A stretch of DNA of 64,000 nucleotides from assembly GCA_026396015.1 (NCBI GenBank), contig JAPLXP010000011.1:15897-79896 (forward strand), given 5' to 3'. The DNA comes from Candidatus Nomurabacteria bacterium. GTDB lineage: Bacteria; Patescibacteriota; Minisyncoccia; Phycocordibacterales; UBA9973. Position numbers and translations under genes: made by a program. Positions 1-64,000 of the stretch are shown piece after piece (position 1 is the stretch's first letter; every line of letters starts with the position of its first letter). The notes below the pieces were generated by a model. It saw nothing but the letters and a program-made list of their open reading frames with translations. It had not been told where the DNA came from and did no database searches.

Positions 1-23
1 GAGAAGAAATATTTGATCACGAA

Positions 24-2030
24 TTGCTCGACATGCTGAATGCTGCGAACCCATACATGACGGGTTTTGAATTGAAGTACATGACAGCCGCTCACATGCA
101 ACTTGCTGGTAATAGCTACTGGCTTCTTGATGGGGTAAAAAATGATAGCAGTCAGCCGATAGCAATCTATCCACTCAATCCAAAATTTATAAAAGTATTG
201 TCAGCACCGGCACCAGAGTTTGTGACCGGTTACGAATATAAAGTAGGTAATACGACAAAGATATTCAAACCATACGAAATTTTACACCTCAGAATACCTG
301 ATCCAAATGATCCATACGAAGGCATAGGTACAGTGCAGGCGATTGATCAGTGGATCGAAGCTGACAACTATGCAACAGAAGTAAATAAAAAGTTTTTTGA
401 GAATGGTGCTCGTTTGAGCGGACTCATAACAAGTGAAAATGAAATCACAACTGAGCAAGTGGAGTATCTCCGCAAATCATTCGAAAGTATTTATAAGGGC
501 GTAGAAAATGCTTACAAAGTTGGAGCGCTTCCATATGGATTGAAATATGAGGAGCTCGGACAGACTCCGAAAGACATGGACTTCGCAAATCTTGCAACTG
601 AAATGCGAGATCGTATTCTTGCGGGCTTTCGTGTGCCAAAAACAATTCTCGGTGTTGCTGAGAGCGAAACGAATCGTGCGACTGCAGAAACAGCCAATTA
701 TGTTTTTGCTGCACGAACGGTAAAGCCCGCAATGCAATTGATTGTTGAATATCTCAACGAGTTTCTCGTGCCTCGTTATGGCGAAAACCTAGAACTATCA
801 TTCGAAGATCCTGTGCCAGAAAACCGAACAGAGAGAATACAAGAAATGCAGGCCGCGCTAGGACAACAGGCAGCAATCAGCGTAAATGAAGCTCGTGAAG
901 CCTACTTCGGGCTTGCACCCATCACTGATGGTGACGCTGTTCGCGGTAATTTCAGCCTTCAACCGATCGGAATACCAGAGAAAAGTATGAATCGTCCAAC
1001 CTCAAAGAGCAAAGTATTCAAGCCAAGATACATAAAAAGTGCCAAAAAACGAAAGGAAATAGTCGCTGATCTTGCCTCAAAAGCCACTGAGGTACTCAAG
1101 AATATCGAGATAAAGACGGAGGAAGTGAAGAAAAAGGACATAACTCAGCTCTCTCATGAGGAATACGGACTCATCTACAAAGCATTCAACGCTCGAGCAA
1201 CTAGATATGAGAATGCGGAGCGAGAAGCGATCAAAAAAATAAATGAAGGACAGAAAAAAGAAGTTATTGGAAATCTTCCAAATCTGATCAAATCAAAAAT
1301 AAATAAAGCAGATACCTTAGAGCTATTCAATAAAGATGCTTGGGTTATGGCCACAGTGAATGCATCACTACCGATCATGAGCGACTTGTATAAAACAGAA
1401 TCAGCTGAGGCGTACAAACTCATCGGATTAACTCCCGCTGAAACACTCACTCCTGAAGTATTGAAAGCTCTCAAGCGTTCAATGGAACTTATGAGTGAAA
1501 GCTATCACAGCACAACCATAGACTTACTAACAGAAAAAATAAAACAAGCACTTTCAAGCGGACTTAGCATCGATCAGCTCAAGGATCTTGTATCTCAAGT
1601 GTATGAATTCAGTGATGAAGTGCGTGCGCAAGCAGTAGCTAGAACCGAAACATTCCGCATAGGCAATGATGCCACTAGACAGTCGTGGAAAGACTCGGGC
1701 GTTGTTCGAAGTGTGAAGTGGTACACAGCTGAAGACGAAGAAGTTTGTGAATATTGCGGTCCCATGGATGGGACAGTAGTAGCCGTAGAAGAAAACTTCT
1801 TTGATAAAGGCGACAGCGTCGGTGGATCAGACGGTGGGAATCTCGACCTTTCATATAGCAATGTTGAGAATCCTCCACTTCATGTGAATTGCCGATGTTA
1901 TATACGTCCGGAAGAAATAAGTCTTGAAGGAAAAATGCAGGAAGAACCGGAGGCTCCAAAGGTCGAAGAAGACCCTGATCTTTCTGAGGATCAGGTCAAA
2001 GAACTAGAAACAATCATCAATGAAGAATAA
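24..2030 (+). CDS. Phage portal protein fused to a MuF/SPP1-gp7-like head morphogenesis domain. The reading frame is open to the window start, so the true 5' end may lie upstream.
   Basis: 668-aa ORF. The N-terminal part is portal-like. The C-terminal part carries a CEYCGP ... HVNCRCY Cys/His motif typical of the Mu F-like minor head protein domain. Its position directly upstream of the protease and capsid supports the call. Confidence 0.7.
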   Translation: MLDMLNAANPYMTGFELKYMTAAHMQLAGNSYWLLDGVKNDSSQPIAIYPLNPKFIKVLSAPAPEFVTGYEYKVGNTTKIFKPYEILHLRIPDPNDPYEGIGTVQAIDQWIEADNYATEVNKKFFENGARLSGLITSENEITTEQVEYLRKSFESIYKGVENAYKVGALPYGLKYEELGQTPKDMDFANLATEMRDRILAGFRVPKTILGVAESETNRATAETANYVFAARTVKPAMQLIVEYLNEFLVPRYGENLELSFEDPVPENRTERIQEMQAALGQQAAISVNEAREAYFGLAPITDGDAVRGNFSLQPIGIPEKSMNRPTSKSKVFKPRYIKSAKKRKEIVADLASKATEVLKNIEIKTEEVKKKDITQLSHEEYGLIYKAFNARATRYENAEREAIKKINEGQKKEVIGNLPNLIKSKINKADTLELFNKDAWVMATVNASLPIMSDLYKTESAEAYKLIGLTPAETLTPEVLKALKRSMELMSESYHSTTIDLLTEKIKQALSSGLSIDQLKDLVSQVYEFSDEVRAQAVARTETFRIGNDATRQSWKDSGVVRSVKWYTAEDEEVCEYCGPMDGTVVAVEENFFDKGDSVGGSDGGNLDLSYSNVENPPLHVNCRCYIRPEEISLEGKMQEEPEAPKVEEDPDLSEDQVKELETIINEE

Positions 2031-2994
2031 CTACGAAAAATTGAAGGGAAAAATCAGTAAGAAACTCGCAGATAAAAACGAGGTTATTAAAACGCTTACA
2101 AAAGAAAATGAAGACCTTAAAAACCGCCCGCCTCAAACTCAAGTTATCGTAGAAAAATTAGTTTTTCCTGATGAGATGGAAATGCACGGTGAAGTCGAAG
2201 TCAAAAATCAAATCAAGGAAGTAGCGATAAATAATCTTCCTGAAATCCAAAAAGTATCTGGTGAGGTGCATATCGCTAACTTGCCCGAAGTCCAAAAAAT
2301 TGTAGGGGAGGTCAGCATTGCCAATTTGCCAGAGCTGCCTGAAGTGCAAAAAGTTGAAGGTGCGATAGAAATCACAAATTTTCCTGACCCTGAAAAACAA
2401 CCTACATGGATTGCCGGAATATTTACAGACTTTTTTGCCACTCTCTCAAAATTACTCACAAAGATTGCAAATAAAACATTCACGACAAAACTCGCAGAGG
2501 GAGAAAGGCAAAAGCCTCAGCTCGTGGTCGTGATCGGCGAAGACGGAAAAGTTATGGATTTCAAGCGCCCTATAAACATTCAAGCAGGACGAGGAAGCGG
2601 TCCCTCAGTAGTTGGTCTGAAAAATACAAACAATCAGGCTATTAATCCTATGACGGAAGAAACCGGCGATACCATCCTCTCAACACTACAAAACTTTGAA
2701 TCAGAAAATGGAATCAGTAATGAAACTGTGCGAGTGGCAATAAGCAAAGGTCTTGCTCAGTATCGAATCCATGACATCTCAACTAACAGCGGTGATCCTC
2801 TTGTAAGTTATTACGGATTCGCTGACTCACTTAACAACTGGTACATCCTCCAAGAAAACAATGACGATCCTATCAATCCGACTTATCGCTATGCAGGTGG
2901 AAATTCAAACATAAACATGGATTACGGAAGTGCTTGGAATAATCGTGAAGGTCTGGGATATGACTACATCTTTAATATAACAATTCCAATTTAA
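2020..2994 (+). CDS. Phage hypothetical protein with an N-terminal coiled coil and about 4 tandem ~15-aa repeats (xIANLPEVQKIVGE). Possibly a structural or scaffold protein.
   Basis: 324-aa ORF. The internal peptide repeats are visible in the translation (EVHIANLPEVQKIVGEVSIANLPELPEVQKVEG). Confidence 0.5.
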   Translation: MKNNYEKLKGKISKKLADKNEVIKTLTKENEDLKNRPPQTQVIVEKLVFPDEMEMHGEVEVKNQIKEVAINNLPEIQKVSGEVHIANLPEVQKIVGEVSIANLPELPEVQKVEGAIEITNFPDPEKQPTWIAGIFTDFFATLSKLLTKIANKTFTTKLAEGERQKPQLVVVIGEDGKVMDFKRPINIQAGRGSGPSVVGLKNTNNQAINPMTEETGDTILSTLQNFESENGISNETVRVAISKGLAQYRIHDISTNSGDPLVSYYGFADSLNNWYILQENNDDPINPTYRYAGGNSNINMDYGSAWNNREGLGYDYIFNITIPI

Positions 2995-2998
2995 TTAT

Positions 2999-3385
2999 AT
3001 GCCAGCACCAATTAATCTAAAAAAATTCAATAAGAAGTTAAACCCGTTCACCTGCGAGTTGCAACTGTATCGAACTCACAATCAAGAGTACAGAGTTATC
3101 ACTTCCGGTGGGACGGATGACATCCACATTGAAGATGAGGTGATTCTCATTGAAACAACAGATCCAGTAACGCTTAATCTACCAGATCCGAATTCTGCCG
3201 CAGGGCATATATACACAGTAAAGAAAAAGGTCGGGGCTAGTCCAAACACAAATGTCGACCCTGAACCTGTAGGCACAAATATAGATGGCGATCACCACCC
3301 ATTCTATATGGGGAAAAACCTACAGTGTACAAGATTTTATTCCGACGGGGTCGAATACTGGATAATCGGAAATTATATCCCTTAA
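2999..3385 (+). CDS. phage hypothetical protein
   Basis: 128-aa ORF in the co-linear phage module; no recognisable motif. Confidence 0.45.
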   Translation: MPAPINLKKFNKKLNPFTCELQLYRTHNQEYRVITSGGTDDIHIEDEVILIETTDPVTLNLPDPNSAAGHIYTVKKKVGASPNTNVDPEPVGTNIDGDHHPFYMGKNLQCTRFYSDGVEYWIIGNYIP

Positions 3386-3426
3386 AAGTCGAATGAATCA
3401 TTATAAAAAATTATTAGTAAAAATTT

Positions 3427-4353
3427 ATGGAAGAAATATATAAAAAATTAACAGAAGAAGTAAAGACCGCTCTTGAGACAAAAGAAATTCTCGAGACGGT
3501 AGCAAAGACAAAAGCCTCGGAAGACTCGGGTACTTTCGAAGTGATTATTTCAACCGCTGATCAAGATCGTCAAGGTGAAGTGGTAGATCAAAACGGATGG
3601 GATCTCTCCCACTTCATGAAAAACCCGATCGTGTTGTGGGCTCACGATTACAGCTCTTTACCAATCGGAGTGGCTGACGAAGTAAAGCTTGTCAATGGAA
3701 ATCTTACTGCAAAGGGACGCTTTGCTCCTGAAGATGCCAATCCATTCGCACAGCAAGTACGCCGACTCTACGATGCAGGGATCGTGCGGGCGACATCGGT
3801 CGGATTTATTGCAAAGAATATGCAGAAAAATGTGATCACCGAATCACAGCTCCTCGAGTTTTCATTCGTTCCGGTCCCTGCGAATCCTTATGCACTCTCC
3901 CTCCGATCAGCAAAAGAAATGGGCTTTGATACGGAAATGCTCGCAATGAAAGGCATCACATTCAAAGCTGAAGGCGATACATGCACACTCGAAGACGGAA
4001 CTGACGGCACGATGCAGGCAGATCCGGACGGAAAACTTGTGTGCATGCCTGCACCGAACGATAAAGAGACTGCACAGGAAGTGATCACCACAATTACCAA
4101 TGCCATCAAAACATTACAAGAAGCAATCGCCGCCTACGGACCTAGAGCCAAGGGTGACGAGGGGGAGGAACATCCAGCAGATGGGGATGCCCCAAACGAA
4201 AGGTCGAATGACGCAGGGACAGATACTGGTGAACCAAACAATGAAGCGAAAGCTCTCAATGATTGGCTTACACAGCGACAGCTCTTGCGACTAATTAATA
4301 ACGTAACAAGTGATGCTCTCAAGAAATTTAATGAGAAGCATCGCTCCAAATAA
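3427..4353 (+). CDS. HK97-family prohead (head maturation) protease with an acidic C-terminal tail
   Basis: 308 aa. The N-terminal region reads FEVIISTADQDRQGEVV...PIVLWAHD, typical of phage prohead serine proteases. It sits immediately upstream of the major capsid gene. Confidence 0.75.
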   Translation: MEEIYKKLTEEVKTALETKEILETVAKTKASEDSGTFEVIISTADQDRQGEVVDQNGWDLSHFMKNPIVLWAHDYSSLPIGVADEVKLVNGNLTAKGRFAPEDANPFAQQVRRLYDAGIVRATSVGFIAKNMQKNVITESQLLEFSFVPVPANPYALSLRSAKEMGFDTEMLAMKGITFKAEGDTCTLEDGTDGTMQADPDGKLVCMPAPNDKETAQEVITTITNAIKTLQEAIAAYGPRAKGDEGEEHPADGDAPNERSNDAGTDTGEPNNEAKALNDWLTQRQLLRLINNVTSDALKKFNEKHRSK

Positions 4354-4355
4354 GT

Positions 4356-5534
4356 ATGAATGAGGAACAACTCAAAGCTATAGAAGCAAAATTCCGCGAA
4401 GTTGTAGATGAGGCTTTCGAAAAGAAGATCGGTGAGGCCGTAGGTCCCATGGTCGCTAAAGAAACCCGCTCAATCGTGGAAAAGATGCGCATCGAGCGCT
4501 CTCTCTTCGGCAGTGATGTGTCCGGTCTTACCAATGATCAAAAAACAAATTTTGCAGAAATTGCAAAAGCTGTAGGTTTTGGTGATAAGGCTAAGGCAGG
4601 TGCATTAACTGAGGAGCAAGATAGCGCGGGCGGATACCTTGTAGAAACTGAAGTTGCAGCAGCGATCGTGAGGATTGCGGCAACTGTTGGCCTCGTCTTG
4701 GCACAGGCTACAAAGTGGCCTATGACAACTGATGAGCTCGGAATCCCTGCATTCACAGGTGCATTCTTGGAAGGTGAATACCTAGGCTATGATGCCGCAG
4801 GTTCTATTACTGCAATGACATTCGGGCAAGTCGCTTTGATAGCAAAGAAGTGGCAGCTCGCATTTGCATTGGGTAATGATCTTCTCTCGGATGCCAGTGT
4901 GAATCTTGCGGATTGGCTTCTTGCACTCGCCGGTGAGGCGCTTGCAAACCGAACCGACAAGGAAGGATTCATCGGTGGCGGATTCGCAGGTTCTCCTTTT
5001 GTGGGAATCATGAATCATCCGACTGTGACCGTACAGACAATGGCGACAGGAAAAACAACTTTCGCTTTGTTTGATATTGCGGAAGCATCGGACGCTATCG
5101 CGAACCTTGAAGAATCTTTACTTGATGGTGCGGCGTTTTACTTCAACCGCACAGTATGGGCAAAGATTCGTTCGCAGAAAGACACCGCAGGCAACTACAT
5201 CTTCGGTTATTACAATACCGACTTTGTATCTTTCGGTGTGGGATCGGGACTTAAACCGCAAGGTTTTATTCTCGGCTATCCGGTCTACACAACTCGCCAT
5301 CTCCCCGCAAACTCCGCTTCAGCAATCAGCACTACTTTTGCCATCTTTGGCAACATTAAGGCTCTTGCGTACGGAGACAAGGGTGAGATGAAGGTCGCGC
5401 AGTACCAGTCCGGAACTTTCGGAGGCAAGGAAATTGCACTCTCCGATCAGACGGGTCTTGTGATTAAACATCGTCATGCCGTAGTGGTAACACTCGGTGC
5501 GGCGTTTGTGCTTCTTAAGACTTCGGCTTCTTAG
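4356..5534 (+). CDS. HK97-like major capsid protein
   Basis: 392 aa. There is an N-terminal coiled-coil delta-like region, a 2-bp gap after the protease gene, and a strong downstream hairpin. Confidence 0.75.
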   Translation: MNEEQLKAIEAKFREVVDEAFEKKIGEAVGPMVAKETRSIVEKMRIERSLFGSDVSGLTNDQKTNFAEIAKAVGFGDKAKAGALTEEQDSAGGYLVETEVAAAIVRIAATVGLVLAQATKWPMTTDELGIPAFTGAFLEGEYLGYDAAGSITAMTFGQVALIAKKWQLAFALGNDLLSDASVNLADWLLALAGEALANRTDKEGFIGGGFAGSPFVGIMNHPTVTVQTMATGKTTFALFDIAEASDAIANLEESLLDGAAFYFNRTVWAKIRSQKDTAGNYIFGYYNTDFVSFGVGSGLKPQGFILGYPVYTTRHLPANSASAISTTFAIFGNIKALAYGDKGEMKVAQYQSGTFGGKEIALSDQTGLVIKHRHAVVVTLGAAFVLLKTSAS

Positions 5535-5546
5535 TAGTAATTAACT

Positions 5547-5593
5547 CTCCCGACTTTCTGTCTGTGATTCCTCGCAGACAGTGTAGTCGGGAG
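5547..5593 (+). promoter_or_regulatory. Long imperfect hairpin immediately after the capsid gene. It is a possible RNA-processing or attenuation structure and lacks the T-tract of a classical terminator.
   Basis: ctcccgact...ctgtctg-loop-cagacag...agtcgggag: inverted repeats 9 + 7 bp read directly from the sequence. Confidence 0.4.
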
Positions 5594-5604
5594 AAACAAC
5601 AACC

Positions 5605-5901
5605 ATGACAAAAACTTACCAAGTAATAAAACCTGTTGGCTTCGCTGGTCGCCGAGAAATCGGTGAGATGTTGGAGCTGACAGATGATGAGGCGCGCAAT
5701 ATTGGTGACGAATTTGTGAAGCTTGTTCCTGATCAGGAAGAAAGTACAGATGTGGCAGAGTCAGAAAAAACTGATGAGCCTGCAGATGAACATGAACCTG
5801 AAAAAGAAGAAGAACACGAAGAAGTTGCTCCGGAGTCCACACCTGCGACCGCAGGCGATAAAGTCGAGGACGAGGATGGTGTCAATCACGATAACGCGTA
5901 A
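5605..5901 (+). CDS. small highly acidic phage protein
   Basis: 98-aa ORF; the C-terminal half is D/E-rich. Confidence 0.5.
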   Translation: MTKTYQVIKPVGFAGRREIGEMLELTDDEARNIGDEFVKLVPDQEESTDVAESEKTDEPADEHEPEKEEEHEEVAPESTPATAGDKVEDEDGVNHDNA

Positions 5902-5916
5902 GCCCAAAAAAAACAT

Positions 5917-6339
5917 ATGAGATCAGTATATGACGGAGTTAAATCTTTAATCGCAATTCGTCCAGTTAATGCATCTGCAGTTCAGACAAGTGCAGCTATT
6001 GATACCCAAGGGTACAACAGCGCAATGTTTGTGATTGAAAATGGTGCTGCGACAGGAACACCAACGAGCTACACAGTAGACGCGAAGGTGCAGGAATGTG
6101 ACACGTCAGGCGGTACATACGTCGACATCCCGAGTTCAGCAATCACACAAATCGTTGCAGATAATAAATCTGCACAGATTCGTGTTGAAGCATTGAATAC
6201 CGGACGCAAGCGTTTCTTTAAGCTCTTGATTACTCCTGCATTGACAGGTGGTACAACGCCTAAAGCGCTTATTTCCGGACATGCGCTCCTCGGACGTGCA
6301 TTCCAGAATGCGGTTAGCAACAGCTCAGTTCCTGCTTAG
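5917..6339 (+). CDS. phage hypothetical protein (possible head decoration/minor capsid)
   Basis: 140-aa ORF downstream of the capsid gene, Thr/Ala-rich. Confidence 0.45.
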   Translation: MRSVYDGVKSLIAIRPVNASAVQTSAAIDTQGYNSAMFVIENGAATGTPTSYTVDAKVQECDTSGGTYVDIPSSAITQIVADNKSAQIRVEALNTGRKRFFKLLITPALTGGTTPKALISGHALLGRAFQNAVSNSSVPA

Positions 6340-6345
6340 TCAGGA

Positions 6346-7044
6346 TTGAGTCTCGGCTCACGCGCTCTCGGCAACGGGGGCGCGACGCGGGGACTTAATA
6401 ATAAAATCCCCGAAACATTTATGGCAGAAACAATCTACACATACGCACTGACGACAGTGCAAAGAATGAAAGACAGAATGACAATCACGGTCACAGACCA
6501 TGATGCAAATTTATTGCGCATGATAAATGTGGTCACTGATTTCATAGAAAGCCAATGCCATAGAAGATTCCTTGAAGGTACTTATACCGAAGAAGTCTAC
6601 TCGATACATGGACACAAACAGAATCATTTGTTTTTGAAACACTATCCTGTCTCTGTTCTCACACAACTGCAATACGGAGTAGGCACGCCTTCAAATAAAA
6701 GCTGGACGAGCTATTTGGTCGATGACTTCGAGCTTGCTGATGACGGAGGCAACGGACTGGTCCGCATGTATAACATCCTTCCGTATGGCGTGAATAAGAT
6801 TCGCGCGACCTACACAGCCGGATACAAGATCGACTGGCCGAACTTTGGAACTGCTACTCACACATTGCCTGCAGATTTGACCGACTTATGCGAGCGACTG
6901 GTAACAAAGCTCTTTAAAAAGCGCGATCAAGAAGGCAAAGATGAGGAGATATTCAACGGTAATCGAGTGATTTGGAGCAAAGAATTATCGCCCGATGACA
7001 AGGCAGTGGTCGCACACTACAAACGATTCCCAGTATTTTCTTAA
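6346..7044 (+). CDS. Putative head-tail connector / head completion protein. The real start is possibly the ATG near 6421.
   Basis: The segment MAETIYTYALTTVQRMKDRMTITVTDHDANLL resembles gp6-like head-tail connector N-termini. The first ~25 codons are GC-rich and atypical. Confidence 0.4.
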   Translation: MSLGSRALGNGGATRGLNNKIPETFMAETIYTYALTTVQRMKDRMTITVTDHDANLLRMINVVTDFIESQCHRRFLEGTYTEEVYSIHGHKQNHLFLKHYPVSVLTQLQYGVGTPSNKSWTSYLVDDFELADDGGNGLVRMYNILPYGVNKIRATYTAGYKIDWPNFGTATHTLPADLTDLCERLVTKLFKKRDQEGKDEEIFNGNRVIWSKELSPDDKAVVAHYKRFPVFS

Positions 7045-7047
7045 ATT

Positions 7048-7434
7048 ATGTCCAGCTATAACGTACAAATTGAAGGAATGAAGGAGCTGATTAAGGCAAT
7101 GGATGAAGCGCCATCAATCATAAAACCTCTACTACAGAGTGCGGTAGTAGCGTCCGGCGCAATATTTGCAAGTAAAACTTTGAAAGATGATCCGATCCCG
7201 TGGCGAACAGGAAATCTTCTTCTTTCGTTTCGATTTACCACCGGAGATCTTCTCGCGAAATGGTACCCGACTGCTTACTACGCAATTTTTGTTCACGATG
7301 GAACGAGTAGGGGATTGAAGGCGAATCCATTCATGCCAAAGGTCGGAGAAAAAGCAAAAGAAAATATTAATTCATTATTCAGAGACGCGACTCGAAAAGC
7401 AACACAAAAAATTTCAGGTCGCACATCAATATAA
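7048..7434 (+). CDS. putative head-tail joining / head closure protein
   Basis: 128-aa ORF; assigned from position in the module only. Confidence 0.35.
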   Translation: MSSYNVQIEGMKELIKAMDEAPSIIKPLLQSAVVASGAIFASKTLKDDPIPWRTGNLLLSFRFTTGDLLAKWYPTAYYAIFVHDGTSRGLKANPFMPKVGEKAKENINSLFRDATRKATQKISGRTSI

Positions 7435-7438
7435 ATTT

Positions 7439-7882
7439 ATGCCAACACTTGTAGGAAATATAAAAATACAAATAAAAGCAAAACTCGATGCACTGGTAAC
7501 GGCAGGAACCCTTGCGTCAGTACAAGAAGATGATTTTTCAGTTGGTGTGTTGTACCGAGACTTCGGAAAATTCCCTGTCGCTATTCTTTCGGGTGCTGCG
7601 ATTGGAAACTCCATACTTACTAACCGTGACAACCTGAGAGCGCATACGTTCAACATTCTTATTCTCTCAAAAGCTGAAGATGTGACATCACCCGATCAAG
7701 TCGAAACATTGATGGAAAATGTTATCAATGCTTTTGATAATGATCCGACATTACAAGGAACGGCGGACGGCTCAGTCGAACCGTCCACGTCGTCGCCCGA
7801 GCCAGTGTCCTCGGCAGGCAAAAACTATATTGCCTTCATGGTCACGGTAAAGGCAAATGCAGTTAAAAATCTAACTTACTAA
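7439..7882 (+). CDS. putative tail completion / tail terminator protein
   Basis: 147-aa ORF; assigned from position in the module only. Confidence 0.35.
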   Translation: MPTLVGNIKIQIKAKLDALVTAGTLASVQEDDFSVGVLYRDFGKFPVAILSGAAIGNSILTNRDNLRAHTFNILILSKAEDVTSPDQVETLMENVINAFDNDPTLQGTADGSVEPSTSSPEPVSSAGKNYIAFMVTVKANAVKNLTY

Positions 7883-7886
7883 AACA

Positions 7887-8066
7887 ATGAATAATCCAAA
7901 CAAAGCAATCACAAATAAGGAGGTCGAGGAAGGAAAAATTAAAACCACAATAAATTCCTTTCACTTTGCGGGCGGTATGGAATATGAACCGCTCACGGTC
8001 GAAGCAGGGTCCCGCGAAGAAGCAGAGAAATTGTGGGAAGCACGAAGGGTAAAGGTCAAAGTTTAA
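7887..8066 (+). CDS. small phage ORF (59 aa), absent from the ORF track
   Basis: Read by hand: ATG 7887, TAA 8064-8066. It fills an otherwise 210-bp gap in a tightly packed module. Confidence 0.35.
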   Translation: MNNPNKAITNKEVEEGKIKTTINSFHFAGGMEYEPLTVEAGSREEAEKLWEARRVKVKV

Positions 8067-8092
8067 TTATTATTAATTTTTAGAAAAAATAT

Positions 8093-9082
8093 ATGTCAAA
8101 AGGTATAGGCAGACTGTTCCAAGTAGGTATCGCAAAAGAAACAACACGCGGTACTGCAATATCCTCGGCAGCATACTGGATCCCTTTCTCCGAGCTTGCG
8201 CTTGAAGAAAAGGATTCAAAAATTGTCGACGATCAATCATACGGCGTGATTGAAGATTCACAGAATCAAACGATTACAAAACAATGGGCGGAAGGGAAGA
8301 TGAAAGCACCAATAGGTGATCGACATTTTCCGTTAATTCTTCTCTCAGTTCTCGGCTCGCTGAGTACAACAACCAATGCAGATGCAAGCGGTAACGTGAG
8401 AGATCATACAATCACGGTCGCTCAAAGCGCACAGCATCAATCGCTGACGTATTTTCTTGATGATCCGCTTTCCGGAGCTGATTACAAGAATGCGAATGGT
8501 GTGATTGAAAACCTAGAAATTCACTACGATATGGGTAAGTTTTTAGAGTACAACATCACTGTAAAAACACAGAAAGGTGCGTCGACGACAAACTCACCAT
8601 CAACGACAGTAGAGAATCGTTTTCTTCCTCAGCATGTGACTTTCAAACTCGCATCCGCATACTCCGGTCTTGGTGCGGCTTCAGCACAAGTGATCAAATC
8701 GCTTAGTCTCAAGTTCGAAAACAATATAGAAGATGACTATGTTCTCGGCAGTCTTTCCCCCGCTGATTTTCTCAATAAGCAATTCACGATAAGTGGAACG
8801 CTTGAAGCATTGTGGCAAAACGAATCTGACTTCAAAACATTCGTGCTTGCGGGTACATACAAAGCAATGCGTATCGATATTATGAACACCGATGTGACGA
8901 TCGGTACATCAGCGCGCCCAGAAGTAAAGATTGATCTTGCAAAAGTTATCTTCGAACCAGTCACACGTCCAATCAAGGTGAATGACATGGTTAAACAACA
9001 ACTCAACTTCAAAGCACATTATTCGCAGACAGATTCAAAAATGGTTCAAATAGTCGTAACGAACCTTATAACTTCTTACTAA
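8093..9082 (+). CDS. putative major tail (tube) protein
   Basis: 329-aa ORF immediately upstream of the tail chaperone and tape-measure genes. Confidence 0.5.
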   Translation: MSKGIGRLFQVGIAKETTRGTAISSAAYWIPFSELALEEKDSKIVDDQSYGVIEDSQNQTITKQWAEGKMKAPIGDRHFPLILLSVLGSLSTTTNADASGNVRDHTITVAQSAQHQSLTYFLDDPLSGADYKNANGVIENLEIHYDMGKFLEYNITVKTQKGASTTNSPSTTVENRFLPQHVTFKLASAYSGLGAASAQVIKSLSLKFENNIEDDYVLGSLSPADFLNKQFTISGTLEALWQNESDFKTFVLAGTYKAMRIDIMNTDVTIGTSARPEVKIDLAKVIFEPVTRPIKVNDMVKQQLNFKAHYSQTDSKMVQIVVTNLITSY

Positions 9083-9084
9083 TT

Positions 9085-9417
9085 ATGGAACGTACAACAA
9101 AAACATTACAGACTCCGCTTCGAAAGGAAATCGTACTAAAAGAGTATGTCACCGCGCGTGAGCGAAACGAATTGCGATCAATCCTTCTAGGCAATATGAA
9201 ATTTGACACTGAGGGAAAAGAAATAGGAACGGCAGAACTTTCAGGAAATACACTCGAGATTTCAGAAAGAAAAATGCTTGAAGTGATTGTGACTTCTTAC
9301 GATGGAAGTACAGAAAATATTATTGATCGACTTTTGGATTCAACACCAGAAGAATATGACTTCGCAGTCAAGGAAGCAATGGAGGTCAACAAGGGAAATT
9401 TAATCGCGGCGAAGTAA
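9085..9417 (+). CDS. tail assembly chaperone (gpG-like)
   Basis: 110-aa acidic ORF directly upstream of the tape-measure gene. It ends just after a slippery heptamer. Confidence 0.6.
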   Translation: MERTTKTLQTPLRKEIVLKEYVTARERNELRSILLGNMKFDTEGKEIGTAELSGNTLEISERKMLEVIVTSYDGSTENIIDRLLDSTPEEYDFAVKEAMEVNKGNLIAAK

Positions 9418-9602
9418 CGTACCAATGGGAACGCTACTTCGCCTCAGGTAGAGCCGATCTTACTCACGAAATGGTGCAAGCAGTTATCTGTAGAGAAATG
9501 AAATGGACATATGAAGAATATCTTGAATGTCCGAGTTGGTTTATAGACATGATACTCGACATGCTTCAGTCCGAAGCGAGAGCAAATAACAAAGACAAAT
9601 AA
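9085..9602 (+). CDS. tail assembly chaperone -1 frameshift fusion product (gpGT-like). Made of 9085..9402 joined in the -1 frame to 9402..9602.
   Basis: Hand translation of the -1 frame after the slip: NRGEVTYQWERYFASGRADLTHEMVQ...ARANNKDK*. This matches the conserved G/GT arrangement of tailed phages. Confidence 0.5.
9396..9402 (+). promoter_or_regulatory. -1 programmed ribosomal frameshift slippery site A_AAT_TTA
   Basis: The heptamer AAATTTA lies in the 0 frame of the chaperone ORF as A AAT TTA. The -1 frame stays open for another 66 codons, to the TAA at 9600-9602, 2 nt before the tape-measure ATG. Confidence 0.6.
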
Positions 9603-9604
9603 TT

Positions 9605-11008
9605 ATGGATCAGACTGTATTACAAATATTGCTACAAGTAAAAGATGAGGCATCGGACTCGATGCGAAAGTTTGGCTCGTCTTTAAAAGATGCCGAAGGA
9701 GCCTCCAAGGGTTTTGCCCTTGGTCTTCTTGGTGTTGGTGTAGCAGCAGTTGGATTTGGATACAGTGTTGTAAAAGCGGCAGCTGAAGCGCAGTCGCAGA
9801 TTGCAAGTATGGATGCAACGCTCCGCTCTATGGGAAAAGGCGGAGAGGAAGCACACGACTCAATCATAAAAATGTCTCAAGCGGCGGTACAGCTTGGCTT
9901 TGATGATGAAGATGCAGCAGTGAGCTTGGCGCGTTTGTATCAACGTACTGGTGATTTGACTGAAGCACAAAAACTAAATGCTACAGCAATGGATCTAGCT
10001 CGAGCAAAACATATAGAGCTATCAATGGCGAGCAGTCTCGTGGGTATGGTAATGAGTGGCAACAGTCGTGTGTTGAAACAATTCGGTATCGACATCAAAG
10101 ATAGTGCCACTCCGCTAGAAGCACTCGGGATATTGCAACAAAAAGTTGGAGGGCAAGCGCAGGCATTCGCGGGAGGATTCCAAGGACAGATGGCAGTGCT
10201 TTCTGTCACCTTTGAGAATTTTAAAGAATCACTAGGGGATCAGGTACTACCGGCACTTACAAAACTAGCGACTGCGGCAACAGACTTCATAGTAAACGTA
10301 CTTCCAAAATGGATTGATAAAGCAAAACAACTGATTGAATTCCTGAAAGGACACCCTGCTGTTATGTATGCGATTGCCGGAGCAATTATCGGAGCTCTGG
10401 TCCCTGCAGTATATGCAGCAGTAACGGCGTTTATAGCTGCTGCCGTGGCGCTCGCACCATTCATTATTGGTGGTGCAATCATCGGCGGAATTGTTGCAGG
10501 CGTTTTATGGGTCGTGGATCACTGGAGCATGCTGAAAGAAAAAGCAGTAGAGATTTTCACTGCGGTCAAAGACTTTTTCAAGAAAGTCTGGGATGACATC
10601 AAAAATGTTTTCAAAGAAGCAATCGATTGGCTGATGGGTCTTATTCAACCATTTCTAGACGCGATCAATAAAGTAATTGGTGGAGCAAAATCAGTAGGTT
10701 CGCTTGTTGGTAAAAGTATAAATGCTGTCGGGCAAGGTCTCACCAATGTCGGGCATGCTCTTGGATTTGCAGATGGTGGAATAATTACAAAGCCAACATT
10801 CGCAATGATGGGTGAGGCGGGAGCTGAAGCAGTGATACCTCTTGATCGTTTAAAAAGTCTAACTGGTGGAGGATCGGTAACAAATAACCAAAACATACTG
10901 AACCTAAATATCAACGCAAAGGTCGATAGCAAGATTGATATCAGAAAAATGGCGGAGGATATCAGCTCAGTCATTATGGGACAGCTTAAGGCAAGTCAAC
11001 GCATATGA
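9605..11008 (+). CDS. tail tape measure protein
   Basis: 467 aa. It has N-terminal coiled-coil segments and hydrophobic/Gly-Ala-rich helices in the middle (AIAGAIIGALVPAVYAAVTAFIAAAVALAPFIIGGAIIGGIVAGV). It is placed after the chaperone frameshift. Confidence 0.7.
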   Translation: MDQTVLQILLQVKDEASDSMRKFGSSLKDAEGASKGFALGLLGVGVAAVGFGYSVVKAAAEAQSQIASMDATLRSMGKGGEEAHDSIIKMSQAAVQLGFDDEDAAVSLARLYQRTGDLTEAQKLNATAMDLARAKHIELSMASSLVGMVMSGNSRVLKQFGIDIKDSATPLEALGILQQKVGGQAQAFAGGFQGQMAVLSVTFENFKESLGDQVLPALTKLATAATDFIVNVLPKWIDKAKQLIEFLKGHPAVMYAIAGAIIGALVPAVYAAVTAFIAAAVALAPFIIGGAIIGGIVAGVLWVVDHWSMLKEKAVEIFTAVKDFFKKVWDDIKNVFKEAIDWLMGLIQPFLDAINKVIGGAKSVGSLVGKSINAVGQGLTNVGHALGFADGGIITKPTFAMMGEAGAEAVIPLDRLKSLTGGGSVTNNQNILNLNINAKVDSKIDIRKMAEDISSVIMGQLKASQRI

Positions 11009-12495
11009 TAATCCTTAAAATAAATGGTACAGATAGGTCTTCACTTATTGAAAGAGACACTCTGCAAATAGACCAGATACTCACATCACAGGCAGACACG
11101 GCTGTCTTTAAGTATCGTAAATATGGAAGTAGAACCTTGGTCCCTGCAGTCGGCGATGACATAGGCATATACCAAAACACAACGAAGATATTCGGTGGCA
11201 CGATAACCTCAATAAAAGAGACAGAAATAAACTCAGCCGACGGACTACTCTATGAAGTGAGTGCTGTTGATTACACGTTTCTTCTTGATAGTAAATTGGT
11301 GAGCGAAACATATGCCAACCAAACTGTCGCATACATCATAAATGACATTCTCACGAAATATACTTCAGGTTTTACCTCAGTGAACGCATCAAGCACTTTC
11401 ACGATCACAAAAATTGTGTTCAATCAGATTCCAGCGAGTCAATGTATCAAACGTCTTGCGGATGTACTTCGTTATGACTGGTATATAGACGAAAATAAAG
11501 ACGTTCACTTTTTCTCAAAATTCACCAACAGTGCTCCCTATGATCTCACTGATACAAGTGGCAACTACGTCAACCAATCTCTTGAGCGTCAGATTGATGG
11601 CACGCAACTTGCTAACACGGTAAAGGTTCGTGGCGGTGAATATGACGGCGCGACATACACCGACAAAATTACAGTAAAAGGAAGCAACACAAAATCATTT
11701 CTACTCCCTTATAGGTTTTCAAATCTTGTGATCACTTTGAATGCTGTGAGTAAAACAGTAGGTATTGATAACATCGATGACTTCTCGACAAAAGATGTCC
11801 TGTATAACTTTGCCGAAAAAACAATCAGGTGGAATGCCGTACTTACCGATGGCGATCTCATCCAGTATTCGGGTAACCCAAAAATACCAGTCCTTGCAAT
11901 TGCGAGCGATCCCGCTTCGATAGCTCTCTATGGTGCAAAAGAAAAGTTGATACGCGATACAAGCATCCAAGACCTTACTGTTGCCCGTAAACGAGCCTCT
12001 GCTGAGGTGGATACATACAAAGATGCAATCAATCAAGGAACTTTCGAGACATACACAGCGGGCTTGCGTACAGGCATGGTTATAAACATTACGAGTACAC
12101 GCAGAAACATAAATACAGATTTCATTATAAGCAAAGTCACATTCAAGGCTCGAACTCTCAATGATTTTACATACTCTGTTGATCTTGTAACAACCAGACA
12201 ATTCGGTCTCATAGAACTTTTACAACAGCTCTTATTACCAGATCCTCGACAAGCTGATGATACGGAAGTAGCCGAAACCATAAAGACTGATACTGCTGAA
12301 GTGACGATTGATGAACTTATTTCCGTACTCTCTCCCTATCAAGATTTTGTAGTAGTCACTATTGCAGAAAACATTCTCAATGATCCGCTCGGCGCAGGTA
12401 TAGAGCCGACGTGGGTACTTGGTAATTACACACCGACAGCTCAGACAGATACCAAGCGCATGGGTCGTTTAGATTATTCGTTAAAAGTTTATTAA
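11005..12495 (+). CDS. distal tail / tail tip component
   Basis: 496-aa ORF overlapping the tape-measure stop by 4 nt. Confidence 0.5.
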   Translation: MIILKINGTDRSSLIERDTLQIDQILTSQADTAVFKYRKYGSRTLVPAVGDDIGIYQNTTKIFGGTITSIKETEINSADGLLYEVSAVDYTFLLDSKLVSETYANQTVAYIINDILTKYTSGFTSVNASSTFTITKIVFNQIPASQCIKRLADVLRYDWYIDENKDVHFFSKFTNSAPYDLTDTSGNYVNQSLERQIDGTQLANTVKVRGGEYDGATYTDKITVKGSNTKSFLLPYRFSNLVITLNAVSKTVGIDNIDDFSTKDVLYNFAEKTIRWNAVLTDGDLIQYSGNPKIPVLAIASDPASIALYGAKEKLIRDTSIQDLTVARKRASAEVDTYKDAINQGTFETYTAGLRTGMVINITSTRRNINTDFIISKVTFKARTLNDFTYSVDLVTTRQFGLIELLQQLLLPDPRQADDTEVAETIKTDTAEVTIDELISVLSPYQDFVVVTIAENILNDPLGAGIEPTWVLGNYTPTAQTDTKRMGRLDYSLKVY

Positions 12496-12501
12496 ACATA
12501 T

Positions 12502-13053
12502 ATGAATTTAAAAAGTGAAATGACAATCAAAGTAAACATAGACACGTTCGTTCTCGCAGAATGGGTGAGTGAAGTAGGGAAAGAAATAGCGATGCTTCGT
12601 GAATATGTGAAGACAGGTAAAAAAAGTATTTTGTCTGTTCTCAGAAAGACCGGAGCGCTTATCAAGCATTCACATCGACACAACTTGATCACCACTGCGG
12701 GGAGAACGGTACTCGCTCGCAGAATTGCAGGAAATACTACATACACAGGCGCAATCAATTATGGATTACTCGGTATGCAAGCAAGTCCGGTCCCTGCGAA
12801 TAGCAGTACACAACTTGGCACTGAAGTCTTTCGTAAACTTGCCGCAAGTCAAACATTCGATAACAACATCGCGTATGTAGATTTTTTCTACACAGCCGGC
12901 GATACAAACGGAACATATACAGAGTTTGGAAATGTGATTGATGGGACAGCAACTGTAAACACCGGGCAGTTGTTTTCTTACGTCGCAACTGGTGGTTGGG
13001 TGAAGTCGAACGCCCAGAGTCTTTTTGTCAGCTGTAAATATACCGTAAGTTAA
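12502..13053 (+). CDS. tail-associated hypothetical protein
   Basis: 183-aa ORF in the tail module. Confidence 0.45.
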   Translation: MNLKSEMTIKVNIDTFVLAEWVSEVGKEIAMLREYVKTGKKSILSVLRKTGALIKHSHRHNLITTAGRTVLARRIAGNTTYTGAINYGLLGMQASPVPANSSTQLGTEVFRKLAASQTFDNNIAYVDFFYTAGDTNGTYTEFGNVIDGTATVNTGQLFSYVATGGWVKSNAQSLFVSCKYTVS

Positions 13054-13054
13054 T

Positions 13055-14179
13055 ATGAAAACTTGGAACGCAGGCGAGATTGTTCTCGCATCAGATTTGA
13101 ATGGAAATTTTATAGAAGCTAGACAGTTTCTATTTGGAGATGGTTCTGACGGTGATGTTACGATTTCAAGTAACACAGGATTGTCTCGAGATATGTACTA
13201 CAACAACCTGACTATTCAGACAGGCGTTGTTTTGAATTCAGCAGGATATAAAATTCACGTCAAAGCAACTCTTACTCAGCAAGGTACAGGCAAGATTGGT
13301 AGATCAGGAAATAATGCAAGCACTGGAAATACAGGTGGAAGCGCAAACAATGGATCAGGAAATAACTCTGTCGCAGGTGGAGCAGGTGGCTCTGGTGTCG
13401 GAGACGGAACACTCAAAGGGTCCGCAGCAGGAAAAAATGGAGCAAGTAGTGGAGGTGGGGGTGGAAATGGAAGTGGTGGATCATCTGGCAGTGCTGGCAC
13501 AACTGGCGATGCAAAATCATCCTGTATTGGAAGTAACGGTGCCGGTGGTGGCAATGGGGGTAACGGTGGCAATGCTACAAACTACGGTGGTGGGGGCGGA
13601 GGTGGTGCAAGCTCGGGAGGTACTGCAACAGGTGCAACCACAAAGCCTCGCAATCTTGTAAACGCCGAATTGATGGTGGATTTTGTGCTTGGAGTAGCAA
13701 CTCCCTATGAAGCAAATGCGGGTAGTGGCTCAGGTGGTGGAGGTGGAGGAGGCGGGGGATTCAATACTGGCCAACCACAATGGAACTATGGCGCAGCCGG
13801 AGGTGGAGGTGGTGGATCTGGATCACACGCTGGGAACTTCTTCATTGCTGCAAAAAATATCGTGATGAGTGGAAGCGGTAATCTTTTTGAATTCATCGGA
13901 GGCGTTGGAGGTAATGGTGGAAATGGGGGAAACGCTGCCGGTGCGACTGGCTCAGTTGGAGGTGCCGGCGGAGGTGGTGGAGCAGGTGCGGGAGGCAATG
14001 GAGGTTCAGGTGTTCTTATTTACGAATCACTCACTGGGACGCTTGCGTACTCACTTGCAGGTGGAGCAGCAGGAACAGTCGGATCAAGTGGCTCTCCTTC
14101 TGCCGGAGGTGGAGCGGGAGCTAACGGTGCCGCAGGTTCTGTCGGAAATGCAGGCACACTTTATACATTTAGTGTTTAA
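13055..14179 (+). CDS. glycine-rich tail fibre / receptor-binding protein with GGNGGN-type low-complexity repeats
   Basis: 374 aa. A conserved N-terminal segment (MKTWNAGEIVLASDLNGNF) is followed by long GGxGG tracts. GC-rich repeats generate spurious ORFs on both strands. Confidence 0.6.
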   Translation: MKTWNAGEIVLASDLNGNFIEARQFLFGDGSDGDVTISSNTGLSRDMYYNNLTIQTGVVLNSAGYKIHVKATLTQQGTGKIGRSGNNASTGNTGGSANNGSGNNSVAGGAGGSGVGDGTLKGSAAGKNGASSGGGGGNGSGGSSGSAGTTGDAKSSCIGSNGAGGGNGGNGGNATNYGGGGGGGASSGGTATGATTKPRNLVNAELMVDFVLGVATPYEANAGSGSGGGGGGGGGFNTGQPQWNYGAAGGGGGGSGSHAGNFFIAAKNIVMSGSGNLFEFIGGVGGNGGNGGNAAGATGSVGGAGGGGGAGAGGNGGSGVLIYESLTGTLAYSLAGGAAGTVGSSGSPSAGGGAGANGAAGSVGNAGTLYTFSV

Positions 14180-14184
14180 AAATT

Positions 14185-14616
14185 ATGGAATCACAAACAT
14201 ACGAAATCAAATGTTCAAAATGCGAAAAAATAGTAGGTCAAAGCTCAATCGAGAATCACAACGGTTTTATTTGTCAGACCTGTGATGACGAAACTCAACT
14301 GACAAATGCTCTTGCGGATGGGAAAAATTATGATCCAACAAATCTTGTGGATGAACGTCCAGAAAAATTTCAAGAAATAATCAAGAAAGCATTGTTTCAA
14401 AATCCATCTGCTTTGCTTTCTCTTAACTTCCATGAAGTCATCGAAGATGCAAAGAAAGAAATTCAAACAACCCTAGGGTTAGATGAACTTGATCATGCAC
14501 AAAAGGTCGAGCTTCTGCAAAAGATTGGAGATGAGGGTGATATCGTCGAAATGAGCGATCAGGATTTAAAAAATAAAGTGGACGTTGAAAAGAAAATACT
14601 TTCTGAGAAAAAATGA
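14185..14616 (+). CDS. zinc-ribbon protein (CxxC...CxxC)
   Basis: 143 aa. It reads CSKCEKIVGQ...FICQTCDDE in the N-terminus and has an acidic C-terminus. It lies between the fibre and holin genes. Confidence 0.45.
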   Translation: MESQTYEIKCSKCEKIVGQSSIENHNGFICQTCDDETQLTNALADGKNYDPTNLVDERPEKFQEIIKKALFQNPSALLSLNFHEVIEDAKKEIQTTLGLDELDHAQKVELLQKIGDEGDIVEMSDQDLKNKVDVEKKILSEKK

Positions 14617-14879
14617 ACCCCGAACAATTCGAACAACTTCAAATAACCATTTCAAAACAGATTGAAATTACTGTTAATGGAAAAATCGACAATCTAAATA
14701 AGAAGGTCGACGACTACATCAAATCTGACAATGAGTGGAAGGATCGCGCCCAGCCAACAATAGAGCTCGGGACGAATGTTCGAGGATTCGGAAAGGTCTT
14801 TGCGTATCTCATAGGAACTGCGGCGGCGGTCGGAGGACTGTTCGCCTTGTTTGAGAGCTTATTCAAAGGCAAAAATTAA
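14613..14879 (+). CDS. putative holin
   Basis: 88 aa. It has a C-terminal hydrophobic helix (VFAYLIGTAAAVGGLFALFESLF), overlaps the upstream gene by 4 nt, and lies directly upstream of the amidase. Confidence 0.45.
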   Translation: MNPEQFEQLQITISKQIEITVNGKIDNLNKKVDDYIKSDNEWKDRAQPTIELGTNVRGFGKVFAYLIGTAAAVGGLFALFESLFKGKN

Positions 14880-14908
14880 AAGATTAATAAAAATAAGTTA
14901 AAAAATAT

Positions 14909-15514
14909 ATGAATATACCATTTACACAAACACCCAACTACGCAACAGGTCCCACTAAGAAGTTAGTTGTAGTGCTCCATCTCACTCTCGGTGCATATAA
15001 CGGAGCTGTCTCATGGCTCTGTAATGGCAACAGACCAAACAGAACTTCTGCCCATTATGTCATTGGAAGAAATGAGGGCGAGAACATTCAACTTGTCAAA
15101 AACACTGACATCGCATGGCACGCCGGTAATGTCAGCAATCCAAATGACAGAGCTAAAAAAGTCATGCTGAAAAATCTTGACGGAACGTACGTGAATCCGA
15201 ATCAATACTGCATCGGCATTGAACTCGCAGCCGGATATGACGTGGATCAAGATGGCACAGTCGAGCCAAATGAAAGTGATATCACAGAATGGCAATACAA
15301 AGCACTCGCAGAGCTGGTGCAATCATTATCAGCAGATGTATCGCTTGGATTTATACTCGATGAAAAAAATATCATTATTCATGGCGACATTGCCGACTAC
15401 AAAGAAAAGCCAGAGATCGTTCGCACCAATCTTCTTGCTCGCCTATTTCCAAATAGACAACCGAGCAAGGACTCAATAAAATCACAAATTATTAGCCTCA
15501 TAAATCAACTTTAA
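14909..15514 (+). CDS. N-acetylmuramoyl-L-alanine amidase (amidase_2/PGRP-type endolysin)
   Basis: 201 aa. It reads AHYVIGRNEGENIQLVKNTDIAWHAGN, characteristic of the T7-lysozyme-like amidase_2 fold. Confidence 0.75.
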   Translation: MNIPFTQTPNYATGPTKKLVVVLHLTLGAYNGAVSWLCNGNRPNRTSAHYVIGRNEGENIQLVKNTDIAWHAGNVSNPNDRAKKVMLKNLDGTYVNPNQYCIGIELAAGYDVDQDGTVEPNESDITEWQYKALAELVQSLSADVSLGFILDEKNIIIHGDIADYKEKPEIVRTNLLARLFPNRQPSKDSIKSQIISLINQL

Positions 15515-15518
15515 TTCT

Positions 15519-15695
15519 ATGCAAATTTACCAATCAGCTTCAAAAATTGTTTTTATTCTCATGGCAGTCGCAACCATCGCGGGCATGCTTATCGGGAAGA
15601 TCGATGCCAAGGATTTCTTGACCCTAGCATCGATGGCATTCGCTTTTTACTTTGCCAATAAGGGGGATGGAAGCCAGCCATTCGCCGGTAAGTAG
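15519..15695 (+). CDS. small membrane protein (58 aa, 2 predicted TM helices), absent from the ORF track
   Basis: Hand translation: MQIYQSASKIVFILMAVATIAGMLIGKIDAKDFLTLASMAFAFYFANKGDGSQPFAGK*. Confidence 0.4.
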   Translation: MQIYQSASKIVFILMAVATIAGMLIGKIDAKDFLTLASMAFAFYFANKGDGSQPFAGK

Positions 15696-15776
15696 CTAGG
15701 TTTTCCACAGGCATTGACGCTTGCTCTATATACAACTATGTGATACTATCTACTATATAGCTTATATTAGATACGT

Positions 15777-16841
15777 ATGAACGATCACACAGACAAATTT
15801 GATAAGAGAATTAAAAGCCCAGAGCCACATATTGTGGCTATTTTGGCTGAAATTGACGGCATAAGAGGGGAATTCAAGTCAGGACTTCGTATGACACCAC
15901 AAGCGATAACCAGCCTCAAAAAGTCTGTTTTGGTGACTTCAGCCGGAGCGTCTACTCGTATCGAGGGGTCAAAATTAAACGACGAGGAGGTGCAAGAAAT
16001 TCTCAGTAAACTTTCAATCTCAAAATTCTCCGATCGTGATTCGCAAGAAGTACAGGGTTACCTCGAGACATTACAAAATGTATTCGACAGCTACCAAGCA
16101 TTGCCACTTCGTGAAGGTGTGATTACTTCACTTCATAATGAATTGATGAAGTATTCCGACAAAGATAAACTCCACAAAGGGAGCTATAAAAAACAGGAAA
16201 ATCTTGTTGGTGTTGCCAATGACAAAGGTGAAGTAACTAAAATTATATTCGAAACTACACCTGCGTGGCTTGCACCGAAGGAAATGACTGAGATTGTTGA
16301 TTGGTCATTTGATGCATTAGAGAAAAATAGATTCCATCCACTGCTTGTCATCGCAAATTTCCTCGTGGAGTTTTTGAAGATTCACCCATTCCAAGATGGA
16401 AACGGTCGTATGTCTCGTGTCCTCACGAACATGCTTCTTTTGCGATCAGGATACCAATTCGTAGAGTACGTCTCACATGAGCAGATTGTTGAGCGAAGAA
16501 AAGATGAATACTATCTTGCACTCCGAAAATCTCAAGAATCGTTCAAAACAGAACACGATACCATCGCACCATGGCTTAATTACTTCCTATCAGTAGTGAA
16601 GGAGCAGGCAACAAAAGCACTCGTATACCTTGAAGAAGAAAAGTTCGAAGATGTACTATCACCAAAACAATACGAAGTATGGAAGTACCTCTCGGGTGTC
16701 GGTGAAGCAAGTCCGGCAGAAATTACCAAAGAGACCGGTATTCTTATTGCAACGGTCAGACAATCACTCCTGCGATTAATGGAGCTAGGTAAGGTAAAAC
16801 GTACCGGTCGAGGTCCGCAAACTAGATATGTAAAAATATAA
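15777..16841 (+). CDS. class II Fic-domain AMPylator with N-terminal autoinhibitory helix and C-terminal winged HTH
   Basis: 354 aa. The Fic motif HPFQDGNGR is present. The upstream inhibitory motif STRIEG fits (S/T)xxxE(G/N). The C-terminal wHTH reads ATVRQSLLRLMELGKV. Confidence 0.85.
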   Translation: MNDHTDKFDKRIKSPEPHIVAILAEIDGIRGEFKSGLRMTPQAITSLKKSVLVTSAGASTRIEGSKLNDEEVQEILSKLSISKFSDRDSQEVQGYLETLQNVFDSYQALPLREGVITSLHNELMKYSDKDKLHKGSYKKQENLVGVANDKGEVTKIIFETTPAWLAPKEMTEIVDWSFDALEKNRFHPLLVIANFLVEFLKIHPFQDGNGRMSRVLTNMLLLRSGYQFVEYVSHEQIVERRKDEYYLALRKSQESFKTEHDTIAPWLNYFLSVVKEQATKALVYLEEEKFEDVLSPKQYEVWKYLSGVGEASPAEITKETGILIATVRQSLLRLMELGKVKRTGRGPQTRYVKI

Positions 16842-16845
16842 ATTT

Positions 16846-19107
16846 ATGGCACTACCAGATAACGAAAAACGAGACATTATAAAATACATTGAAGCCGACA
16901 AGCCATTGCCGGATAAATACCGCTTTCAACTTTTTGAAGATAAGCGTGAAGTTGAGCTTGTGTGGAATGGAAAAACAAATGATGTCACAAATGTCGTTCT
17001 CCCTTTTCAAATCATTGAGCAGATTGATGAGCCAAGAAGTGAGAAAGAAATAAAACTCCAAGCAACACTTTTTGATATTGATACTCGTGGCCGACAACTA
17101 AAAGGTTGGACGAATAAACTTATCTGGGGTGACAACAAATTGATTCTTTCAAGCCTCAAGAATGGTCCACTTCGACAAGAAATTGAGGAGCAAGGAGGTA
17201 TCAAGCTAATTTATATAGATCCACCTTTTGACGTAGGTGCTGATTTTTCAATGGATATAGAAATCGGGGACGAAGCTTTTACAAAACAACCATCGGTACT
17301 AGAAGAACTTGCTTATCGTGATACGTGGGGTAAGGGAGCTGATAGCTTTATCGCTATGATTTATGAACGTCTTCTATTAATGAGAGATCTCTTAGCACCT
17401 GAAGGAAGTATATTTGTGCATTGCGACACTCGCGTGAATAGTTACATACGCTTAGTCTTAGAGGAAATTTTTGGTAACGATAATTTTCACAACGAAATTG
17501 TCTGGCAAAGGAGTTCTAGTGGTAAAACCATTTCAAAAAATCTTTCAAGAGATACAGATACGATATTTTGGTACTCAAAATCTAATGACTACATAATAAA
17601 TTCGGTTTACCAGCCTCTCTCCGATACCACCATTGCCATGTACAGCATGGATGATAAAGATGGTAGAGGAAAATATCGTTTATACCCACTTCAAAAAACA
17701 GGAAGCCCGGGACCAGAAACAACATATGAATACGAAGATAATACCGGCAAAATGTGGAAGTGTCCTAAAAAAGGATGGAGGATGAGATTTCAAAAACTAA
17801 AAGCTTTGGAAAATGACGGAAGACTCTATTTTGAGGGCAATACTTTAGCTGAGAAAGCATACTGGAATGAGCGTGAAAATGAAGGAAGACTAGCTAATAA
17901 TTTATGGAATGATATATCTAATTTACAAGGATCTACTCCAGAGATTCTTGGTTATCCTACCCAAAAACCAGAGAAATTGTTGGAAAGAATTATTACCATG
18001 TCAACAAATAAGGACGATTTAGTGGCAGATTTTTTCTGTGGATCTGGTACTACACTAGCTGTTGCTGAAAAACTTGGACGTAAATGGATAGGATCTGACC
18101 TTGGTAAATTTGGAATCCATACTACTCGTAAGCGTATGATTGGAGTGCAACGCCAACTTAAAAAGGAAGACAAAAATTATCGAGCATTTGAAATTCTTAA
18201 TCTTGGTAAGTATGAGCGTCAACATTATATTGGTGTAAATACGAATCTTCGAGAAGAAGAAAAACAAAAACAGCTTGCTCAAAAAGAAAAAGATTTTGTA
18301 TCTCTCGTTTTATCAGCTTATAAGGCTGAGGAATGTGAAGGATTCAAAACTTTCTACGGAAAAAAGAATTCTCGACTAGTCGCAATTGGTCCTATAAATT
18401 TACCCCTTTCACGACTCTTTGTGGAAGAAGTGATAAAAGAATGCCAAGAAAAGCAGATCACAAAAGTTGATATTCTCGCTTTTGAATTTGAGATGGGCTT
18501 GTTTCCAAATATTCAGGAAGAAGCAAAAGACAAAGGTATTGATTTAGGACTTAAATACATACCTAGAGACGTTTTTGATAAGCGAGCAATCGAAAAGAAT
18601 CAAGTAGTTTTCAATGATGTTTCTTATATTGAAGTTAAACCAATTGTTAAGAAACGATCGGTAGCAATTGAGCTAGTTGATTTTTCTGTTTTTTATAACC
18701 AAGATTCCCTAAAAGAAGTTGAGGAAAACTTAAAAGCCGGTGGCAAAAAGCTTTTAATTGAAAATGGACAAATCATTAAAATTTCTAAAGATAAAGATGG
18801 TATTCTTGAGCGAGAAATTTTAACCAAGAAATGGACTGATTGGATCGATTATTGGGCCATTGACTTCAACTTTGAAAGTAAAAAGGAAATAATCGGCATT
18901 AAAGATAAAAGTGGGGAAGTGCAAGAATTCTGGACTGGTGACTATGTCTTTGAGAATGAATGGCAATCTTTTCGTACAAAAAAAGATCGCGGTTTAGAGA
19001 TGATAAGCATCGCGCGAGAATTGGAATCAGGTAAAAGAAAAATTGCAATCAAGGTCGTCGACATATTCGGTAACGATACGATGAAAATCATCGAGATCAC
19101 AGTATAA
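16846..19107 (+). CDS. mod: type III restriction-modification Mod subunit (N6-adenine DNA methyltransferase, beta-class motif order)
   Basis: 753 aa. Motif IV DPPF (IYIDPPFDV) precedes motif I FxGSGT (DFFCGSGTTLAVAE). There is a 4-bp gap to the res helicase gene. Confidence 0.8.
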   Translation: MALPDNEKRDIIKYIEADKPLPDKYRFQLFEDKREVELVWNGKTNDVTNVVLPFQIIEQIDEPRSEKEIKLQATLFDIDTRGRQLKGWTNKLIWGDNKLILSSLKNGPLRQEIEEQGGIKLIYIDPPFDVGADFSMDIEIGDEAFTKQPSVLEELAYRDTWGKGADSFIAMIYERLLLMRDLLAPEGSIFVHCDTRVNSYIRLVLEEIFGNDNFHNEIVWQRSSSGKTISKNLSRDTDTIFWYSKSNDYIINSVYQPLSDTTIAMYSMDDKDGRGKYRLYPLQKTGSPGPETTYEYEDNTGKMWKCPKKGWRMRFQKLKALENDGRLYFEGNTLAEKAYWNERENEGRLANNLWNDISNLQGSTPEILGYPTQKPEKLLERIITMSTNKDDLVADFFCGSGTTLAVAEKLGRKWIGSDLGKFGIHTTRKRMIGVQRQLKKEDKNYRAFEILNLGKYERQHYIGVNTNLREEEKQKQLAQKEKDFVSLVLSAYKAEECEGFKTFYGKKNSRLVAIGPINLPLSRLFVEEVIKECQEKQITKVDILAFEFEMGLFPNIQEEAKDKGIDLGLKYIPRDVFDKRAIEKNQVVFNDVSYIEVKPIVKKRSVAIELVDFSVFYNQDSLKEVEENLKAGGKKLLIENGQIIKISKDKDGILEREILTKKWTDWIDYWAIDFNFESKKEIIGIKDKSGEVQEFWTGDYVFENEWQSFRTKKDRGLEMISIARELESGKRKIAIKVVDIFGNDTMKIIEITV

Positions 19108-19111
19108 ATTT

Positions 19112-21793
19112 ATGGCACTCCATCAAAAATTTCCAAAATCTCCGTATACTATTCTTGATCCAGCAATTCGCTGGTTTCCTGCTGATGAAAATCTTAGAGA
19201 CAAGGGCTACGAAAAATTACTTCCGCCGCTTGTAGCAGAACTTCGAAAGAAGATAAAAGAGTGGCGTCTTTCTGAATACGAAGGAGCTAGTGAAACTAGT
19301 AAAGCACTTTTGAAATGGTGGTTCTTAACAGACCATCCAACTCCAACTAAAGATGGTGAGATGTTTCTTTTTCAATACTATTTTGCTCAACGTGAAGCAG
19401 TAGAAACTGTTATCTGGCTATATGAAGTAGCTAAAGCTCATGATAAATATGATCTTATACGTTTTGATACATCAGGAGCAATATCACCGGGAATGTTTGA
19501 CGAGACTTGGACTCGGTATATCGTGAAGATGGCAACTGGTTCAGGAAAAACAAAAGTATTGAGTCTTATTCTCGCATGGAGTTATTTTCATAAACTCTAC
19601 GAAAAAGATTCCGAGCTTGCTCGTAACTTTTTAGTAATCGCCCCAAACATCATTGTATTGGATCGAATACGTACAGACTTTGATGGTCTTAAAATTTTCT
19701 TTGCCGATCCAGTTGTTCCAGACAATGGATACCGAGGTCAAGAATGGCGTAACGACTTTCAACTTACTCTTCATATTCAAGATGAAATCGGAACTGTAAG
19801 AAAAACGGGTAATATTTTTCTTACCAACATTCACCGTGTTTATGATGGTGCTACAGAATCTGCTAGTTTTGAAGATGGAGATACGATGGACTACTTTCTT
19901 GGTAAAAAGCCCACAGGTGCAACCAATGAATCGAAATTAGATCTTGGAGATATTGTACGCAACATTGATGAGCTTGTTGTCTTAAATGATGAAGCACACC
20001 ATATTCACGATCCGAGACTTGCATGGTTCAAGGCTATTGAAGATATTCATAACCGCCTTAAAATGAAGGGGGGTAAGTTAGGTTTGCAAGTAGATGTTAC
20101 AGCAACTCCAAAACATACCAATGGATCAATCTTCGTTCAGACGGTTAGTGACTACCCACTTGTGGAAGCAATTCATCAAAACGTAGTGAAGCATCCGGTT
20201 CTGCCCGATCCAGCAAGTCGCGCAAAATTACAAGAACATAAGACATCAAATTACACTGAAAAATACAAGGATTACATCCACCTTGGATATTTGGAATGGA
20301 AAAAAGTCTATGATGAGCATCTTAAGCTAAATAAGAAATCGGTACTCTTTATCATGACTGACGATACAAAAAACTGTGACGAAGTGGCTGAATATCTTGA
20401 AAACACCTACCCCGATCTCAAAGATGCTGTTCTTGTGATTCACACAAAAGACAACGGTGAAATCTCAGAAAGTGCTACAGGGAAAAAAGAAGAGGAGCTC
20501 AAGGAACTCCGTAAAAATGCCAATACAATCGATCACCTCGACAATCCATATAAAGTTATTGTTTCCGTGCTTATGCTTAAAGAAGGATGGGATGTTAGAA
20601 ATGTGACTACGATTGTAGGCTTGCGCGCATACAGCTCCAAAAGCAACATCCTACCAGAGCAGACACTTGGTAGAGGTCTTCGTCGAATGTATCGCGATCC
20701 TGATCTAGCTGAAATGGTGAGCGTTGTCGGTACTGATGCCTTTATGGATTTCGTAGAATCAATTAAAAGTGAGGGTGTTGAACTTGAACATCGTAAAATG
20801 GGTGAAGGAACAGGTCCGAAAGCACCACTTGTAGTTGAAATTGACCGTGAGAATATGAAAAAGAATATTGAAGAATTGGAGATCGAGATACCTGTGCTGA
20901 CACCCCGTATCTATCGAGAATATAAAAATCTCTCCCAGCTCGATGTACCAAAATTTAGTCATCAAAAGATTAATACTAAAGAATTTACTGAGGAGGAAAA
21001 ACGTGAGATCGTCTTCCGAGATATAACAAGTGGCGACATAACACATAAAACGGAATTGGATAGTAATTTTATACCAAATTACCAGAGCGTGATTGGTTAT
21101 TTTACACAGGTAGTAATGAAGGAACTTAGACTGGTAAGTGGGTATGACGTTCTATATGGTAAGGTCAAAGAATTTATTCAAGATCATCTTTTTACAAAAC
21201 CTATTGAGCTTGAAAACTTAAACTCACTTCGTAATCTATCGGAAATAGAAGCTTCCCGTACTATTATTGAGACATTCAAAAAAGAGATTAATGCTCTTAC
21301 GGTCCTTGATAAAGGGGAGGCTGAGATCCGCGATTATATAAAAATCAGCAAGAGTCGTCCCTTTGTGGTAAAGGATCAGGGTTATATTGTTCCGAAAAAA
21401 AGTGTCTTTAATAAAATTATAGGTGACAGTCATTTAGAGCTTGAATTTGCGAGTTTTCTTGAGGGATGTGACGATATAATCTCATACGCAAAAAACTATT
21501 TTGCTGTTCACTTCAAGATTGATTATAAAAATGCTGACGGTAGTATTTCTGATTATTACCCAGATTTTATTGTAAAAGTCTCAGCCAAAGAATACTACGT
21601 AGTTGAGACGAAAGGTCGGGAAGATTTGGATGATATAGAGAAAATCAAACGCCTGAAACAGTGGTGTGATGATGTGAATGCAAATCAACGCGATGCAAAG
21701 TACAACATGCTTTATATCAAGCAGGAAGACTGGGAAGCACAGCAACAAAAGCCTCGAAACTTTAGAGAAGTCATTCGAGGATGGAGTAAATAA
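19112..21793 (+). CDS. res: type III restriction enzyme Res subunit (SF2 helicase + C-terminal PD-(D/E)XK nuclease)
   Basis: 893 aa. Walker A MATGSGKTKV, DEAH (LNDEAHH), and the C-terminal PDF...VETK endonuclease motif are present. Confidence 0.8.
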   Translation: MALHQKFPKSPYTILDPAIRWFPADENLRDKGYEKLLPPLVAELRKKIKEWRLSEYEGASETSKALLKWWFLTDHPTPTKDGEMFLFQYYFAQREAVETVIWLYEVAKAHDKYDLIRFDTSGAISPGMFDETWTRYIVKMATGSGKTKVLSLILAWSYFHKLYEKDSELARNFLVIAPNIIVLDRIRTDFDGLKIFFADPVVPDNGYRGQEWRNDFQLTLHIQDEIGTVRKTGNIFLTNIHRVYDGATESASFEDGDTMDYFLGKKPTGATNESKLDLGDIVRNIDELVVLNDEAHHIHDPRLAWFKAIEDIHNRLKMKGGKLGLQVDVTATPKHTNGSIFVQTVSDYPLVEAIHQNVVKHPVLPDPASRAKLQEHKTSNYTEKYKDYIHLGYLEWKKVYDEHLKLNKKSVLFIMTDDTKNCDEVAEYLENTYPDLKDAVLVIHTKDNGEISESATGKKEEELKELRKNANTIDHLDNPYKVIVSVLMLKEGWDVRNVTTIVGLRAYSSKSNILPEQTLGRGLRRMYRDPDLAEMVSVVGTDAFMDFVESIKSEGVELEHRKMGEGTGPKAPLVVEIDRENMKKNIEELEIEIPVLTPRIYREYKNLSQLDVPKFSHQKINTKEFTEEEKREIVFRDITSGDITHKTELDSNFIPNYQSVIGYFTQVVMKELRLVSGYDVLYGKVKEFIQDHLFTKPIELENLNSLRNLSEIEASRTIIETFKKEINALTVLDKGEAEIRDYIKISKSRPFVVKDQGYIVPKKSVFNKIIGDSHLELEFASFLEGCDDIISYAKNYFAVHFKIDYKNADGSISDYYPDFIVKVSAKEYYVVETKGREDLDDIEKIKRLKQWCDDVNANQRDAKYNMLYIKQEDWEAQQQKPRNFREVIRGWSK

Positions 21794-21795
21794 TA

Positions 21796-24590
21796 TGGAT
21801 AAAGGTACACACTTCTATAAATGCGATTTTCAGGTACATACTCCACGGGATGCAAACTGGGTAGGTACTGAAGCCACCACACAAGCAGAACGTAAAACTT
21901 ATGCAGAGGAGCTTATTCAGTCGTGTCGTATAAAAGGCATTGGAGCAATTGCAATAACCGACCATCACGATTTTACTTTTTTCCCTTATGTTAAAGCAGC
22001 TTCAGTTTCTGAAGTGGATGCGGTAGGAAGTCCTATTCCAAAACGAGATCAAATAGTTGTCTTTCCCGGCATCGAATTAACCCTTTCCTCGCCACCTTGC
22101 CAAGCCATTCTATTGTTAGATTCAGAATTTGATGAAACAAAATTCGGTGATATTCTCACAACCCTTACTATCGCTCCTACCGATAAGGTAAAAAGTAAAT
22201 TAGCAAGCGTAGATTCTGTATCACCAGCATCAATAACTGGATTTAATGACCTAGAGAATAAGCTTAATCAGCATGCATGGCTGAAAGGTAAATTTATCAT
22301 ACTTCCAAATGTTACTACTGCTGGACATAAAACACTTTTTCGTGATGGGTATGCAAAACACTATAAAGAGATGCGGTGTGTAGGAGGATATGTGGATGGC
22401 GATTATTCAAAATCAAGTGATGGCTATAAAAATATCCTAGAAGGTCGTCAACAAAATAATGGCTATAAATCCATTGCTGTTTTTCAGACCTCAGATAACC
22501 GCAAGCGTGATCATTCTGATCTTGGAACCTATATCACTTACGTTAAATGGTCAGAACCAACTGCTGAAGCGTTGCGACAGGCGTGCCTAGCAAAAGAATC
22601 ACGACTCTCTCTTGCTGAGCCAGAGCTTCCTAGCGTATGGATTACATCTGTCACAGTTTCAAATTCTAAGTTCCTTGGACGTGTTGATTTAGATTTAAAC
22701 CAACAATACAACGCCATCATCGGTGGGCGTGGAACTGGTAAATCCACAATCCTAGAATATTTACGCTGGGGTCTTTGTGATCAACCAATAGAAAGCGAGG
22801 ATATGGATATTGTACAAAATAAGCGCAAGAATTTAATCGATAATACGCTACAGAAATTTGATGGAGAAGTGCATGTTGAATTTCTTCTCAACGATGTGAA
22901 TCATATTGTAAAACGAAACTCAAAGAAACAAGAGATTTTGCTTAAAATTGCCGATGGAGATTTTGCTCCAGCTACTGAACAACAAGTAAGAAATTTGCTT
23001 CCAATTCAAGCGTACAGTCAGAAACAACTGAGTAGTGTTGGTGTGAGAATTGATGAGTTAAAACGCTTTGTAGAGCTTCCGATAAAACAAGAACTTGATC
23101 AGATTCGATCCGATGTTCGTGATAATGCTGCTAAAATGCGGTCATCATACGGTGATCTTATCCGAATGAGTGAGATCGAGACTGAAGTTGAAAAAAATAA
23201 TGTTGAAATTGCTTCAGTAACTGAGCAGCTTGATAAGTTAAGAAAAAGCCTCAAGGGTTTGTCTAAAGAAGATCAGAAGACCATCAACCAGAAAGCAAAA
23301 TACGATGAGGAAGAAACTATTATTGGTGATTTACAGAATGAACTCTCAACAGCACAAGGAAGTGTTGAGTCGTTAGAGGCAGAATTTTATAAAGATGTAG
23401 CGACACAAGAGGAAGAAGCTGAACTAGAAAACACGGCGATCATCAAAGATATCAAGAAAAAGTTTGCATCAAAGTTTGTGGAGATAAAAGCGGGGGTTGG
23501 AGCATTATCTAGCTTATTTAAACCAGCATCATTAAAAGATATAAATGATGCAATTAAGGCTTGGAATAAACTCAAGGTGGCGTTTGACAAAAAATACGAG
23601 GCGGCGAAAGTAAAAGCAAAAGTTAATCAGCAACAACTAGATCAAATACAAATACATGAAAAGCGTATCGGTATACTTAAGAAGCAACAAACCGATAAAC
23701 GTAATGCTATTACAGCTCTGGGAAATCCTGAGGCTACCTATAAAGGCTTACGTACAAAATGGGATACTTTACATAACCTAAAAGTTGTAGCCATTGAGAA
23801 ACAATGTGAGCAATTTACTGCTCTTTCTGGTGGATTGATTAAGGCGGAAATTAAAAATAGTCTTGATGTTGATGGTTTTACACAACAACTCAAAACAGCT
23901 TTTTCTGGTATGAATATCAAGGAGGATAAAATTGAAAAAATCTGTAAGATTTTGCTTGAAGCAACTGATCCGTTCACAGAATGGAATAACATATTATCAG
24001 AACTCAGATCCCTCGCTCTCTATTCTGATGAAGGAAATGATGCCTTACCAGAAACACCTATACTTAATGGTAAGTGTTTCTTTATTAATACAGAATTAAA
24101 GAGGATTGCGACCCAGTTTGATTCCGCTCGCTGGATTAATCTTTCCATGGCAGAATTGGAATTCAATCCAAAATTCCACTATTGCACAAATAAAACAAAG
24201 GATGAATACATAGAATTTTCTGATGCATCGGCTGGTCAACAAGCTACCGCCTTACTTACTGTACTTTTGAATCAGCCGGGAGCTCCTCTTATTATTGATC
24301 AACCAGAAGATGATATTGATAGTAAGATGATCAAAGAAATTATTGAACGAGTGTGGAAAGCAAAAAGTAAACGTCAACTTATCTTTGCCAGCCATAGTGC
24401 AAATTTTGTCGTCAACGGAGATGCAGAGCTGGTAGTTTGTTGCGACTACGTCAAAGCAGGAGATCAGACACACGGTGTAATTAAAGCAATTGGCGCAATT
24501 GATAATGCCATAATTAAAGAAGAAATTACCTTAGTTACTGAAGGCGGTCGACAAGCATTCAAGCTTCGTATGGATAAATATGGTTTTTAA
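21796..24590 (+). CDS. PHP-domain phosphoesterase fused to an SbcC/SMC-like coiled-coil ABC ATPase (Ppl-like candidate defence protein)
   Basis: Start reassigned to the ATG at 21796, because the track ORF start at 21678 overlaps res. PHP motifs are present: DFQVHTPRD, ITDHHDF and GIELT. Walker A reads IIGGRGTGKST. About 300 aa are coiled-coil. The signature SAGQQ, Walker B LIIDQPEDDID and H-loop FASHSAN follow. Confidence 0.7.
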
Positions 24591-24604
24591 TCTTAAATAA
24601 AGAT

Positions 24605-25357
24605 ATGTCTGAATACTACAACGCAAACAGAACACGAAACATTTACGATCCAGCCAGTTTGGAGCCTTTCAAGTTGTCACGGTCCAAGATCGAGGGGTAC
24701 ATGAACTGTCCAAAGTGCTTTTATATGGATCGTAGACTTGGCGTGGGGCAACCACCGGGCTTCCCATTTGCCCTTAATTCGGCCGTAGACCACCTTCTAA
24801 AGAAAGAATTCGACATACACAGGGCTAAGCAGGTCCCGCACCCGCTTATGAAGGCGTACGGCCTTGATATGGTCCCTTTTCAGCATGAAAAGCTGAATGA
24901 GTGGCGCGAGAATTTCAAAGGCATCCAGTACCACCACGAGCCTACAAATTTTATAATGACAGGAGCTGTTGATGACTTGTGGGTCAATAGGGAAGGGGAG
25001 GTCACTGTAGTTGACTATAAAGCTACAAGCAAACCAGCGAAGGTGACACTCGATGCTGATTGGCAGATCGGATACAAACGACAAATGGAAATGTACCAGT
25101 GGCTACTTCGCAAGATTGGATTGAAAGTTTCCGACACTGGATATTTTGTATACTGCAATGGAAAAACAGATCGTGAAGCGTTCGATGGAAAACTAGATTT
25201 TGATATTGATCTTCTTCCATACACTGGCGATGATTCATGGGTGGGTGGAATTTTACATGAAATAAAACAGTGTCTTGATGGTGACATGCCCGAGTCGGGT
25301 CTTTCATGTGATTATTGTAGTTACAGAAAAGCTGCAAATCTCGTTGATCGAAAATAA
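24605..25357 (+). CDS. Cas4/RecB-like PD-(D/E)XK nuclease with Cys clusters
   Basis: 250 aa. N-terminal CPKC; core GAVDD ... EVTVVDYK (D ... D/ExK); RecB-family QxxxY (YKRQMEMYQW); C-terminal CDYCSY. It starts 14 bp downstream of the PHP-ATPase gene. Confidence 0.7.
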   Translation: MSEYYNANRTRNIYDPASLEPFKLSRSKIEGYMNCPKCFYMDRRLGVGQPPGFPFALNSAVDHLLKKEFDIHRAKQVPHPLMKAYGLDMVPFQHEKLNEWRENFKGIQYHHEPTNFIMTGAVDDLWVNREGEVTVVDYKATSKPAKVTLDADWQIGYKRQMEMYQWLLRKIGLKVSDTGYFVYCNGKTDREAFDGKLDFDIDLLPYTGDDSWVGGILHEIKQCLDGDMPESGLSCDYCSYRKAANLVDRK

Positions 25358-25364
25358 TAAATAT

Positions 25365-25520
25365 ATGTTAGAAGATAAAGATCCAGAAGAAATAATAGAG
25401 ATTGCCGAAATAGCTCAAAACCAAGGCTTAGACATTGAAGATGCCGAAAAAGTAAAAGAACTTATGGATGAAGAAGGTCTTGATGAGGATGAGGCTTCTG
25501 AACTGATTGATTTACTATAA
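25365..25520 (+). CDS. small hyper-acidic protein (51 aa; about 45% D/E)
   Basis: Inner ATG of track ORF 25275..25520, chosen to avoid overlapping the nuclease gene: MLEDKDPEEIIEIAEIAQNQGLDIEDAEKVKELMDEEGLDEDEASELIDLL. Confidence 0.45.
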   Translation: MLEDKDPEEIIEIAEIAQNQGLDIEDAEKVKELMDEEGLDEDEASELIDLL

Positions 25521-25526
25521 TTCTAA

Positions 25527-25537
25527 AATGTGGGAGT
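25527..25537 (+). repeat. AATGTGGGAGT motif copy 1
   Basis: Direct read: aatgtgggagttta. Confidence 0.8.
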
Positions 25538-25579
25538 TTATCCACAGTATCCTTTATTTGCTTGTGTTTGCTTTTTATA

Positions 25580-25595
25580 AATGTGGGAGTATAAT
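25580..25595 (+). repeat. AATGTGGGAGT motif copy 2, immediately followed by TATAAT
   Basis: Direct read: aatgtgggagtataat. Confidence 0.8.
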
Positions 25596-25742
25596 CAAAA
25601 TACCTGATGATCTTGTGCTCGTGCCAGAGCAGGGAAGTAGGGGGAGTCTAAAAAACTCATTATAAGTATGGCCTCTGTCCCAGTCAGGGATAGCCCACAG
25701 TAGGCGTTGATAACCGGATCAAAGCCTTCTTTCGTTCCGAGG

Positions 25743-25751
25743 TGTGGGAGT
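25743..25751 (+). repeat. TGTGGGAGT motif copy 3 (ggtgtgggagttaaag), 77 nt upstream of the integrase ATG
   Basis: Direct read. Confidence 0.8.
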
Positions 25752-25827
25752 TAAAGATGTTGTTCTCGGAAAACAATCCTAGAACTCTCAAACCAAAAGG
25801 CTTTTAATCAACTAATAAAAAAACTTT

Positions 25828-26760
25828 ATGTTACTTCGAGATGCAATTGAAAATTATTTGCTCTGGAAGGGAACGGAGACTCGCACAGCCGCGAAAGTCT
25901 ACCGACCATTCCTCGAGCATTTCTACAGCTTTGTTGGTAATAAAGATACTCTCGAAATAAAGCTCGAGGAGATCTCAGCGTTCCGAGCGTCATTGAAATT
26001 AAAATACAATGATGGCAATATTTCCAACCACAACAATGTGATCAAGAACTTCTACAAATGGTTAGAAGCGAATCGTATAACTACGGTCCACCCATTCTTG
26101 ATCCGTAACCCAAGGTTCCAACAACCGGAACGACCAGTAGCAACACCTGAAGAAGTCGCGAAGATGTGCGCAACTCTCAATCCAAATTCTTATAGTGATT
26201 TGATGAGGCTTGTAGCAATCAAACTCATGTGGGAATCAATGATACGCGTTAGTGAGCTTATAGACCTAAATGTTAGCGACATACTGTCGCAAAATACATA
26301 CACGGAAATAATAGGCAAGAAGAATTATAAGAAACGATGGATTATGTGGTCGCCAGAAACCCATCAACTCCTACTTCAATATATAGCAAAGAGAAAAATG
26401 TTGTTCGAACACGAAGCATTATTCGCACACGAAAGTGCTGGTGTCAGTCAACGAATGGCTACTAGAAGTGTTGAACGATGGATGAAGATCGCGCGAGAAA
26501 AAGCAAAACTGACTCAAGACATATCTTGTCACGCATTGCGACATGGTGGTGCTCATGAGTTAGTAAAGAAAGGTGCGAGTCTGAAATTCTTAGGATTGAT
26601 TCTAGGACATTCAGATACGAACCCTCGAGCGGGAATGCAATACCTCCGATTCAGTAAAGAAGAATCACTAGATGTTGTGGAAAGATTTGTGGGACTTAGA
26701 TTCTCAAGAAATGTTTCCGAGCCTCTAGGTATAGCATTTAATGCCTACAACATGGTTTAA
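25828..26760 (+). CDS. int: tyrosine site-specific recombinase (phage integrase / XerD-like)
   Basis: 310 aa. The C-terminal catalytic region reads HALRHGGAHELV ... LGHSDTNPRAGMQYLR (H-x-x-R, LGH, Tyr). Confidence 0.85.
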   Translation: MLLRDAIENYLLWKGTETRTAAKVYRPFLEHFYSFVGNKDTLEIKLEEISAFRASLKLKYNDGNISNHNNVIKNFYKWLEANRITTVHPFLIRNPRFQQPERPVATPEEVAKMCATLNPNSYSDLMRLVAIKLMWESMIRVSELIDLNVSDILSQNTYTEIIGKKNYKKRWIMWSPETHQLLLQYIAKRKMLFEHEALFAHESAGVSQRMATRSVERWMKIAREKAKLTQDISCHALRHGGAHELVKKGASLKFLGLILGHSDTNPRAGMQYLRFSKEESLDVVERFVGLRFSRNVSEPLGIAFNAYNMV

Positions 26761-26771
26761 GCTGATTTGTG

Positions 26772-26782
26772 AATGTGGGAGT
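26772..26782 (+). repeat. AATGTGGGAGT motif copy 4, 12 nt after the integrase stop and 20 nt before the next ORF
   Basis: Direct read: aatgtgggagttttgtgctaaatt. Confidence 0.8.
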
Positions 26783-26801
26783 TTTGTGCTAAATTGGACT
26801 A

Positions 26802-26996
26802 ATGAGCAGTACGAGTATACCGAAAGCCAAGGGCGGTCGCGGGAAAGTTGAATTACTACGAAATAAAGCGATCGTAACCCTATATGAGACAGATCCAAAG
26901 AGCTACAACACAAACACGTTGGGGAAGCTATTTAGCCGTGACAGGAAGACCGTAAAGGGTATTCTGGAGAGATTTGCACCTTCAAAGCAGAAATAG
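26802..26996 (+). CDS. small basic HTH-like protein (possible excisionase/regulator)
   Basis: 64 aa. A helix-turn-helix-like segment is present: TNTLGKLFSRDRKTVKGIL. Confidence 0.4.
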   Translation: MSSTSIPKAKGGRGKVELLRNKAIVTLYETDPKSYNTNTLGKLFSRDRKTVKGILERFAPSKQK

Positions 26997-27164
26997 CCGA
27001 TTCTAGTTTATCCACTCATTGACGACGGAACTAGGGAAATGCGCTTGCTATATAAAAGTCATTGGTTTATGCTGTATGTGTAGATCCTTGAAAACTCAAA
27101 TCCTCCACGAAACTCGGGTGTAGGGGAGACTTTTATAAAGCCGCATTTAGCGGCATAAAGAATA

Positions 27165-27177
27165 CGACACAGTGTCG
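27165..27177. promoter_or_regulatory. Perfect palindrome CGACAC-A-GTGTCG (operator-like). A second ACGACACT half-site and TATATAAT lie 15-25 bp downstream.
   Basis: Direct read of cgacacagtgtcg ... ttacgacactatataat. Confidence 0.35.
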
Positions 27178-27218
27178 CACAATATATCTTTTACGACACT
27201 ATATAATAAAATAAAGCG

Positions 27219-27249
27219 CAGGATATTGTGATGGGTATCCTGCGCCTAT
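27219..27249. terminator. hairpin GCGCAGGATA-loop-TATCCTGCGC (10-bp stem) at the element/host junction region
   Basis: Direct read; the T/A-rich flank is weak. Confidence 0.4.
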
Positions 27250-27302
27250 TAATTTTAATTTATTATTGAGCTTGTGCTCCTTTGGATTCGCTCATTTTTA
27301 AT

Positions 27303-27776
27303 TCAACTAACAAAATCATCTTCACTATATTCAGTTGAAAATGGATATTTATTATTTAATATATCCTCTTTGTCTAGGTCTGAATTTAAGACTATCGTAT
27401 CTATAATCATACAAATTGTGCTTACTACGCTACTATCTTGTAAGTCAGCTTCTTTTTCAAATAAAAGATCATTGAACTTTAACATATTTTGTATTGTTGT
27501 AGAAACCTGAGTGTACCTAACTAACTCTAATACTGAAGAATGTTTTTGTTTAGCTTGCCTAGGATTACTGATGATTACAGGATCAAACACAACGATTACT
27601 TCTTCAATTTTTTGATCCAAGCCTTGTGATTCAATATGATCATTGCATATTTTTATTGAAATGATAATTTCATTTTGTTTACATACGGATAAATGTAAAG
27701 AAATAATTTTTACATTTTCGATGTTGAAGATTAACTCTAACCATTTACTGAGGTTTTGATTTTTTATGTTATTCAT
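27303..27776 (-). CDS. hypothetical protein
   Basis: 157-aa AT-rich ORF. Confidence 0.45.
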   Translation of the reverse strand: MNNIKNQNLSKWLELIFNIENVKIISLHLSVCKQNEIIISIKICNDHIESQGLDQKIEEVIVVFDPVIISNPRQAKQKHSSVLELVRYTQVSTTIQNMLKFNDLLFEKEADLQDSSVVSTICMIIDTIVLNSDLDKEDILNNKYPFSTEYSEDDFVS

Positions 27777-27871
27777 TTTTTAAATAATTGATTTTGAGTA
27801 TTATAATACAAAATGCACCATTACGTCAATAGTATGGTGTATTAGGTGTAATATATTGAATTTTGTCTAGT

Positions 27872-29119
27872 CTAAGCGTTCTTACCTGCTACGTATCCAC
27901 TAGTCCAGCATAGCTGGAGTGAATATCCTCCTGAAGGTCTATTGATGTCGAGCAAGTCCCCTGTGACAAATAAATTTTTTATCATTTTTGAATTCATTGT
28001 CTTCATATCTATCTCGCGGAGATCTACGCCTCCATCAGCCACTACAGCGCGTTCAAAGCCCATCAGGCCCTCAATCTCCAATGGTAGAGCCTTTAGTGTA
28101 TCTATGATCTTTCTGCGATCCTCCTTGGATATACTGTGAACCTTGGTTTCGAAATCAATACCCTGAAATAGTGAATCGAGTGATTTATGAGTCCCATCTG
28201 GAACTATCAATTTAAAAATATTTCCAAAATTTTTATTTTTATTCCCATCAAATATTTTAAGTATTTTTTTATCAAGCATTGCTATGTCGTGGTCTGGGTA
28301 TAGATCAATCTTGGCAGTCACAATACCATCATATAACAGCTCTTGAACTTGTGCTGAAGAATTCAATATGAGTGGTCCTGATAAGCCAAAATGAGTAAAG
28401 AGTATCTTCCCTTTCTTTGCAAAAGATTTCTTGTCATCAAGGTAGAATGTAATCTTCATAAGGTCTACAGATATACCAGCGAGCTCTTTGACCCAATTGT
28501 CTGCTACGGCTAGAGGCACGATAGTCGGAGTCGGATCTTTTACTTTGTGGCCTAAATCTTTGAGGAAGTTGAATCCATCGCCAGTTGACCCTGTCTCTGG
28601 ATGAGACAGTCCACCAGTAGCGATGATATATGAATCTGCAAAATAATTGTCTTTAGTAGTTTCTATCTTTTTGATCTTGCTCTCTGTGTGGACGATATTG
28701 CGCACCTTTACACCTAATGCTAGGTCTACATTCAGCTTCTTGAGCTCTTTTTCTAATGTATTTGATACATCCACAGCCTTTTCTGACTTTGGAAATGCAC
28801 GCTTGCGAGCCTGTACTACTAGAGGTAGGCCCAGATCTTCAAAGAATTTGAATGTGTCATTCTTGTTGAATTGTGAAAATGGTGAATGAAGGAAGTCTTT
28901 TGCCTTACCATATTTTGATAGAAATATCTGCATATCATCCTCATTGTTTGTGATATTGCATCTACCACCACCAGAGATTTTCAATTTCTCTCCGAGTTTT
29001 TTGTTTTTCTCTATGATACAGACCTTGCGTCCTTGGCGTGCAGCTACAATAGCCGCCATCATCCCAGATGCGCCTCCACCGATTATCACTACATCAAATT
29101 TTTTGTCTTTTTGTATCAT
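27872..29119 (-). CDS. HI0933/BaiN-like FAD-dependent flavoprotein (NAD(FAD)-utilising dehydrogenase family)
   Basis: 415 aa. N-terminal Rossmann motif VVIIGGGASGMMAAIVAA and GGGRCNITN. Confidence 0.8.
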   Translation of the reverse strand: MIQKDKKFDVVIIGGGASGMMAAIVAARQGRKVCIIEKNKKLGEKLKISGGGRCNITNNEDDMQIFLSKYGKAKDFLHSPFSQFNKNDTFKFFEDLGLPLVVQARKRAFPKSEKAVDVSNTLEKELKKLNVDLALGVKVRNIVHTESKIKKIETTKDNYFADSYIIATGGLSHPETGSTGDGFNFLKDLGHKVKDPTPTIVPLAVADNWVKELAGISVDLMKITFYLDDKKSFAKKGKILFTHFGLSGPLILNSSAQVQELLYDGIVTAKIDLYPDHDIAMLDKKILKIFDGNKNKNFGNIFKLIVPDGTHKSLDSLFQGIDFETKVHSISKEDRRKIIDTLKALPLEIEGLMGFERAVVADGGVDLREIDMKTMNSKMIKNLFVTGDLLDINRPSGGYSLQLCWTSGYVAGKNA

Positions 29120-29171
29120 TTGTAAGTATTATAATAATAACACATTTTTTATAAAATGTCCATAATATTAA

Positions 29172-29199
29172 AAACCTCTTAATTTCTTAAGAGGTTTTT
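29172..29199 (-). terminator. intrinsic terminator (10-bp stem AACCTCTTAA/TTAAGAGGTT plus T-tract), bidirectional
   Basis: Direct read, 4 nt downstream of the decarboxylase stop. Confidence 0.6.
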
Positions 29200-29202
29200 A
29201 AT

Positions 29203-30585
29203 CTACCATCCAAAACTTTTTCCTACTTCTTCGGGTGTCTCACGCTTGCGAGCCATGACTACGTGACCATTCTCAACTATGATCTTAGCTGGAGATGAGA
29301 GCATACAGTGATGAGCGGCTAGTGGATCTTGGTATGCACCAGTATCAAATACTACGATGTACATAGGATCACCACCTGCACTACTATCATAATTTGGTAA
29401 TGTAACTGTACCATTTACTCCCGTATAGATATCATCTGAGTCACAAGAAGATCCTGCTAGCCATACATCTTCTAATTCATCGTCCCCTTTTGCATTTACT
29501 GGAGCGATTGACCACTTTTGACCTATTGCCCAAGTATCTAGAAGATCGTTCATAAAGCTACCATCGATCACATACCACTTCTTTGCACCTGCCTTTTTGT
29601 TGTTTATTGGCTTTGTATCAATAATCTTAAATACTGTGATCTGAGCTGGTGCTACTATGTAGCGTCCCCATTCACATACTAGATTTGGGTGTGGCATACC
29701 ACGCTTCTCGGCTTCATTCTTGAGTAACTGGAATACCTTTTCCATTAATTTATCAACAGGGTAGCTCTTTGTTCTTGTATAAGGTATTGGCATACCTCCA
29801 CCGATGTCCAGTGTATCTAGTGATGGATTCTTTTCCTTTAATTTAAAGTATATATCAAGAGCGTATTTGATTGGACCCAATACATCAGAAAGTTTCTCAA
29901 TTTGTGATCCAATATGATAGTGAACAATTTTCAAATTCTTGAATGATCCCATCTCTAGGATTTCTTTTGCAGAGAATCCAAAACGATCGATCGGCTTGTT
30001 CCAATATGAATCTGCTTTTACTGGCATATCTAGACGGATACCCACGTCATACTTTGAGTGCTGTAGGAATTTTAGTTCATTTGGACCTTCAATCAGTGGA
30101 AAAATCTTTACACCCTTGTGCTGTAGGTCGTCGATTAGGTTGATGTATTTGTCTGTCTTTGGTCCTGAACAAAGGATGCGGATATTCGGATTAAATTTTT
30201 CTTGCTCGAGCATCTTTTTAATCAAATAAAGATCATTGAAAGATGAAGTTTCTAGGTGGGCGCCTTCACCGACAATAGACATCACTATCTCTTTGTTCTG
30301 ATTTACCTTCATTGGATAATGGTAAAAGAATTTACCTTTGTATCCAGTCTTTTTTGCTAGCGCTTCATTCATATCTAGGAAATCTTCAAGTCTCTCCTCA
30401 ACAACAAAAGGCATCAATATTTCTAATGATGTGCCAAATTTTTCTGCCATGTATTTTACGTTATATATATTGTGTCCTTCTTTTATAATCAGATCACCGT
30501 CTTTATTGAAATCAAAATATTGAGTGTTCCACTCTTTCATCCCAAGCTTCCAGAGTTTTCTCGAAGCGGATATGTTTTTATTCAT
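29203..30585 (-). CDS. PLP-dependent decarboxylase of the Orn/DAP/Arg (alanine-racemase fold) family
   Basis: 460 aa. Motifs DIGGGMPIPY and HIGSQ. The substrate cannot be assigned from the sequence. Confidence 0.65.
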   Translation of the reverse strand: MNKNISASRKLWKLGMKEWNTQYFDFNKDGDLIIKEGHNIYNVKYMAEKFGTSLEILMPFVVEERLEDFLDMNEALAKKTGYKGKFFYHYPMKVNQNKEIVMSIVGEGAHLETSSFNDLYLIKKMLEQEKFNPNIRILCSGPKTDKYINLIDDLQHKGVKIFPLIEGPNELKFLQHSKYDVGIRLDMPVKADSYWNKPIDRFGFSAKEILEMGSFKNLKIVHYHIGSQIEKLSDVLGPIKYALDIYFKLKEKNPSLDTLDIGGGMPIPYTRTKSYPVDKLMEKVFQLLKNEAEKRGMPHPNLVCEWGRYIVAPAQITVFKIIDTKPINNKKAGAKKWYVIDGSFMNDLLDTWAIGQKWSIAPVNAKGDDELEDVWLAGSSCDSDDIYTGVNGTVTLPNYDSSAGGDPMYIVVFDTGAYQDPLAAHHCMLSSPAKIIVENGHVVMARKRETPEEVGKSFGW

Positions 30586-30697
30586 CTCTTTATAGCAAAC
30601 GCGATTTTTACTCCGCCTGCAATAAATAATAATACCTACTATTATACAGGATTTTTACGGAATGTAAATAGTCTAGCCTTATAAGTCCTTAAAAGTA

Positions 30698-30725
30698 TTG
30701 ACATATATTGAAATTTTTGTACAAT
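30698..30725 (+). promoter_or_regulatory. sigma70-like promoter TTGACA-16 bp-TACAAT for the 30771 gene
   Basis: Direct read. Confidence 0.45.
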
Positions 30726-30770
30726 TGAACTTAATTTTTAATTTGTTCCATCTTTAAATAAAAGCTTAAA

Positions 30771-31049
30771 ATGAGTAAAGAAACAGTAGACCCAGGAAGT
30801 ATTGGGATTAGAGAGCTTGGAAAAAAATTCCAAGCAATTATCGAAAGTTTTCAAAATGGTGATTTTGAAAAAATTAATTGTCCAACGCCCTCGAACAACA
30901 AGGGGCACGAGGAGATGATCTTCTTTACGTTCATTAAACCAAATGAATTTTTTTATATAAACAATTTAACTGGATCAATCACAGCACATAATTGGGTACT
31001 GGATGAAATCGCAGCTCTATTGGAAAATAAAAAACAAAAAGCAAACTAA
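30771..31049 (+). CDS. hypothetical protein
   Basis: 92-aa ORF with an upstream promoter and a downstream bidirectional terminator. Confidence 0.5.
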   Translation: MSKETVDPGSIGIRELGKKFQAIIESFQNGDFEKINCPTPSNNKGHEEMIFFTFIKPNEFFYINNLTGSITAHNWVLDEIAALLENKKQKAN

Positions 31050-31055
31050 TAAAAA

Positions 31056-31088
31056 GCACTTTGTATAATAGATACAAAGTGCTTTTTT
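31056..31088. terminator. bidirectional intrinsic terminator (11-bp stem GCACTTTGTAT/ATACAAAGTGC flanked by A- and T-tracts)
   Basis: Direct read; sits between the convergent 30771 gene and dnaJ. Confidence 0.7.
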
Positions 31089-32189
31089 CTATATCCCCTC
31101 TTGCTTTAGTATTTCAAGTGCATCGCGTGATTTTTTAGAAAGCTTGGTTGGCATCTTGATCTGAATGCGGATGATGATATCTCCACGCTTTGATCCAGAT
31201 GGTACGCCCTTGCCCTTTACCCTCAAAAATTCTCCATGATTTATCCCCTCTGGAATTTTTATTTCAAGTGATCCATCGAGAGTCTCGAGATCGTAGTTCA
31301 TACCTAGTAGTGCATCTGAGAGCTTGATATGTACATCAGTCATCAGATTCGCACCTTCACGGCGATACGTCTTGTGAGGCCGTATATTGATGCGGATATA
31401 TAGATCTCCAGACGGAGCACCTTTGATCGCTTCACCGCGACCTGTCATACGGATAGTCTCGCCATTGTTTAGTCCTGCTGGGATTGCCACCTTGATCTCT
31501 TCTTGTTTATTGTGTACACCTTTGCCATGACATTCACTGCATTTTTCATGAGGTATTTTTCCTGCACCTGTACATGAATCACATTGCTTGATACTAGAAA
31601 ATGATCCGAGGATAGAGCGCTTCATCTCTCTGATCTGGCCCTGGCCATTACAAGTCTTGCATTCGTCCATCTTTGTGCCAGGTTTTGCACCACTACCACT
31701 ACATACCTCACAAGCTGACTGCTTTGTGAGTAAAATTGACTTTGTAGTACCAAAAACAGCCTCGGTAAAGTCCAAGTCTATTTCTGTAGAAATATCGCGT
31801 CCACGGCGACTATGGGCCCCTCTGCGGCCCATCCCACCACTGAACATATCTCCAAAAATATCTCCTAAATCTCCCATGTCGAATTCCATACCACCTTGCC
31901 CTTGGTTGAAGCCAGAAAAGTCAAAACCACCGAAGCCTTGACCCCCTCCAAAACCACCCTGACCACCAGCAAAACCAGCAGGTCCGTCAGATCCAAACCT
32001 GTCGTACTGAGCACGCTTTTGATCGTGAGAAAGAGTCTGATAAGCCTCATTCACTTCTTTGAATTTTGTATCGTCACCCTTGTTTTTATCTGGATGGTAT
32101 TTATGCGCCATCTTATGAAAGGCCTTCTTGATCTCATCCTTTGAAGCGCTCTTATCTATTCCTAATGTTTCGTAGTAATCTTTTGCCAT
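31089..32189 (-). CDS. dnaJ: molecular chaperone DnaJ
   Basis: 366 aa. J-domain HPD (YHPDKN), G/F-rich linker, and four CxxCxGxG zinc-finger repeats. Confidence 0.95.
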   Translation of the reverse strand: MAKDYYETLGIDKSASKDEIKKAFHKMAHKYHPDKNKGDDTKFKEVNEAYQTLSHDQKRAQYDRFGSDGPAGFAGGQGGFGGGQGFGGFDFSGFNQGQGGMEFDMGDLGDIFGDMFSGGMGRRGAHSRRGRDISTEIDLDFTEAVFGTTKSILLTKQSACEVCSGSGAKPGTKMDECKTCNGQGQIREMKRSILGSFSSIKQCDSCTGAGKIPHEKCSECHGKGVHNKQEEIKVAIPAGLNNGETIRMTGRGEAIKGAPSGDLYIRINIRPHKTYRREGANLMTDVHIKLSDALLGMNYDLETLDGSLEIKIPEGINHGEFLRVKGKGVPSGSKRGDIIIRIQIKMPTKLSKKSRDALEILKQEGI

Positions 32190-32225
32190 AATATTTTTTA
32201 ATTATACAGATACTAATTAGTAAGT

Positions 32226-32258
32226 CAAAAATTCCTGAAATTTATTTCAGGAATTTTT
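32226..32258 (-). terminator. dnaK-dnaJ intercistronic hairpin (11-bp stem ATTCCTGAAAT/ATTTCAGGAAT plus T-tract); partial terminator/attenuator
   Basis: Direct read. Confidence 0.55.
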
Positions 32259-32265
32259 ATAAAGA

Positions 32266-34155
32266 CTATTTATTCTCTGGGTTCTCGTTTACTTCTGCAT
32301 CCTTGATCTCTTCTGCTTGAGGTTCTGCTGTTGTTCCTGTCTCAGGAGCGGCACCAGCCTTACTCATAGCTTCGCCAATCTTGGACATCTCGCTAGATAG
32401 AGCCTCTGTAGCATTCTTAATTGCATCAAGATCACTACCCTCTTTTGTAGCACGGAGAGCAGATATTGCAGATTCTACACCAGCCTTGAGTTCTGGTGTC
32501 ACTTTGTCACCATAATCTTTTATAGATTTCTCGGCAGTAAAGATTGTCATTTCTGCAGTATTTTTCGCATCAACAATTTCCTTTTTCTTTGCATCCTCCT
32601 CGGCATGAGTCTCGGCATCAGCCTGCATCTTTTTGATATCTGCATCAGATAGACCTGAAGAGGCTTCTATGCGAATTGATGTTTCTTTTCCTGAAGCTTT
32701 GTCTTTTGCTTTTACATTCAGAATTCCGTTCGCATCGACATCAAATGTCACTTCGATCTGTGGCATACCGCGTGGAGCTGGTGGAATATCTCCAAGGATG
32801 AATCGTCCTAATGATTTGTTGTCACTAGCCATTGATCGCTCTCCCTGAGTGATGTGTATTTCTACACTTGTCTGATTGTCGGCAGCGGTTGAGAATACTT
32901 GAGATTTTGAAGATGGGATTGTAGTATTGCGTTCTACTAATTTTGTAGCGATTCCTCCTAGTGTCTCGATACCCAGTGATAGTGGAATAACATCGAGGAG
33001 TAGGACATCCTTTACATCACCTTGGAGTACTCCAGCCTGGACTGCAGCACCTAGGGCCACTACCTCGTCTGGGTTGATACTGCGATTTGGCTCTTTATTG
33101 AAGAGTGCCTTTACAGCCTCTACTATCGCTGGCATTCTTGTCTGACCTCCTACCATGATGATCTCATTGATCTCACTCATTTTGAATGGTGAAGCCTCCA
33201 TAGCACGCTTTGTGATCTCGATAGAACGCTTTATATATTCATCAGCGATAGATTCGAGCATGGCACGAGTCATCTTTTCTACTAGGTGCTCTGGGCCATT
33301 CGCACCACTTGTGATGAATGGGATATTGATCTCTGTCTCTGGAGTTGTGGAAAGTTCAATCTTTGCTTTTTCAGCTGCCTCGTCGAGACGCTGTAGAGCA
33401 AGAGGGTCTTTTGATATATCGATACCTGTGCGAGATTTGAATCCATCTGCTAGCCAGTTGATGATCTTTTGATCGATATCACGTCCTCCCATGTGACTAT
33501 CTCCATCTGTAGATTTTACTTCGATAACATCGTTTGAAACTTCGAGAACTGACACGTCGAATGTACCACCTCCAAAGTCGTAAACAACAATCTTTTCATC
33601 TTTCTTTGTGTTGAATCCGTATGCTAGAGCTGCTGCTGTAGGCTCGTTGATGATACGCATCACCTCGAGTCCTGCGATAGCACCTGCATCCTTTGTAGCC
33701 TTTCTCTGAGCATCGTTGAAGTATGCAGGCACTGTGATGATAGCTTGAGTTATTTTTTCTCCGAGCTTTGCCTCTACATCGGCCTTGATCTTTGAAAGGA
33801 TCATCGCTGATACTTCTTCTGGGCGCTTCATCTCACCACCTATGCCTACCTCTACTCCACCATCTTTACCATTTTGAATCTTGAATGAAGCAGTTTTTTG
33901 TGTCTTCTGTATTTCAGGATCAGCAAAATTGTGACCCATGAATCGCTTGATACCGTAGATTGTATTTGTAGGATTTGTCACAGCCTGACGCTTTGCTAGA
34001 AGTCCGACAAGACGATCGCCATTTTTGGCAATCGCTACGATAGAAGGAGTCGTACGAGCACCCTCGATATTTTCTATTATTTTTGGCTGACCACCTTCGA
34101 TGATAGCCACTGCACTATTTGTTGTACCCAAGTCTATACCTATGATTTTTGACAT
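32266..34155 (-). CDS. dnaK: molecular chaperone DnaK (Hsp70)
   Basis: 629 aa. [18 protein letters not shown] and the C-terminal acidic tail are present. Confidence 0.97.
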
Positions 34156-34169
34156 ATATGTTTATTTGA

Positions 34170-34730
34170 TTAACTTTTAATGCTTGCAATAATATTTGTC
34201 CGATTTTGATCTATATAATGTTTAAATAAAGGAAATTTTTCAGAAATCTCATAATATACACCAGATGAGTTACCAGATTTCCAAAAATTTTTAATTATTT
34301 TTTCATTAGTCCAATGAAGTAAAACAAAATCATCCAAATTATTTCTTCCTTTTATTATTAAATTACCTATTTCTTTTTCATCTAATTGGTTAAATTTTTT
34401 TATAAATTCTGAATGCTCTTTAAATCCTTCTTCAAATTTTAAAAGTCCTGATTTTATTTTATTGTTTATCTCTATTTTATTGTAGTAAAAGTAAAGATTA
34501 GGGATTAATTTAGAAATATAACTTGATACACTACCTAGTCCAGTAATATTATCAATATCACCTGAATCATTAAATTTAAAATCATATTTTATTTTAAATC
34601 CTGATTCTTTTTCTTTATCTACAACACTGTTAATAGTTGCTTCTATGTCATTTAATAATTTATTATTTAAATAATCAAAATCTTTTAGTAATTCTATTTC
34701 TGTAAATAAATTTGTGTCTAATTTTCTCAT
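34170..34730 (-). CDS. hypothetical protein, ultra-AT-rich (foreign-looking)
   Basis: 186-aa ORF, strongly AT-biased and Asn/Lys/Ile-rich. It ends 14 bp upstream of dnaK. Confidence 0.5.
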   Translation of the reverse strand: MRKLDTNLFTEIELLKDFDYLNNKLLNDIEATINSVVDKEKESGFKIKYDFKFNDSGDIDNITGLGSVSSYISKLIPNLYFYYNKIEINNKIKSGLLKFEEGFKEHSEFIKKFNQLDEKEIGNLIIKGRNNLDDFVLLHWTNEKIIKNFWKSGNSSGVYYEISEKFPLFKHYIDQNRTNIIASIKS

Positions 34731-34733
34731 ATA

Positions 34734-35162
34734 TTAATTTATTTCATTAATTTTTAATAATTTTCTAATTTTTAAAATCTCTTCTCTTCTTGTTTTGGCA
34801 TCACATATATACCAAGATAAACTTACAAGTAAACATAAATTATCTGCGGCCTTTCTAATATTTTTTGATTTAATATTTTTGAATACTAATCTTTTGTAAT
34901 CTGTTTCTAGGTCGCATGACAATGCTCTAATTTTATTTTCAATTTCCTCTGATATCTCTTTGGGAATTTTTTCTATGTCATTAAGTATTACTGATAAGTA
35001 AAAATTTAACTGATGGTCAATTTTAGATACAGTGTCTTTGTATTTTTGTCTTGGTTTTAATATGTAATCTTGAAATATTTGACTCAAAACAAATACTAAT
35101 ACTCCAGCAATTACAGTTTGAAAAACAGTACTTTGTATTAAAATTAATAAAAAATTAAACAT
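34734..35162 (-). CDS. hypothetical membrane-anchored protein, ultra-AT-rich
   Basis: 142 aa with an N-terminal TM helix. There is a 3-bp gap to the next gene. Confidence 0.5.
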   Translation of the reverse strand: MFNFLLILIQSTVFQTVIAGVLVFVLSQIFQDYILKPRQKYKDTVSKIDHQLNFYLSVILNDIEKIPKEISEEIENKIRALSCDLETDYKRLVFKNIKSKNIRKAADNLCLLVSLSWYICDAKTRREEILKIRKLLKINEIN

Positions 35163-35199
35163 ATATTACATAATATACCCAATTTATATTTTTGACAAG

Positions 35200-35215
35200 T
35201 ATTTAGTGACCACTA
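35200..35215. promoter_or_regulatory. 16-bp perfect palindrome TTTAGTG-AC-CACTAAA in a divergent promoter region, overlapping a TTGACA -35 box
   Basis: Direct read. It lies between the 34734..35162 (-) gene and the PaaX-like regulator gene (+). TGCTATAAT at 35239-35247 precedes the regulator gene. Confidence 0.5.
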
Positions 35216-35249
35216 AAACTATGTTGATATTATATTCAGCTATGCTATA

Positions 35250-35876
35250 ATGTCAAGCATGGAAAATAAGCCTAAAAAACAAGATTTTTCAAAGAAAATC
35301 ATTAAAATATTGTCTGGAAAGAGCGCTGTGGCGGTGGATGATTTAGTAAATATGGTATCGCATTCATCCCCTCCTTTCGGAGGAGGGGTGGCTGAAATCC
35401 GGGGTGGTGATCCAATTCGAATCACCACCCCCAACCCCCTCCTCAACAAGGAGGGGGCGAAAAATGCATACGCCCTTACTCGCTCTATAAAGGGATTAGA
35501 GGACTCAGGGCTCATAGAGCAGGTGTCTTCAGGGCAATCTAAATACGCTCGCCTGACCAAGGAAGGCAAGAAAAAGGCGCATAGCCTGAAGCTCGATGGA
35601 GATGGGGCTATTATTGATACGTCTTGGGACGGATACTGGAGGATGATCATTCTCGATATTCCTGAGGATAGAAAGAGTGAGCGTGAAGCACTACGATACC
35701 TACTAAAAAAAGCAGGATTCATTTGTGTAAAGAATTCAGTATGGATATCTATACTCCCATTTGAAAACTTGTTCATGAATATTAAAAAGGATTTAGGCTT
35801 GACCACAGAGATGATGATCGTAGTCACTGATCGCATAGACGAGGATACAGAAAAAGAGTTTTTGAAGTTGATTTAA
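35250..35876 (+). CDS. PaaX-like transcriptional regulator (N-terminal wHTH + PaaX_C/Cas2-fold C-domain) carrying an in-frame GC-rich insert
   Basis: 208 aa. The N-terminal wHTH reads ILSGKSAVAVDDLVNMV. The C-terminal domain reads WDGYWRMIILDIPEDRKSEREALRYLLKKAGFICVKNSVW. Residues about 38-72 (HSSPPFGGGVAEIRGGDPIRITTPNPLLNKEGAKN) are encoded by the palindromic element at 35368-35457. Confidence 0.65.
   Translation: MSSMENKPKKQDFSKKIIKILSGKSAVAVDDLVNMVSHSSPPFGGGVAEIRGGDPIRITTPNPLLNKEGAKNAYALTRSIKGLEDSGLIEQVSSGQSKYARLTKEGKKKAHSLKLDGDGAIIDTSWDGYWRMIILDIPEDRKSEREALRYLLKKAGFICVKNSVWISILPFENLFMNIKKDLGLTTEMMIVVTDRIDEDTEKEFLKLI
35368..35457 (+). repeat. GC-rich palindromic mini-element A, about 90 bp with three hairpins, inserted in frame in the PaaX-like gene
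   Basis: Stems read directly: CCCCTCC/GGAGGGG, GGTGGTGAT/ATCACCACC (9 bp), CCCCCTCC/GGAGGGGG (8 bp). Confidence 0.7.
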
Positions 35877-35937
35877 GACTTGTTTGACATATATTCTAAA
35901 TACGTTATAATAAGAAAAAATTAAAAAGGAGGAAAAT

Positions 35938-36501
35938 ATGTCGCACCTTAAAATGGAAGTTATAGTTTGTATTGCATTAGCTCGTTTCTTTTGTTTAAAA
36001 AATAATAAAAAACCTGATCCATATAAAAATGCCGTTGAAGAAGTGCGATTGGAATATTTTCCTGAGTACGATCAACATGAATTTTTAGGAGATATTACGA
36101 AAGTAAAAAATCGTATTAAAAAAGATGGGACCATGGCTCTTATTTTAGCTAAAATAAGAGAGGGTAAGAAATATTCTGAAATATCCGATTTACTTGATAA
36201 TAAAAATCAGGAAGAAATGGACTTTCATAAAAATTCTTATTCTAAATATAATTTTGAAAGCGGAATAGCTCTGTATCACTATCTTAGTGCTGGCGCTGTA
36301 CCAGATTGTGCTCATGACACCATTACTCCATATGAGGCCAGCTTGCTTGGTGTAGATCCAGATCCTAAGGAAGTGTTCTTAAAACAAATACAAGAAGAGC
36401 CAATCTTTATGGTGACTGCTAAAAAAATAAGAAGAAAAATAAAAGAAAAATTGCAATTACATTTTGATTTCTACGATAACCCTGATGTTGTTATGGGTTA
36501 A
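35938..36501 (+). CDS. hypothetical protein
   Basis: 187-aa ORF followed by a bidirectional terminator. Confidence 0.5.
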   Translation: MSHLKMEVIVCIALARFFCLKNNKKPDPYKNAVEEVRLEYFPEYDQHEFLGDITKVKNRIKKDGTMALILAKIREGKKYSEISDLLDNKNQEEMDFHKNSYSKYNFESGIALYHYLSAGAVPDCAHDTITPYEASLLGVDPDPKEVFLKQIQEEPIFMVTAKKIRRKIKEKLQLHFDFYDNPDVVMG

Positions 36502-36504
36502 AAC

Positions 36505-36536
36505 AAAAAAGCCGCACTATAATGTGTGGCTTTTTT
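36505..36536. terminator. bidirectional intrinsic terminator (GCCGCAC/GTGTGGC stem flanked by A6 and T6)
   Basis: Direct read; between convergent genes 35938..36501 and grpE. Confidence 0.65.
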
Positions 36537-36544
36537 ATTTGTCT

Positions 36545-37123
36545 TTATTTAAATGCGTAGACTTTTACACGAGCTGGGCGGATGACTTTATCCCCCATCT
36601 TGTATCCAGATTGGATTACCATAGCTACTGTATGATCTTTACTTTCTTCGTCTGTATCAATATTCTCTATGGCTTCATGTGTATTGTGGTCAAAAGCTAC
36701 TCCTACACTATCAATCTTTGTAATATTATATGATTCTAGTGTTTTACCGAATTGCTGATGGATGTATTCCATACCATTTCTCCAGTTTGCATCCACCTTT
36801 TCCCATGCCTCCTTGTTTGATAGTGCCATATCAAAGGCATCCAATGCTGGGAGCAGATCCTCTACTAGTCCTGCAGTGATGAATCCACGAAGGTCTTTAA
36901 TCTTGGTATCCATGTCTTTTTGGGCATTGGCATAGTCAGCCTTGGATCTTTGCCATCCAGTCAAATACTCTTCTTTTTCTTTTCTAAGGGTTTTTATTTC
37001 TTCGCGAAGTTTTTTTACTATATCCTTTGTTGGCAGCTCATCACCATCCTCAGTACTGTCTACAAAAGTCACATCATCAACTTCTTCAATATTTTCTTGT
37101 TTTATTTCATCTTCATTTTTCAT
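36545..37123 (-). CDS. grpE: nucleotide exchange factor GrpE
   Basis: 192 aa. Acidic N-terminus, coiled coil, and a C-terminal beta-domain (KVIRPARVKV). Confidence 0.9.
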   Translation of the reverse strand: MKNEDEIKQENIEEVDDVTFVDSTEDGDELPTKDIVKKLREEIKTLRKEKEEYLTGWQRSKADYANAQKDMDTKIKDLRGFITAGLVEDLLPALDAFDMALSNKEAWEKVDANWRNGMEYIHQQFGKTLESYNITKIDSVGVAFDHNTHEAIENIDTDEESKDHTVAMVIQSGYKMGDKVIRPARVKVYAFK

Positions 37124-37132
37124 AGCGAGTTT

Positions 37133-37160
37133 ATTATATCAAATAATTTTATATATTCAA
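37133..37160 (-). promoter_or_regulatory. grpE promoter (- strand TTGAAT-16-TATAAT, 9 nt before the ATG)
   Basis: Reverse complement of 37124-37160 read directly; no CIRCE element seen. Confidence 0.45.
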
Positions 37161-37166
37161 CAAAAA

Positions 37167-37190
37167 AATCCCCGAAGGGATTCTTTTGTT
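37167..37190 (-). terminator. hairpin AATCCC-CGAA-GGGATT with a T7 tract on the - strand (insulator between rpsI and grpE)
   Basis: Direct read. Confidence 0.5.
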
Positions 37191-37277
37191 TGCGATTAAC
37201 GCTTACGTCACAAGTATTTTTCTGTTGAAAAATCTCGCGACCCCGCCTCGTGCCGACACACTCCGGCCGTCAAAACT

Positions 37278-37303
37278 AAAAAAGCCGCTTTACGCGGCTT
37301 TTT
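37278..37303 (-). terminator. intrinsic terminator after rpsI (AAGCCGC-TTTAC-GCGGCTT plus T-tract)
   Basis: Direct read. Confidence 0.65.
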
Positions 37304-37304
37304 C

Positions 37305-37715
37305 TTAACGTTTTGACCACTGTGGAGCTTTGCGAGCCTTCTTCATACCGAACTTTTTACGTTCAACTTGACGAGGATCACGCTTTAGCATCTTTGCTTT
37401 CTTCAATACTACGCGTAGTTCACCATCGTTTAGTACTAGAGCACGAGAGATTCCATGACGGACTGCCTCAGCTTGAGCATGTACTCCACCACCTTTTGTA
37501 GTAGCTACCATCTCAAATTTCTCTGGTGAAGCTGCTGTCTCGAATGCGCCTGTGACGATCTTCTTTAGTTCAGCTGTTGGGAAGTATACATCGAGTTCTT
37601 TTCCATTGATAGAATAAGATGTCTTTGCAGCCTTGTATAGACGTACTACAGCTGTAGCTGTCTTACGACGACCAATAGCGCGAATGTATTCTTTTGTAGA
37701 TTTCTTTTCACTCAT
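37305..37715 (-). CDS. rpsI: 30S ribosomal protein S9
   Basis: 136 aa ending ...RKAPQWSKR. Confidence 0.95.
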   Translation of the reverse strand: MSEKKSTKEYIRAIGRRKTATAVVRLYKAAKTSYSINGKELDVYFPTAELKKIVTGAFETAASPEKFEMVATTKGGGVHAQAEAVRHGISRALVLNDGELRVVLKKAKMLKRDPRQVERKKFGMKKARKAPQWSKR

Positions 37716-37719
37716 ATAA

Positions 37720-38079
37720 TTAATCTGTTATTATTAAACGCTTCATCATACGAGGGCGAAGCTTGTTATTTGGTAGCATGTTGTAAACAGCAAGACGATA
37801 AAGCTCTGCTACTCCTTTGCCTTTTTGAGCAAGGATCTTTGCATTTGTCTTGAATTTCAATCCACCTGGACGTCCTGAATATGTCTCGTGCTTTGTCTCA
37901 AGAGTTCTCTTTTCTGTCATTTTTGTCTTGCCTGCGTTTACGATACTTACATGTACGTCAGCAACGTTGTTCTTTGTAAACTCAACTTCGTTCTTGCCTA
38001 GTAGTGCATGTGCAGCAACAGAAGCCACTCTTCCTAGTGTTTTACCTGATGCATCAATTGTGTGTTTTATAGTAGCCAT
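37720..38079 (-). CDS. rplM: 50S ribosomal protein L13
   Basis: 119 aa; YSGRPGGLK motif. Confidence 0.9.
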   Translation of the reverse strand: MATIKHTIDASGKTLGRVASVAAHALLGKNEVEFTKNNVADVHVSIVNAGKTKMTEKRTLETKHETYSGRPGGLKFKTNAKILAQKGKGVAELYRLAVYNMLPNNKLRPRMMKRLIITD

Positions 38080-38090
38080 ATATTTAAAGA

Positions 38091-38444
38091 TTATACAAAT
38101 TCAATAACAGACATTTTACTTGCATCACTGAGTCTCACTGGGAGCTTTGTAATACGAGTATACCCCCCTGCACGACCCTTGTATTTTGGAGCGATTTTAT
38201 CTATGAGTGTCTTTGCCTCAGCTGTGCGGTTGTAAAGACGAGAAACAATAAGGCGGTGTGAGTGTAGTGTGCCTTCGTTTGCTAGTGTTACTAGCTTTTC
38301 CATGTAAGGGCGAAGTTCTTTTGCCTTTGCTTCTGTAGTCTCGATGCGTCCGTGTTTGATCAAAGATAGCATAAGACCCCGCAGCAGTGCTGTTCGTTGA
38401 TTCTTCACTCTTCCAAATTTTCTGTTGTGATTTCCGTGTCTCAT
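38091..38444 (-). CDS. rplQ: 50S ribosomal protein L17
   Basis: 117 aa; N-terminal MRHGNHNRKFGR. Confidence 0.93.
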   Translation of the reverse strand: MRHGNHNRKFGRVKNQRTALLRGLMLSLIKHGRIETTEAKAKELRPYMEKLVTLANEGTLHSHRLIVSRLYNRTAEAKTLIDKIAPKYKGRAGGYTRITKLPVRLSDASKMSVIEFV

Positions 38445-38467
38445 AAATAAATTCTAAATACTAATAA

Positions 38468-39448
38468 TTATTCTTTTAGTGTAATATTGTAATTTCCAAG
38501 GGCTTTCTTGATTTCGTTGATACCTTTCTCACCGATACCTTCTATTTCAAGTAAGTCTTCTTTTTTCTTTCGTGCGATACCTCCGATTGTGCGAATGTTT
38601 GCATCAGTTAGAGCATTCAATGTGCGAGTAGATAGGTCTAGTGTGTCGATGCGAGTCTTTAGGATGTCTGTAAATTCACTTCCTGTACCTTCACTTGATT
38701 CAGTAGCAGATTCTTCTTTTACTGATGATTGTAATTCAACTGGCTTTTCTTTTTTCTCGATTGTAAATCCTACGATTGCTTGGAGTTGTTCTGTCATTGT
38801 GACGATAGACTTCTCTAATGCTTCTCGTGGTGTAAGTGATCCGTCAGTCTCGATTGTCATACGTAGACGGTTGTGGTTTGTCTTGTCTCCGACACGCATG
38901 TCTTCAACTTCGTAAGATACACGACGGATTGGAGTAAAGATTGCATCCAATGCGATTGCTCCTACTTCCATCTTTGTCTTCTGGTATACATCCTTTGATA
39001 TAAATCCAAGACCCTTTTCGATAACCATTTCTATAACAAGAGTCTCTTTTCCTGTTATTTCTGCGATGTGTAGATCTCCGTTTAGTACTTCTACTTGGCC
39101 AGAGCATGTAATATCTCCTGCTGTTACTGTTTTAGGTCCTTTAGCTGTTAGTGTTACTGTTTGAGGTTCGTCTGTTGAAAGGCGAAAACGAACTTGCTTC
39201 AACTGAAGCAATAGAGTGATTACATCTTCTTTTACACCGTCAATAACTGAAAATTCGTGATCTACCCCAGAAATTTTTAGTGATGTGATAGCAGCACCAG
39301 GAATTGATGAAAGGATAATACGACGTAGTGAATTACCTAGAGTATGTCCATACCCTGGATAAAGACCGTCTATTTCATAAGTGCCTTTTGTTGCACTTTC
39401 TGAAACTACATTCATTTTTGATGGTAATATGATGTTTAAATCAGACAT
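38468..39448 (-). CDS. rpoA: DNA-directed RNA polymerase alpha subunit
   Basis: 326 aa; N-terminal domain and alpha-CTD (TRTLNAL...IRTIGG). Confidence 0.95.
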   Translation of the reverse strand: MSDLNIILPSKMNVVSESATKGTYEIDGLYPGYGHTLGNSLRRIILSSIPGAAITSLKISGVDHEFSVIDGVKEDVITLLLQLKQVRFRLSTDEPQTVTLTAKGPKTVTAGDITCSGQVEVLNGDLHIAEITGKETLVIEMVIEKGLGFISKDVYQKTKMEVGAIALDAIFTPIRRVSYEVEDMRVGDKTNHNRLRMTIETDGSLTPREALEKSIVTMTEQLQAIVGFTIEKKEKPVELQSSVKEESATESSEGTGSEFTDILKTRIDTLDLSTRTLNALTDANIRTIGGIARKKKEDLLEIEGIGEKGINEIKKALGNYNITLKE

Positions 39449-39518
39449 ATTATTTGCGCGAGTTGCCCCGCAGTATATTAATTATTTATTAAAAAATAAC
39501 CATACGCTATTAATAAAA

Positions 39519-40127
39519 CTAACGACTATAAAACTCTAGCACTGTATTTAGATCAAGGTAAGCATCGATATTCTTTGGCTTGCCTTGCATTGATCCACTG
39601 AGTGTATCAGCTTTGAATGCCAACCAGTTAGGGATTGTGTATTCTTCTAATTTCTTTGCATAGTTAGTAAAGAGAACACTCTTTTTACTACCTTCACGTA
39701 CTGCAATCACATCTCCAACGTTGATACGCTGTGAAGCAACTGTAGACTTCTTTCCGTTTACTGTAATATGTCCATGAGAAACCATTTGGCGAGATAGACG
39801 GCGTGTATGTGCAAGACCTAGACGGTATGTGACATTGTCCAAACGACGTTCTAGTAATTCAAATAGGAATTCTGTAGCTGGAGTTCCTTTGTGAGCAGCA
39901 GTCTCCTTGATGTAATTACCAAATTGTTTTTCTGAGATTCCGTATGTAAAACGAACCTTTTGCTTTTCGATGAATTGAGTAGCGTATCCTGAAAGAGCTT
40001 TTGGGCGCTTGTCCTTCTTGTTCTTTGAGTGACGTGCTTCTGATGCAACGAATTTAGGTGTTTGGCATTTTTCAAACACTCCTGTTCCTAGTCTTCGGCA
40101 AATTTTATATTTTTGAGCTGTTTTCAT
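39519..40127 (-). CDS. rpsD: 30S ribosomal protein S4
   Basis: 202 aa; S4 domain (RLDNVTYRLGLAHTRR...GHITVNGK). Confidence 0.95.
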   Translation of the reverse strand: MKTAQKYKICRRLGTGVFEKCQTPKFVASEARHSKNKKDKRPKALSGYATQFIEKQKVRFTYGISEKQFGNYIKETAAHKGTPATEFLFELLERRLDNVTYRLGLAHTRRLSRQMVSHGHITVNGKKSTVASQRINVGDVIAVREGSKKSVLFTNYAKKLEEYTIPNWLAFKADTLSGSMQGKPKNIDAYLDLNTVLEFYSR

Positions 40128-40130
40128 ATA

Positions 40131-40547
40131 TTATACTCTTCGTGGTTTCTTAGGTTTAGGACCATTGTGTGGGACTGGTGTCATGTCGCGGATGCTGGAT
40201 ATTTCGATATCGTAAGCCATAAATGAACGGATTGTAGGTTCACGGCCACTACCAACTCCTTTTACAACTACGTCTACTTCTTTAATTCCTAGTGCCTTTG
40301 CTTTTTCTCCGATAACTGATCCAGCTTTTCCGGCTGCGAAAGGTGTACCCTTCTTTGCACCCTTGAATCCTAGTGCTCCTGCTGAAGTCCAGAAAATAGT
40401 GTTTCCTTCTTTATCAGAAAGAACTACTTTTGTATTGTTGAAAGTAGCTTCAACGTGCAGAGTTCCGGCTACTACCTTTTTCTTTGGAACTTTTGCCTTT
40501 GGAGCGTCTTTCTTTTGTTTAGTTGTGTTTGTTGTTGTTTTTGCCAT
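40131..40547 (-). CDS. rpsK: 30S ribosomal protein S11
   Basis: 138 aa; ...SIRDMTPVPHNGPKPKKPRRV. Confidence 0.95.
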   Translation of the reverse strand: MAKTTTNTTKQKKDAPKAKVPKKKVVAGTLHVEATFNNTKVVLSDKEGNTIFWTSAGALGFKGAKKGTPFAAGKAGSVIGEKAKALGIKEVDVVVKGVGSGREPTIRSFMAYDIEISSIRDMTPVPHNGPKPKKPRRV

Positions 40548-40578
40548 ATGTATTAATTAGTTTCTAGTAGTTAGTTTT

Positions 40579-40600
40579 TAGGTTCTAGTGACTAGGACCT
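40579..40600. repeat. intergenic motif TAGGTTCTAGTGACTAGGACCT (copy 1 of 2)
   Basis: Direct read; its partner lies at 44086-44108. Confidence 0.7.
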
Positions 40601-40618
40601 AGTTACTAATCACTAATT

Positions 40619-40999
40619 TTATGTCTTACTTTCCTTTCGGCGACCACTTGCCATTGTCTTGCGGACATTTCCACGAACTGTACGTGAATTTGTTTTAGTT
40701 CTCTGACCGTATACTGGAAGCTTCTTCATATGACGAACTCCACGGTGTGACTTGATATCTTTTAATCGTTTGATGTTAGATGCAACTTCACGCTTTAGCG
40801 CCCCTTCTATAGTCATAGATTCGATAACCTTACGGATATCATTCTCTTGGTCTACAGTTAGTGAGTCAGCCTTTGCTGCGACATCTACTCCTGCTTCTTT
40901 TAAAATCTTTCTTGAACGAGAAATACCAATACCGTATAGAGCGGTAAGGCCAATTTCAAGTCTTTTATTATTTGGTATTGTGATTCCTAGAATTCTCAT
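40619..40999 (-). CDS. rpsM: 30S ribosomal protein S13
   Basis: 126 aa; MRILGITIPNNKR. Confidence 0.95.
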   Translation of the reverse strand: MRILGITIPNNKRLEIGLTALYGIGISRSRKILKEAGVDVAAKADSLTVDQENDIRKVIESMTIEGALKREVASNIKRLKDIKSHRGVRHMKKLPVYGQRTKTNSRTVRGNVRKTMASGRRKESKT

Positions 41000-41031
41000 A
41001 ACTCAATCGTTTCTATTACTATTAATTAATT

Positions 41032-41142
41032 TTATTGCTTCTGCTTGTGTTTAGGGTTTGAACAAATTACACGAAGATGGCCCTCGCGCTTTACCATTTT
41101 GCATTTCGCACAGATCTTTTTAATTGATGCTTTGATTTTCAT
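41032..41142 (-). CDS. rpmJ: 50S ribosomal protein L36 (absent from the ORF track because it is under 60 aa)
   Basis: Hand translation of the reverse complement: [36 protein letters not shown]. Confidence 0.9.
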
Positions 41143-41286
41143 AAATTTAATCAAACGACAAATAAAATTAGGGTATTAAAACCCTATATTTCTTCTTGTA
41201 ATCGTATGTCAAGTAATACTACACTATATTAATAAAAAATGCAAGCCCAAATTTACTCACTCCGTAGTTTGGACTTACGTTACCTC

Positions 41287-41505
41287 TTATAGGCGCTTTG
41301 TGATTCTACCCTTTCCTCCGTAGGGGTCGATTAGGACCTCTACTCTGTCTCCTACTAGTACCTTGATACGGTTCATACGCATCTTTCCAGACAAGTATGA
41401 TATCAAGATTTTGTCACCACCTAAATCCACTCGGAAGAGGGTGTTTGGAAGGGATTCTGTAACTACCCCAACCTTTGTATTCTCATCAGTTTTAATTTCA
41501 TTCAT
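41287..41505 (-). CDS. infA: translation initiation factor IF-1
   Basis: 72 aa with the S1-like fold (GVVTESLPNTLFRVDL...RMNRIKVLVGDRVEV). Confidence 0.95.
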   Translation of the reverse strand: MNEIKTDENTKVGVVTESLPNTLFRVDLGGDKILISYLSGKMRMNRIKVLVGDRVEVLIDPYGGKGRITKRL

Positions 41506-41547
41506 GTATGTATAGCTATTATACTTGAAAAATATACAAAGGTCAAA

Positions 41548-42864
41548 TTATCTATTTATTACTTCAATCTTATTTAAATCGGAAGGTAGATAATCCTGCC
41601 ATGGGAAGCGGAATTTGGCTGAAATATGCTCTATTCCTGGATCTTTTTTTGCTGTGGAATCTAGGTCATTGATATTAATACCTTTGACTGTGGCTTTGAG
41701 TAAATTTAAATCAGGATTCCATGTCATTGTAGTCTTGCCTGTCATGTTGAATGACAGTACATTCAAGTCTTTTGTTATCGCTTGATTCTTGTCTGTAAAA
41801 TTGAATGAGAATACTGATAGGTCTGGAATTTCTATCTCGGCATATTCCCTATTATCAAGATTTGGAGATACACGATGTATTATAGCCTGCGCTAGATCAT
41901 CCTTTTTGAATATGACTGCACTAATCGTGCCTTTAATCTGCACTACTCCATCCTTTTCACTTGATTGAGTATTTGGATCGTATGAATAGTTGAAATTCGT
42001 AGCATTACCATATAGGATATACCCATTTTTCACCTCTGCTGCTAATTTTCTATTTATTTGTTCTTTGAACACAGTATTCGCTGCTGCCTCAATAGTGCCG
42101 AGACCCACAGAATCAAGACTGTACATATTGCCATCTGCACCACCTGTGATACTACTACCCGATACGGCATAAATCTTGGCATACTTATCAGTCTTTTGTA
42201 ATCCAGGTACTAGGAATGCTTTTGCTTCTGTATTGTATGAATTTCCTGGTTCAAGAGCTGTAACTGTGGTTTTGATTGTACCGGGTAATATATTTCCAGC
42301 TTTATCTTTTGTATATCCTGGAACAGTTAAAGCCTGATCCGTCAAATAAATCCTACCTGTATCCTCGGTAATCTTTGTATTTACAGCAAGCTTTTGAGGC
42401 TTTAAACTATACTCATTCTTAAATATGACAGTACCTTTTGCCTTCAAGGAGACATTCTTACCAGAAGAAAAGCTAATTTTTTGATTCATTGAATCATTTA
42501 ATATCATAATCTCGAAATGTGGAGATTTCTCACCACCCTTGTATCCTACAAATGATTCATTCTGAAAATCTACATTTTGAACTTTGTTCTGTATTGTTAT
42601 GGTGATCTTTTGAAAAGTAATATAAGAAAAATATAGTGCACCCACCAATAATGACAAGATGAACACTATGAACAAATAATTATTCATATGTGGGCCACTC
42701 TTTCTAATTCTAGTCTGTGGAGTTCTTGGTACATGAATTCTTCTTTTAATAACAACTGGTGAATCCGCTGTATAGTTATCACTAAAATCATTATCCACAA
42801 TCTTTATCGGGATATTTTCTCTTAGAGGTTTCTTTATTTGAATATCTTGGATAATTTTTTTCAT
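41548..42864 (-). CDS. hypothetical membrane-anchored protein (possible pilus assembly partner of the upstream actin-like ATPase)
   Basis: 438 aa; single TM helix around residues 60-85; 3-bp gap to the upstream gene. Confidence 0.5.
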   Translation of the reverse strand: MKKIIQDIQIKKPLRENIPIKIVDNDFSDNYTADSPVVIKRRIHVPRTPQTRIRKSGPHMNNYLFIVFILSLLVGALYFSYITFQKITITIQNKVQNVDFQNESFVGYKGGEKSPHFEIMILNDSMNQKISFSSGKNVSLKAKGTVIFKNEYSLKPQKLAVNTKITEDTGRIYLTDQALTVPGYTKDKAGNILPGTIKTTVTALEPGNSYNTEAKAFLVPGLQKTDKYAKIYAVSGSSITGGADGNMYSLDSVGLGTIEAAANTVFKEQINRKLAAEVKNGYILYGNATNFNYSYDPNTQSSEKDGVVQIKGTISAVIFKKDDLAQAIIHRVSPNLDNREYAEIEIPDLSVFSFNFTDKNQAITKDLNVLSFNMTGKTTMTWNPDLNLLKATVKGININDLDSTAKKDPGIEHISAKFRFPWQDYLPSDLNKIEVINR

Positions 42865-42866
42865 TT

Positions 42867-44048
42867 TTAAAATATATCTTTGCGCTTAATGGTCATAGCC
42901 TCCATCATGATCATTGGATCACAAGGGCCGTCCTCAACCTTACAATAACCCAGAAAATCTGCACCCATCAGGCCCACCACCTCACACTCATTTTTAAATA
43001 GCCCAGAAAGGTCTGTATTTTTCTCGGAGAAAATACTCAAGAACCAAGAGTGAACATCCTTATTCATCAAAATAAATACAGCAGAAGGTATTATCTTTGG
43101 CTCTGGGATAGTCTTGATCGCCTCAATCAGGTCTTCTGACCACATTTTTCGTATCGGAGATAGAGCCTTGTCCATCTTTTCTCGCTCTTTGGATTCTAAT
43201 GTGCCCTCCTGATACATTGAAAACAATGATTCAATCTCTTTTACATCTTTGTTAAGCCACTTCTTCAAATATCTAAAAAATGTCTGTCTTCCAAATGGGA
43301 AAGATATAATATTCTTAGGAATACCGTCTAGTATAATAGATACATCAGTGACTTCACCTCCGACATCCACAATCATGAATGAATCAGTGTTGTGATACTT
43401 GTCTCTAGCAGTCAGATACAATGATGACATCGCTGAACTAAAATAAAATGGAATTTCATGAAATGTAGATTTAATCACATCCTCAATGGACTTTATGCAT
43501 TTTTTTGAAGCAAGAGTCAGGATCATATCCATCTCTACAGATTTTGTCTTTTTGTCTATCGGGTCAGCAACTACATACCCATTGAGCTTTACTTGTACGA
43601 TATCCTTGCCTATTATGATTACTCCATTTTCATCTTCGCCGTACAGCTTCTCGTGTACTTTTTTTATCTTGTGTGACTCCTGACTTAGTATTTTTTTCAA
43701 TAATCCGTCTTTGAATACAAACGGATACTTTTCTTCAAAAAGAATATGCCTGGTCTCTGATAGATACCATGGTGAAGATAATATAATAGATATTTTATCC
43801 GGAGCACCTGCACCAGAAGTAGCGATGTGATTAGACACATCTTTTAATGTTCGGATCATATCATCCATAAATACACCAAAATCCAACTTGTCTTGGAATG
43901 GGATATCTTGTCTGTATGACTTTATTATTTTAGGAATCTTCTTTGTATCAGAAGAGAAATCAACAAGAGAACCACCAACAGAATCAGATCCTATGTCAAA
44001 AATTGCAACTATTTTTTTTGTATCTTTTTTAAGAAATGAAAATTGCAT
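42867..44048 (-). CDS. actin-fold ATPase (PilM/FtsA-like)
   Basis: 393 aa; N-terminal phosphate-1 motif IVAIFDIGSDSVGGSLV. Confidence 0.5.
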   Translation of the reverse strand: MQFSFLKKDTKKIVAIFDIGSDSVGGSLVDFSSDTKKIPKIIKSYRQDIPFQDKLDFGVFMDDMIRTLKDVSNHIATSGAGAPDKISIILSSPWYLSETRHILFEEKYPFVFKDGLLKKILSQESHKIKKVHEKLYGEDENGVIIIGKDIVQVKLNGYVVADPIDKKTKSVEMDMILTLASKKCIKSIEDVIKSTFHEIPFYFSSAMSSLYLTARDKYHNTDSFMIVDVGGEVTDVSIILDGIPKNIISFPFGRQTFFRYLKKWLNKDVKEIESLFSMYQEGTLESKEREKMDKALSPIRKMWSEDLIEAIKTIPEPKIIPSAVFILMNKDVHSWFLSIFSEKNTDLSGLFKNECEVVGLMGADFLGYCKVEDGPCDPMIMMEAMTIKRKDIF

Positions 44049-44085
44049 ATTGTAGTTTTATTATACTACAAATTAGGTTTTAGTA

Positions 44086-44108
44086 GCTAGGTTCTAGGGA
44101 CTAAGGAC
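44086..44108. repeat. intergenic motif TAGGTTCTAGGGACTAAGGACA (copy 2 of 2)
   Basis: Direct read; upstream of the 42867..44048 gene start. Confidence 0.7.
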
Positions 44109-44155
44109 ACAACAAATTATGAAATTACTAGCAACTAATTACTAGAAACTACAAC

Positions 44156-45949
44156 CTAATCTAGTATTCCTTTTATTCGACGAACACCAGCTGATGATGC
44201 TTCTTCTTTTTGTAGTTTGAAATGACCTATCTTTTTTGTATTGGTCACATGAGGACCACCACAGAATTCGATACTGAATTCTGAGTGCCCCCTCGCCTTT
44301 ACAAGGAGAGGGTCGGGGTGAGGTGCGTCTTCTATAAAGTATACAGATACCATATCTGGGTATTTTGCACCGAATTCCATCTGGGCGCCGATCTTTTCGG
44401 CTTCCTCACGAGGTAGCTCACGGCGGATTACATTCAATCCAGCATTTATCTTTTCATTTACGATATCTTCTACCTTTTTCTTCTCTTCATCTGTCATCTT
44501 GCGGTCAAATGTGAAGTCTATACGGAGTCTTTCTTCTGTGATATTACTACCTCTTTGTTTTACTTCTGCGCCGAGGACTTGTTGTAGTGCAGCTAGCAAC
44601 AAATGGTGTGCTGTGTGAAGGCTGATTGTCTTTTCATTATGATTGGCGAGGCCTCCTTTGAACATTCCTGCAGATGCAGTCTGAGAAAGCTTTTGGTGTT
44701 CAGCCATTTTAACTTTAAAATCTTCCAGATCAATAGTTTGGCCTTTTTCTGCTGCCAATTCAAGAGTGAGCTCTATCGGAAAGCCGTAAGTAGTAGCAAG
44801 AATAAAAGGATCAGTTCCTTTTTCGAATTCTTTTAGACCAGAATCAAGAGTATTTTTAAATTTTTCTATTTCATCTATGATTATTTTATAATTACTCGCT
44901 TTAATGTTTAAGAGTTCGGGGTAAGCATCTTTATATGTATCAACAAAATTAGAAAGTATGGCTGTTATATTTTCTAAAACATAACCGATTGGATTGTAGC
45001 CTATTTTATTTAAATGAACCCAGGCACGCCTTATTAATCTTCGCATAACATATCCCGTGTCTTTATTTGACGGAATAACACCGTCAGAAGCCATTAATAA
45101 AACAGCACGTAAATGGTCTAATATTATTCGTGCACTTTTTTCATTGTAATTACGGCAATTATTTCTAAAATCTTCCATGTCTGCAGAAAAAAGATCAGTT
45201 TCGTATGCACTTTTTTCTCCTTGCATCACGGCTGTCATACGTTCGAGCCCTGCTCCAGTATCCACATTTTTCTGCTTCAGTTTTCCAATGACTTTTCCAT
45301 CCTTCTTTTCATATTCCATGAATACATCATTCCAGATTTCGATTACAGTTTCTTTTTTAACTGCAGCTAAAAATCCTTCATGATCAAGGTCGCCAGTATT
45401 GCCTACCATATCGTAAAACATCTCAGAACAAGGACCACATGGGCCGTTGTCGCCAGGACTCCACCAGTTGTCATCAGCTGGCAGTGCATAAATGCGATTC
45501 TCTGGAATGCCCATCTTCATCCAGATATCTTTTGATTCTTGGTCATACGGAGCATTCTCATCGCCTTCGAAAATCGACACGTATAGGCGATTTTTATCTA
45601 GTCTGAGACCTTCTTCTTTAGAAGTCAGGAATTCATAAGACCAAGTGATAGCTTCGTCTTTAAAGTAATCACCCAGTGACCAGTTCCCCATCATTTCAAA
45701 GAATGAAAAATGGCGATTATCCCCGATATCTTCAAGGTCTCCTGTGCGGACACATTTTTGAATATCAGCTATTCTTTTGCCCATTGGATGCTCTTGGCCG
45801 AGTAGATATGGCACAAGAGGTTGCATACCTGCAGTATTAAAAAGGACTGAGGGATCATTCTCAGGCACGAGTGATGCACTAGGTATTATTTTATGGCCTC
45901 TTTTTTCAAAAAAGGCTAAGAATCTTGAGCGAATTTCATTTGATTGCAT
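44156..45949 (-). CDS. alaS: alanine--tRNA ligase, short form lacking the C-Ala domain, with an in-frame GC-rich insert
   Basis: 597 aa. N-terminal MQSNEIRSRFLAFFEKRGH; editing-domain end CGGPHV. The sequence DAPHPDPLLVKARGHSEF is encoded by element B. Confidence 0.9.
   Translation of the reverse strand: MQSNEIRSRFLAFFEKRGHKIIPSASLVPENDPSVLFNTAGMQPLVPYLLGQEHPMGKRIADIQKCVRTGDLEDIGDNRHFSFFEMMGNWSLGDYFKDEAITWSYEFLTSKEEGLRLDKNRLYVSIFEGDENAPYDQESKDIWMKMGIPENRIYALPADDNWWSPGDNGPCGPCSEMFYDMVGNTGDLDHEGFLAAVKKETVIEIWNDVFMEYEKKDGKVIGKLKQKNVDTGAGLERMTAVMQGEKSAYETDLFSADMEDFRNNCRNYNEKSARIILDHLRAVLLMASDGVIPSNKDTGYVMRRLIRRAWVHLNKIGYNPIGYVLENITAILSNFVDTYKDAYPELLNIKASNYKIIIDEIEKFKNTLDSGLKEFEKGTDPFILATTYGFPIELTLELAAEKGQTIDLEDFKVKMAEHQKLSQTASAGMFKGGLANHNEKTISLHTAHHLLLAALQQVLGAEVKQRGSNITEERLRIDFTFDRKMTDEEKKKVEDIVNEKINAGLNVIRRELPREEAEKIGAQMEFGAKYPDMVSVYFIEDAPHPDPLLVKARGHSEFSIEFCGGPHVTNTKKIGHFKLQKEEASSAGVRRIKGILD
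44287..44320 (+). repeat. GC-rich palindromic mini-element B, related to element A, in frame in alaS
   Basis: CCCCCTCGCCTTTACAAGGAGAGGGTCGGGG. It shares CCCCCTC...ACAAGGAG..GGG with element A. Confidence 0.6.
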
Positions 45950-45977
45950 TTACATAATATAGCAAAAATAAGCGCAA

Positions 45978-46006
45978 ATTAAAACACCCTCGTATTGAGG
46001 GTGTTT
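45978..46006 (-). terminator. intrinsic terminator after the MgtC-family gene (ACACCCTC/GAGGGTGT stem)
   Basis: Direct read. Confidence 0.55.
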
Positions 46007-46010
46007 TAAT

Positions 46011-46496
46011 TTAGTTATTGTCTTCAAAATAGTCTGCTTTAAAATAATCACTTTTCTTTATCTGCTCTTCAATGAACCATAGTACTACAAAGATAAACAA
46101 TGTCATGAAAGTAGCTATGATTGCGAGCTTTGTCATACCGAATCCTGCTGCCATACCAATACCAGCAGACACCCATAATCCAGTAGCAGTAGTCAGACCC
46201 ATTAGCTTTGAATCACGAGTCACAATCAATCCAGTACCAATGAATCCTACACCGACGAGGATATTACCTACGAGATATAGTGGATTCATACCTGTAAAGT
46301 AGCTGTACTGCTGGATCATCTGATCAGAAATGATAACAAATAATGCTGCACCCATAGATACGAGTGCATATGTACGCATACCAGCAGTCTTGTGTGCCCA
46401 TACACGCTCCATACCGATAATCATACCCAAGAAAAGTGCCACAACTAAACGACTTATAATATCCATTGTTTGAGGATCAAAAAAATGTTGTATCAT
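46011..46496 (-). CDS. MgtC/SapB-family membrane protein
   Basis: 161 aa; LFLGMIIGMERVWAHKTAGMRTYALVSMGAALF. Confidence 0.75.
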   Translation of the reverse strand: MIQHFFDPQTMDIISRLVVALFLGMIIGMERVWAHKTAGMRTYALVSMGAALFVIISDQMIQQYSYFTGMNPLYLVGNILVGVGFIGTGLIVTRDSKLMGLTTATGLWVSAGIGMAAGFGMTKLAIIATFMTLFIFVVLWFIEEQIKKSDYFKADYFEDNN

Positions 46497-46514
46497 TTTT
46501 TTATTATAACACTT

Positions 46515-47603
46515 TTACTGAACGATTCCACCACCAAGACACACGTTGTTGTCGTATATTACGATAGATTGACCAGGTGACACTAGGATAGAATTGTCGA
46601 ATATTACCTTGATATTACTACCTACTGTTGCCAACACACAATTCAAAAATTCACCGTGATATCTGATCTGTGCTGTGTACCTGCCTGTCCGGTAGGCAGG
46701 TTTTTTGTTTTCAATCACAGAAACATTTTGTATATTTGAATTTATGAGTGTGTATTCTTTATTTGAATCACCACCCCCTGCCCCCTCCTCAGAAAGGCAG
46801 GGGTTATTGGATACTATAATAGTATTTTTATTTATGTCTTTTGATATTACATAATATGGCTCGTCGTTTACGCCCTTCACTGTAATAGTAAATCCATGAC
46901 GTTCACCCAGAGTAAAGAACACTGCACCATCATGGTATCCAATTACTTCTCCATCAACATTTAATACATCACCATTTTGGGGTTCGATGTAATGAGACAG
47001 GAAATCTTTCATATCAAGGGGTCCCAGGAAGCACACACCCTGAGAATCCTTCTTTACTGCAGTTGGAAGCTTGTATTTCAATGCCAGTTTTCGAACTTCA
47101 GTTTTTGGTAGATGGCCAATCGGGAAAAGAGTATGATCTAGGTCGTCGCTGTTTAGGGTCCACAGAAAATATGACTGATCTTTTGATTCATCATTTCCTT
47201 TTACCAATTTATTATTTATATTTTGTGCATAGTGGCCAGTAGCGATAAAGTCTACACCTTGTGATTTAGCAAAATTCCAAAAAACACCAAATTTTACTTC
47301 ACGATTACACATCACGTCTGGATTTGGAGTACGACCCAATTTGTATTCAGAAATCATATAGTCGGCTACACCTTTTTTGTAAGCCTCTTCACCGTCGCAT
47401 TCTAAGAATGGTATATCAAGATGTGCACATACGCGCATCGCGTCGCGGCGCTCATCGCGCCATGTACATTCAATAAAATCAGGCTGCCAGGTACGAATAA
47501 AAACCCCGACTACTTTGTAGCCTTGATCCTTTAGTAATGCAGCAGATACAGAAGAATCAACTCCACCACTCACACCGACAAATACTGTTTTTTGATTTTC
47601 CAT
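46515..47603 (-). CDS. mnmA: tRNA-specific 2-thiouridylase MnmA with an in-frame GC-rich insert
   Basis: 362 aa. PP-loop VFVGVSGGVDSSVSAALL; catalytic Cys region. The sequence SEEGAGGGDS is encoded by element C. Confidence 0.9.
   Translation of the reverse strand: MENQKTVFVGVSGGVDSSVSAALLKDQGYKVVGVFIRTWQPDFIECTWRDERRDAMRVCAHLDIPFLECDGEEAYKKGVADYMISEYKLGRTPNPDVMCNREVKFGVFWNFAKSQGVDFIATGHYAQNINNKLVKGNDESKDQSYFLWTLNSDDLDHTLFPIGHLPKTEVRKLALKYKLPTAVKKDSQGVCFLGPLDMKDFLSHYIEPQNGDVLNVDGEVIGYHDGAVFFTLGERHGFTITVKGVNDEPYYVISKDINKNTIIVSNNPCLSEEGAGGGDSNKEYTLINSNIQNVSVIENKKPAYRTGRYTAQIRYHGEFLNCVLATVGSNIKVIFDNSILVSPGQSIVIYDNNVCLGGGIVQ
46764..46803 (+). repeat. GC-rich palindromic mini-element C, about 40 bp at roughly 90% identity to the 3' part of element A, in frame in mnmA
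   Basis: GAATCACCACCCCCTGCCCCCTCCTCAGAAAGGCAGGGG versus A GAATCACCACCCCCAACCCCCTCCTCAACAAGGAGGGGG; compared by eye. Confidence 0.65.
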
Positions 47604-47609
47604 ATATTT

Positions 47610-48473
47610 TTATGAAGATGTTTCCCATCTTGCAAAGATACCACAAGGTAACAATTTATCACTACCTGATTCTGCGATAGCAAGTTCCCCACTCTCTATT
47701 TCACCACCATAATTAGCCATCATGTCTTTTAGAATATTTGCATATGCAATAGCAGAGTAACCAGCGGTATATCCATTGAGTATTATAGCAATTGGCTTGT
47801 CGGATAATACTTGCTGACATAGATCTATAAGCTCAGCAAAATGTTCTTCAATCTTCCAGAGCTCATCTTTTGGACCATGACCAAAAGCCGGAGGATCCAT
47901 GATTATACAATCATATCTATTACCTCGTTTGATCTCACGACGTAGGAATGCAATACAGTCATCTACTATCCATCGTACCGGTGCGTCTGTCAGACCTGAG
48001 ACTTCAGCATTCTCACGTGCCCATGACACAGCAGACTTTGATGCGTCCACATGGACAACCTCTGCACCTGCACGTGCGGAAGCTAAGGTAGCACCACCTG
48101 TATAAGCAAAAAGATTCAATACTTTTGCAGATCTACCAGTGAGTACTTTGTCTAGCCATTCCCATTGAGCTTTTTGTTCAGGGAAAATACCGATATGCTT
48201 GAAGGATGTTGGTTTGATTATAAAAGTAAAATCCCCGTATTCTATATTCCAAGATTTAGGCACAGTCTTGCCACGGCCTATCTGCCACTCTCCACTATTG
48301 CCACGACGAGTGTAGTATAGGTGTGCATCGTCCCATGCGTATTCATTTGTCTTGTTCCAGATTGCCTCGGGATCAGGACGAGATATAACGATATCACCAA
48401 AACGCTCGAGTTTTTCACCTCCGCCACTATCTACTAGTTCATAGTCTTTTTGTTTTTCGTTTATTATTATCAT
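47610..48473 (-). CDS. class I SAM-dependent rRNA methyltransferase (RlmI/YwbD-like)
   Basis: 287 aa; LNLFAYTGGATLASA ... IIMDPPAFG. Confidence 0.7.
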   Translation of the reverse strand: MIIINEKQKDYELVDSGGGEKLERFGDIVISRPDPEAIWNKTNEYAWDDAHLYYTRRGNSGEWQIGRGKTVPKSWNIEYGDFTFIIKPTSFKHIGIFPEQKAQWEWLDKVLTGRSAKVLNLFAYTGGATLASARAGAEVVHVDASKSAVSWARENAEVSGLTDAPVRWIVDDCIAFLRREIKRGNRYDCIIMDPPAFGHGPKDELWKIEEHFAELIDLCQQVLSDKPIAIILNGYTAGYSAIAYANILKDMMANYGGEIESGELAIAESGSDKLLPCGIFARWETSS

Positions 48474-49378
48474 TTTAAATATTTTTTAATATTATTTTTA
48501 TGTTCAGCAAAGGTCGCAGCATAATGGACTATTCCATCTTTTCCATGAAGATAGAACAAATAGCTACTATCGACAGGATAGAGTGCTGCTCTTATAGAAC
48601 TCATACCTGGATTTGATATTGGATTGCTTGGCAATCCCTTTATCTTATATGTATCTTTGGCTGCGTCTACTTGCAATAACATACCATTCTTTAGTCTTTT
48701 CCACAAAATCCCAGATATAGTACCGTTATCTATATCTCCTTTTGCTTCGTCTTCTAAAATCGAGGCCATTATTATGATTTCCTTTCTGGTATGATTGGAC
48801 TTTGCAAAATCCGAGGACAAGCTGTCAATTTTCTTGGAATAATTACTCTGCAATGCATCAAATACTTCATCCATTGTCGTTTTTGGATAAAAGAAATATG
48901 TATCTGGGAATAGATACCCTTGTTTACCATTCACTCTAACTAAAAAATCAAGAGTATTGAAATCGGGTAGTCTCTTTTCCAATATTCCAGCCATTTGCTC
49001 GTTTGTAATTCCCTCAGGGAATGTGACCTTAATCGGAACAATATGATGATCACCATGAGCGAGCATAAATGCTACCTTCCAGACGGGCTCACCATTGAAA
49101 TAATAGTCTCCGACTGGCATACCTCTACTTGTCTGGAATACCTTCATGAAAATTTTAAAAACTTTTTCCGACCTAATTACATTTTTATCTTTTAAATCTG
49201 TTGAAATCTTGGTTGTACTATATCCTCGCCCAACGTGTATTATAGTTGGAGCTTTATCATATGGAGTACTAATCAATACAAATGTAGCCAACATAACAAG
49301 AAAAACAATTACGAGAATAATTGAATTTCGTAATTGTTTTTCTGCTAATATTCTTTTTATTGATGACATTAAATTCAT
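48470..49378 (-). CDS. mltG: endolytic murein transglycosylase MltG (YceG-like)
   Basis: 302 aa; N-terminal TM helix and YceG-like C-terminal region. Confidence 0.75.
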   Translation of the reverse strand: MNLMSSIKRILAEKQLRNSIILVIVFLVMLATFVLISTPYDKAPTIIHVGRGYSTTKISTDLKDKNVIRSEKVFKIFMKVFQTSRGMPVGDYYFNGEPVWKVAFMLAHGDHHIVPIKVTFPEGITNEQMAGILEKRLPDFNTLDFLVRVNGKQGYLFPDTYFFYPKTTMDEVFDALQSNYSKKIDSLSSDFAKSNHTRKEIIIMASILEDEAKGDIDNGTISGILWKRLKNGMLLQVDAAKDTYKIKGLPSNPISNPGMSSIRAALYPVDSSYLFYLHGKDGIVHYAATFAEHKNNIKKYLK

Positions 49379-49380
49379 AA

Positions 49381-50691
49381 TTAAAGAGGAAGATTTGAAG
49401 GTGGCTTTGCAATCTTTGACTCAATACGTTTGAATGAAGGAGTCTCTGATACCATACCCGGGAAGTGAAATATCGTGGCGAGCTCTTGGGTAGACATTAC
49501 GAATATATTAGGTCTATACGCGGGAAAGAAAATATTGAGTACAGAGGGATAGTCAAAGGCATACTGTATCGGAGGATGGAACATAATACGTAGACGGTAG
49601 TAATCGAGCATTCTCTTCTTCATCTTTGTCATAGCAAGTCCTGTAGGATCAGACCATGGAGCATCAAACTGTGTAGCATTTACACGCCACATTTCATTGA
49701 TACCTGGCTGTGCGAACTGACGAAAGATCAGGCGTACATCACGACGAAGATTATTGAATTCATCCTCTGAAATAAGATCTTTTTTAGAAAGACACACCAT
49801 GCGTATACCTACATCAAAGTGAATCAATTGCATATTGTCGGTCACAGCAGTGACTGCAGGTTTTAGGAAATCCGGCATACCCACCATTTGACGAAGATCC
49901 ATCGGACCATCTCCATCCTTATCATTTTTAACAGTACGAATATATGGAGCGAGCATTCCCTCTATGAATTCAATCGATGCATCATAAAAATTGATGTGTC
50001 CGCCTGTTTTATGACTATGATACATCTTTATGTTCTGACGGATAATTATCTGCATCCATAGCTGCTGGCCTTTTTTCATAGAACCCATAAATTCAATGGT
50101 AGGAGTGATTGGGTCAATCTTGAATTCTTCTTTTACTCCAGTCTTCATCTCGTCACCAAAGTTCTTGTATGTCTTAATTGGCAAAAAATCCTCACGTTTT
50201 TTAGTAAATTCACAGCCCCACATATACCATTCACCATCTTTCTTGAATTGAGGAATATGGAATACATAATCATCCACCTCTATGACCTTGGCCTGAGGAT
50301 ACTGACCATAGATCTGAGTCTCTACAAGATTACGAATACGAGAAGGTGTACGCACAAAGAAGTGTACCTGACCATCTAATGATACGATCTCAAGAGAGAA
50401 CCACATCCATGGTGCACCCACGATAAATTGCTCCCAGAATCCTTTCATACTCTGGTGGTACATGGCATTGGTAAATATCAATTCCATAGCAGCTGGTGTC
50501 TTGTCTACATCACGAGGAACTTGAATCTCGAGCAGTATCCATTTGATTCCTGAAATAAAGTTCTCTTGTCTGTAGTGATGCCATAGATGAAAAGCAGCCC
50601 ATGCCAATGGTAATGGCATAAGATATCCAATACCCACGAGGAGGAATTGAACTACACTAAAACTATGAGTTGCGAAAAAGTTTGCTAGCAT
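49381..50691 (-). CDS. hypothetical Trp-rich protein with an N-terminal TM segment
   Basis: 436-aa ORF with no recognisable motif; lies 6 nt downstream of the small prepilin-like ORF. Confidence 0.55.
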   Translation of the reverse strand: MLANFFATHSFSVVQFLLVGIGYLMPLPLAWAAFHLWHHYRQENFISGIKWILLEIQVPRDVDKTPAAMELIFTNAMYHQSMKGFWEQFIVGAPWMWFSLEIVSLDGQVHFFVRTPSRIRNLVETQIYGQYPQAKVIEVDDYVFHIPQFKKDGEWYMWGCEFTKKREDFLPIKTYKNFGDEMKTGVKEEFKIDPITPTIEFMGSMKKGQQLWMQIIIRQNIKMYHSHKTGGHINFYDASIEFIEGMLAPYIRTVKNDKDGDGPMDLRQMVGMPDFLKPAVTAVTDNMQLIHFDVGIRMVCLSKKDLISEDEFNNLRRDVRLIFRQFAQPGINEMWRVNATQFDAPWSDPTGLAMTKMKKRMLDYYRLRIMFHPPIQYAFDYPSVLNIFFPAYRPNIFVMSTQELATIFHFPGMVSETPSFKRIESKIAKPPSNLPL

Positions 50692-50697
50692 AATATT

Positions 50698-50826
50698 TTA
50701 TGAAGTTGATTCTAGGAAAGAGGAATTTGTATCTACCTTTGGTGTAGTGTAATAACCGATTAGAGCCAATGCGATCACAATTCCTATTATTATCATAATA
50801 ATTGTAGTAAAACCTTTTTGATACAT
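50698..50826 (-). CDS. small prepilin-like membrane peptide (42 aa), absent from the ORF track
   Basis: Hand translation: MYQKGFTTIIMIIIGIVIALALIGYYTTPKVDTNSSFLESTS*. QKGFT followed by a hydrophobic helix resembles a class III signal peptide, but the conserved Glu at +5 is absent. Confidence 0.4.
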   Translation of the reverse strand: MYQKGFTTIIMIIIGIVIALALIGYYTTPKVDTNSSFLESTS

Positions 50827-50851
50827 AAAATTATTATATCATATTTTAAAA

Positions 50852-50884
50852 ACAAAACACTCCGATTGCTCGGAGTGTTTTGTT
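50852..50884 (-). terminator. intrinsic terminator (11-bp stem AAACACTCCGA/TCGGAGTGTTT plus T-tract)
   Basis: Direct read; directly after the stop of the 50884..51915 gene. Confidence 0.7.
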
Positions 50885-51915
50885 TAGATTGCTGTATATA
50901 AACCTGATTTGTTTTTCTTGAAATATTTTGAATTTTGCAAGTTAACCAAGATTGTATTCTTCTTTAGATATCTTTCCTTCATAACCTGGTCAACGATATC
51001 TTCTTTTGTCATTGGACCATTTTTCTTAATCAATTCACGGATTACATCACGGACTACTCCAGTCTTGTAACCCCATTCCTTTAGAGCGTATATTCCACGT
51101 CCTACTAGTACGAAGCGGTCATCCTTGATCAATTCATTGTGACAAGTAGCAGTGTGGCATTTCTTGTTGAATGTATCTGCGATTGATTTTGCTACTTCAC
51201 GGAAGTGCATAGGTGAACCATGCTTTCTCATCATAAGGAATGCGTAATCTTTTATTCCACGAGTTTTGATACCAGAAGAATTTGATTTACCCCATTCACC
51301 AAGAGGATTCTTGTTGATGTGCTTTGACATAGTGATCCATCGGCGAGCAATCTCTTCATTCTTGTACTGCTCTGATACGTCTTTTAGACCATCTAGGAAG
51401 CGAGCGATGAGTTCTGATTCTGTAACAAGATCCTTGTCTGAAAGATTTGAATAGATATCTTTTAGAGCTTGGTGAACCTTTACTGCTACAGCATCATCTA
51501 CACTCCAACGAGATTTGAAATGTTCATCTTCTTTGTGTTTTGTAAAAGCATCTCCGAGTGTGAGGTATAGGTGGATGTGGTTCTGAGTTAGCTTGTCTTT
51601 TGATACATGAGATAGAAGTTCGTCTTCAGAAACGATCGCACCTAGGGTGTGCATGAGTGTCTTTAATTCTTCGAAAATGGCAGTTTCGTTTTTAAAAGTA
51701 TCTCCTTTGCGGATTGATGAAAGAGCAGAATTCTCGATCTGTCGAACGCGCTCACGAGTGATTCCGTATTTTTTACCGATAGCCTCGAGAGTCTTTCTCT
51801 CTGCTTCATCAGTGAGTCCAAAACGGTTTACGACAACTTCGTATGCTCGATCTGGAAGATTTGAAAGCATTCTCTTTGTGACCTGTTTTGGTTTAAATGT
51901 TATAGTTTGTGCCAT
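50884..51915 (-). CDS. sigma-70 region-4-like HTH plus C-terminal HARE-HTH domain protein
   Basis: 343 aa. The N-terminal part (RAYEVVVNRFGL...GITRERVRQIENSAL) is a sigma r4-like HTH. The C-terminal part (HFREVAKSI...DRFVLVGRGIYALKEWGY) matches the HARE-HTH pattern. Confidence 0.6.
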   Translation of the reverse strand: MAQTITFKPKQVTKRMLSNLPDRAYEVVVNRFGLTDEAERKTLEAIGKKYGITRERVRQIENSALSSIRKGDTFKNETAIFEELKTLMHTLGAIVSEDELLSHVSKDKLTQNHIHLYLTLGDAFTKHKEDEHFKSRWSVDDAVAVKVHQALKDIYSNLSDKDLVTESELIARFLDGLKDVSEQYKNEEIARRWITMSKHINKNPLGEWGKSNSSGIKTRGIKDYAFLMMRKHGSPMHFREVAKSIADTFNKKCHTATCHNELIKDDRFVLVGRGIYALKEWGYKTGVVRDVIRELIKKNGPMTKEDIVDQVMKERYLKKNTILVNLQNSKYFKKNKSGLYTAI

Positions 51916-52009
51916 ATTTAAAAAAATTATTTGTAAGCTATATTTTTACAATATCATTATTATCGAATAAAGTCAACACTCACACAAAATCCTTATTTCT
52001 AAACACTTT

Positions 52010-53818
52010 TTACTTCTTTGCAGCTGCTGTTTTAGCTCTCATTCTGTCTTGCTCTGTCAAAAACTTCTTGCGCAAACGTACGTTTTTAGGTGTAATTTCA
52101 AGGTATTCGTCGTCTGACATAGTCTCCAATCCTCTCTCAATAGAAAGCTTGTAAGGAGGCTTTACATTCACAGCTTCATCCGTACCAGAAGCACGCATGT
52201 TTGAAAGTTGCTTACCTTTTGTTGGGTTCACTGCCATCTCATCACCCTTTGTGACGTTACCGACAACCATACCTTCGTAAACTTCATCTCCGTGTTCTAC
52301 ATATAGTATTCCACGCTCTTGCAGAGTCCATAGTGAGAATGCTACTACCTTTCCTGTCACCATAGATGCCATTGATCCTACGTCACGCTTCTTGATCTCT
52401 CCTGCGTAATCCTTGAATCCAATGAATCGTGAAGCGAGGATTCCCTCTCCTTTTGTATCCACTACGAACTGTCCACGGTATCCTAGAATTCCACGAGTAG
52501 GTATTTCAATCAACATGCGAGTAATACCTTCCTTTTCATGCATGTGTGTGATCAATCCACGGCGAGCTGTAAGCTTTTCGATAACTGATCCAGAGAATTC
52601 ATTGCGGACATCGATAGTCACTTCTTCATAAGGTTCTACCTTCATACCATTTTCCTCTTTGATGATTACGTGTGGTTGTGAGACCTGTAGCTCGAATCCT
52701 TCACGGCGCATGTTTTCTAGGAGCACAGCAATGTGCAATTCACCACGTCCGTATACAGTAAATCCTTCACGATCGAGTTCCGCTGATCGCTCCCAGTCTA
52801 CCTTTAGACCAACGTTGATTTCCAATTCTTTTTCTAGGCGCTCACGAATTTGACGACTTGTGACGAACTTACCTTCACGTCCAGCAAACGGTGAATCGTT
52901 CACAAGAAAGTTCAGAGAGATTGTAGGCTCATCAATCTGGATAGATGGTAGGGCCTCTGTGCCAGCTTCAAAAGTGATAGTCTCACCGATGAATACATCA
53001 GGAATACCTGCAATAATAGCAATATCTCCAGTTGAGAATTCAGCAGCTTCTTTACGAACAATACCTTCGAAAGTGAACATCTTTGTGATTTTTGTAGTAC
53101 GAACATGACCATCATCTTTTTTAACATAGATATTTGACCCAGTCTTGATAGATCCACCGTATGCACGAACAATAGCTAGACGTCCAAGAAAGTTGTCATA
53201 ACCAAGGTTGAAAACCTGAGCCTGGAATGGCTTGTCAGCGTCTTTTGAAGCTTCTGGAACTGTCTCTAATATCAAATCCAATAGTGGAGTAAGGTCCTTT
53301 GAGTCGTCAGTAAGATTCTTCTTGGCTATTCCTTGGCGGCCTATAGCGTAGATAGTCTTGAAATCAATCTGCTCATCTGTAGCACCCAATTCTAGGAATA
53401 GTTCAAGAACCTCCTCATGTACGCGGTCTGGATTGGCAGCTGGCTTGTCGATCTTGTTGATCACTACGATAGGTTTTAGGCCGAGTTCTAGAGACTTTTT
53501 CAATACGAAACGAGTCTGAGGCATAGGACCTTCCTGTGCATCTACGAGCAGGAGAACAGAGTCGATAGCACGAAGAACACGCTCTACTTCAGATCCGAAG
53601 TCCGCGTGGCCTGGTGTGTCCACAATGTTGATTTTTGTACCTTTGTAATTTACAGAGGTATTTTTAGAGTAAATAGTGATTCCACGCTCTTGTTCTAGAG
53701 CATTTGAGTCCATAGATGTACCCTCGTTATTCATACCGCATTGCTTCATCAGCTCATCAGTAAGGGTTGTTTTTCCATGGTCCACATGGGCTATAATCGC
53801 TATATTTCTTATCTCCAT
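52010..53818 (-). CDS. typA: translational GTPase TypA/BipA
   Basis: 602 aa; [31 protein letters not shown]. Confidence 0.95.
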
Positions 53819-53961
53819 ATTTTTGTTTCGTATTAATTAAAAATAAAATCGCCTCATGGCGAACTAATACTCGTACTATATCATAAATTTTTAATCTTGG
53901 CAAAGAAAAAACAACATACTTTCAGATAAAAAATATGTTGTTTTATGTTAATTACTTTAAG

Positions 53962-54393
53962 CTATCTAGAAGCTAAGAAATATAGATTTAGTTGCCCCTT
54001 GCGCATACGTAGAAATGCTATCTCATTTGATAAATCTTCTATTCTTTTGTATTTCGATCGAAGAGTGATCTTAACATCCCTTCTGTGCTCCATTATTTTC
54101 ATTCCCAAAAAAAGTACTGAATCTTCTAAGTCAACTAATTTTTCAATAGATTTTAAAAAGAAATTCGATTTAGCCTCTAGGGAAATTAATTCAAATTCTA
54201 AATTAACTAGATCATTTTGAGATATGACTAATTGACAGCTATCTCTTCTTAACTGATACTTAACATAATCTAATGCTTTAAGTGAATCGGTATAAGCTTG
54301 TGAATTTTTTTGTGCATTTGCTTTTAGCCCAGCAAAGATATTTATTATTAACACTCCCATTAATAACAATAAGACTTTTTTTATTATTTTCAT
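53962..54393 (-). CDS. hypothetical secreted coiled-coil protein
   Basis: 143 aa with a signal peptide. Confidence 0.5.
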   Translation of the reverse strand: MKIIKKVLLLLMGVLIINIFAGLKANAQKNSQAYTDSLKALDYVKYQLRRDSCQLVISQNDLVNLEFELISLEAKSNFFLKSIEKLVDLEDSVLFLGMKIMEHRRDVKITLRSKYKRIEDLSNEIAFLRMRKGQLNLYFLASR

Positions 54394-54443
54394 ATTTTTA
54401 CATTTTTCTTTAGATTACAACCAATCAATCTTTTTGTCAAACT

Positions 54444-54484
54444 CAAAAAATACCCTACAGGTTAGACCTGTGGGTATTTTTTTA
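54444..54484. terminator. bidirectional intrinsic terminator (TACCCTACAGG/CCTGTGGGTA stem flanked by A7 and T7)
   Basis: Direct read, just downstream of rseP. Confidence 0.7.
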
Positions 54485-54495
54485 TTTCTATGATT

Positions 54496-55593
54496 TTAGT
54501 GCTTTATTAATTTTACAATATCGTGATAAGTGATGATGAGCATCATGAGCATGAGTAGTCCGAATCCGATAGTATTTACCCAGTTTGCGACTTTTGGATT
54601 GATACGACTTCCCTTTATTTTTTCGATAAGTAGGAATAATAGTCTACCTCCATCGAGTGCTGGGAATGGTATCAGGTTGATCACTGCGAGGTTTATAGAG
54701 ATTAGTGCTGTGAATGATAGTAGATATATGAATCCAAATTTTGCAGCATCTCCTACGACTCCAACAATACCTACAGGACCAGTCAGATTACTCATATCTG
54801 CCTTTCCAAATAGTCCATCATGTACGAGCTTAAAGAATCCTAATGCAGTAGTGACGAACAAATCTTTGGATAGCTTCAACCCCTCCCATACAGCCATACC
54901 AGGATTCAGCTTTAGCATTCCGATTGTATCCATTGCTATGCCGACGATTGGCACATTGTCTGAATTTTTCTCTGGAGTGATGGATACTTGTTTTTCTTCT
55001 GGGCCACGCTTGTATGTGACATCTATAGATTCAGCTCCGTGCTTTTTGATAAAATATTGAACACTCTGAGTTGAAGGAGTGTCAGTAGAGTCTGTCTTTG
55101 TCTTCAGTGATACCAATTTATCTCCAACCTTTAATCCTGCTTTTTCTGCAGCTGATGCAGGTGATACAGATATGACGGTCACTGCCTGATTGGTCAATCT
55201 TTGTCCAGCTGGGATAGAGTCCATAGATGTAGGCATACCAGTCATGAATCCAGCAGATATGAGTATCCATGCTACTAGGAAGTTCATAGTCACTCCTGCG
55301 AACAGTACTGCAGCCTGGATGTATCGTGGTTTGTTTACAAAGCTACGATCTTTGTCAGGTCCATTTATAGATTCATCATCTGGATTCTCTCCAAAGATTT
55401 TCACATAGCCACCGATAGGTAGCATGTTTATACGATAAATCGTCTCCCCTTTTTTGAAACCAAATAATTTTGGACCCATACCAAAAGCAAATTCATCTAC
55501 ACGAATTCCACTCTTCTTGGCAACAATAAAATGCCCCCATTCATGAGACACTACTAAAACTAAAAGTATTACAATAAAAATCAAAATATTCAT
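54496..55593 (-). CDS. rseP: RIP metalloprotease RseP (site-2 protease)
   Basis: 365 aa; HEWGHFIVAK (HExxH) in TM1, a PDZ domain, and a C-terminal LDGG region. Confidence 0.9.
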   Translation of the reverse strand: MNILIFIVILLVLVVSHEWGHFIVAKKSGIRVDEFAFGMGPKLFGFKKGETIYRINMLPIGGYVKIFGENPDDESINGPDKDRSFVNKPRYIQAAVLFAGVTMNFLVAWILISAGFMTGMPTSMDSIPAGQRLTNQAVTVISVSPASAAEKAGLKVGDKLVSLKTKTDSTDTPSTQSVQYFIKKHGAESIDVTYKRGPEEKQVSITPEKNSDNVPIVGIAMDTIGMLKLNPGMAVWEGLKLSKDLFVTTALGFFKLVHDGLFGKADMSNLTGPVGIVGVVGDAAKFGFIYLLSFTALISINLAVINLIPFPALDGGRLLFLLIEKIKGSRINPKVANWVNTIGFGLLMLMMLIITYHDIVKLIKH

Positions 55594-55620
55594 ATTTGTA
55601 TTATATCATAAAATAAGTAG

Positions 55621-55659
55621 CCGCGACCTAGATCGCGGCTACTTATTTTCAAATAATTT
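55621..55659. terminator. strong bidirectional terminator (about 15-bp stem AATAAGTAGCCGCGA/TCGCGGCTACTTATT), followed on the - strand by TGATATAAT (an extended -10) for rseP
   Basis: Direct read. Confidence 0.7.
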
Positions 55660-55695
55660 ACAAGTATAATTTCCCCAAGCGATTATTAAGGAAGA

Positions 55696-56148
55696 TTATA
55701 AATCGTAATTTCCATCCCAGACAATCTTACACTTATTAAAATTAGACATTACATCTTTACAACGTTCAGAATTCTTTCCAACACCAAAGACTACGCAAGA
55801 CTCATTTTTGGTACCATTTTTACTATAAATATCAAAACCACCATCCATTCCTTCAAATACATAACGACTTCCCTCCATATAGAATTCAGGAATGACAAAA
55901 CGGTTTTCAATTGTATTATTACCACAAGCACGAATTTGCGTTGATTTATCTTTTGAGATTATTGAGAGAATTTTGTTTATTGCAACGTCATCACTACCAA
56001 TAGCACCTCCTGTATTTGGTGATGTATATATTGTAGGATTATATCTTGGATTAATATTTGAGGTTTTATTGTTTTGTATTTTAAAAAGACAAATACTGAT
56101 AAGAATAATAATTATGATAAGTAGTATTGTGTTTACGTTATTTTTCAT
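55696..56148 (-). CDS. hypothetical secreted protein
   Basis: 150 aa with a signal peptide. Confidence 0.5.
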   Translation of the reverse strand: MKNNVNTILLIIIIILISICLFKIQNNKTSNINPRYNPTIYTSPNTGGAIGSDDVAINKILSIISKDKSTQIRACGNNTIENRFVIPEFYMEGSRYVFEGMDGGFDIYSKNGTKNESCVVFGVGKNSERCKDVMSNFNKCKIVWDGNYDL

Positions 56149-56149
56149 A

Positions 56150-56704
56150 TTAATTCATTACTTCTACTTCTTTTTTAGTAAAGATTGCTTCTAAGTTTTT
56201 ATTTGATTCATCTACAGCTTTTTGGATATCCTCTTTACCTTTTTTCTGCTCATCTTCAGTCAGATCATCGAGCATTCCTATCTCATCACCACGAGCTTTA
56301 CGAACAGAGATACGTGCATCCTCTAGCTTTTCTTTTAAAACTTTTACCAATCTTGTGCGTGTCTCTGTAGTGAGCATTGGGAATATTGCACGTACACCAT
56401 CACTATCTGACAATACTGAGAGTCCGATATCTGCAGCTCCGATAGCTTTTTCGATCTCTTTAATTGCAGATTTATCCCAGGGTGCGATGCGCAGTGTCTT
56501 TGGATCTTCTACTGATACTGATGCGATATTTTTGATAGGCATATATGAACCATAGCTCTCTACCATAATACTATCTAATACCATAGGAGTAGCACGGCCT
56601 GTATGCACAGATCCATATTCCTTTGATAACCATTCTTCTATCTTTTTTAATTCTACCTTGAATTGTGTTGTATTGTATGCCATATATTTTATATTATACC
56701 ACAA
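56150..56704 (-). CDS. frr: ribosome recycling factor
   Basis: 184 aa (possibly begins at the inner Met MAYNT). TGRATPMVLDSIMVESYG motif. Confidence 0.92.
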   Translation of the reverse strand: MWYNIKYMAYNTTQFKVELKKIEEWLSKEYGSVHTGRATPMVLDSIMVESYGSYMPIKNIASVSVEDPKTLRIAPWDKSAIKEIEKAIGAADIGLSVLSDSDGVRAIFPMLTTETRTRLVKVLKEKLEDARISVRKARGDEIGMLDDLTEDEQKKGKEDIQKAVDESNKNLEAIFTKKEVEVMN

Positions 56705-57398
56705 GCGCTATATGCTCCAAGAGCATTTTTACCGATGAACCTGGATTGCGCAAGTATTTTTTTGCTTTAATAATCTCCCCTAGAACCCATTCTGTATTCT
56801 TATTATTTGTATCTTTTTTGAATTCCGTGAACAAATTCAGCTCGAGTGAATCTAGAATGGACTTTGCTTCAAATCTGATAGTAGCACTAGTATCTGCATC
56901 CTCTGCGGATTTCAATATCAAAGCTATCATGTCTATACGATCCTTGATGGTTGAGCTTATAAATTTTTTTGCCCAAGAATCATATTTATTGTCTTTATCT
57001 AGATATACGACATGACACCTAGATCGAATAGTCGGCAATACATTTTCTACGTCTGGTACGATTATAAAAAAGTGTGTATTCTCACCAGGCTCTTCGAGTA
57101 TTTTAAGGAGTGATTGTTCTGCTTCTCTGTTTATGAATTTTGCCCCTATGATGCAAGCGCGCTTTTTGCCTTTATATGATGCTAGGCTGTGCCACTCTTT
57201 TATCTTGTGGCCTTCATTCATATCCAGAGCTTCATACAATTCAAACATTATATCTGGATTTTCTGTATCAAAAAGATTGCGAGATATTAAATAATCTTTT
57301 AGCTCTGATGGAGAAGTAACCGGATTGCCCTGTATGATGTAGCTATGATTTAGTTGTACTGGGAATAAATCTTCAAACATAATACTATTGTACATCAC
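56694..57398 (-). CDS. holB: short DNA polymerase III delta-prime-like clamp-loader subunit
   Basis: 234 aa; LLKILEEPGENTHFFIIV...LPTIRSRC. Confidence 0.65.
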   Translation of the reverse strand: MMYNSIMFEDLFPVQLNHSYIIQGNPVTSPSELKDYLISRNLFDTENPDIMFELYEALDMNEGHKIKEWHSLASYKGKKRACIIGAKFINREAEQSLLKILEEPGENTHFFIIVPDVENVLPTIRSRCHVVYLDKDNKYDSWAKKFISSTIKDRIDMIALILKSAEDADTSATIRFEAKSILDSLELNLFTEFKKDTNNKNTEWVLGEIIKAKKYLRNPGSSVKMLLEHIALVV

Positions 57399-58239
57399 GA
57401 GGGAAAATATCTACTAATTCATTTGAATAATAGAATTCATATGCAATACCACCAAAAGTATACGATCTACCATTGATTACTATCTCTGCACCACCAACTT
57501 CTGGATTTGCTTTTGGTTGTGAATGTGAAAAACCAAGATTAAATAATGTAGATATTACTTCTGGTCTATTATCTATACTGTATCCTGCATTTTTCCATTG
57601 ATTAGATATTTGATTTATGAAAAGACCTGAATATAAGTATGAAAAATAATGATTATGTGAATCAGTTAGTCTATCCATACGTTCTGTATCTGGGTCTGAT
57701 GTTGTAAAATTTAAATCATTTTCATGATCTGCTCCAGCATAGTACACACTATTTTTATCTTTTAGATTTTCTTCTATTTGCATTGCAGTACCAGTCTTGA
57801 TACCAGCTACACCAAAAGAAAATTTTGTTCCATTACCTAGTAATTTTAACGGCTCAAAATATCTTTTAAAAGATTCACGATTTGAACTAAAAAATCTAAA
57901 TTGTTCTGGAATAACAACAGCAGCGATCATACGAGCAGGAACGCCAGATACACGACTCGCTTCGAGTATTGGCTCTTTGTCTTTAATCAATCCGTTCTTG
58001 AGAACATCCCAATCGCTTGTTGTAGTCCAATCATATTGGATATTTGTTGCTTGTGTTGTGCGAGTAATCTCATCACGAACTTTATTAAAATATTCGTTTC
58101 TGCTGTCGATACTTCCTTTTACATCTGTCAGATGAAGCTGCATTGCGATAAATACACCCGTAAAGACGAACCCAATCACAGCAAAGACGCAAAGAAAAAT
58201 AGTAAATATAAATTTAAGTACTTTTAATTTTTTGTTCAT
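57385..58239 (-). CDS. hypothetical secreted/membrane-anchored protein
   Basis: 284 aa with an N-terminal TM helix. Confidence 0.5.
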   Translation of the reverse strand: MNKKLKVLKFIFTIFLCVFAVIGFVFTGVFIAMQLHLTDVKGSIDSRNEYFNKVRDEITRTTQATNIQYDWTTTSDWDVLKNGLIKDKEPILEASRVSGVPARMIAAVVIPEQFRFFSSNRESFKRYFEPLKLLGNGTKFSFGVAGIKTGTAMQIEENLKDKNSVYYAGADHENDLNFTTSDPDTERMDRLTDSHNHYFSYLYSGLFINQISNQWKNAGYSIDNRPEVISTLFNLGFSHSQPKANPEVGGAEIVINGRSYTFGGIAYEFYYSNELVDIFPRDVQ

Positions 58240-58244
58240 ACCTT

Positions 58245-59258
58245 CTATCTTTTACTTATGATTGATTTTTTATAAGTTTCCAAGTGATTCAATGCTTCAC
58301 CTGTACCGTTGGCGACACAGAATAGTGGCTCGTCTGCTAGGCGGGCTTTGACGCCAGTCTTTCTATAAACAAGATCTGCAAGATTGCGTAGTGATGATGT
58401 ACCTCCAGTCATGATGATACCTTCGTCTATGATATCTGCAGCGAGCTCTGGTGGTGTCTCGGCGAGGACACTCTTGATAGCACCGATCATCATTTTCAAT
58501 TCTTTGTCTATCGCACCCACTATCTCATTTGTAGATATCTGAGCAGTACGAGGTAGACCTTGGATGAAATCACGGCCCTTGATTGTTATCGTCAATTCTT
58601 CTTCTAGTGGAATAGCTGCACCGATTTTGATTTTAATTTGTTCTGAAGTTCGATCTCCGATTGCTAGATTAAAAGTCTTTTTTATGTAGTCTGCTATCGC
58701 TTGGTCTATCTTGTCTCCGGCGCATTTTACAGATGTAGAAGCAACAATACCTCCGAGCGCGATCACAGCCACATCAGTAGTACCTCCGCCGATATCCATG
58801 ATCATATGACCTTTGGATTCCTGAATAGGGATACCTGCACCGATAGCAGCAAGGATTGGCTCCTTTACAACATACGCATTGCGAGCACCAGCACGCACTG
58901 CCGCCTCCACCACTGCACGACGCTCTGTAGATGTGATACCTGCGGGAACAGATACCATCACATCTGGCTTTATTAGATTGTATTTACCGAGAGCCTTGGT
59001 GATGAAATATCGGAGCATTGCCTCGGTCACCCGATAGTCAGCGATGACGCCATCCTTCATAGGGCGATAGACTATAATATTCTCAGGAGTTTTACCTATC
59101 ATGTCTTTTGCCTCGAGACCTATAGCGAGTATTGTATTATCCTGCTCAGATACAGCCACAACTGATGGCTCATTGAGCACTATTCCCTTGCCAGGCAAAT
59201 ATACGAGAGTGTTCGCAGTGCCGAGATCTATTCCAAGTTTTTTGTTGAAGATTGCCAT
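58245..59258 (-). CDS. mreB: rod shape-determining protein MreB
   Basis: Start moved to the inner Met (MAIFNKKLGIDLGTANTLVY); the 18-aa track extension looks spurious. Confidence 0.92.
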   Translation of the reverse strand: MAIFNKKLGIDLGTANTLVYLPGKGIVLNEPSVVAVSEQDNTILAIGLEAKDMIGKTPENIIVYRPMKDGVIADYRVTEAMLRYFITKALGKYNLIKPDVMVSVPAGITSTERRAVVEAAVRAGARNAYVVKEPILAAIGAGIPIQESKGHMIMDIGGGTTDVAVIALGGIVASTSVKCAGDKIDQAIADYIKKTFNLAIGDRTSEQIKIKIGAAIPLEEELTITIKGRDFIQGLPRTAQISTNEIVGAIDKELKMMIGAIKSVLAETPPELAADIIDEGIIMTGGTSSLRNLADLVYRKTGVKARLADEPLFCVANGTGEALNHLETYKKSIISKR

Positions 59259-59331
59259 TTGTGCCGTGATTATAGCATAAAAAATAAGAAAATACAGGCA
59301 TACAAATTTCAAAATATGCTAGGATATACAT

Positions 59332-61365
59332 ATGTATATATTGACTGTCATTCCGATAGACAAAGGTGTCAAAAAAGAATACCTTACATATTTCTCTGCT
59401 TCACACGTCGCTGTGGGTATGATAGTCTCTGTACCCGTCCGCTCTCGTGCAATAGATGCCCTCGTGATAGGAGTCGAGCCTGCCGAGAATCTCAAACAAG
59501 AACTCAAAGACGCAAAATTCCAACTTAAAAAAATAAACAAAGTAAAAGGTCATGCACCATTCGGAGATGCATTTTTTGAAGCTTGTACTCGACTACGAGA
59601 ATACACACTCGGCAGTACAGGTACGATTATAGACACATTACTACCTAGTGTGTTCATGGATAAATCAATAATCGAGTCCAACAATAAACGAGATGAAAAA
59701 TCAGATGATACAAATATCGACAAGAATGATCCAAAAGAAAAAGTAGAGCCAATAAATACTAAAGAAGTCAAACCCGCCGACATTTCAAGTCTTGGCGAAG
59801 CAAAGCAAGAAAAATTGATCTTTCAAGCTACATACGCAGATCGCATGGGCTGGTACAAGACATTAATACGAGAATCTTTTTCAAAAAAGGAGTCTGTATT
59901 CATATGTGTGCCGACAAGATACGATACAGAAAAATTCAAAAATATACTTTCAAAAGGTATAGAGCATTATGTGTTCACCTTTTCTCATGATCTGAACAAG
60001 AAGACAATGCTATCTAACTATCAAAAGTGTGTAAATGAGGAGCATCCAATATTGATAATAGGTACTGGCATGTTCCTATCACTGCCTCGTCATGATATCA
60101 AGACGATAATCCTCGAGCATGAGAGCTCTGATTCTTACAAGCAATTTGTCAGACCATTTATCGATACTCGTACATTTGTCGAGATATATGCATCCATCAA
60201 AAAAACAAAGTTGATATTTGGAGATACAATCTTGCGACCAGAGACACTATACAGACACGACCGAGGTGAGCTGGGCGAAGTAGCACCGCCACTATTTCGT
60301 TTTACAAATGCTGAAAAGCAAATAATCGTAGACATGAAGGAGGAAACAGACGAGACTGGAAAGAAGAGTTTTTCTGTATTGTCATCAAATGTAAAGCAGA
60401 TGATAGATATGGCACAAGAGCAAAAAGAGTCCATCTTTTTATTCTCTGTCCGCAAGGGCCTCGCTGGCGTCACCGTCTGCAATGATTGTGGTCATACATT
60501 ACTATGCCCAAATTGTACATCGCCTGTAGTTCTCTACGGTCAAAAGCAACGTTCTGCTACAAAAGAAGAAGGCGGTCGTGTATTCATGTGCAATAAATGT
60601 GGCTACAAAGAAAAGACAGAGACAAGATGTCCGATATGTACTAGCTGGAATCTCAATCCTCTGGGTGTCGGCACTGACCGTGTATATGAAGAAGTGCGAA
60701 GATTGTATCCTCACATAAATGTAATACAGATAGACAAAGAGACTACTCAGACAGATTCTGAAGCGAGAAAAGCTATCACAAAATTCTATGATACAAAAGG
60801 TAGTATTCTAATCGGTACAGAGATGGCATTCTACTATCTAAAAGACGATATATATGCGAGCGCCATCATATCTGTGGACGGATTATTCTCAATACCTAGC
60901 TTCAACATGACGCAAAAAATTCTTCACATAATAGAGAAGCTCCAAGCCATCACCAAGACAGGGCTAGTGATCCAATCCAGAATGGCAGACAATAAAATAT
61001 TAAAGAATATCCTATCTGGTAATGTGCTACCACTATATAGAGAAGACCTGGAAGAAAGAAAGATGTTCGGATACCCACCCTACAAGAAATTGGTAAAAAT
61101 AACCTTTGGAGGCACTGCTGTCCAAGGTGAAAAAGCACGTGAATATCTCAATAAAATCCTTGAAAAATATGATCCTCAGATATTCTCTGCCTTTGTCGGC
61201 AAGGTACGTGGTGAATACATCACAAACACTATAATCAAGGTAGATCCATCCCTCTGGCCTGTACCATTGAAGAATGGCCTACAAGCAGACGAGGACCTAT
61301 ACAAGAGACTATCAGCCATATCTAGCACTTTTACCCTAAATATTGACCCAGAAGACTTGCTGTAA
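59332..61365 (+). CDS. priA: primosomal protein N' (PriA helicase) with Cys4 zinc-binding motifs
   Basis: 677 aa. CNDCGHTLLCPNC ... CNKCGY ... CPICTS; diverged helicase motifs. Confidence 0.7.
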   Translation: MYILTVIPIDKGVKKEYLTYFSASHVAVGMIVSVPVRSRAIDALVIGVEPAENLKQELKDAKFQLKKINKVKGHAPFGDAFFEACTRLREYTLGSTGTIIDTLLPSVFMDKSIIESNNKRDEKSDDTNIDKNDPKEKVEPINTKEVKPADISSLGEAKQEKLIFQATYADRMGWYKTLIRESFSKKESVFICVPTRYDTEKFKNILSKGIEHYVFTFSHDLNKKTMLSNYQKCVNEEHPILIIGTGMFLSLPRHDIKTIILEHESSDSYKQFVRPFIDTRTFVEIYASIKKTKLIFGDTILRPETLYRHDRGELGEVAPPLFRFTNAEKQIIVDMKEETDETGKKSFSVLSSNVKQMIDMAQEQKESIFLFSVRKGLAGVTVCNDCGHTLLCPNCTSPVVLYGQKQRSATKEEGGRVFMCNKCGYKEKTETRCPICTSWNLNPLGVGTDRVYEEVRRLYPHINVIQIDKETTQTDSEARKAITKFYDTKGSILIGTEMAFYYLKDDIYASAIISVDGLFSIPSFNMTQKILHIIEKLQAITKTGLVIQSRMADNKILKNILSGNVLPLYREDLEERKMFGYPPYKKLVKITFGGTAVQGEKAREYLNKILEKYDPQIFSAFVGKVRGEYITNTIIKVDPSLWPVPLKNGLQADEDLYKRLSAISSTFTLNIDPEDLL

Positions 61366-61375
61366 TTAAAAATAT

Positions 61376-61642
61376 GTGATATCTTACATTAATATGATTA
61401 CAGTTGTAGAAGTAAAGAAAAATGCAAATGAGAGTGGTACAAACCTCATTCGTCGCTTCACTCGAAAGGTGCAAGAGACTGGCATAATACAAAAAGTTAA
61501 AGGCAATCGCTACAGCGAGCGCCCTGCTTCAAAGCTTACAGTTAAAAAAGCTACTTTAAAGCGTCTAGCACGCCGTAAGGAACATGAAAAGCTCCTAAAG
61601 CTCGGTAAAGCAGTCAAGATTGTACGTGGACGTCGTCGTTAA
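61376..61642 (+). CDS. rpsU: 30S ribosomal protein S21 (probably starts at the inner MITVVEV)
   Basis: IRRFTRKVQETGII ... basic C-terminus. Confidence 0.75.
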   Translation: MISYINMITVVEVKKNANESGTNLIRRFTRKVQETGIIQKVKGNRYSERPASKLTVKKATLKRLARRKEHEKLLKLGKAVKIVRGRRR

Positions 61643-61647
61643 TTTTT

Positions 61648-62031
61648 ATGATAAAAGGTTCGTTTGATATTAGCAATAAAACAAAAGGCAAGCTTCCACG
61701 CTTGCCTTTTGTCGTAATGAAAAACAAAATTCTAGGAGAGGACTATGAACTCTCTGTCGTTTGCGTATCCAAAAAAGAATCTCAAAGACTAAACAAGCAA
61801 TGGAGAGACAAAGACTATCCTACAAATATCCTCTCATTCCCCCTCACAGAAAGTTCTGGTGAGATCGTTTTGCAATTGGATATTGTAAAGAGAGATGCTC
61901 CGAATTTTGACATGAATTACACTAACTTTTTGAAATTTTTAGTTATCCACGGTTGTCTACATTTGAAAGGTTTCGAACATGGTAGTACAATGGAGAAAGA
62001 AGAAAAAAAATATTTAAAAATATTTTTATAA
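61648..62031 (+). CDS. ybeY: rRNA maturation endoribonuclease YbeY
   Basis: 127 aa; HGCLHLKGFEH metal-binding motif. Confidence 0.9.
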   Translation: MIKGSFDISNKTKGKLPRLPFVVMKNKILGEDYELSVVCVSKKESQRLNKQWRDKDYPTNILSFPLTESSGEIVLQLDIVKRDAPNFDMNYTNFLKFLVIHGCLHLKGFEHGSTMEKEEKKYLKIFL

Positions 62032-62046
62032 TCCTTCTTTTATTTC

Positions 62047-63219
62047 ATGGCAAAAAGAATATCTGTAGGTATCGACATCGGTACACATACAACACGCGTA
62101 ATAGTCCTCGAACACAAAAATGGTGAATCATCACCATCTATTTTAGGTACAGGTAGTGCACATACAGATGGAGTCAGACTCGGTTACATCACAAATATCA
62201 AACACGCTGCGGACAGTATTCGACGTGCAGTACAAAATGCAGAAAAGAATTGCGGCGAAGTAAAAATCAAAAAAGCCTATATATCTATGGGTGGTATCAG
62301 TCTACTATCTGTCACATCTATCGGTAGTGCCATAATAGGAAAAGCAGACGGAGAGATTACTCACCTAGATGTAAATAAAGCATTTGCAAATAGTGAAGAG
62401 AATTTAGAACTTCCAAATCGAAAGATTATTCAAAGTATGCCGATCCAATACAAACTAGACGGTAAAGAAATATACGGTAGACCAGAGGGTATGCGAGGTA
62501 TCAAACTAGAAGTTAAATCTCTGTATGTGACATGCTTGAAGCAAAATATTGAAGACCTCATCACAGCATGTGCCGAGGCAAATATTGAAGTTCTAGATGT
62601 AATACCATCACCAATAGCTACAGCAAATGCGATACTGAATGACAAACAAAAGAATGCAGGTAGTGCACTAGTTGATATCGGTGCCGAGACATTGTCTGTG
62701 GCAGTATTTGAAAACAACACACCGATATCTGTAGTCGTATTCCCGATCGGAGGTATGGACATCACAAAAGACGTCGCTCTATATTTCAGAATAGATATGG
62801 ACGAGGCAGAGAGTGTAAAGGTAGGTAGTCTTATAGGCAATTTTCCAAAGAAAAAACTCGACGATATAGTAGAAGCCAGAATGACAGATATCTTTGAGCT
62901 CGTAGAAAATCATTTAAAGAAGATAAAGAAAAATGGATTATTACCAGCAGGAATCATAATTGCAGGAGGAGGGTCATATATACCTAGGATAGACGAAGTA
63001 GCAAAGAGAGACTTGAGATTGCCAGCAAGAATCGGTCCAATTGATGGGAGTATAGATTCCAAATTCAAGATAAAAGATTCATCTTGGTATACAGCATTGG
63101 GACTAGCTCTATCTACTAAAAATCACAATCAATATCCAGAGGAAAATAATGTACTAAAGGGAAATTTCAAGCAATTAAAAGAAGGCTTTAAATCATTTTT
63201 AAATCAACTTTTACCATAG
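62047..63219 (+). CDS. ftsA: cell division protein FtsA
   Basis: 390 aa; ISVGIDIGTHTTRVIV. Confidence 0.85.
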   Translation: MAKRISVGIDIGTHTTRVIVLEHKNGESSPSILGTGSAHTDGVRLGYITNIKHAADSIRRAVQNAEKNCGEVKIKKAYISMGGISLLSVTSIGSAIIGKADGEITHLDVNKAFANSEENLELPNRKIIQSMPIQYKLDGKEIYGRPEGMRGIKLEVKSLYVTCLKQNIEDLITACAEANIEVLDVIPSPIATANAILNDKQKNAGSALVDIGAETLSVAVFENNTPISVVVFPIGGMDITKDVALYFRIDMDEAESVKVGSLIGNFPKKKLDDIVEARMTDIFELVENHLKKIKKNGLLPAGIIIAGGGSYIPRIDEVAKRDLRLPARIGPIDGSIDSKFKIKDSSWYTALGLALSTKNHNQYPEENNVLKGNFKQLKEGFKSFLNQLLP

Positions 63220-63249
63220 AAAAGCAAACTGTCAAAAGTTTGCTTTTTA
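63220..63249 (+). terminator. intrinsic terminator between ftsA and ftsZ (AAGCAAACT/AGTTTGCTT stem + T5)
   Basis: Direct read. Confidence 0.65.
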
Positions 63250-63345
63250 CGTGATCCCTGATACTATAGTAGGTATTCGTATGTAACCCGGAGTCCAGGG
63301 CCGCATTACAGAAATTCATATTATAAATATTAATTTATATTCAAA

Positions 63346-64000
63346 ATGCCTAAAATAAATCCAGACATAGAATCATTCGCACGAATCAAGGTTATCGGAG
63401 TTGGTGGTTCAGGAAAAAATGCACTCAATCACATGATAAATTCAAAAGTGAAAGGTGTAGAGTTCATCGTGATGAACACTGATACTCAAGATCTTCACAA
63501 CTCTCTTGCTGAAAAGAAAGTTCACCTTGGAAAAAATCTTACAAAAGGTCTTGGTGCTGGTATGAACCCAGAAGTGGGTCGCCGTGCAGCAGAAGAGACA
63601 AAAGCTGAAATTCAAGATGTGATCAAAGGTGCAGACATGGTATTCATCGCTTGCGGTATGGGAGGTGGTACTGGTACAGGTGCCGCTCCAATCGTAGCTC
63701 AAGCTGCAAAAGAACAAGGAATACTAACTGTAGCCGTAGTCACAAAACCATTCTCCTTCGAGGGAAACCAAAGAATGAAATTAGCTGACATGGGTCTAGC
63801 TGAACTAGAAAGAGAGGTGGATGCAATCCTAGTTATCCCAAATGACCGATTGCTCGTTATATCAGGCAAGGACGTAGGATTCAGACAAGCATTTGCAATG
63901 TGTGATGAAGTGCTAAAACAAGCAGTAGAAGGCATCTCAGAGCTCATTACGACCCCTGGTACGATCAACGTAGACTTTGCTGATATCAAGGCTGTCATGT
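63346..64000 (+). CDS. ftsZ: cell division protein FtsZ; the 3' end lies beyond the window, so it is not in the ORF track
   Basis: Hand translation from ATG 63346: MPKINPDIESFARIKVIGVGGSGKNALNHM...GGGTGTGAAP... Confidence 0.9.
   Translation, partial: MPKINPDIESFARIKVIGVGGSGKNALNHMINSKVKGVEFIVMNTDTQDLHNSLAEKKVHLGKNLTKGLGAGMNPEVGRRAAEETKAEIQDVIKGADMVFIACGMGGGTGTGAAPIVAQAAKEQGILTVAVVTKPFSFEGNQRMKLADMGLAELEREVDAILVIPNDRLLVISGKDVGFRQAFAMCDEVLKQAVEGISELITTPGTINVDFADIKAVM

Follow-up and report, generated by a model that had tools for sequence, protein, structure and literature searches.

A probable defence hotspot between the lysis cassette and the integrase block of a temperate siphovirus family of Patescibacteria

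Genes at the locus

The locus lies within a window of 64,000 nucleotides (the whole stretch of DNA that was analysed) from Candidatus Nomurabacteria, and all of its genes are on the + strand. It begins with a lysis cassette belonging to the phage backbone, in which an 88-aa holin-like protein (14613..14879, +), with a single C-terminal hydrophobic segment (window at residues 61-83), is followed by an N-acetylmuramoyl-L-alanine amidase endolysin (14909..15514, +; Pfam Amidase_2 3e-19; PHROG amidase/endolysin). The amidase is 70-84% identical in 22 related loci, viral and genomic. In relatives, too, the endolysin is preceded by small genes (62-123 aa), yet these belong to other sequence clusters and none of them grouped with the 88-aa ORF; as it has no Pfam or PHROG match, the name holin is given here from position and shape. 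The final gene of the cassette encodes a 58-aa membrane peptide (15519..15695, +) with one clear hydrophobic segment and a weaker second one. This peptide lies directly 3' of the endolysin in relatives (48-88% identity) and is kept in L180 and L181 despite a different endolysin, forming the left anchor of the variable region described below.

The sequence-only reading of this DNA had listed seven ORFs after the holin and amidase genes, and all of them occur where it placed them, on the + strand and with domain calls that hold. Its statement that no further morphogenesis genes follow is also correct: none was found after 15,514, and the PHROG matches to portal, protease, capsid, tail and tape measure are all upstream. 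The catalytic motifs of Fic, Mod, Res, the ATPase head and the integrase are intact.

The first cargo gene (15777..16841, +) encodes a SoFic-like Fic AMPylator (Pfam Fic 3e-14; 54 bits, cut-off 24). The core motif HxFx(D/E)GNGRxxR is present as HPFQDGNGRMSR at residues 203-214, and the inhibitory motif (S/T)xxxE(G/N) as STRIEG at residues 59-64, that is, N-terminal to the core in the same chain, which makes this a class II Fic with both motifs intact, as previously proposed. The protein resembles SoFic in class, motifs and length, in a near full-length match to the PADLOC SoFic profile (2.5e-38; residues 41-348 on model 47-346 of 361), and in a C-terminal region that is winged-helix-like or helix-turn-helix-like. 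Nevertheless, it stays below the NCBIfam SoFic equivalog cut-off (NF046030, 45.7 bits vs 550), and its best solved relative is the Fido domain protein 8uqu (1.2e-32), whereas SoFic 3eqx reaches only 2.4e-5. A further difference concerns the small antitoxin AS1 encoded downstream of E. coli SoFic (PMC12249575): no AS1-like gene is present downstream of the prophage Fic, Mod beginning 4 nt past its stop codon.

Mod (16846..19107, +; PADLOC MTase_III 2.7e-113; Pfam N6_N4_Mtase 1.4e-45) and Res (19112..21793, +; Pfam ResIII 2.9e-14, RE_endonuc 6.9e-5; PADLOC REase_III 1.8e-20) are the methyltransferase and restriction subunit of a type III R-M system. Mod has the beta-class N6 order, motif IV (DPPF at 125) preceding motif I (FCGSG at 397), and Res carries the SF2 ATPase motifs GSGKT at 143 and DEAH at 293 as well as a C-terminal PD..ETK nuclease motif at 817-834. 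With res immediately after mod (4-nt gap) in the same direction, the pair resembles EcoP15I-type systems in gene order, in Mod class and in the combination of SF2 ATPase and PD..ExK nuclease. It differs in that the best NCBIfam model for Res (BPTD_3080 family) scores 284 bits vs a cut-off of 800, and in having a CPR phage as its carrier. In type III R-M systems the asymmetric site is hemimethylated, and cleavage requires ATP and two inverted sites.

The last cargo gene (21795..24590, +) encodes a 931-aa member of the TrlF family (NCBIfam NF045780, 473.1 bits vs cut-off 350; residues 3-930 on model 1-944), composed of a divergent PHP-like N-domain and an SMC/Rad50-type ABC ATPase head interrupted by a long coiled coil. 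The start at 21795 fits the homologues, which all begin MDKG; a longer ORF from 21678 overlaps Res. The head contains Walker A at 310, the SAGQ signature at 812 and the Walker B LIIDQPE at 832, and the top Foldseek matches of the AF2 model (pLDDT 78) are the heads of Smc, Rad50, JetC and RecN, with E down to 5.6e-12. The earlier label of PHP-ATPase agrees with this SMC/ABC-type head in its ATPase part, whereas its PHP part is weaker: the N-domain scores 18 bits against Pfam PHP (cut-off 26.4), its profile search of PDB sequences gave no match, and the top 14 Foldseek matches of its AF2 model (pLDDT 60) are all PHP, with E of 1e-3 to 8e-2 and TM of ~0.3. The PHP motifs are altered, with Gln for the first His of HxH (DxQxH) and Arg for the His of DxH (SDxR), and in Walker B a Gln comes directly after the Asp (DQ). 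All three features are invariant across the TrlF family and leave both nuclease and ATPase activity of TrlF uncertain.

Ppl, a related single-gene defence protein and end-sensing exonuclease (PMC12904381), was considered as the identity of this protein and rejected in favour of TrlF, its NCBIfam model NF042955 giving 162.6 bits vs a cut-off of 1000; the PADLOC Ppl match is 3e-41, and for the models of both collections the better of two stretches is C-terminal (~798-927). The two families are alike in consisting of a single chain of ~900 aa that includes a nucleotide-binding domain of ABC/SMC type, and possibly also in an N-terminal domain of PHP type; the trlF gene, like that of Ppl, also appears to stand alone in defence-gene surroundings without a conserved partner. 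TrlF differs in forming a separate NCBIfam family, in its altered PHP metal-binding motifs and in the Walker B DQ. Our literature search found no experimental record of the TrlF family, which has 2,408 homologues at E <= 1e-10 among those scored.

To the right of the cargo, the backbone resumes with a Cas4-like PD-(D/E)XK nuclease (24605..25357, +; Pfam PDDEXK_1 1.1e-14), the right anchor. Its motifs (CPKC at 35, DYK at 137, QMEMY at 160, CDYC at 235) give the D..DYK..QxxxY core and four cysteines of Cas4/RecB-family phage nucleases. The match to Cas4 models is weak (PADLOC 4.5e-9; TIGR00372 27.8 bits, below the cut-off of 65), and this protein differs from those nucleases in being conserved backbone at the border of a cargo slot, and none of the ORFs around it is a cas gene. 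Copies with 76-88% identity occur in L088, L090, L098, L180, L181, L182 and L183, where the genes preceding them vary (HerA, PDC-S06, PDC-S19, 2TM effector).

Next comes a hyper-acidic 51-aa protein (25365..25520, +; 21 Asp/Glu, 3 Lys, pI 4.05), which has no Pfam, PADLOC or PHROG family and is 82-92% identical in L088, L093, L098, L180, L181 and L183, the L096 copy being more divergent. An intergenic region (25521..25827, +) with three copies of TGTGGGAG at 25,529, 25,582 and 25,743 separates it from a Xer-like tyrosine integrase (25828..26760, +; Pfam Phage_integrase 6.4e-23; PHROG integrase 1.3e-32; HALRH at 235, Tyr272), which occupies the same position in the viral contigs L180/L186 and L183 (81-88% identity). 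A fourth TGTGGGAG copy at 26,774 lies between the integrase and a 64-aa basic protein (26802..26996, +), also backbone. Two to three copies occur upstream of the integrase in L180/L186, L181 and L183, the first two 53-54 nt apart, and a copy after the integrase is found in L180/L186 and L183, the L181 sequence ending earlier; a putative regulatory or recombinase-binding role can be proposed for these repeats. The 64-aa protein is 83-87% identical directly 3' of the integrase in L180 and L183. It has no family match, and a role as a DNA-binding or excision factor is therefore only suggested as possible.

The right end of the mobile element (27189..27198, no strand assigned) reads ..TTTTACGACA, with host sequence beyond. 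The NCBI contig JAPLWF010000004.1 matches the window at 100% identity from 11,795 to 27,198, beyond which its remaining 115 bp are different, and homology ends at 27,193 vs L180 and at 27,203 vs L183. The host sequence past this end begins with a terminator-like hairpin (27,216-27,245). The left end of the element lies beyond the window.

Cargo exchange among related phages

The capsid-to-tail module is common to 58 viral contigs, and the family has no match in INPHARED. The 15 genome loci bearing the amidase are in MAGs nearly all labelled as Patescibacteria lineages, the exceptions being two unclassified ones and one short contig binned as Pseudobdellovibrionaceae. For the window itself, DnaK and TrlF indicate Nomurabacteria. 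Relatives keep the order 58-aa peptide, PD-(D/E)XK nuclease, acidic protein, integrase and 64-aa protein, and the anchors are conserved at 48-92% identity. L090, for instance, has tail proteins 85-88%, a 58-aa peptide 83% and a PD-(D/E)XK protein 88% identical to those described here.

Among ~20 related phages and prophages of Patescibacteria, the only variable region is the slot between the last lysis gene and the nuclease/acidic-protein/integrase/64-aa block. Here it measures 8.9 kb (15696..24604, no strand assigned) and holds the SoFic-like Fic, the type III Mod/Res and the TrlF-family ATPase. DNA homology to relatives is lost sharply at two recurrent gene borders, with a margin of ~15 bp: the left breakpoint is at 15,694-15,710 vs L090, L180 and L088, shifted to 16,848-16,880 vs L181 and L091, which carry Fic, and the right one at 24,595-24,604 in five relatives. 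In L181 and L091, Fic follows the 58-aa peptide at 75% identity, indicating that it is semi-conserved in the family. Cargo length is 6.5-8.9 kb across seven elements, and a packaging limit is one possible cause of this steady size.

At least eight different gene sets occupy the slot. L098 (viral-contig counterpart L062+L183) has an NYN protein, a different type III R-M system (27-28% identical) and SIR2-HerA; L090 and L096 have two type II methyltransferases and PDC-S06; L086 a C5 methyltransferase and a restriction enzyme; L088 a nicking restriction enzyme; L181 Fic, a type I R-M system and a CBASS cyclase with a 2TM effector; and L180 a type IV-like restriction enzyme, methyltransferases and PDC-S19. 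As raw profile matches, PADLOC recognizes R-M types I-IV, CBASS, SIR2-HerA, PDC-S06, PDC-S19, SoFic and Ppl-like genes across the present element and its relatives. Other cargo is unannotated: a trio of a GrpE-like, an Hsp70-like and a ~500-aa protein, a two-gene set (550 and 170 aa), and lone proteins ranging from 817 to 1281 aa.

The cargo also differs in composition, which had been suggested as a check on the island. Its GC content of 38.0% is lower than that of the structural genes (43.6%) and close to the host value (37.6%), and GC3 is 28-31% for Mod, Res and the ATPase, while Fic (GC 41.4%) is near the backbone value. Tetranucleotide usage of the cargo correlates with the host at r = 0.92 and with the structural module at r = 0.87.

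We consider it probable, at roughly 75%, that this region is a defence hotspot, a cargo slot in a temperate siphovirus family infecting Patescibacteria, represented here by a prophage in Candidatus Nomurabacteria. Several proposals of the sequence-only reading agree with this. Its island varies while structural and lysis genes are conserved, most slot cargo matches known or candidate defence systems, the host is of a small-genome CPR lineage, and mobility is plausible, the cargo being carried by an apparently intact temperate phage and Fic and TrlF recurring at 74-81% identity in a different element with a serine recombinase. The island itself must be redrawn: Fic, Mod/Res and TrlF are cargo, whereas the 58-aa peptide, the PD-(D/E)XK protein and the acidic protein belong, with the integrase, to the backbone.

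The comparison supports a hotspot for defence genes in a prophage such as has been reported from P2 and P4 (PMC9122126, PMC13586616), new for CPR phages. As in P2/P4, a fixed slot between core genes of a temperate element holds non-homologous, mostly defence cargo with sharp borders and rapid swapping. The phage family here, described from sequence, is unrelated, with siphovirus-type structural genes and Patescibacteria as its host phylum, and the slot differs in lying between a lysis cassette and a nuclease/acidic-protein/integrase block. The hotspot concept being established, the present case extends it rather than surprises.

Alternative explanations

Fic, R-M and TrlF might instead be parts of a single coupled system, not three separate ones. 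The restriction enzyme would then make ends, TrlF would sense them and degrade from them, Fic would be a back-up toxin and R-M an exchangeable specificity part. The gaps of 4, 4 and 1 nt between the four genes fit such a unit, as does the reported dependence of Ppl on 3'-OH ends produced by another nuclease (PMC12904381). Fic (74-77%) and TrlF (80-81%) recur together in L059, L101, L102, L103 and L104 around a different R-M system (two methyltransferases and other genes) or only a RadC-like gene, and in L160 a distant TrlF homologue (45%) is directly followed by Mod (62%) and Res (68%). Nevertheless, the Fic-TrlF co-occurrence is limited to one close lineage (all at least 74% identical) and is therefore explained by shared descent. 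Fic is not detectable near most distant TrlF homologues, and in L181 it accompanies type I R-M and CBASS without TrlF.

Of 75 loci with distant TrlF homologues, at least 21 have an R-M gene within 6 kb, as do 16 of the 32 loci of at least 9 kb, or at least half of the longer ones, but these are raw counts, many TrlF loci have no R-M detected in their flanks, and defence genes gather in islands anyway. Among 80 metagenome TrlF loci with 6-kb flanks, the other genes of the window are not recurrent, except Fic in the closest lineage and scattered Mod/Res. No PADLOC family was matched by more than seven of 117 immediate TrlF neighbours, which include mad2, type I and type IIG genes. We consider a coupled system unlikely. 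The same survey speaks against the earlier pairing of the ATPase with the nuclease, since the PD-(D/E)XK gene was found in 0/80 of these loci and the two genes are merely adjacent here.

Slightly less probable still is that the cargo serves the phage and not the lysogen, either through late expression destroying host or competitor DNA or as an R-M and Fic addiction module, an action of which both R-M systems and Fic/Doc toxins are capable. The cargo genes lie directly downstream of the late/lysis genes and share their direction, with intergenic gaps of 1-14 nt, and no convincing promoter or terminator of their own was detected, the promoter scan being at chance level (36 sites observed vs 38 expected). 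Against this, Fic is preceded by an 81-nt gap with a weak promoter-like site at 15,740-15,768, and the CBASS, SIR2-HerA and SoFic systems in the slot of relatives are of the abortive-infection type, which would make little sense as lytic-phase weapons. P2/P4 cargo arranged in the same pattern has been shown experimentally to protect lysogens (PMC9122126). Given the shared direction with the late genes and the chance-level promoter scan, expression of our cargo during lysogeny can only be inferred, as is its anti-phage function, from sequence features.

Far less probable than either is that a defence island of the chromosome came to lie in or beside a decaying prophage, or that the region is an assembly join, so that it would not be transmissible phage DNA: the host-like GC and tetranucleotide usage and the break of the NCBI assembly of the same element at 27,198 would fit, but both flanks recur in viral contigs from IMG/VR (L180, L181, L062+L183) as well as in MAGs of several Patescibacteria lineages, every backbone ORF is intact, cargo size is constrained, and the cargo sequence is reproduced at 100% identity by two independent assemblies (L189 over 15.4 kb, L190 over 5.7 kb).

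Discussion

Under the defence hotspot reading, recombination at the two gene borders exchanges the cassettes. Fic would be kept inactive by its own STRIEG glutamate and, upon infection, would AMPylate cell proteins and cause abortive infection, as reported for SoFic (PMC12249575). Mod would methylate host and prophage DNA, and Res would cut unmethylated incoming DNA. TrlF, with its SMC/Rad50-like head and PHP-like domain, might sense DNA ends and degrade foreign DNA, by analogy with Ppl. The lysogen would in this way be shielded from other phages, and the phage would move the arsenal between hosts.

A wider hypothesis can be put forward, in which the slot is a recombination hotspot across a Patescibacteria-wide phage family; three further readings go with it. 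The Cas4-like nuclease and the 51-aa acidic protein, a possible DNA mimic, may aid cassette exchange or, alternatively, may shield the phage DNA from its own cargo. The unannotated gene sets may represent novel defence systems particular to CPR phages, and TrlF may be the end-degrading partner of whichever restriction enzyme adjoins it. This wider hypothesis is rather doubtful.

The slot places the uncharacterised TrlF family, with its thousands of homologues, in a clear defence context. In addition, the 58-aa peptide and PD-(D/E)XK anchors provide a simple handle to mine metagenomes for new defence genes. The genomes of Patescibacteria are very small, and the phylum has almost no cultured members; CRISPR-Cas is mostly absent, and reliance on R-M systems is presumed (PMC12455944). 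If the arrangement described here is widespread, temperate phages shuttling defence cassettes of 6.5-9 kb would be a main route by which CPR bacteria gain and lose immunity.

Phage module, host, and relatives

A siphovirus-type structural and lysis module occupies 24-15,514 on the forward strand and encodes the portal, protease, major capsid, tail proteins, tape measure, an 88-aa holin-like protein, and an Amidase_2 endolysin. From ~27,300 on, the reverse strand carries cellular genes, including those for an FAD oxidoreductase, arginine decarboxylase, DnaJ, DnaK, and ribosomal proteins. DnaK shows 87% identity to proteins that bear the name Candidatus Nomurabacteria, vs 81-84% for those named Paceibacterota, and a 931-aa ATPase of the phage region, TrlF, matches a protein of the Candidatus Nomurabacteria MAG GCA_026396755.1 (contig JAPLWF010000004.1) at 100% identity. 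This identifies the host as a CPR/Patescibacteria bacterium, in agreement with the small-genome host proposed in the sequence-only reading.

The structural module had no megablast match among INPHARED phages. A capsid protein search retrieved 58 IMG/VR contigs that share the capsid-to-tail module, and an amidase search retrieved 7 close viral contigs and 15 genome loci. These genome loci are nearly all labelled Saccharibacteria, Paceibacterota, Magasanikbacteria, Parcubacteria or "Patescibacteria group", the exceptions being two unclassified loci and one short contig binned as Pseudobdellovibrionaceae. Related viral contigs and genome loci are designated by L-numbers below.

Between the tail genes and the lysis cassette, we also observe a 374-aa Gly-rich protein with GGxGG and GNGG runs (13055-14179), whose gene has a local GC content of 50% and a GC skew of +0.31. 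This is probably a tail-fibre-type protein, and just its first ~80 residues are common to L090.

Genes of the region

All of the open reading frames listed in the sequence-only reading are present, and their domain assignments are backed by profile matches and motifs. The Fic protein (15777-16841) contains HPFQDGNGRMSR at position 203 and the class II motif STRIEG at position 59, and matches the PADLOC model of SoFic, a single-gene Fic defence, nearly end to end (2.5e-38). The type III restriction-modification (R-M) pair follows, with Mod (16846-19107) showing DPPF ahead of FCGSG and an MTase_III match (2.7e-113), and Res (19112-21793) showing GSGKT, DEAH, and a C-terminal PD..ETK. The ATPase (21795-24590) scores 473 bits against the NCBIfam TrlF family, exceeding the cut-off of 350. 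The nuclease (24605-25357) matches PDDEXK_1, with motifs CPKC, DYK, QMEMY, and CDYC; its NCBI product is shorter (218 aa), and no sequence relative was found among solved structures. The acidic protein (25365-25520; 51 aa, 21 acidic residues, 3 Lys, pI 4.05) has no family match, and the recombinase, or integrase (25828-26760), has HALRH and Tyr272. The gaps from Fic through Mod, Res, ATPase, and nuclease to the acidic protein are 4, 4, 1, 14, and 7 nt. The sequence TATAAATTTATGGCACT, which spans the start codon and first codons, is common to the mod and res starts (16834-16860 and 19100-19126). A promoter scan gave sites at chance level and is uninformative.

A slot with exchangeable contents

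The comparison with relatives defines a variable slot between a 58-aa membrane peptide (15519-15695) and the PD-(D/E)XK nuclease. At its left border, DNA homology to L090, L180, and L088 ends at 15,694-15,710, and the break shifts to 16,848-16,880 in L181 and L091, both of which carry a Fic gene. At its right border, homology restarts at 24,595-24,604 in each of the five relatives whose sequence extends there. The clearest case is L090, with tail proteins 85-88%, 58-aa peptide 83%, and nuclease 88% identical to those of the window, and no homology between these last two genes. Across seven elements, the anchor-to-anchor length falls within 6.5-8.9 kb. No repeats flanking the cargo emerged when 15.4-27.4 kb was searched for direct and inverted repeats.

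Uniform conservation with the structural genes, which would have counted against the sequence-only reading, is clearly not seen, and slot contents differ among relatives. L098 (viral-contig counterpart L062 plus L183) carries a NYN-like gene, a different type III Mod/Res (27-28% identical), and SIR2 with HerA; L088 carries a methyltransferase and a nicking endonuclease; L181 carries Fic (75%), a complete type I R-M system, and a CBASS cyclase with a 2TM effector; and L180 carries a type IV-like restriction enzyme, two methyltransferases, a PD-T4-1/PDC-S36-like protein, and PDC-S19. Two type II methyltransferases occur in L090, L095, L096, and L097, together with an unannotated 550-aa plus 170-aa pair (547-578 and 167-183 aa; 10743-12987 in L090); L090, L096, and L097 additionally have a PDC-S06 ATPase, and L095 ends early. 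Other unannotated contents are single proteins of 1281, 1273, and 817 aa (L093, 14608-18453; L094, 14888-18709, reverse strand; L065, 10833-13286). In the pair and this single-protein set, neither the four proteins searched in Pfam nor any of those searched in PADLOC had a significant match. Besides a C5 methyltransferase and a restriction enzyme, L086 contains a trio without defence annotation (14673-19158), which is conserved in L092 (12136-16775) and consists of a GrpE-like protein of ~170 aa, an ~830-aa protein whose ATPase domain is of the Hsp70 type (Pfam HSP70, 1.3e-86), and a protein of 487 aa in L086 (487-532 aa overall). The trio has no PADLOC match, and is a candidate for an uncharacterised defence system.

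Composition also sets the cargo apart, with a GC content of 38.0% vs 43.6% in the structural and lysis module; the block from the nuclease to the element end has 41.8% and the host 37.6%. Codon usage follows the same pattern, GC3 being 28-31% in Mod, Res, and TrlF vs ~36-45% in most structural genes. Fic has a backbone-like GC content of 41.4%, which fits its recurrence as first gene of the slot.

Conserved anchors on both sides

The 58-aa peptide lies directly 3' of the endolysin gene throughout the relatives, including L180 and L181, which have another endolysin type; judged by this gene order, it is part of the lysis cassette. Right of the slot, relatives keep the PD-(D/E)XK protein (76-88% identity) and then the acidic protein (82-92%, with a more divergent copy in L096), and loci reaching far enough also keep the integrase (81-88%) and a 64-aa protein (83-87%). 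The viral contig L180 stops ~300 bp past the 64-aa gene. The acidic protein is more conserved than the amidase (70-84%), and in size and charge we take it to resemble small phage DNA-mimic inhibitors. The island of the sequence-only reading thus shrinks: Fic, Mod, Res, and TrlF stand as cargo (15,696-24,595), and the other genes it listed belong to the phage backbone.

Smaller variable spots occur on both sides of the acidic protein gene, in the gaps to the nuclease gene and to the integrase gene, where relatives carry S49 peptidase, TrpR-like, and MetK-like genes. Members of cluster c8 were rejected as integrase homologues, the 288-314-aa proteins adjoining the acidic protein being S49 peptidases and the ~106-aa proteins being TrpR-like. 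An S-adenosylmethionine-synthetase-like gene, assigned from N-terminal sequence only, lies between the acidic protein and the integrase in L180 (11734-12732) and L181 (11764-12699), a place taken in other relatives by an S49 peptidase and a TrpR-like gene.

The 8-mer TGTGGGAG (usually AAATGTGGGAGT) occurs upstream of the integrase gene at 25,529, 25,582, and 25,743, and a fourth copy lies between the integrase and 64-aa genes at 26,774. L180/L186, L181, and L183 have two to three copies upstream of the integrase gene, the first two being 53-54 nt apart, and one copy also lies 3' of that gene in L180/L186 and L183. This 8-mer may be a regulatory or recombinase-binding site.

Partners and mobility of the cargo

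The ATPase and nuclease had been read as a pair, which the distribution of the two genes contradicts. When metagenome contigs were scanned with an alignment of TrlF, 80 loci were retrieved (42-81% identity), none of which has the PD-(D/E)XK gene within its 6-kb flanks, and the two are adjacent only in viral contig L059/L185. In other elements, the nuclease comes after a HerA, PDC-S06, PDC-S19, 2TM effector, or Res gene. We therefore reject it as the TrlF partner; on this comparative evidence, its gene forms a border of the slot.

R-M genes are frequent near TrlF homologues, with at least one at 21 or more of 75 loci and at 16 of the 32 loci of 9 kb or more, as scored by a crude panel, and PADLOC found mad2, type I, and type IIG components among 117 immediate TrlF neighbours. 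Fic (74-77%) and TrlF (80-81%) co-occur in L059 and L101-L104, where a different R-M system, or a RadC-like gene alone, lies between them, and in L160 a distant TrlF (45%) adjoins close Mod and Res (62% and 68%). L059 and L101-L104 lack the amidase and capsid of the window phage, and L059 carries a serine recombinase. This recurrence of Fic/TrlF and Mod/Res in other elements supports module mobility, as the sequence-only reading had supposed in calling the island likely mobilisable. It would also be compatible with a functional link between R-M and TrlF, which we rate as unlikely.

The TrlF protein

TrlF scores 163 bits against the model of Ppl, a known single-gene PHP-ATPase defence, far under the cut-off of 1000. 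In its full-length AF2 model (pLDDT 78), a long coiled coil interrupts an ABC head, with the heads of Smc, Rad50, JetC, MukB, and RecN as best Foldseek matches; no sequence relative was found among solved structures. The N-terminal 275 residues give a sub-threshold Pfam PHP match, and a profile of 61 N-domains found no match among PDB sequences. The top 14 fold matches of the low-confidence N-domain model (pLDDT 60) are all PHP-domain proteins, with weak scores. Family-invariant residues include D11-x-Q13-x-H15, T55-D-H-H-D59, G92-x-E94, and S233-D-x-R236, PHP-like motifs in which two canonical metal-binding His are replaced.

The Walker B motif is LIIDQPE (D-Q-P-E at residues 835-838), with a family-invariant Gln at the position usually held by the catalytic Glu in ABC ATPases. 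This Gln could favor nucleotide sensing instead of fast hydrolysis, which would fit the Ppl exonuclease, inhibited by NTP binding according to a review (PMC12904381). A literature search for TrlF returned just unrelated uses of these letters.

Element ends

Contig JAPLWF010000004.1, from a publicly available assembly of this organism, matches the window at 100% identity across 11,795-27,198 (L189, 15,404 nt) and then ends in 115 bp of unrelated sequence. This tail has no match in the sequences searched, and may be an alternative junction, either of a free circular phage or of a second insertion site. Homology reaches 27,193 in the comparison with L180 and 27,203 in that with L183, and a strong hairpin lies just past the element end (27,216-27,245). 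The window contains no tRNA gene or Rfam family, and therefore no tRNA-type att site. In the closest host relative, L187 (DnaK 97%), synteny extends as far as the arginine decarboxylase gene, beyond which the genes are different, so that neither attB nor an empty site is definable there. The left end of the prophage lies outside the window, and an att repeat is not definable.

A probable phage-borne defence hotspot in Patescibacteria

The description of this region as a compact, exchangeable set of defence-type genes on a temperate CPR phage is right in substance, and we infer both the defence function of the cargo and its expression. Prophages and R-M islands have already been noted in CPR/Patescibacteria (PMC12455944), and our literature search found no defence hotspot of such kind described for these bacteria. 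The slot is a new instance, in Patescibacteria, of the known prophage-hotspot phenomenon (PMC9122126, PMC13586616).

What the first reader, a model, noticed from the sequence alone, without database searches (positions are those of the whole stretch)
21796..25357. Two-gene candidate anti-phage module: a PHP-phosphoesterase/SMC-like ATPase fusion plus a Cas4/RecB-like nuclease
Seen in sequence:
- The first gene encodes a 931-aa protein.
- Its N-terminus carries three PHP-domain motifs: DFQVHTPRD, ITDHHDF and GIELT.
- Next comes a Walker A motif (GGRGTGKST).
- A coiled-coil region of about 300 aa follows.
- The C-terminal lobe has the ABC signature (SAGQQ), Walker B/D-loop (LIIDQPEDDID) and H-loop (FASHSAN). 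This makes it a Rad50/SbcC-like ATPase head split by a coiled coil, in which the usual Mre11/SbcD phosphoesterase partner is replaced by a fused PHP domain.
- Fourteen bp downstream, on the same strand, lies a 250-aa PD-(D/E)XK nuclease. It carries the RecB-family QxxxY motif and N- and C-terminal Cys pairs, making it Cas4-like.

Established knowledge, stated from memory and not checked here: single-gene PHP+ATPase proteins were reported as the Ppl defence system (Gao et al. 2020). I do not recall a conserved two-gene PHP-SMC-ATPase + Cas4-like-nuclease operon having been described.

Inference: the location inside a prophage cargo island, next to type III R-M and Fic, suggests a phage-exclusion function. 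One possible mechanism is an SbcCD-like sensor of phage DNA ends or structures coupled to two nucleases.
Basis: partly seen in the sequence, partly recalled or inferred. Interest (0 to 1): 0.85.

Follow-up and report, generated by a model that had tools for sequence, protein, structure and literature searches.

The report
Ppl-like defence gene beside unrelated nuclease
The large gene is an ordinary member of a known family of single-gene, probably anti-phage nuclease-ATPases carried as cargo by a prophage, and the small nuclease next to it is a fixed prophage backbone gene, not its partner.

Summary
Both genes and all quoted motifs are real. Gene 1 is window 21795-24590 (931 aa; the stated start is one base off). 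Gene 2 is 24605-25357 (250 aa), 14 bp downstream.

Gene 1 is a full-length member of the curated NCBIfam family TrlF (473 bits, cutoff 350). TrlF is a sister of the validated single-gene defence protein Ppl. It has a PHP phosphoesterase fused to a Rad50/SMC-like ABC ATPase with a coiled coil of about 260 aa.

Gene 2 is an intact Cas4/RecB-type PD-(D/E)XK nuclease.

The window is a temperate prophage in a Candidatus Nomurabacteria (CPR) genome. The order is late genes, Fic, type III Mod-Res, TrlF, nuclease, integrase, then the host.

The two-gene module is not supported:
- Only 1 of 80 species-level TrlF loci has the nuclease.
- None of 80 metagenomic nuclease loci has TrlF.
- The closest nuclease copies (86-87% identical) follow other cargo: SIR2-HerA, CBASS or a type II R-M.
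- DNA homology shows TrlF moves as a one-gene cassette.

The nuclease marks the fixed right border of a variable defence-cargo hotspot.

TrlF recurs at the 3' end of R-M operons, which is the more plausible functional link.

Verdict: a new member of a known kind, of modest interest.

The parts
21795..24590 (+). TrlF-family protein, 931 aa: N-terminal PHP phosphoesterase fused to a Rad50/SMC-like ABC ATPase. It is a single-gene cargo cassette.
   Evidence: NCBIfam NF045780 scores 473 bits against a cutoff of 350 and covers aa 3-930. PADLOC Ppl gives 3e-41. blastn homology to L004, L007 and L023 runs exactly 21794 to 24600-24610.
21795..22640 (+). PHP domain, about aa 1-280. Motifs are D11-F-Q13-V-H15, D56-H57-H58, E94 and D234...H240.
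   Evidence: D56, E94 and D234 are invariant even in the most divergent family members. The first His of the canonical HxH motif is Gln in this clade.
22722..22748 (+). Walker A motif GGRGTGKST (aa 310-318).
   Evidence: It is invariant in the family.
23037..23825 (+). Coiled-coil insertion, about aa 415-677, with no zinc hook.
   Evidence: Helices in the AF2 model, with pLDDT mostly 70-90 in this stretch. There is no CxxC.
24228..24407 (+). C-terminal ATPase lobe: signature SAGQQ (aa 812), Walker B/D-loop LIIDQPEDDID (aa 832) and H-loop FASHSAN (aa 864).
   Evidence: Q836 sits where ABC ATPases have the catalytic Glu, and it is invariant.
24605..25357 (+). Solo Cas4/RecB-like PD-(D/E)XK nuclease, 250 aa. 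It is a conserved backbone gene at the right border of the cargo hotspot.
   Evidence: PDDEXK_1 1.1e-14. Invariant motifs and Cys residues. Predicted fold matches Cas4, AdnA nuclease, RecE, MGME1 and lambda Exo. Backbone homology with L087, L090, L091 and L093 resumes at 24595-24605.
16846..21793 (+). Type III restriction-modification system: Mod at 16846-19107 and Res at 19112-21793. It lies directly upstream of TrlF, with a 1-nt gap.
   Evidence: Pfam N6_N4_Mtase 1.4e-45 and ResIII 2.9e-14. PADLOC MTase_III 2.7e-113 and REase_III 1.8e-20.
15777..16841 (+). Fic-domain protein resembling SoFic. It is the first gene of the cargo region.
   Evidence: Pfam Fic 3e-14. PADLOC SoFic 2.5e-38. The NCBIfam SoFic score is far below its cutoff.
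24..15514 (+). Prophage late genes: portal, protease, major head, tail, tape measure and amidase endolysin.
   Evidence: PHROGs hits.
25828..26760 (+). Xer-like tyrosine recombinase, the prophage integrase.
   Evidence: Phage_integrase 6e-23. It scores below the XerC, XerD and XerA cutoffs. Copies 80-88% identical lie downstream of the nuclease in L087, L089, L090 and L093.
27171..27245 (.). Right end of the mobile element, the probable attR zone.
   Evidence: Homology to related elements stops at 27196-27203. The host-only contig L185 starts at 27171. The NCBI contig ends at about 27313. A hairpin lies at 27216-27245.

Best explanation
What the genes are:
- Gene 1 is a TrlF-family protein, a homologue of the single-gene anti-phage protein Ppl. 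Its parts are a PHP metal-dependent phosphoesterase, a bipartite Rad50/SMC-like ABC nucleotide-binding head, and a coiled coil of about 260 aa.
- It is carried as a self-contained one-gene cassette at the 3' end of a type III R-M operon.
- That operon lies inside the variable defence-cargo hotspot of a temperate phage integrated in a Candidatus Nomurabacteria genome.
- Gene 2 is a Cas4/RecB-like nuclease. It is not a partner of gene 1. It is a conserved backbone gene of this phage family, and more widely a common CPR gene. It forms the fixed right border of the hotspot, so whatever cargo is inserted last ends up next to it.

How it most likely works. This part is inferred from Ppl as summarised in PMC12904381 and from Xu et al. 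2026 Mol Cell (cited in PMC13434339). It is not shown here:
- The ATPase head and coiled coil bind DNA ends.
- Nucleotide occupancy keeps the PHP exonuclease off.
- During infection, NTP depletion together with free 3'-OH ends releases 3'-5' degradation of the invading DNA.
- The lysogen thereby gains superinfection exclusion.
- In this operon the free ends could be produced by the neighbouring type III enzyme.
For: Family membership:
- NF045780 TrlF scores 473 bits against a cutoff of 350 over the full length. The Ppl and Spaf_1101 models are hit at 1e-47 and 7e-43. PADLOC Ppl gives 3e-41.
- The family is large and has a uniform architecture. 2410 proteins have E<=1e-5 among the scored candidates. 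628 clusters at 50% identity have E<=1e-30.
- The PHP assignment is supported in 71 of 80 members.

Single-gene behaviour:
- In 80 loci from different species, no neighbour family occurs in more than 8 loci.
- No Pfam family occurs in more than 4 of 131 downstream ORFs.
- DNA homology with L004, L007 and L023 starts at 21794 and ends at 24600-24610.

Defence and mobile-element context:
- Upstream ORFs include ResIII 7, N6_Mtase 6, Eco57I 6, Methylase_S 4, HSDR_N 3 and GmrSD 3.
- At least 16 of 80 loci carry an R-M-like gene within 6 kb, and 14 of those are upstream on the same strand.
- Two plasmid examples show the same linkage.

The nuclease is independent of TrlF:
- It is present in 1 of 80 TrlF loci.
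- Nuclease copies 86-87% identical follow type III R-M plus SIR2-HerA (L087), type I R-M plus CBASS (L091), or MTase plus REase-like plus PDC-S19 (L090).
- Backbone homology resumes exactly at the nuclease start.
- More distant copies (65-69% identical) sit in a housekeeping synteny of DHH, cyclophilin and nuclease.
Against: - No experiment on any TrlF member shows anti-phage activity. The founding TrlF, from the Photorhabdus TRL operon, has no assigned role (PMC7554251).
- In this clade the PHP motif I is QxH rather than HxH, and the Walker B motif is DQ rather than DE. Catalytic competence is therefore assumed, not shown.
- The AlphaFold model of TrlF is poor in both the PHP and head domains: mean pLDDT 64.5.
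- TrlF and the nuclease are adjacent with tight spacing in four distinct elements: the window, L022, L095 and L096/L097. These include a divergent TrlF lineage. This is more often than pure chance would give.
- The 80 TrlF loci were retrieved with clade-specific peptide patterns. They therefore sample only relatives 42-80% identical.
Confidence: 0.78

Rival explanations
1. TrlF and the Cas4-like nuclease form a dedicated two-gene defence system, with an SbcCD-like end sensor coupled to two nucleases.
For: - The two genes share a strand, are 14 bp apart and have no terminator-like site between them.
- The adjacency recurs in L022, L095 and L096/L097. In the last of these the TrlF is very divergent: 500 bits to NF045780 but only a local 37% match to the window protein.
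Against: - The nuclease is present in 1 of 80 TrlF loci.
- TrlF is present in 0 of 80 metagenome nuclease loci.
- The closest nuclease relatives are joined just as tightly (4-5 bp) to HerA, DUF5655 and other cargo.
- 42 of 64 nuclease loci have a same-strand upstream ORF within 50 bp, whatever that ORF encodes.
- TrlF sits at the 3' end of R-M-like units. That alone places it next to the hotspot border.
Confidence: 0.07
2. TrlF is a functional accessory of the adjacent restriction-modification system, making Mod-Res-TrlF a three-gene unit. It would process or degrade the DNA ends produced by restriction.
For: - The gap between Res and TrlF is 1 nt.
- A non-orthologous type III Mod-Res precedes TrlF in L022, and the same holds in L044.
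- Plasmid pLB1 has a type III enzyme gene ending 8 bp before TrlF.
- A Citrobacter IncC plasmid has hsdM-hsdS-TrlF-x-hsdR.
- An SNF2/PLD plus type IIG methylase unit precedes TrlF in L096 and L024.
- At least 16 of 80 loci carry an R-M-like gene within 6 kb, and 14 of those are upstream on the same strand.
Against: - Most loci (64 of 80 by the blast-based lower bound) show no R-M gene within 6 kb.
- L004, L007 and L023 carry the cassette between a RadC-like gene and unrelated small genes.
- The linked R-M types differ (I, IIG-like, III), which fits defence-island clustering as well as it fits coupling.
Confidence: 0.2
3. The Cas4-like nuclease is a general-purpose accessory used by whichever defence system is inserted upstream of it in CPR phages, for example in end resection or clearing degraded DNA.
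For: - It sits tightly and co-directionally downstream of very different defence cargo: R-M types I, II and III, SIR2-HerA, CBASS, AAA_13 and TrlF.
- Its catalytic and Cys residues are invariant.
Against: - Many copies have housekeeping neighbours instead: cyclophilin 7, DHH 6, PCMT and peptidases.
- The family is enormous and restricted to CPR, as expected of a general repair or recombination nuclease.
- No defence system is known to need such a shared component.
Confidence: 0.1
4. Gene 1 is a housekeeping SbcC/Rad50/RecN-type repair paralogue with a coincidental PHP-like region.
For: Weak hits to Rad50 (NF003034, 30.7 bits) and SMC_N, plus coiled-coil matches to JetC and Smc.
Against: - The Rad50 score is far below its cutoff of 700.
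- There is no zinc hook and no Mre11/SbcD partner.
- The PHP region is conserved across the family.
- The distribution is patchy across phyla and lies on plasmids, prophages and islands with variable neighbours.
Confidence: 0.02

Closest known systems
TrlF family AAA-like ATPase (NCBIfam NF045780). The founder is trlF of the Photorhabdus laumondii temperature restriction locus (PMC7554251).
   Same: Full-length HMM match above the curated cutoff. Same length of about 930 aa. Same architecture of PHP, ABC ATPase and coiled coil.
   Different: - The founder lies in a trlR-trlF-trlG operon. No TrlG-like (AlbA_2/HATPase_c_4) or TrlR gene is present here, and TrlG is absent from 79 of 80 related loci.
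- The proteobacterial plasmid homologue examined here (Citrobacter IncC, 23-27% identical) has a more degenerate PHP motif I, ALQVN.
- No function was assigned to TrlF in that study.
Ppl, a single-gene anti-phage system (Gao et al. 2020, from memory). Its mechanism is given by Xu et al. 2026 Mol Cell, as cited in PMC13434339 and summarised in PMC12904381.
   Same: A PHP nuclease plus an NTPase in one polypeptide. It acts alone. Homology is clear at the HMM level: PADLOC 3e-41 and NCBIfam 1e-47.
   Different: The score of 162 bits is far below the Ppl equivalog cutoff of 1000, so this is a sister family and not Ppl. No activity data exist for it. It sits in a CPR prophage, often at the end of R-M operons.
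SbcCD / Mre11-Rad50
   Same: An ABC ATPase head split by an antiparallel coiled coil and combined with a metal-dependent phosphoesterase. Probable DNA-end recognition.
   Different: The nuclease is PHP rather than calcineurin-like, and it is fused rather than a separate subunit. The coil is much shorter and has no CxxC hook. Walker B is DQ rather than DE. The context is a mobile element rather than a repair locus.
Cas4 / solo Cas4-like RecB-family nucleases (for gene 2)
   Same: PD-(D/E)XK core with a QxxxY motif and conserved N- and C-terminal cysteines. The best fold match is type I-C Cas4, followed by AdnA nuclease, RecE, MGME1 and lambda Exo.
   Different: It scores below the cas4 model cutoff: 27.8 against 65. 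No array-like tandem repeat is present in the window. No cas genes turned up among the window ORFs that were scanned; that scan was partial.

Membership tests
TrlF family (NCBIfam NF045780) | Full-length match to the curated HMM above its cutoff | tested here: met
   473.1 bits against a cutoff of 350. Protein residues 3-930 align to model positions 1-944.
TrlF family (NCBIfam NF045780) | N-terminal PHP region plus a bipartite ABC ATPase with a coiled coil, about 930 aa in total | tested here: met
TRL operon of Photorhabdus (trlR-trlF-trlG) | Adjacent TrlG (AlbA_2 + HATPase_c_4) and a small regulator, TrlR | tested here: not met
   A TrlG-like query taken from the Citrobacter plasmid has no match in the window. 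It matches in 1 of 80 related loci.
TRL operon of Photorhabdus (trlR-trlF-trlG) | Growth restriction at raised temperature | not testable with these tools
   The phenotype is described in PMC7554251. The organism here is an uncultured CPR bacterium.
Ppl (anti-phage protein) | Match to the Ppl equivalog model above its cutoff | tested here: not met
   NF042955 scores 162.6 bits against a cutoff of 1000. The PADLOC Ppl hit of 3e-41 comes in 2 stretches, the best covering aa 798-927.
Ppl (anti-phage protein) | A single gene suffices, with no conserved partner | tested here: met
   No neighbour family occurs in more than 8 of 80 loci. The cassette boundaries lie at the ends of the gene.
Ppl (anti-phage protein) | NTP-inhibited 3'-5' ssDNA exonuclease activity and phage protection | not testable with these tools
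   This needs biochemistry and plaque assays.
SbcCD / Mre11-Rad50 | Zinc hook (CxxC) at the apex of the coiled coil | tested here: not met
   The protein contains no CxxC motif.
SbcCD / Mre11-Rad50 | Rad50/SbcC model match and an Mre11/SbcD partner | tested here: not met
   The Rad50 model NF003034 scores 30.7 bits against a cutoff of 700. No calcineurin-like phosphoesterase lies nearby.
Cas4 (gene 2) | RecB-type motifs D, (D/E)xK and QxxxY, plus a conserved Cys cluster | tested here: met
   D123/D124, D137-Y-K139, Q160xxxY164 and C35, C38, C223, C235, C238 are all invariant in 26 homologues. The predicted fold also agrees.
Cas4 (gene 2) | cas4 model above its cutoff, and a CRISPR-cas neighbourhood | tested here: not met
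   TIGR00372 scores 27.8 bits against a cutoff of 65. The window has no array-like repeat. No cas genes were found among the window ORFs scanned; the whole window was not scanned for them.
Proposed two-gene PHP-SMC + Cas4-like module | The two genes co-occur as a unit across genomes | tested here: not met
   The pair is found in 1 of 80 TrlF loci. TrlF is found in 0 of 80 metagenome nuclease loci and in 2 distinct viral loci.

The most novel reading that the evidence does not exclude
TrlF-family proteins may be recurrent 3'-terminal accessories of restriction-modification operons of types I, IIG-like and III. They would turn a restriction cut into processive 3'-5' destruction of the invader, acting as a built-in end-degrading module where RecBCD-type activity is missing, as it may be in CPR bacteria. 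Separately, the solo Cas4-like nuclease marks a conserved defence-cargo hotspot in a family of CPR temperate phages.
Probability: 0.2. Interest if true: 0.55.

Novelty: new member of a known kind. Interest (0 to 1): 0.3.

Why it matters
- It removes a false lead. The apparently new two-gene system is a known single-gene family placed next to a fixed backbone gene.
- It adds a CPR prophage example of stacked defence cargo: a SoFic-like Fic, a type III R-M and a Ppl-like TrlF.
- It defines a swap-in hotspot whose content can be mined for further defence genes in organisms that cannot be cultured.
- It points to an R-M/TrlF linkage that could be tested with cultivable homologues carried on plasmids.

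Tried and rejected
- **AlphaFold2 of full-length TrlF.** Run with an 18-sequence alignment, it gave mean pLDDT 64.5, with the PHP and head domains below 50. I did not use it for fold search.
- **PDB sequence and profile searches with TrlF.** These found only weak SMC/JetC coil or P-loop matches and no Ppl structure. The nuclease had no PDB sequence match.
- **Literature search for 'TrlF'.** It was swamped at first by TRLFS spectroscopy and by an unrelated tropolone-biosynthesis TrlF. 'TrlF family' gave nothing. The source of the name, the Photorhabdus TRL operon, came up.
- **The primary Ppl mechanism paper (PMID 41344330).** It is not held, so I used secondary citations.
- **Nuclease and recombinase as host genes flanking an insertion.** I considered this because the recombinase looks Xer-like. 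I rejected it for three reasons:
  - The recombinase scores far below the Xer cutoffs.
  - Homology with related elements continues to about 27.2 kb.
  - Two independent assemblies break at that point.
- **tRNA gene as att site.** None is present in the window.
- **CRISPR array.** None is present.
- **TrlG as the real partner.** It is absent.
- **Known phage genomes.** They contain only partial, distant matches to TrlF.
Full report
**1. Observation**

The ORF list and translations show two co-directional genes.
- Gene 1 runs 21795-24590 and encodes 931 aa. Its ATG lies one base before the coordinate given in the finding and one base after the stop of the upstream gene.
- Gene 2 runs 24605-25357 and encodes 250 aa, 14 bp downstream.

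- Pfam finds the ABC-ATPase parts of gene 1 (AAA_21, SMC_N, AAA_23) and PDDEXK_1 in gene 2 at 1.1e-14.
- The PHP domain is below the Pfam threshold in this one protein, at 18 bits. Across the family it is secure. 71 of 80 family N-termini match PHP at E<=0.01, and no other family recurs.
- The coiled coil spans about aa 415-677 in the AlphaFold model. It has no CxxC hook.

**2. Where the window comes from**

A protein 100% identical to gene 1 is annotated in a Candidatus Nomurabacteria MAG (GCA_026396755.1).

The layout of the window is:
- Positions 24-15514 encode phage portal, protease, major head, tail, tape-measure and amidase proteins.
- Next come a SoFic-like Fic protein, a type III Mod and Res, gene 1, gene 2, a 51-aa acidic ORF and a Xer-like tyrosine recombinase. 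The gaps between the first five genes are 4, 4, 1 and 14 bp.
- From about 27.3 kb the genes are host core genes, including DnaK, DnaJ, GrpE and RpoA.

The right end of the element lies at about 27.17-27.20 kb. Three results place it there:
- Homology with related elements stops at 27196-27203.
- A host-only contig begins at 27171.
- The NCBI contig ends near 27313.

The 'prophage cargo island' context is therefore correct, and both genes lie inside the element.

**3. What gene 1 is**

It matches NCBIfam NF045780, 'TrlF family AAA-like ATPase', over its full length above the curated cutoff: 473 bits against 350. It also hits the sister models Ppl (162 bits, cutoff 1000) and Spaf_1101 (147 bits, cutoff 475). 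PADLOC's Ppl model is hit at 3e-41.

Gene 1 is thus a homologue of Ppl but not a Ppl equivalog.

The family is large and uniform in architecture:
- 2410 proteins have E<=1e-5 among the scored candidates.
- 628 clusters at 50% identity have E<=1e-30, nearly all about 930 aa long.
- 228 stretches occur in species-representative genomes across many bacterial and some archaeal phyla.
- Homologues occur on plasmids.

The name comes from the temperature restriction locus of Photorhabdus laumondii, trlR-trlF-trlG. In that study only trlG mutations gave a phenotype, and TrlF had no assigned role (PMC7554251). No TrlG-like gene is present here or in 79 of 80 related loci.

Two sequence details are worth noting:
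- In this clade the canonical PHP HxH motif is QxH. D56/H57, E94 and D234 are conserved across the most divergent members.
- The residue after the Walker B Asp is an invariant Gln rather than the catalytic Glu.

**4. Is the pair a unit?**

*From the TrlF side.*
- Of 80 loci from different species (TrlF 42-80% identical), only L022 has the nuclease, by both tblastn and a family HMM.
- No neighbour cluster occurs in more than 8 loci.
- No Pfam family occurs in more than 4 of 131 downstream ORFs.
- In IMG/VR the clade appears on two contigs, one with the nuclease and one without.

*From the nuclease side.*
- The family is huge and restricted to CPR. At least 8000 proteins match, and at least 589 metagenome stretches.
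- None of the 80 metagenome loci has TrlF. Of the 13 viral loci, L095 and L096/L097 do.
- The nuclease copies most similar to the window's (86-87% identical) follow quite different cargo, with equally tight spacing:
  - L087: type III R-M plus SIR2 plus HerA.
  - L091: type I R-M plus CBASS cyclase plus a 2TM effector.
  - L090: C5-methylase plus REase-like plus PDC-S19.
- Copies 65-69% identical lie in a housekeeping synteny of sigma factor, DHH phosphoesterase, cyclophilin, nuclease and response regulator.

*DNA level.*
- Homology between the window and L087, L090, L091 and L093 covers the short stretch after the endolysin gene (15534-15694, extending through Fic in L091).
- It then breaks and resumes at 24595-24605, the start of the nuclease.
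- It runs on through the recombinase to about 27.2 kb.
- Homology with L004, L007 and L023 covers exactly 21794 to 24600-24610, that is, TrlF alone.

Two conclusions follow:
- TrlF is a one-gene cassette.
- The nuclease is the fixed right border of a variable cargo hotspot that spans about 15.7-24.6 kb.

**5. Why TrlF and the nuclease still meet four times**

In every element that has both genes, TrlF is the last gene of an R-M-like unit:
- type III Mod-Res-TrlF in the window;
- a non-orthologous type III Mod-Res-TrlF in L022;
- SNF2/PLD plus type IIG methylase plus TrlF in L096.

The same 3'-terminal position next to R-M genes recurs away from the nuclease:
- L044, L024, L042, L043, L050 and L073;
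- plasmid pLB1, where a type III enzyme gene ends 8 bp before TrlF;
- a Citrobacter IncC plasmid, where TrlF lies inside a type I operon.

Among the two nearest upstream ORFs of the 80 loci, the commonest Pfam families are R-M domains. At least 16 of 80 loci have an R-M-like gene within 6 kb, and 14 of those are upstream on the same strand.

This satisfies the defence-island test. It also makes an R-M link more plausible than a nuclease link. Most loci lack any R-M gene, however, so the link is not obligate.

**6. Gene 2**

Its catalytic residues (D123/D124, D137-x-K139, Q160xxxY164) and five cysteines are invariant in 26 homologues.

A fairly confident model (pLDDT 80.7) matches, in order, type I-C Cas4, the AdnA nuclease domain, RecE, MGME1, lambda exonuclease and Exo5.

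It scores below the cas4 model cutoff, and the window has no CRISPR array. No cas genes appeared among the ORFs scanned.

It is best described as a solo Cas4/RecB-like exonuclease, probably acting in recombination or end processing. Its specific role was not tested here.

**7. Mechanism**

*Shown here:* family membership, domain content, conservation of the putative metal ligands and nucleotide-binding motifs, single-gene mobility, and the defence and mobile-element context.

*Inferred from Ppl* (summarised in PMC12904381; Xu et al. 2026 Mol Cell, cited in PMC13434339):
- The PHP domain is a 3'-5' ssDNA exonuclease held inactive by bound NTPs.
- It is released by NTP depletion together with 3'-OH DNA ends.
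- Carried on a prophage, this would exclude superinfecting phages.
- Ends made by the neighbouring type III enzyme are a possible trigger. This last point is speculation.

**8. Verdict**

Gene 1 is a new member of a known kind, the TrlF family related to Ppl. The two-gene system is not real as a conserved unit.

Two by-products are modestly interesting: the cargo hotspot in CPR phages and the recurrent placement of TrlF at the end of R-M operons.

**Caveats**
- The TrlF locus sample was drawn with clade-specific peptide patterns.
- Neighbour ORFs were called with a simple script.
- Pfam neighbour counts are aggregates.
- Nothing here is experimental.

Noticed in passing
window 15534-24604; also L087, L090, L091, L022, L095: A family of CPR temperate phages has a variable defence-cargo hotspot between the lysis module and the Cas4-like nuclease. 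Contents seen: SoFic-like Fic plus type III R-M plus TrlF in the window; type III R-M plus SIR2-HerA; type I R-M plus CBASS; C5-MTase plus REase-like plus PDC-S19.
   Followed up: partly
window 27171-27245: This is the probable attR and right end of the prophage. Homology to related elements stops at 27196-27203. A host-only contig starts at 27171, and the NCBI contig ends at about 27313. A 12-bp-stem hairpin lies at 27216-27245. The window contains no tRNA gene.
   Followed up: partly
window 24605-25357; L120, L129, L151, L157, L161, L166: The solo Cas4-like nuclease family is very large and appears restricted to CPR bacteria. Copies 65-69% identical lie in a conserved housekeeping synteny of ECF sigma factor, DHH phosphoesterase, cyclophilin, nuclease and response regulator. 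The phage copies therefore look like captured host genes, or the reverse.
   Followed up: partly
window 24288-24320 (aa 832-842 of gene 1): The Walker B region reads IIDQPEDD. An invariant Gln sits where ABC ATPases carry the catalytic Glu, in all TrlF members examined here. This suggests nucleotide sensing rather than fast hydrolysis.
   Followed up: no
window 16846-24590; L022, L044, L096, L024, L183 (pLB1), L184 (IncC plasmid): TrlF genes recur as the last gene of R-M or R-M-like operons, or inside them. The operon types are III, I and SNF2/PLD plus IIG methylase. In the Citrobacter IncC plasmid, a TrlG-like gene follows TrlF inside hsdM-hsdS-...-hsdR.
   Followed up: partly
window 25365-25520: A 51-aa highly acidic ORF lies directly after the nuclease. 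Its DNA is conserved (80-86%) in L087, L090 and L091. About 300 bp of non-coding sequence follow before the recombinase gene.
   Followed up: no
L004, L007, L023: In three other CPR genomes, the TrlF cassette (80% identical at protein level) sits in the order Fic, RadC-like 165 aa, TrlF, 144 aa, thioredoxin-like lipoprotein. There is neither an R-M system nor the nuclease.
   Followed up: partly

Follow-up and report, generated by a model that had tools for sequence, protein, structure and literature searches.

The locus studied here raises two questions: why four genes separate grpE from dnaK in a Candidatus Nomurabacteria genome, and from which promoter dnaK is transcribed. An earlier note had read the arrangement as a heat-shock operon split by one 2.4-kb insertion, with dnaK perhaps now transcribed from the promoter of the acquired cassette under the control of its PaaX-like regulator. 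Our ORF calls in the window, by which we mean the whole 64,000-nucleotide stretch of DNA analyzed, agree that grpE (36545-37123; Pfam GrpE, E 1.4e-42), dnaK (32266..34155; Pfam HSP70, E 4.5e-240) and dnaJ (31089..32189, kept 3' of dnaK in relatives) are all encoded on the minus strand and that four ORFs separate grpE from dnaK-dnaJ. The grpE promoter described in the note, TTGAAT-16-TATAAT, is present (37160..37133, minus strand), and dnaJ has a promoter-like site of its own (TTGACT-16-TATAAT, 32228..32201, minus strand; 11/12 in the promoter scan). The two AT-rich genes, p142 (34734-35162) and p186 (34170-34730), are also borne out: both are on the minus strand, at ~20% GC, the latter ending 14 nt before the dnaK ATG. 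The GC content is 0.19-0.25 across 34150-35200 and about 0.40-0.46 in the flanks. The remaining two genes, encoding the PaaX-like regulator (35259..35876) and a 187-residue protein, p187 (35938..36501), are on the plus strand.

A blastn comparison with L002, the closest GTDB relative, which is without three of the four genes, resolved three distinct insertions that are separated by conserved sequence: one at 34182-35138 with p142 and p186, one at 35877-36556 with p187, and one within the regulator gene, where a GC-rich palindromic element lies. Instead of one 2.4-kb insertion, the window therefore has a conserved regulator gene with a separate insertion on either side. Nearly all relatives lack the contiguous grpE-dnaK pair that the insertion scenario led one to look for: in each of the 55 grpE-anchored loci with both genes, the regulator gene is next to dnaK and divergent from it, even where grpE is 2-9 kb away, and the same is true of 68 of the 69 informative regulator-anchored metagenome loci. 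Since the regulator gene separates grpE from dnaK in nearly all relatives, a "split operon" is the usual arrangement in this lineage. Upstream of grpE, the classical place of hrcA, the window and its relatives carry rpsI instead; the relatives' sequences cover about 10 kb around each locus, and the absence of hrcA and CIRCE applies to such loci. The locus is a normal Paceibacteria/Nomurabacteria-type chaperone locus, consisting of rplM-rpsI-grpE, a divergent short PaaX-like regulator and dnaK-dnaJ. A second relative, L171, is 90-93% identical to the window at the DNA level (about 91%) and has an identical operator; the regulator/operator/promoter sequence is 97% identical between the two, whereas the flanking cargo differs. 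Throughout the Paceibacteria/Nomurabacteria sampled, the ancestral dnaK control region is made up of this regulator with its operator and promoters. Of the genes held to be acquired, p142 and p186 are indeed lineage-specific and absent from L002, but the regulator, operator and promoters are ancestral.

The regulator has 205 amino acids; the L002 comparison and the NCBI call of 205 aa make ATG 35259, not 35250, its most likely start. Its PaaX-like nature, as stated in the note, is confirmed by a match to PaaX_M (PF20803; E 2.8e-19, 69.4 bits versus a cut-off of 24), the sole domain match. The TIGR02277 score of 32.9 bits, against a cut-off of 264.55, does not reach the PaaX equivalog level, and PaaX_C gave no Pfam match in the protein, which ends after the Cas2-like domain. 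The AF2 model comprises a winged helix-turn-helix (wHTH; helices at residues 10-20, 26-34 and 66-82 and a beta hairpin at 86-99) and a beta-alpha-beta-beta-alpha-beta fold. In Foldseek searches, the best PDB matches were E. coli PaaX 8a39 and 3l09, with MarR and other wHTH proteins also matching, and the C-terminal domain matched Cas2 structures. The family has > 1,800 members. PaaX itself is an autoregulated repressor of about 305 aa that acts by promoter occlusion and senses phenylacetyl-CoA through a C-terminal five-helix domain (PMC9493321). The present regulators share with this GntR-type phenylacetate repressor the N-terminal winged helix followed by a Cas2-like dimerization domain, and probably also autoregulation via promoter occlusion; unlike PaaX, they are 172-205 aa long, are without the phenylacetyl-CoA-sensing domain, are associated with a compact 14-2-14 operator, and are linked to dnaK rather than to paa genes.

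The palindrome previously placed at 35200-35215 is real, but it lies at 35202-35217 and is not a perfect 16-mer, because its 7-nt arms flank a non-symmetric AC (TTTAGTG-AC-CACTAAA, 7-2-7). It is the center of a 30-bp palindromic operator (14-2-14, 35195-35224) with the consensus ACAAGTATTTcGyGryCrCgAAATACTTGT. The predicted operator precedes dnaK in 126/128 loci. Each locus has a single copy, the grpE promoter has none, and scanning 1.3 Mb genome-wide turned up one spurious match elsewhere, with 9 mismatches. A mean of 11.2 of the 14 base pairs are symmetric, and the information content of the intergenic region is highest over the 30-mer. Two promoters point toward dnaK. The downstream one, P2 (35170..35198, minus strand; 10/12), consists of TTGTCA (about 35192-35198), a 17-nt spacer and TATTAT (35175-35170); its -35 box lies inside the right arm of the operator, as it does in 80 of the 118 unique relatives. 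This box is the one formerly reported as TTGACA, which does overlap the operator region, but the coding strand reads TTGTCA. The upstream one, P1 (35229..35256, minus strand), is a 12/12 match to TTGACA-16-TATAAT with a predicted start at ~35222, the operator edge, and in 103/118 unique relatives a promoter of the P1 type likewise runs up to the operator. Only one of the 118 unique contexts has neither P1 nor P2. The regulator promoter (35224..35251, plus strand; TTGATA-16-TATAAT, 11/12, TG-extended) abuts the operator and is interleaved with P1, and comparison with L002 and L004 predicts a leaderless mRNA from ATG 35259. The hallmark of a divergent repressor is therefore present, namely a conserved palindrome that overlaps both the dnaK and the regulator promoters and is co-inherited with the regulator.

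We propose that the regulator would bind as a dimer to the single 30-bp palindrome. Since a wHTH dimer on this operator would cover the P2 -35 box and abut the predicted start of P1 and the -35 box of the regulator promoter, it would repress dnaK(-dnaJ) and the regulator together, and both would be induced once proteotoxic or heat stress released it. From these features we infer DNA binding, repression and a heat response, and the regulator is probably a dedicated, autoregulated repressor of dnaK. The proposal that dnaK is transcribed under PaaX-like control thus probably holds, from the region 35163-35258, but the promoter is not that of an acquired cassette: the AT-rich genes were inserted downstream of a pre-existing promoter, which reverses the causal arrow of the note. 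No further regulon members came to light, groEL and clpB being absent from the 1.8 Mb of loci searched.

Such a system would correspond in function to HrcA/CIRCE or HspR/HAIR, with another protein scaffold. As the note had stated, CIRCE is absent: when up to 3 mismatches were allowed, TTAGCACTC-N9-GAGTGCTAA had no match in the 64-kb window, and at no more than 1 mismatch per arm it had none in 1.36 Mb of window and related sequence. Neither the HAIR element (CTTGAGT-N7-ACTCAAG) nor the PaaX box (TGATTC-N27-GAATCA) occurs in the window, and no CtsR box was found at the chaperone promoters, a single CtsR-like match lying inside a 460-aa decarboxylase ORF. By analogy with HrcA/CIRCE, a repressor-type protein at a grpE-dnaK-dnaJ locus would act on a long inverted-repeat operator at the chaperone promoter, although the fold is unrelated, the regulator gene is divergent instead of being the first gene of the operon, and grpE is usually outside the regulated unit. 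As in HspR/HAIR, the regulator is genetically coupled to dnaK and probably autoregulated, a likeness that raises the possibility of DnaK-dependent feedback; unlike HspR, it has no MerR-type domain and is divergent rather than the last gene of the dnaK operon. Literature searches on PaaX with dnaK or heat shock, and on CPR or Parcubacteria repressors, returned no prior description of such a regulator, and nothing relevant was found on HrcA in Patescibacteria.

The insertion inside the regulator gene is a GC-rich nested-hairpin element (35342..35479, plus strand) that keeps the reading frame and falls in the loop preceding the recognition helix; its predicted RNA fold has -63.5 kcal/mol (z -7.2). 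It encodes a disordered stretch, with a net gain of about 20-23 aa, and residues 37-66 are poorly modeled in the AF2 structure. The element is missing from the proteins of the same 90% cluster and from L171, and the GC content of the regulator gene is normal apart from it. The extra disordered stretch before the recognition helix might impair the regulator of the window. The element also occurs in an mnmA-like gene, and the sequence examined contains only a few partial copies. Like the Rickettsia palindromic elements (RPEs), it is a short self-complementary repeat that sits in frame in coding genes and adds a surface loop; unlike them, it is GC-rich within an AT-rich genome. We know of no sequence relation between it and the RPEs.

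The AT-rich insertion (34182..35138, minus strand; ~957 bp, GC ~0.21) replaces 56 bp of the L002 leader and preserves about 26 nt of the proximal dnaK leader before the ATG (34156..34181, minus strand), which is homologous to the leader of the relatives; blastn homology resumes at window position 34181 for L002 and 34163 for L171. Despite its identical operator, L171 has five different AT-rich ORFs at this place. The 21 occupied slots contain 37 ORFs, including 5 small recurring families, and all have a GC content of 0.21-0.35, versus 0.35-0.52 for dnaK; the cargo domains include Trypsin_2, PspC, LMWPc and a P-loop kinase. By these comparisons, the leader between promoter and dnaK is a hypervariable slot, with a rapid turnover of small AT-rich genes that are unrelated to one another. 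It resembles genomic-island hotspots in holding unrelated, AT-rich, fast-turnover cargo between conserved anchors, here the regulator/operator and dnaK, with some cargo families common to several lineages. It differs from them in lying inside a 5' leader and in showing no integrase, attachment-site repeats or target duplications. We found no direct or inverted flanking repeats, target-site duplications or terminal repeats at the junctions of the AT-rich insert, and no tRNA or tmRNA that could mark an integration site; the only recombinase near the loci is beside P0130, a p186 relative. For comparison with integron-like gene cassettes, the cargo ORFs are spaced 3 nt apart in the window and 5-91 nt apart in L171.

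Between 35162 and 34156, no minus-strand terminator was found and promoter-like matches were weak (<=10/12, the one nearest dnaK 9/12), so that p142 and p186 are most likely co-transcribed with dnaK. Weak promoter-like matches abound in this AT-rich DNA (36 found versus 22 expected), so p186 may contain an internal dnaK promoter. The start codon of p142 is 7 nt after the P2 -10 box. A derivation of this start codon from the ancestral leader was rejected: the likeness to L002 is low-complexity AT sequence, and the p142 homologs, four of which were found, on short contigs, share the N-terminus. Because the slot is downstream of the regulated promoter, its cargo would be placed under chaperone-type control; p142 and p186 would be transcribed with dnaK from the regulated promoters, with the ~26-nt ancestral leader preserved. 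Rfam searches returned no match above threshold, whether run on the region at E <= 1 or on the entire window with gathering cut-offs, and the leader thus matches no known RNA thermometer or leader.

The stretch that separates the regulator from grpE is also variable and is occupied here by p187, the unknown protein of the note, which matches no family. Its promoter (35884..35911, plus strand) is a 12/12 match to TTGACA-16-TATAAT, followed by the ribosome-binding site AAAGGAGGA, and is kept in L171 and L172. The gene itself is absent in L002, and a weakly similar 153-aa ORF takes its place in L171. Both p187 and the GC-rich element are further independent recent insertions. A hairpin with flanking A and T runs (36505..36536) is the predicted bidirectional terminator for p187 and grpE.

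Taken together, a normal CPR chaperone locus with PaaX-like control of dnaK and a hypervariable AT-rich cargo slot probably accounts for the whole arrangement. A broader version is tentative and somewhat doubtful: a truncated PaaX-like repressor may replace HrcA/CIRCE throughout Paceibacteria, with the leader as a gene-capture hotspot that brings quickly exchanged accessory genes under the stress control of dnaK, and with p186 as a possible DnaK partner.

That p186 is a lineage-specific DnaK partner, such as a co-chaperone, a substrate adaptor or a modulator, whose position reflects its function, is an unlikely but not unsupported reading. The protein has six distant full-length relatives, which makes a family of seven representatives among 1.84 billion; the members are 28-42% identical, share conserved motifs and have low GC throughout. 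Five of the seven, which may not be independent, lie directly upstream of dnaK, each in a different lineage, and in L088 the operon reads grpE-p186-like-dnaK-dnaJ. The AF2 model of p186 is confident and all-alpha (pTM 0.75), with no fold neighbors found in the PDB or BFVD. A partner role is harder to reconcile with the rarity of the family, its absence from most relatives, including the near-identical L171, the two members away from dnaK, and its lack of resemblance to known Hsp70 cofactors such as J-domain proteins, GrpE or BAG. Profile searches of the 6,545 ORFs in the examined loci gave no new members of the p186 or p142 families, and pattern scans found no p186 members in JGI metagenome contigs or IMG/VR and no p142 members in IMG/VR. 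The placement before dnaK in several lineages suggests either a role connected with DnaK or a marked preference for insertion at this site.

It is rather improbable that p142 and p186 form a module of a selfish or defensive kind (a toxin-antitoxin or abortive-infection system or a membrane-stress effector), perhaps derived from a phage or mobile element, that exploits a strong promoter without any tie to DnaK, as the note had offered in its alternative of a toxin or abortive-infection module. p142 does have an N-terminal hydrophobic/TM helix and matches the phage family phrog_7512 (E 3.5e-11); AT-rich cargo turns over between near-identical genomes, and the neighbors of P0130 encode an HTH protein of the SocA_Panacea type and a large serine recombinase. 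However, p142, p186 and p187 gave nothing significant against PADLOC, NCBIfam and Pfam, the only PADLOC hit for the first two being a non-significant LeoBC match (E 0.038). The two genes occur together in this genome only and are no conserved pair, the IMG/VR scans returned no viral copies, and other slot cargo has ordinary stress or proteostasis domains. The differing arrangements in which the five p186 representatives precede dnaK would be unexpected for a DnaK-independent gene.

Still less probable is that another factor binds the palindrome, or that the PaaX-like protein is an activator or has a non-regulatory role, for example as a Cas2-like nuclease, and is a mere neighbor of dnaK. In its favor, the Cas2-like C-terminal domain is better conserved than the DNA-binding domain, whose loop accepts large insertions, and keeps D-x-P-E-D-R-K at its first strand, which hints at an additional activity of the regulator. 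Against it stand the strict co-occurrence of gene and operator and the overlap of the operator with the regulator promoter, as autoregulated repressors typically show; a dimeric wHTH fits the 14-2-14 symmetry, coverage of a -35 box and a start is repressor-like, and the nearest structures are the repressor PaaX and its homologs (PMC9493321). Finally, a single horizontally acquired four-gene, 2.4-kb cassette that carried regulator and operator, split grpE from dnaK and took over dnaK would explain the four intervening ORFs, the two compositional outliers and the lack of three of the genes in L002, but is very improbable given a regulator, operator and promoters at the same place in essentially every relative, 97% identity to L171 over the control region with differing cargo, three insertion events by blastn, and a regulator gene of normal GC outside the GC-rich element.

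Regulation in CPR/Patescibacteria, which are uncultured and have few recognizable transcription factors, is almost unexplored. The probable repressor described here places a precise regulator-operator-dnaK triplet, found class-wide, on a PaaX_M/Cas2-like scaffold not previously linked to proteostasis, and labels such as "PaaX" or "phenylacetate operon repressor" on such CPR proteins mislead. The p186 family is nominated as a candidate DnaK-associated factor, and a hotspot in a regulated 5' leader, differing between ~91% identical genomes, informs how reduced genomes acquire and express genes.

The ORF map reproduced the gene order and strands claimed in the earlier note: dnaJ (31089-32189, minus), dnaK (32266-34155, minus; Pfam HSP70), the 186-aa ORF p186 (34170-34730, minus), whose stop codon lies 14 nt 5′ of dnaK, the 142-aa ORF p142 (34734-35162, minus), a PaaX_M-containing ORF (35259-35876, plus; hereafter the regulator), the 187-aa ORF p187 (35938-36501, plus) and grpE (36545-37123, minus; Pfam GrpE). 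These genes carry NCBI locus tags of the NTX85_034xx series, the regulator being NTX85_03410. The PaaX-like assignment of the regulator was borne out by Pfam (PaaX_M, E 2.8e-19); p186 and p187 had no Pfam match. As had also been noted, the stretch upstream of dnaK is AT-rich (GC 0.19-0.25 over 34150-35200, versus about 0.40-0.46 in dnaK and grpE), and no CIRCE element was detected in the 64-kb window at up to three mismatches. The observation was largely correct, and the interpretation, namely that four inserted genes split a heat-shock operon, was partly right but for the wrong reason. At the far end of the locus, between a 460-aa Orn/Arg decarboxylase-like gene and dnaJ, there is a 92-aa ORF (30771-31049, plus) preceded by a near-consensus promoter (TTGACA-16-TACAAT, 30698-30725); an identical Logan contig (L173) has a gene call for it too. 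No tRNA, tmRNA or Rfam family (gathering threshold) was found across the window.

We mapped the window proteins onto 80 grpE-anchored loci from GTDB species representatives, all of them CPR/Patescibacteria MAGs labelled Nomurabacteria, Paceibacterota or Minisyncoccia, with GrpE identities to the window of 44-83%. The common order in these relatives was rplM-rpsI-grpE, the PaaX-like gene on the opposite strand, and then dnaK and dnaJ. The PaaX-like gene was divergent from and adjacent to dnaK in all 55 loci with both genes (window counted), even where grpE sits 2-9 kb away. Conversely, dnaK was divergent and adjacent, with a gap of 69-541 nt, in 68 of the 69 regulator-anchored JGI metagenome loci with enough upstream sequence. 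None of p142, p186 and p187 had a match among the 80 GTDB loci. Judged by synteny, the regulator is ancestral at this position and not inserted, which contradicts the four-gene cassette.

A 30-bp palindrome of 14-2-14 architecture (consensus ACAAGTATTTcGyGryCrCgAAATACTTGT) is common to the intergenic regions; in the window it lies at 35195-35224, and it is termed the operator here. Its core is the 7-2-7 repeat previously described as a perfect 16-bp palindrome; the repeat exists, at 35202-35217, but is not perfect, since its 7-nt arms flank a non-symmetric AC. Among 128 loci that reach the dnaK start, 126 have the operator upstream of dnaK, and the two without it are truncated contigs. There is a single copy per locus; scanning 1.3 Mb genome-wide returned one other match, a spurious one with nine mismatches. 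On average 11.2 of the 14 positions are symmetric, and the 30-mer stands out as a sharp peak of information content.

A promoter scan of the window predicted two promoters in the dnaK direction, P1 (TTGACA-16-TATAAT, 12/12; 35256..35229, minus) and P2 (TTGTCA-17-TATTAT, 10/12; 35198..35170, minus), and one for the regulator (TTGATA-16-TATAAT, 11/12; 35224..35251, plus). The predicted P1 start (~35222) falls at the operator edge, the right arm of the operator contains the P2 -35 box, and the regulator promoter directly adjoins the operator and interleaves with P1. P1-type promoters were found in 103 of 118 unique contexts and P2-type promoters in 80, with both in 66 and neither in one. Because all three promoters overlap or abut the operator, it is placed where a bound dimer would hinder each of them, an arrangement that would correspond to the classical layout of an autoregulated repressor. 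The regulator start was assigned to the ATG at 35259, 7 nt past its -10 box, from the comparison with the closest GTDB relative (L002) and the NCBI gene call. The -10 boxes lie only 6-11 nt before the ATG in the regulator (35246-35261), p142 (35162-35175), grpE (37123-37138) and dnaJ (32189-32206), none of which has a Shine-Dalgarno sequence; such proximity suggests that these mRNAs are leaderless or near-leaderless.

In a more distant lineage (L088 3529-9034, also L089 and L090), where the regulator is 34% identical, the operator variant ACAAGTATTTTGTATACACAGAAAACTTGT has unchanged outer arms and a different core. The genes downstream of this variant are grpE, a p186-like gene, dnaK, a small CTP_transf_like ORF and dnaJ, so that grpE is inside the regulated operon. 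Neither groEL nor clpB was found in 1.8 Mb of sequence around the loci.

Over 1,800 proteins of a 5.8-billion-protein collection belong to the regulator family, named "PaaX" or "hypothetical" in their sources; among the members listed, all have PF20803, nearly always as the sole domain, with a typical length of 172-185 aa. No solved structure is related in sequence to the regulator. The AF2 model (mean pLDDT 72; 85-90 in the C-terminal domain) predicts a winged helix and, C-terminal to it, a beta-alpha-beta-beta-alpha-beta domain, and its top Foldseek matches were E. coli PaaX (8a39, E 2e-5) and the PaaX-like 3l09, while its C-terminal half matched Cas2 structures. Canonical PaaX senses phenylacetyl-CoA through a third domain, helical and C-terminal, and binds TGATTC-N27-GAATCA (PMC9493321). 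Since both this domain and the site are absent here, the regulator is built on a PaaX-like scaffold without being a PaaX equivalog. A literature search found no paper in which proteins of this type are connected with dnaK, heat shock or CPR bacteria. In the family alignment (A1), conservation is much stronger in the Cas2-like domain than in the winged helix: dozens of its residues are invariant, including the motifs WDGxWR...D.PE.RK.ERE.LRYLLKKAGF and NIKKDL, a hint that the domain has some conserved interaction or activity in addition to dimerisation. Four relatives (L018 16811-17227, L021 17825-18241, L030 8732-9070 and L035 17015-17173) also have distant PaaX_M-type paralogs (29-40% identity) a few kilobases from the chaperone locus, not adjoining dnaK, and the short PaaX_M scaffold may thus serve several regulators in CPR genomes.

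Taken together, the best-supported model is that an ancestral, autoregulated PaaX-like repressor would act on dnaK(-dnaJ) via the single palindromic operator, and that accessory genes captured in the dnaK leader would come under the same control. An alternative, in which the PaaX-like protein is an activator or has a non-regulatory role, is less probable; the promoter overlap favors the repressor.

The window and L002 show three independent differences, delimited by blastn. The first (34182-35138, 957 bp) carries p142 and p186 and replaces 56 bp of the L002 dnaK leader; the second (35877-36556, 680 bp) carries p187 and replaces 44 bp; the third (35342-35479, 138 bp) is a GC-rich element inside the regulator gene and replaces 78 bp. 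The window still has the operator, the promoters and the final ~26 nt of leader 5′ of the dnaK ATG. Because there is no minus-strand terminator between p142 and dnaK, and promoter-like matches inside the first insert are weak (at most 10/12; 9/12 for that nearest dnaK), the simplest reading is that p142, p186 and dnaK would be co-transcribed from P1/P2. No direct or inverted repeats were found flanking this insert.

The interval between operator and dnaK, hereafter the slot, is hypervariable. It holds ORFs in 21 loci, and this cargo is always AT-rich (GC 0.21-0.35, versus 0.35-0.52 in dnaK). Of the 37 cargo ORFs, 23 are singletons and the others fall into five small families; the recognizable domains include trypsin-like protease, PspC, low-molecular-weight phosphatase and P-loop kinase. 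A close relative, L171, has 90-93% identity to the window in dnaK and the ribosomal genes and 96.9% over window positions 35185-35345, with an identical operator, yet its slot contains five different ORFs (96, 163, 50, 84 and 141 aa), two of which have homologs in the equivalent slot of two other relatives (L007 and L068), and a different 153-aa ORF occupies the p187 position. Since the cargo is AT-rich in all occupied slots and turns over between near relatives, low GC is not the mark of a single odd acquisition but the signature of a fast-turnover accessory compartment within the regulated leader. The grpE-rpsI interval is a third position that varies between close relatives, as ~91%-identical L171 has an additional 261-aa PG_binding_1/Pur_ac_phosph_N protein there (5681-6466), whereas the window has only about 180 nt. 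Separately, a structured (z -3.4), ~96-nt MITE-like repeat (e.g., L009 11512-11607), absent from the window, occurs intergenically and in both orientations at the chaperone locus of 11 relatives (L009, L008, L011, L013, L023, L029, L049, L095, L097, L104 and L109), in the dnaK 5′ UTR, the dnaK-dnaJ spacer and the grpE-regulator spacer.

The GC-rich element is strongly self-complementary (RNA fold -63.5 kcal/mol, z -7.2) and in frame, encoding a disordered loop. Other proteins in the same 90% cluster lack it, indicating a recent insertion. Rickettsia-type palindromic elements, which it resembles, insert into coding genes. A partial copy (46765-46797) lies in frame inside an mnmA-like ORF (46515-47603; "...SEEGAGGGDS..."), and copies in relatives (L072 16531-16623, L031 11297-11344 and L053 18888-18932) include one in the regulator gene and one in the dnaK 5′ UTR.

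Although a word-indexed search left p186 as an orphan, exhaustive HMMER searches ruled this out by retrieving six full-length relatives (33-42% identity by phmmer, 28-39% in the family alignment), all AT-rich (family GC 0.26-0.30). Context look-ups placed five of the seven representatives directly upstream of dnaK (the window, L081, L084, L087 and L088-L090), in the order regulator, operator, p186-like, dnaK in L081 and operator-grpE-p186-like-dnaK-dnaJ in L088-L090; of the two located elsewhere, one adjoins a large serine recombinase. This gene order alone suggests that p186 may be a DnaK partner. A confident model of the family (pTM 0.75) is all-helical and has no significant structural neighbour in PDB or BFVD. 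p142 has an N-terminal TM helix, matches phage family phrog_7512 and has four homologs, all on tiny contigs; none was found paired with a p186 relative outside the window. The proposal that the AT-rich pair is a toxin/Abi module found no positive evidence and is a less likely reading. p187 is preceded by a perfect promoter and by a strong ribosome-binding site with a classical AAAGGAGGA Shine-Dalgarno, and has a shared bidirectional terminator. Because its promoter and ribosome-binding site are conserved in L171/L172, where the ORF shows weak but collinear similarity (24% identity, pairwise E 0.16), p187 probably reflects rapid evolution of one gene and not a separate insertion.

Of more interest than a split operon are the regulator-operator pair, a candidate class-wide and previously undescribed control of dnaK in CPR bacteria, and the gene-capture hotspot that would lie within the regulated dnaK leader. 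The candidate system is repressor/operator control of a chaperone operon, which is known in kind, on a new scaffold.
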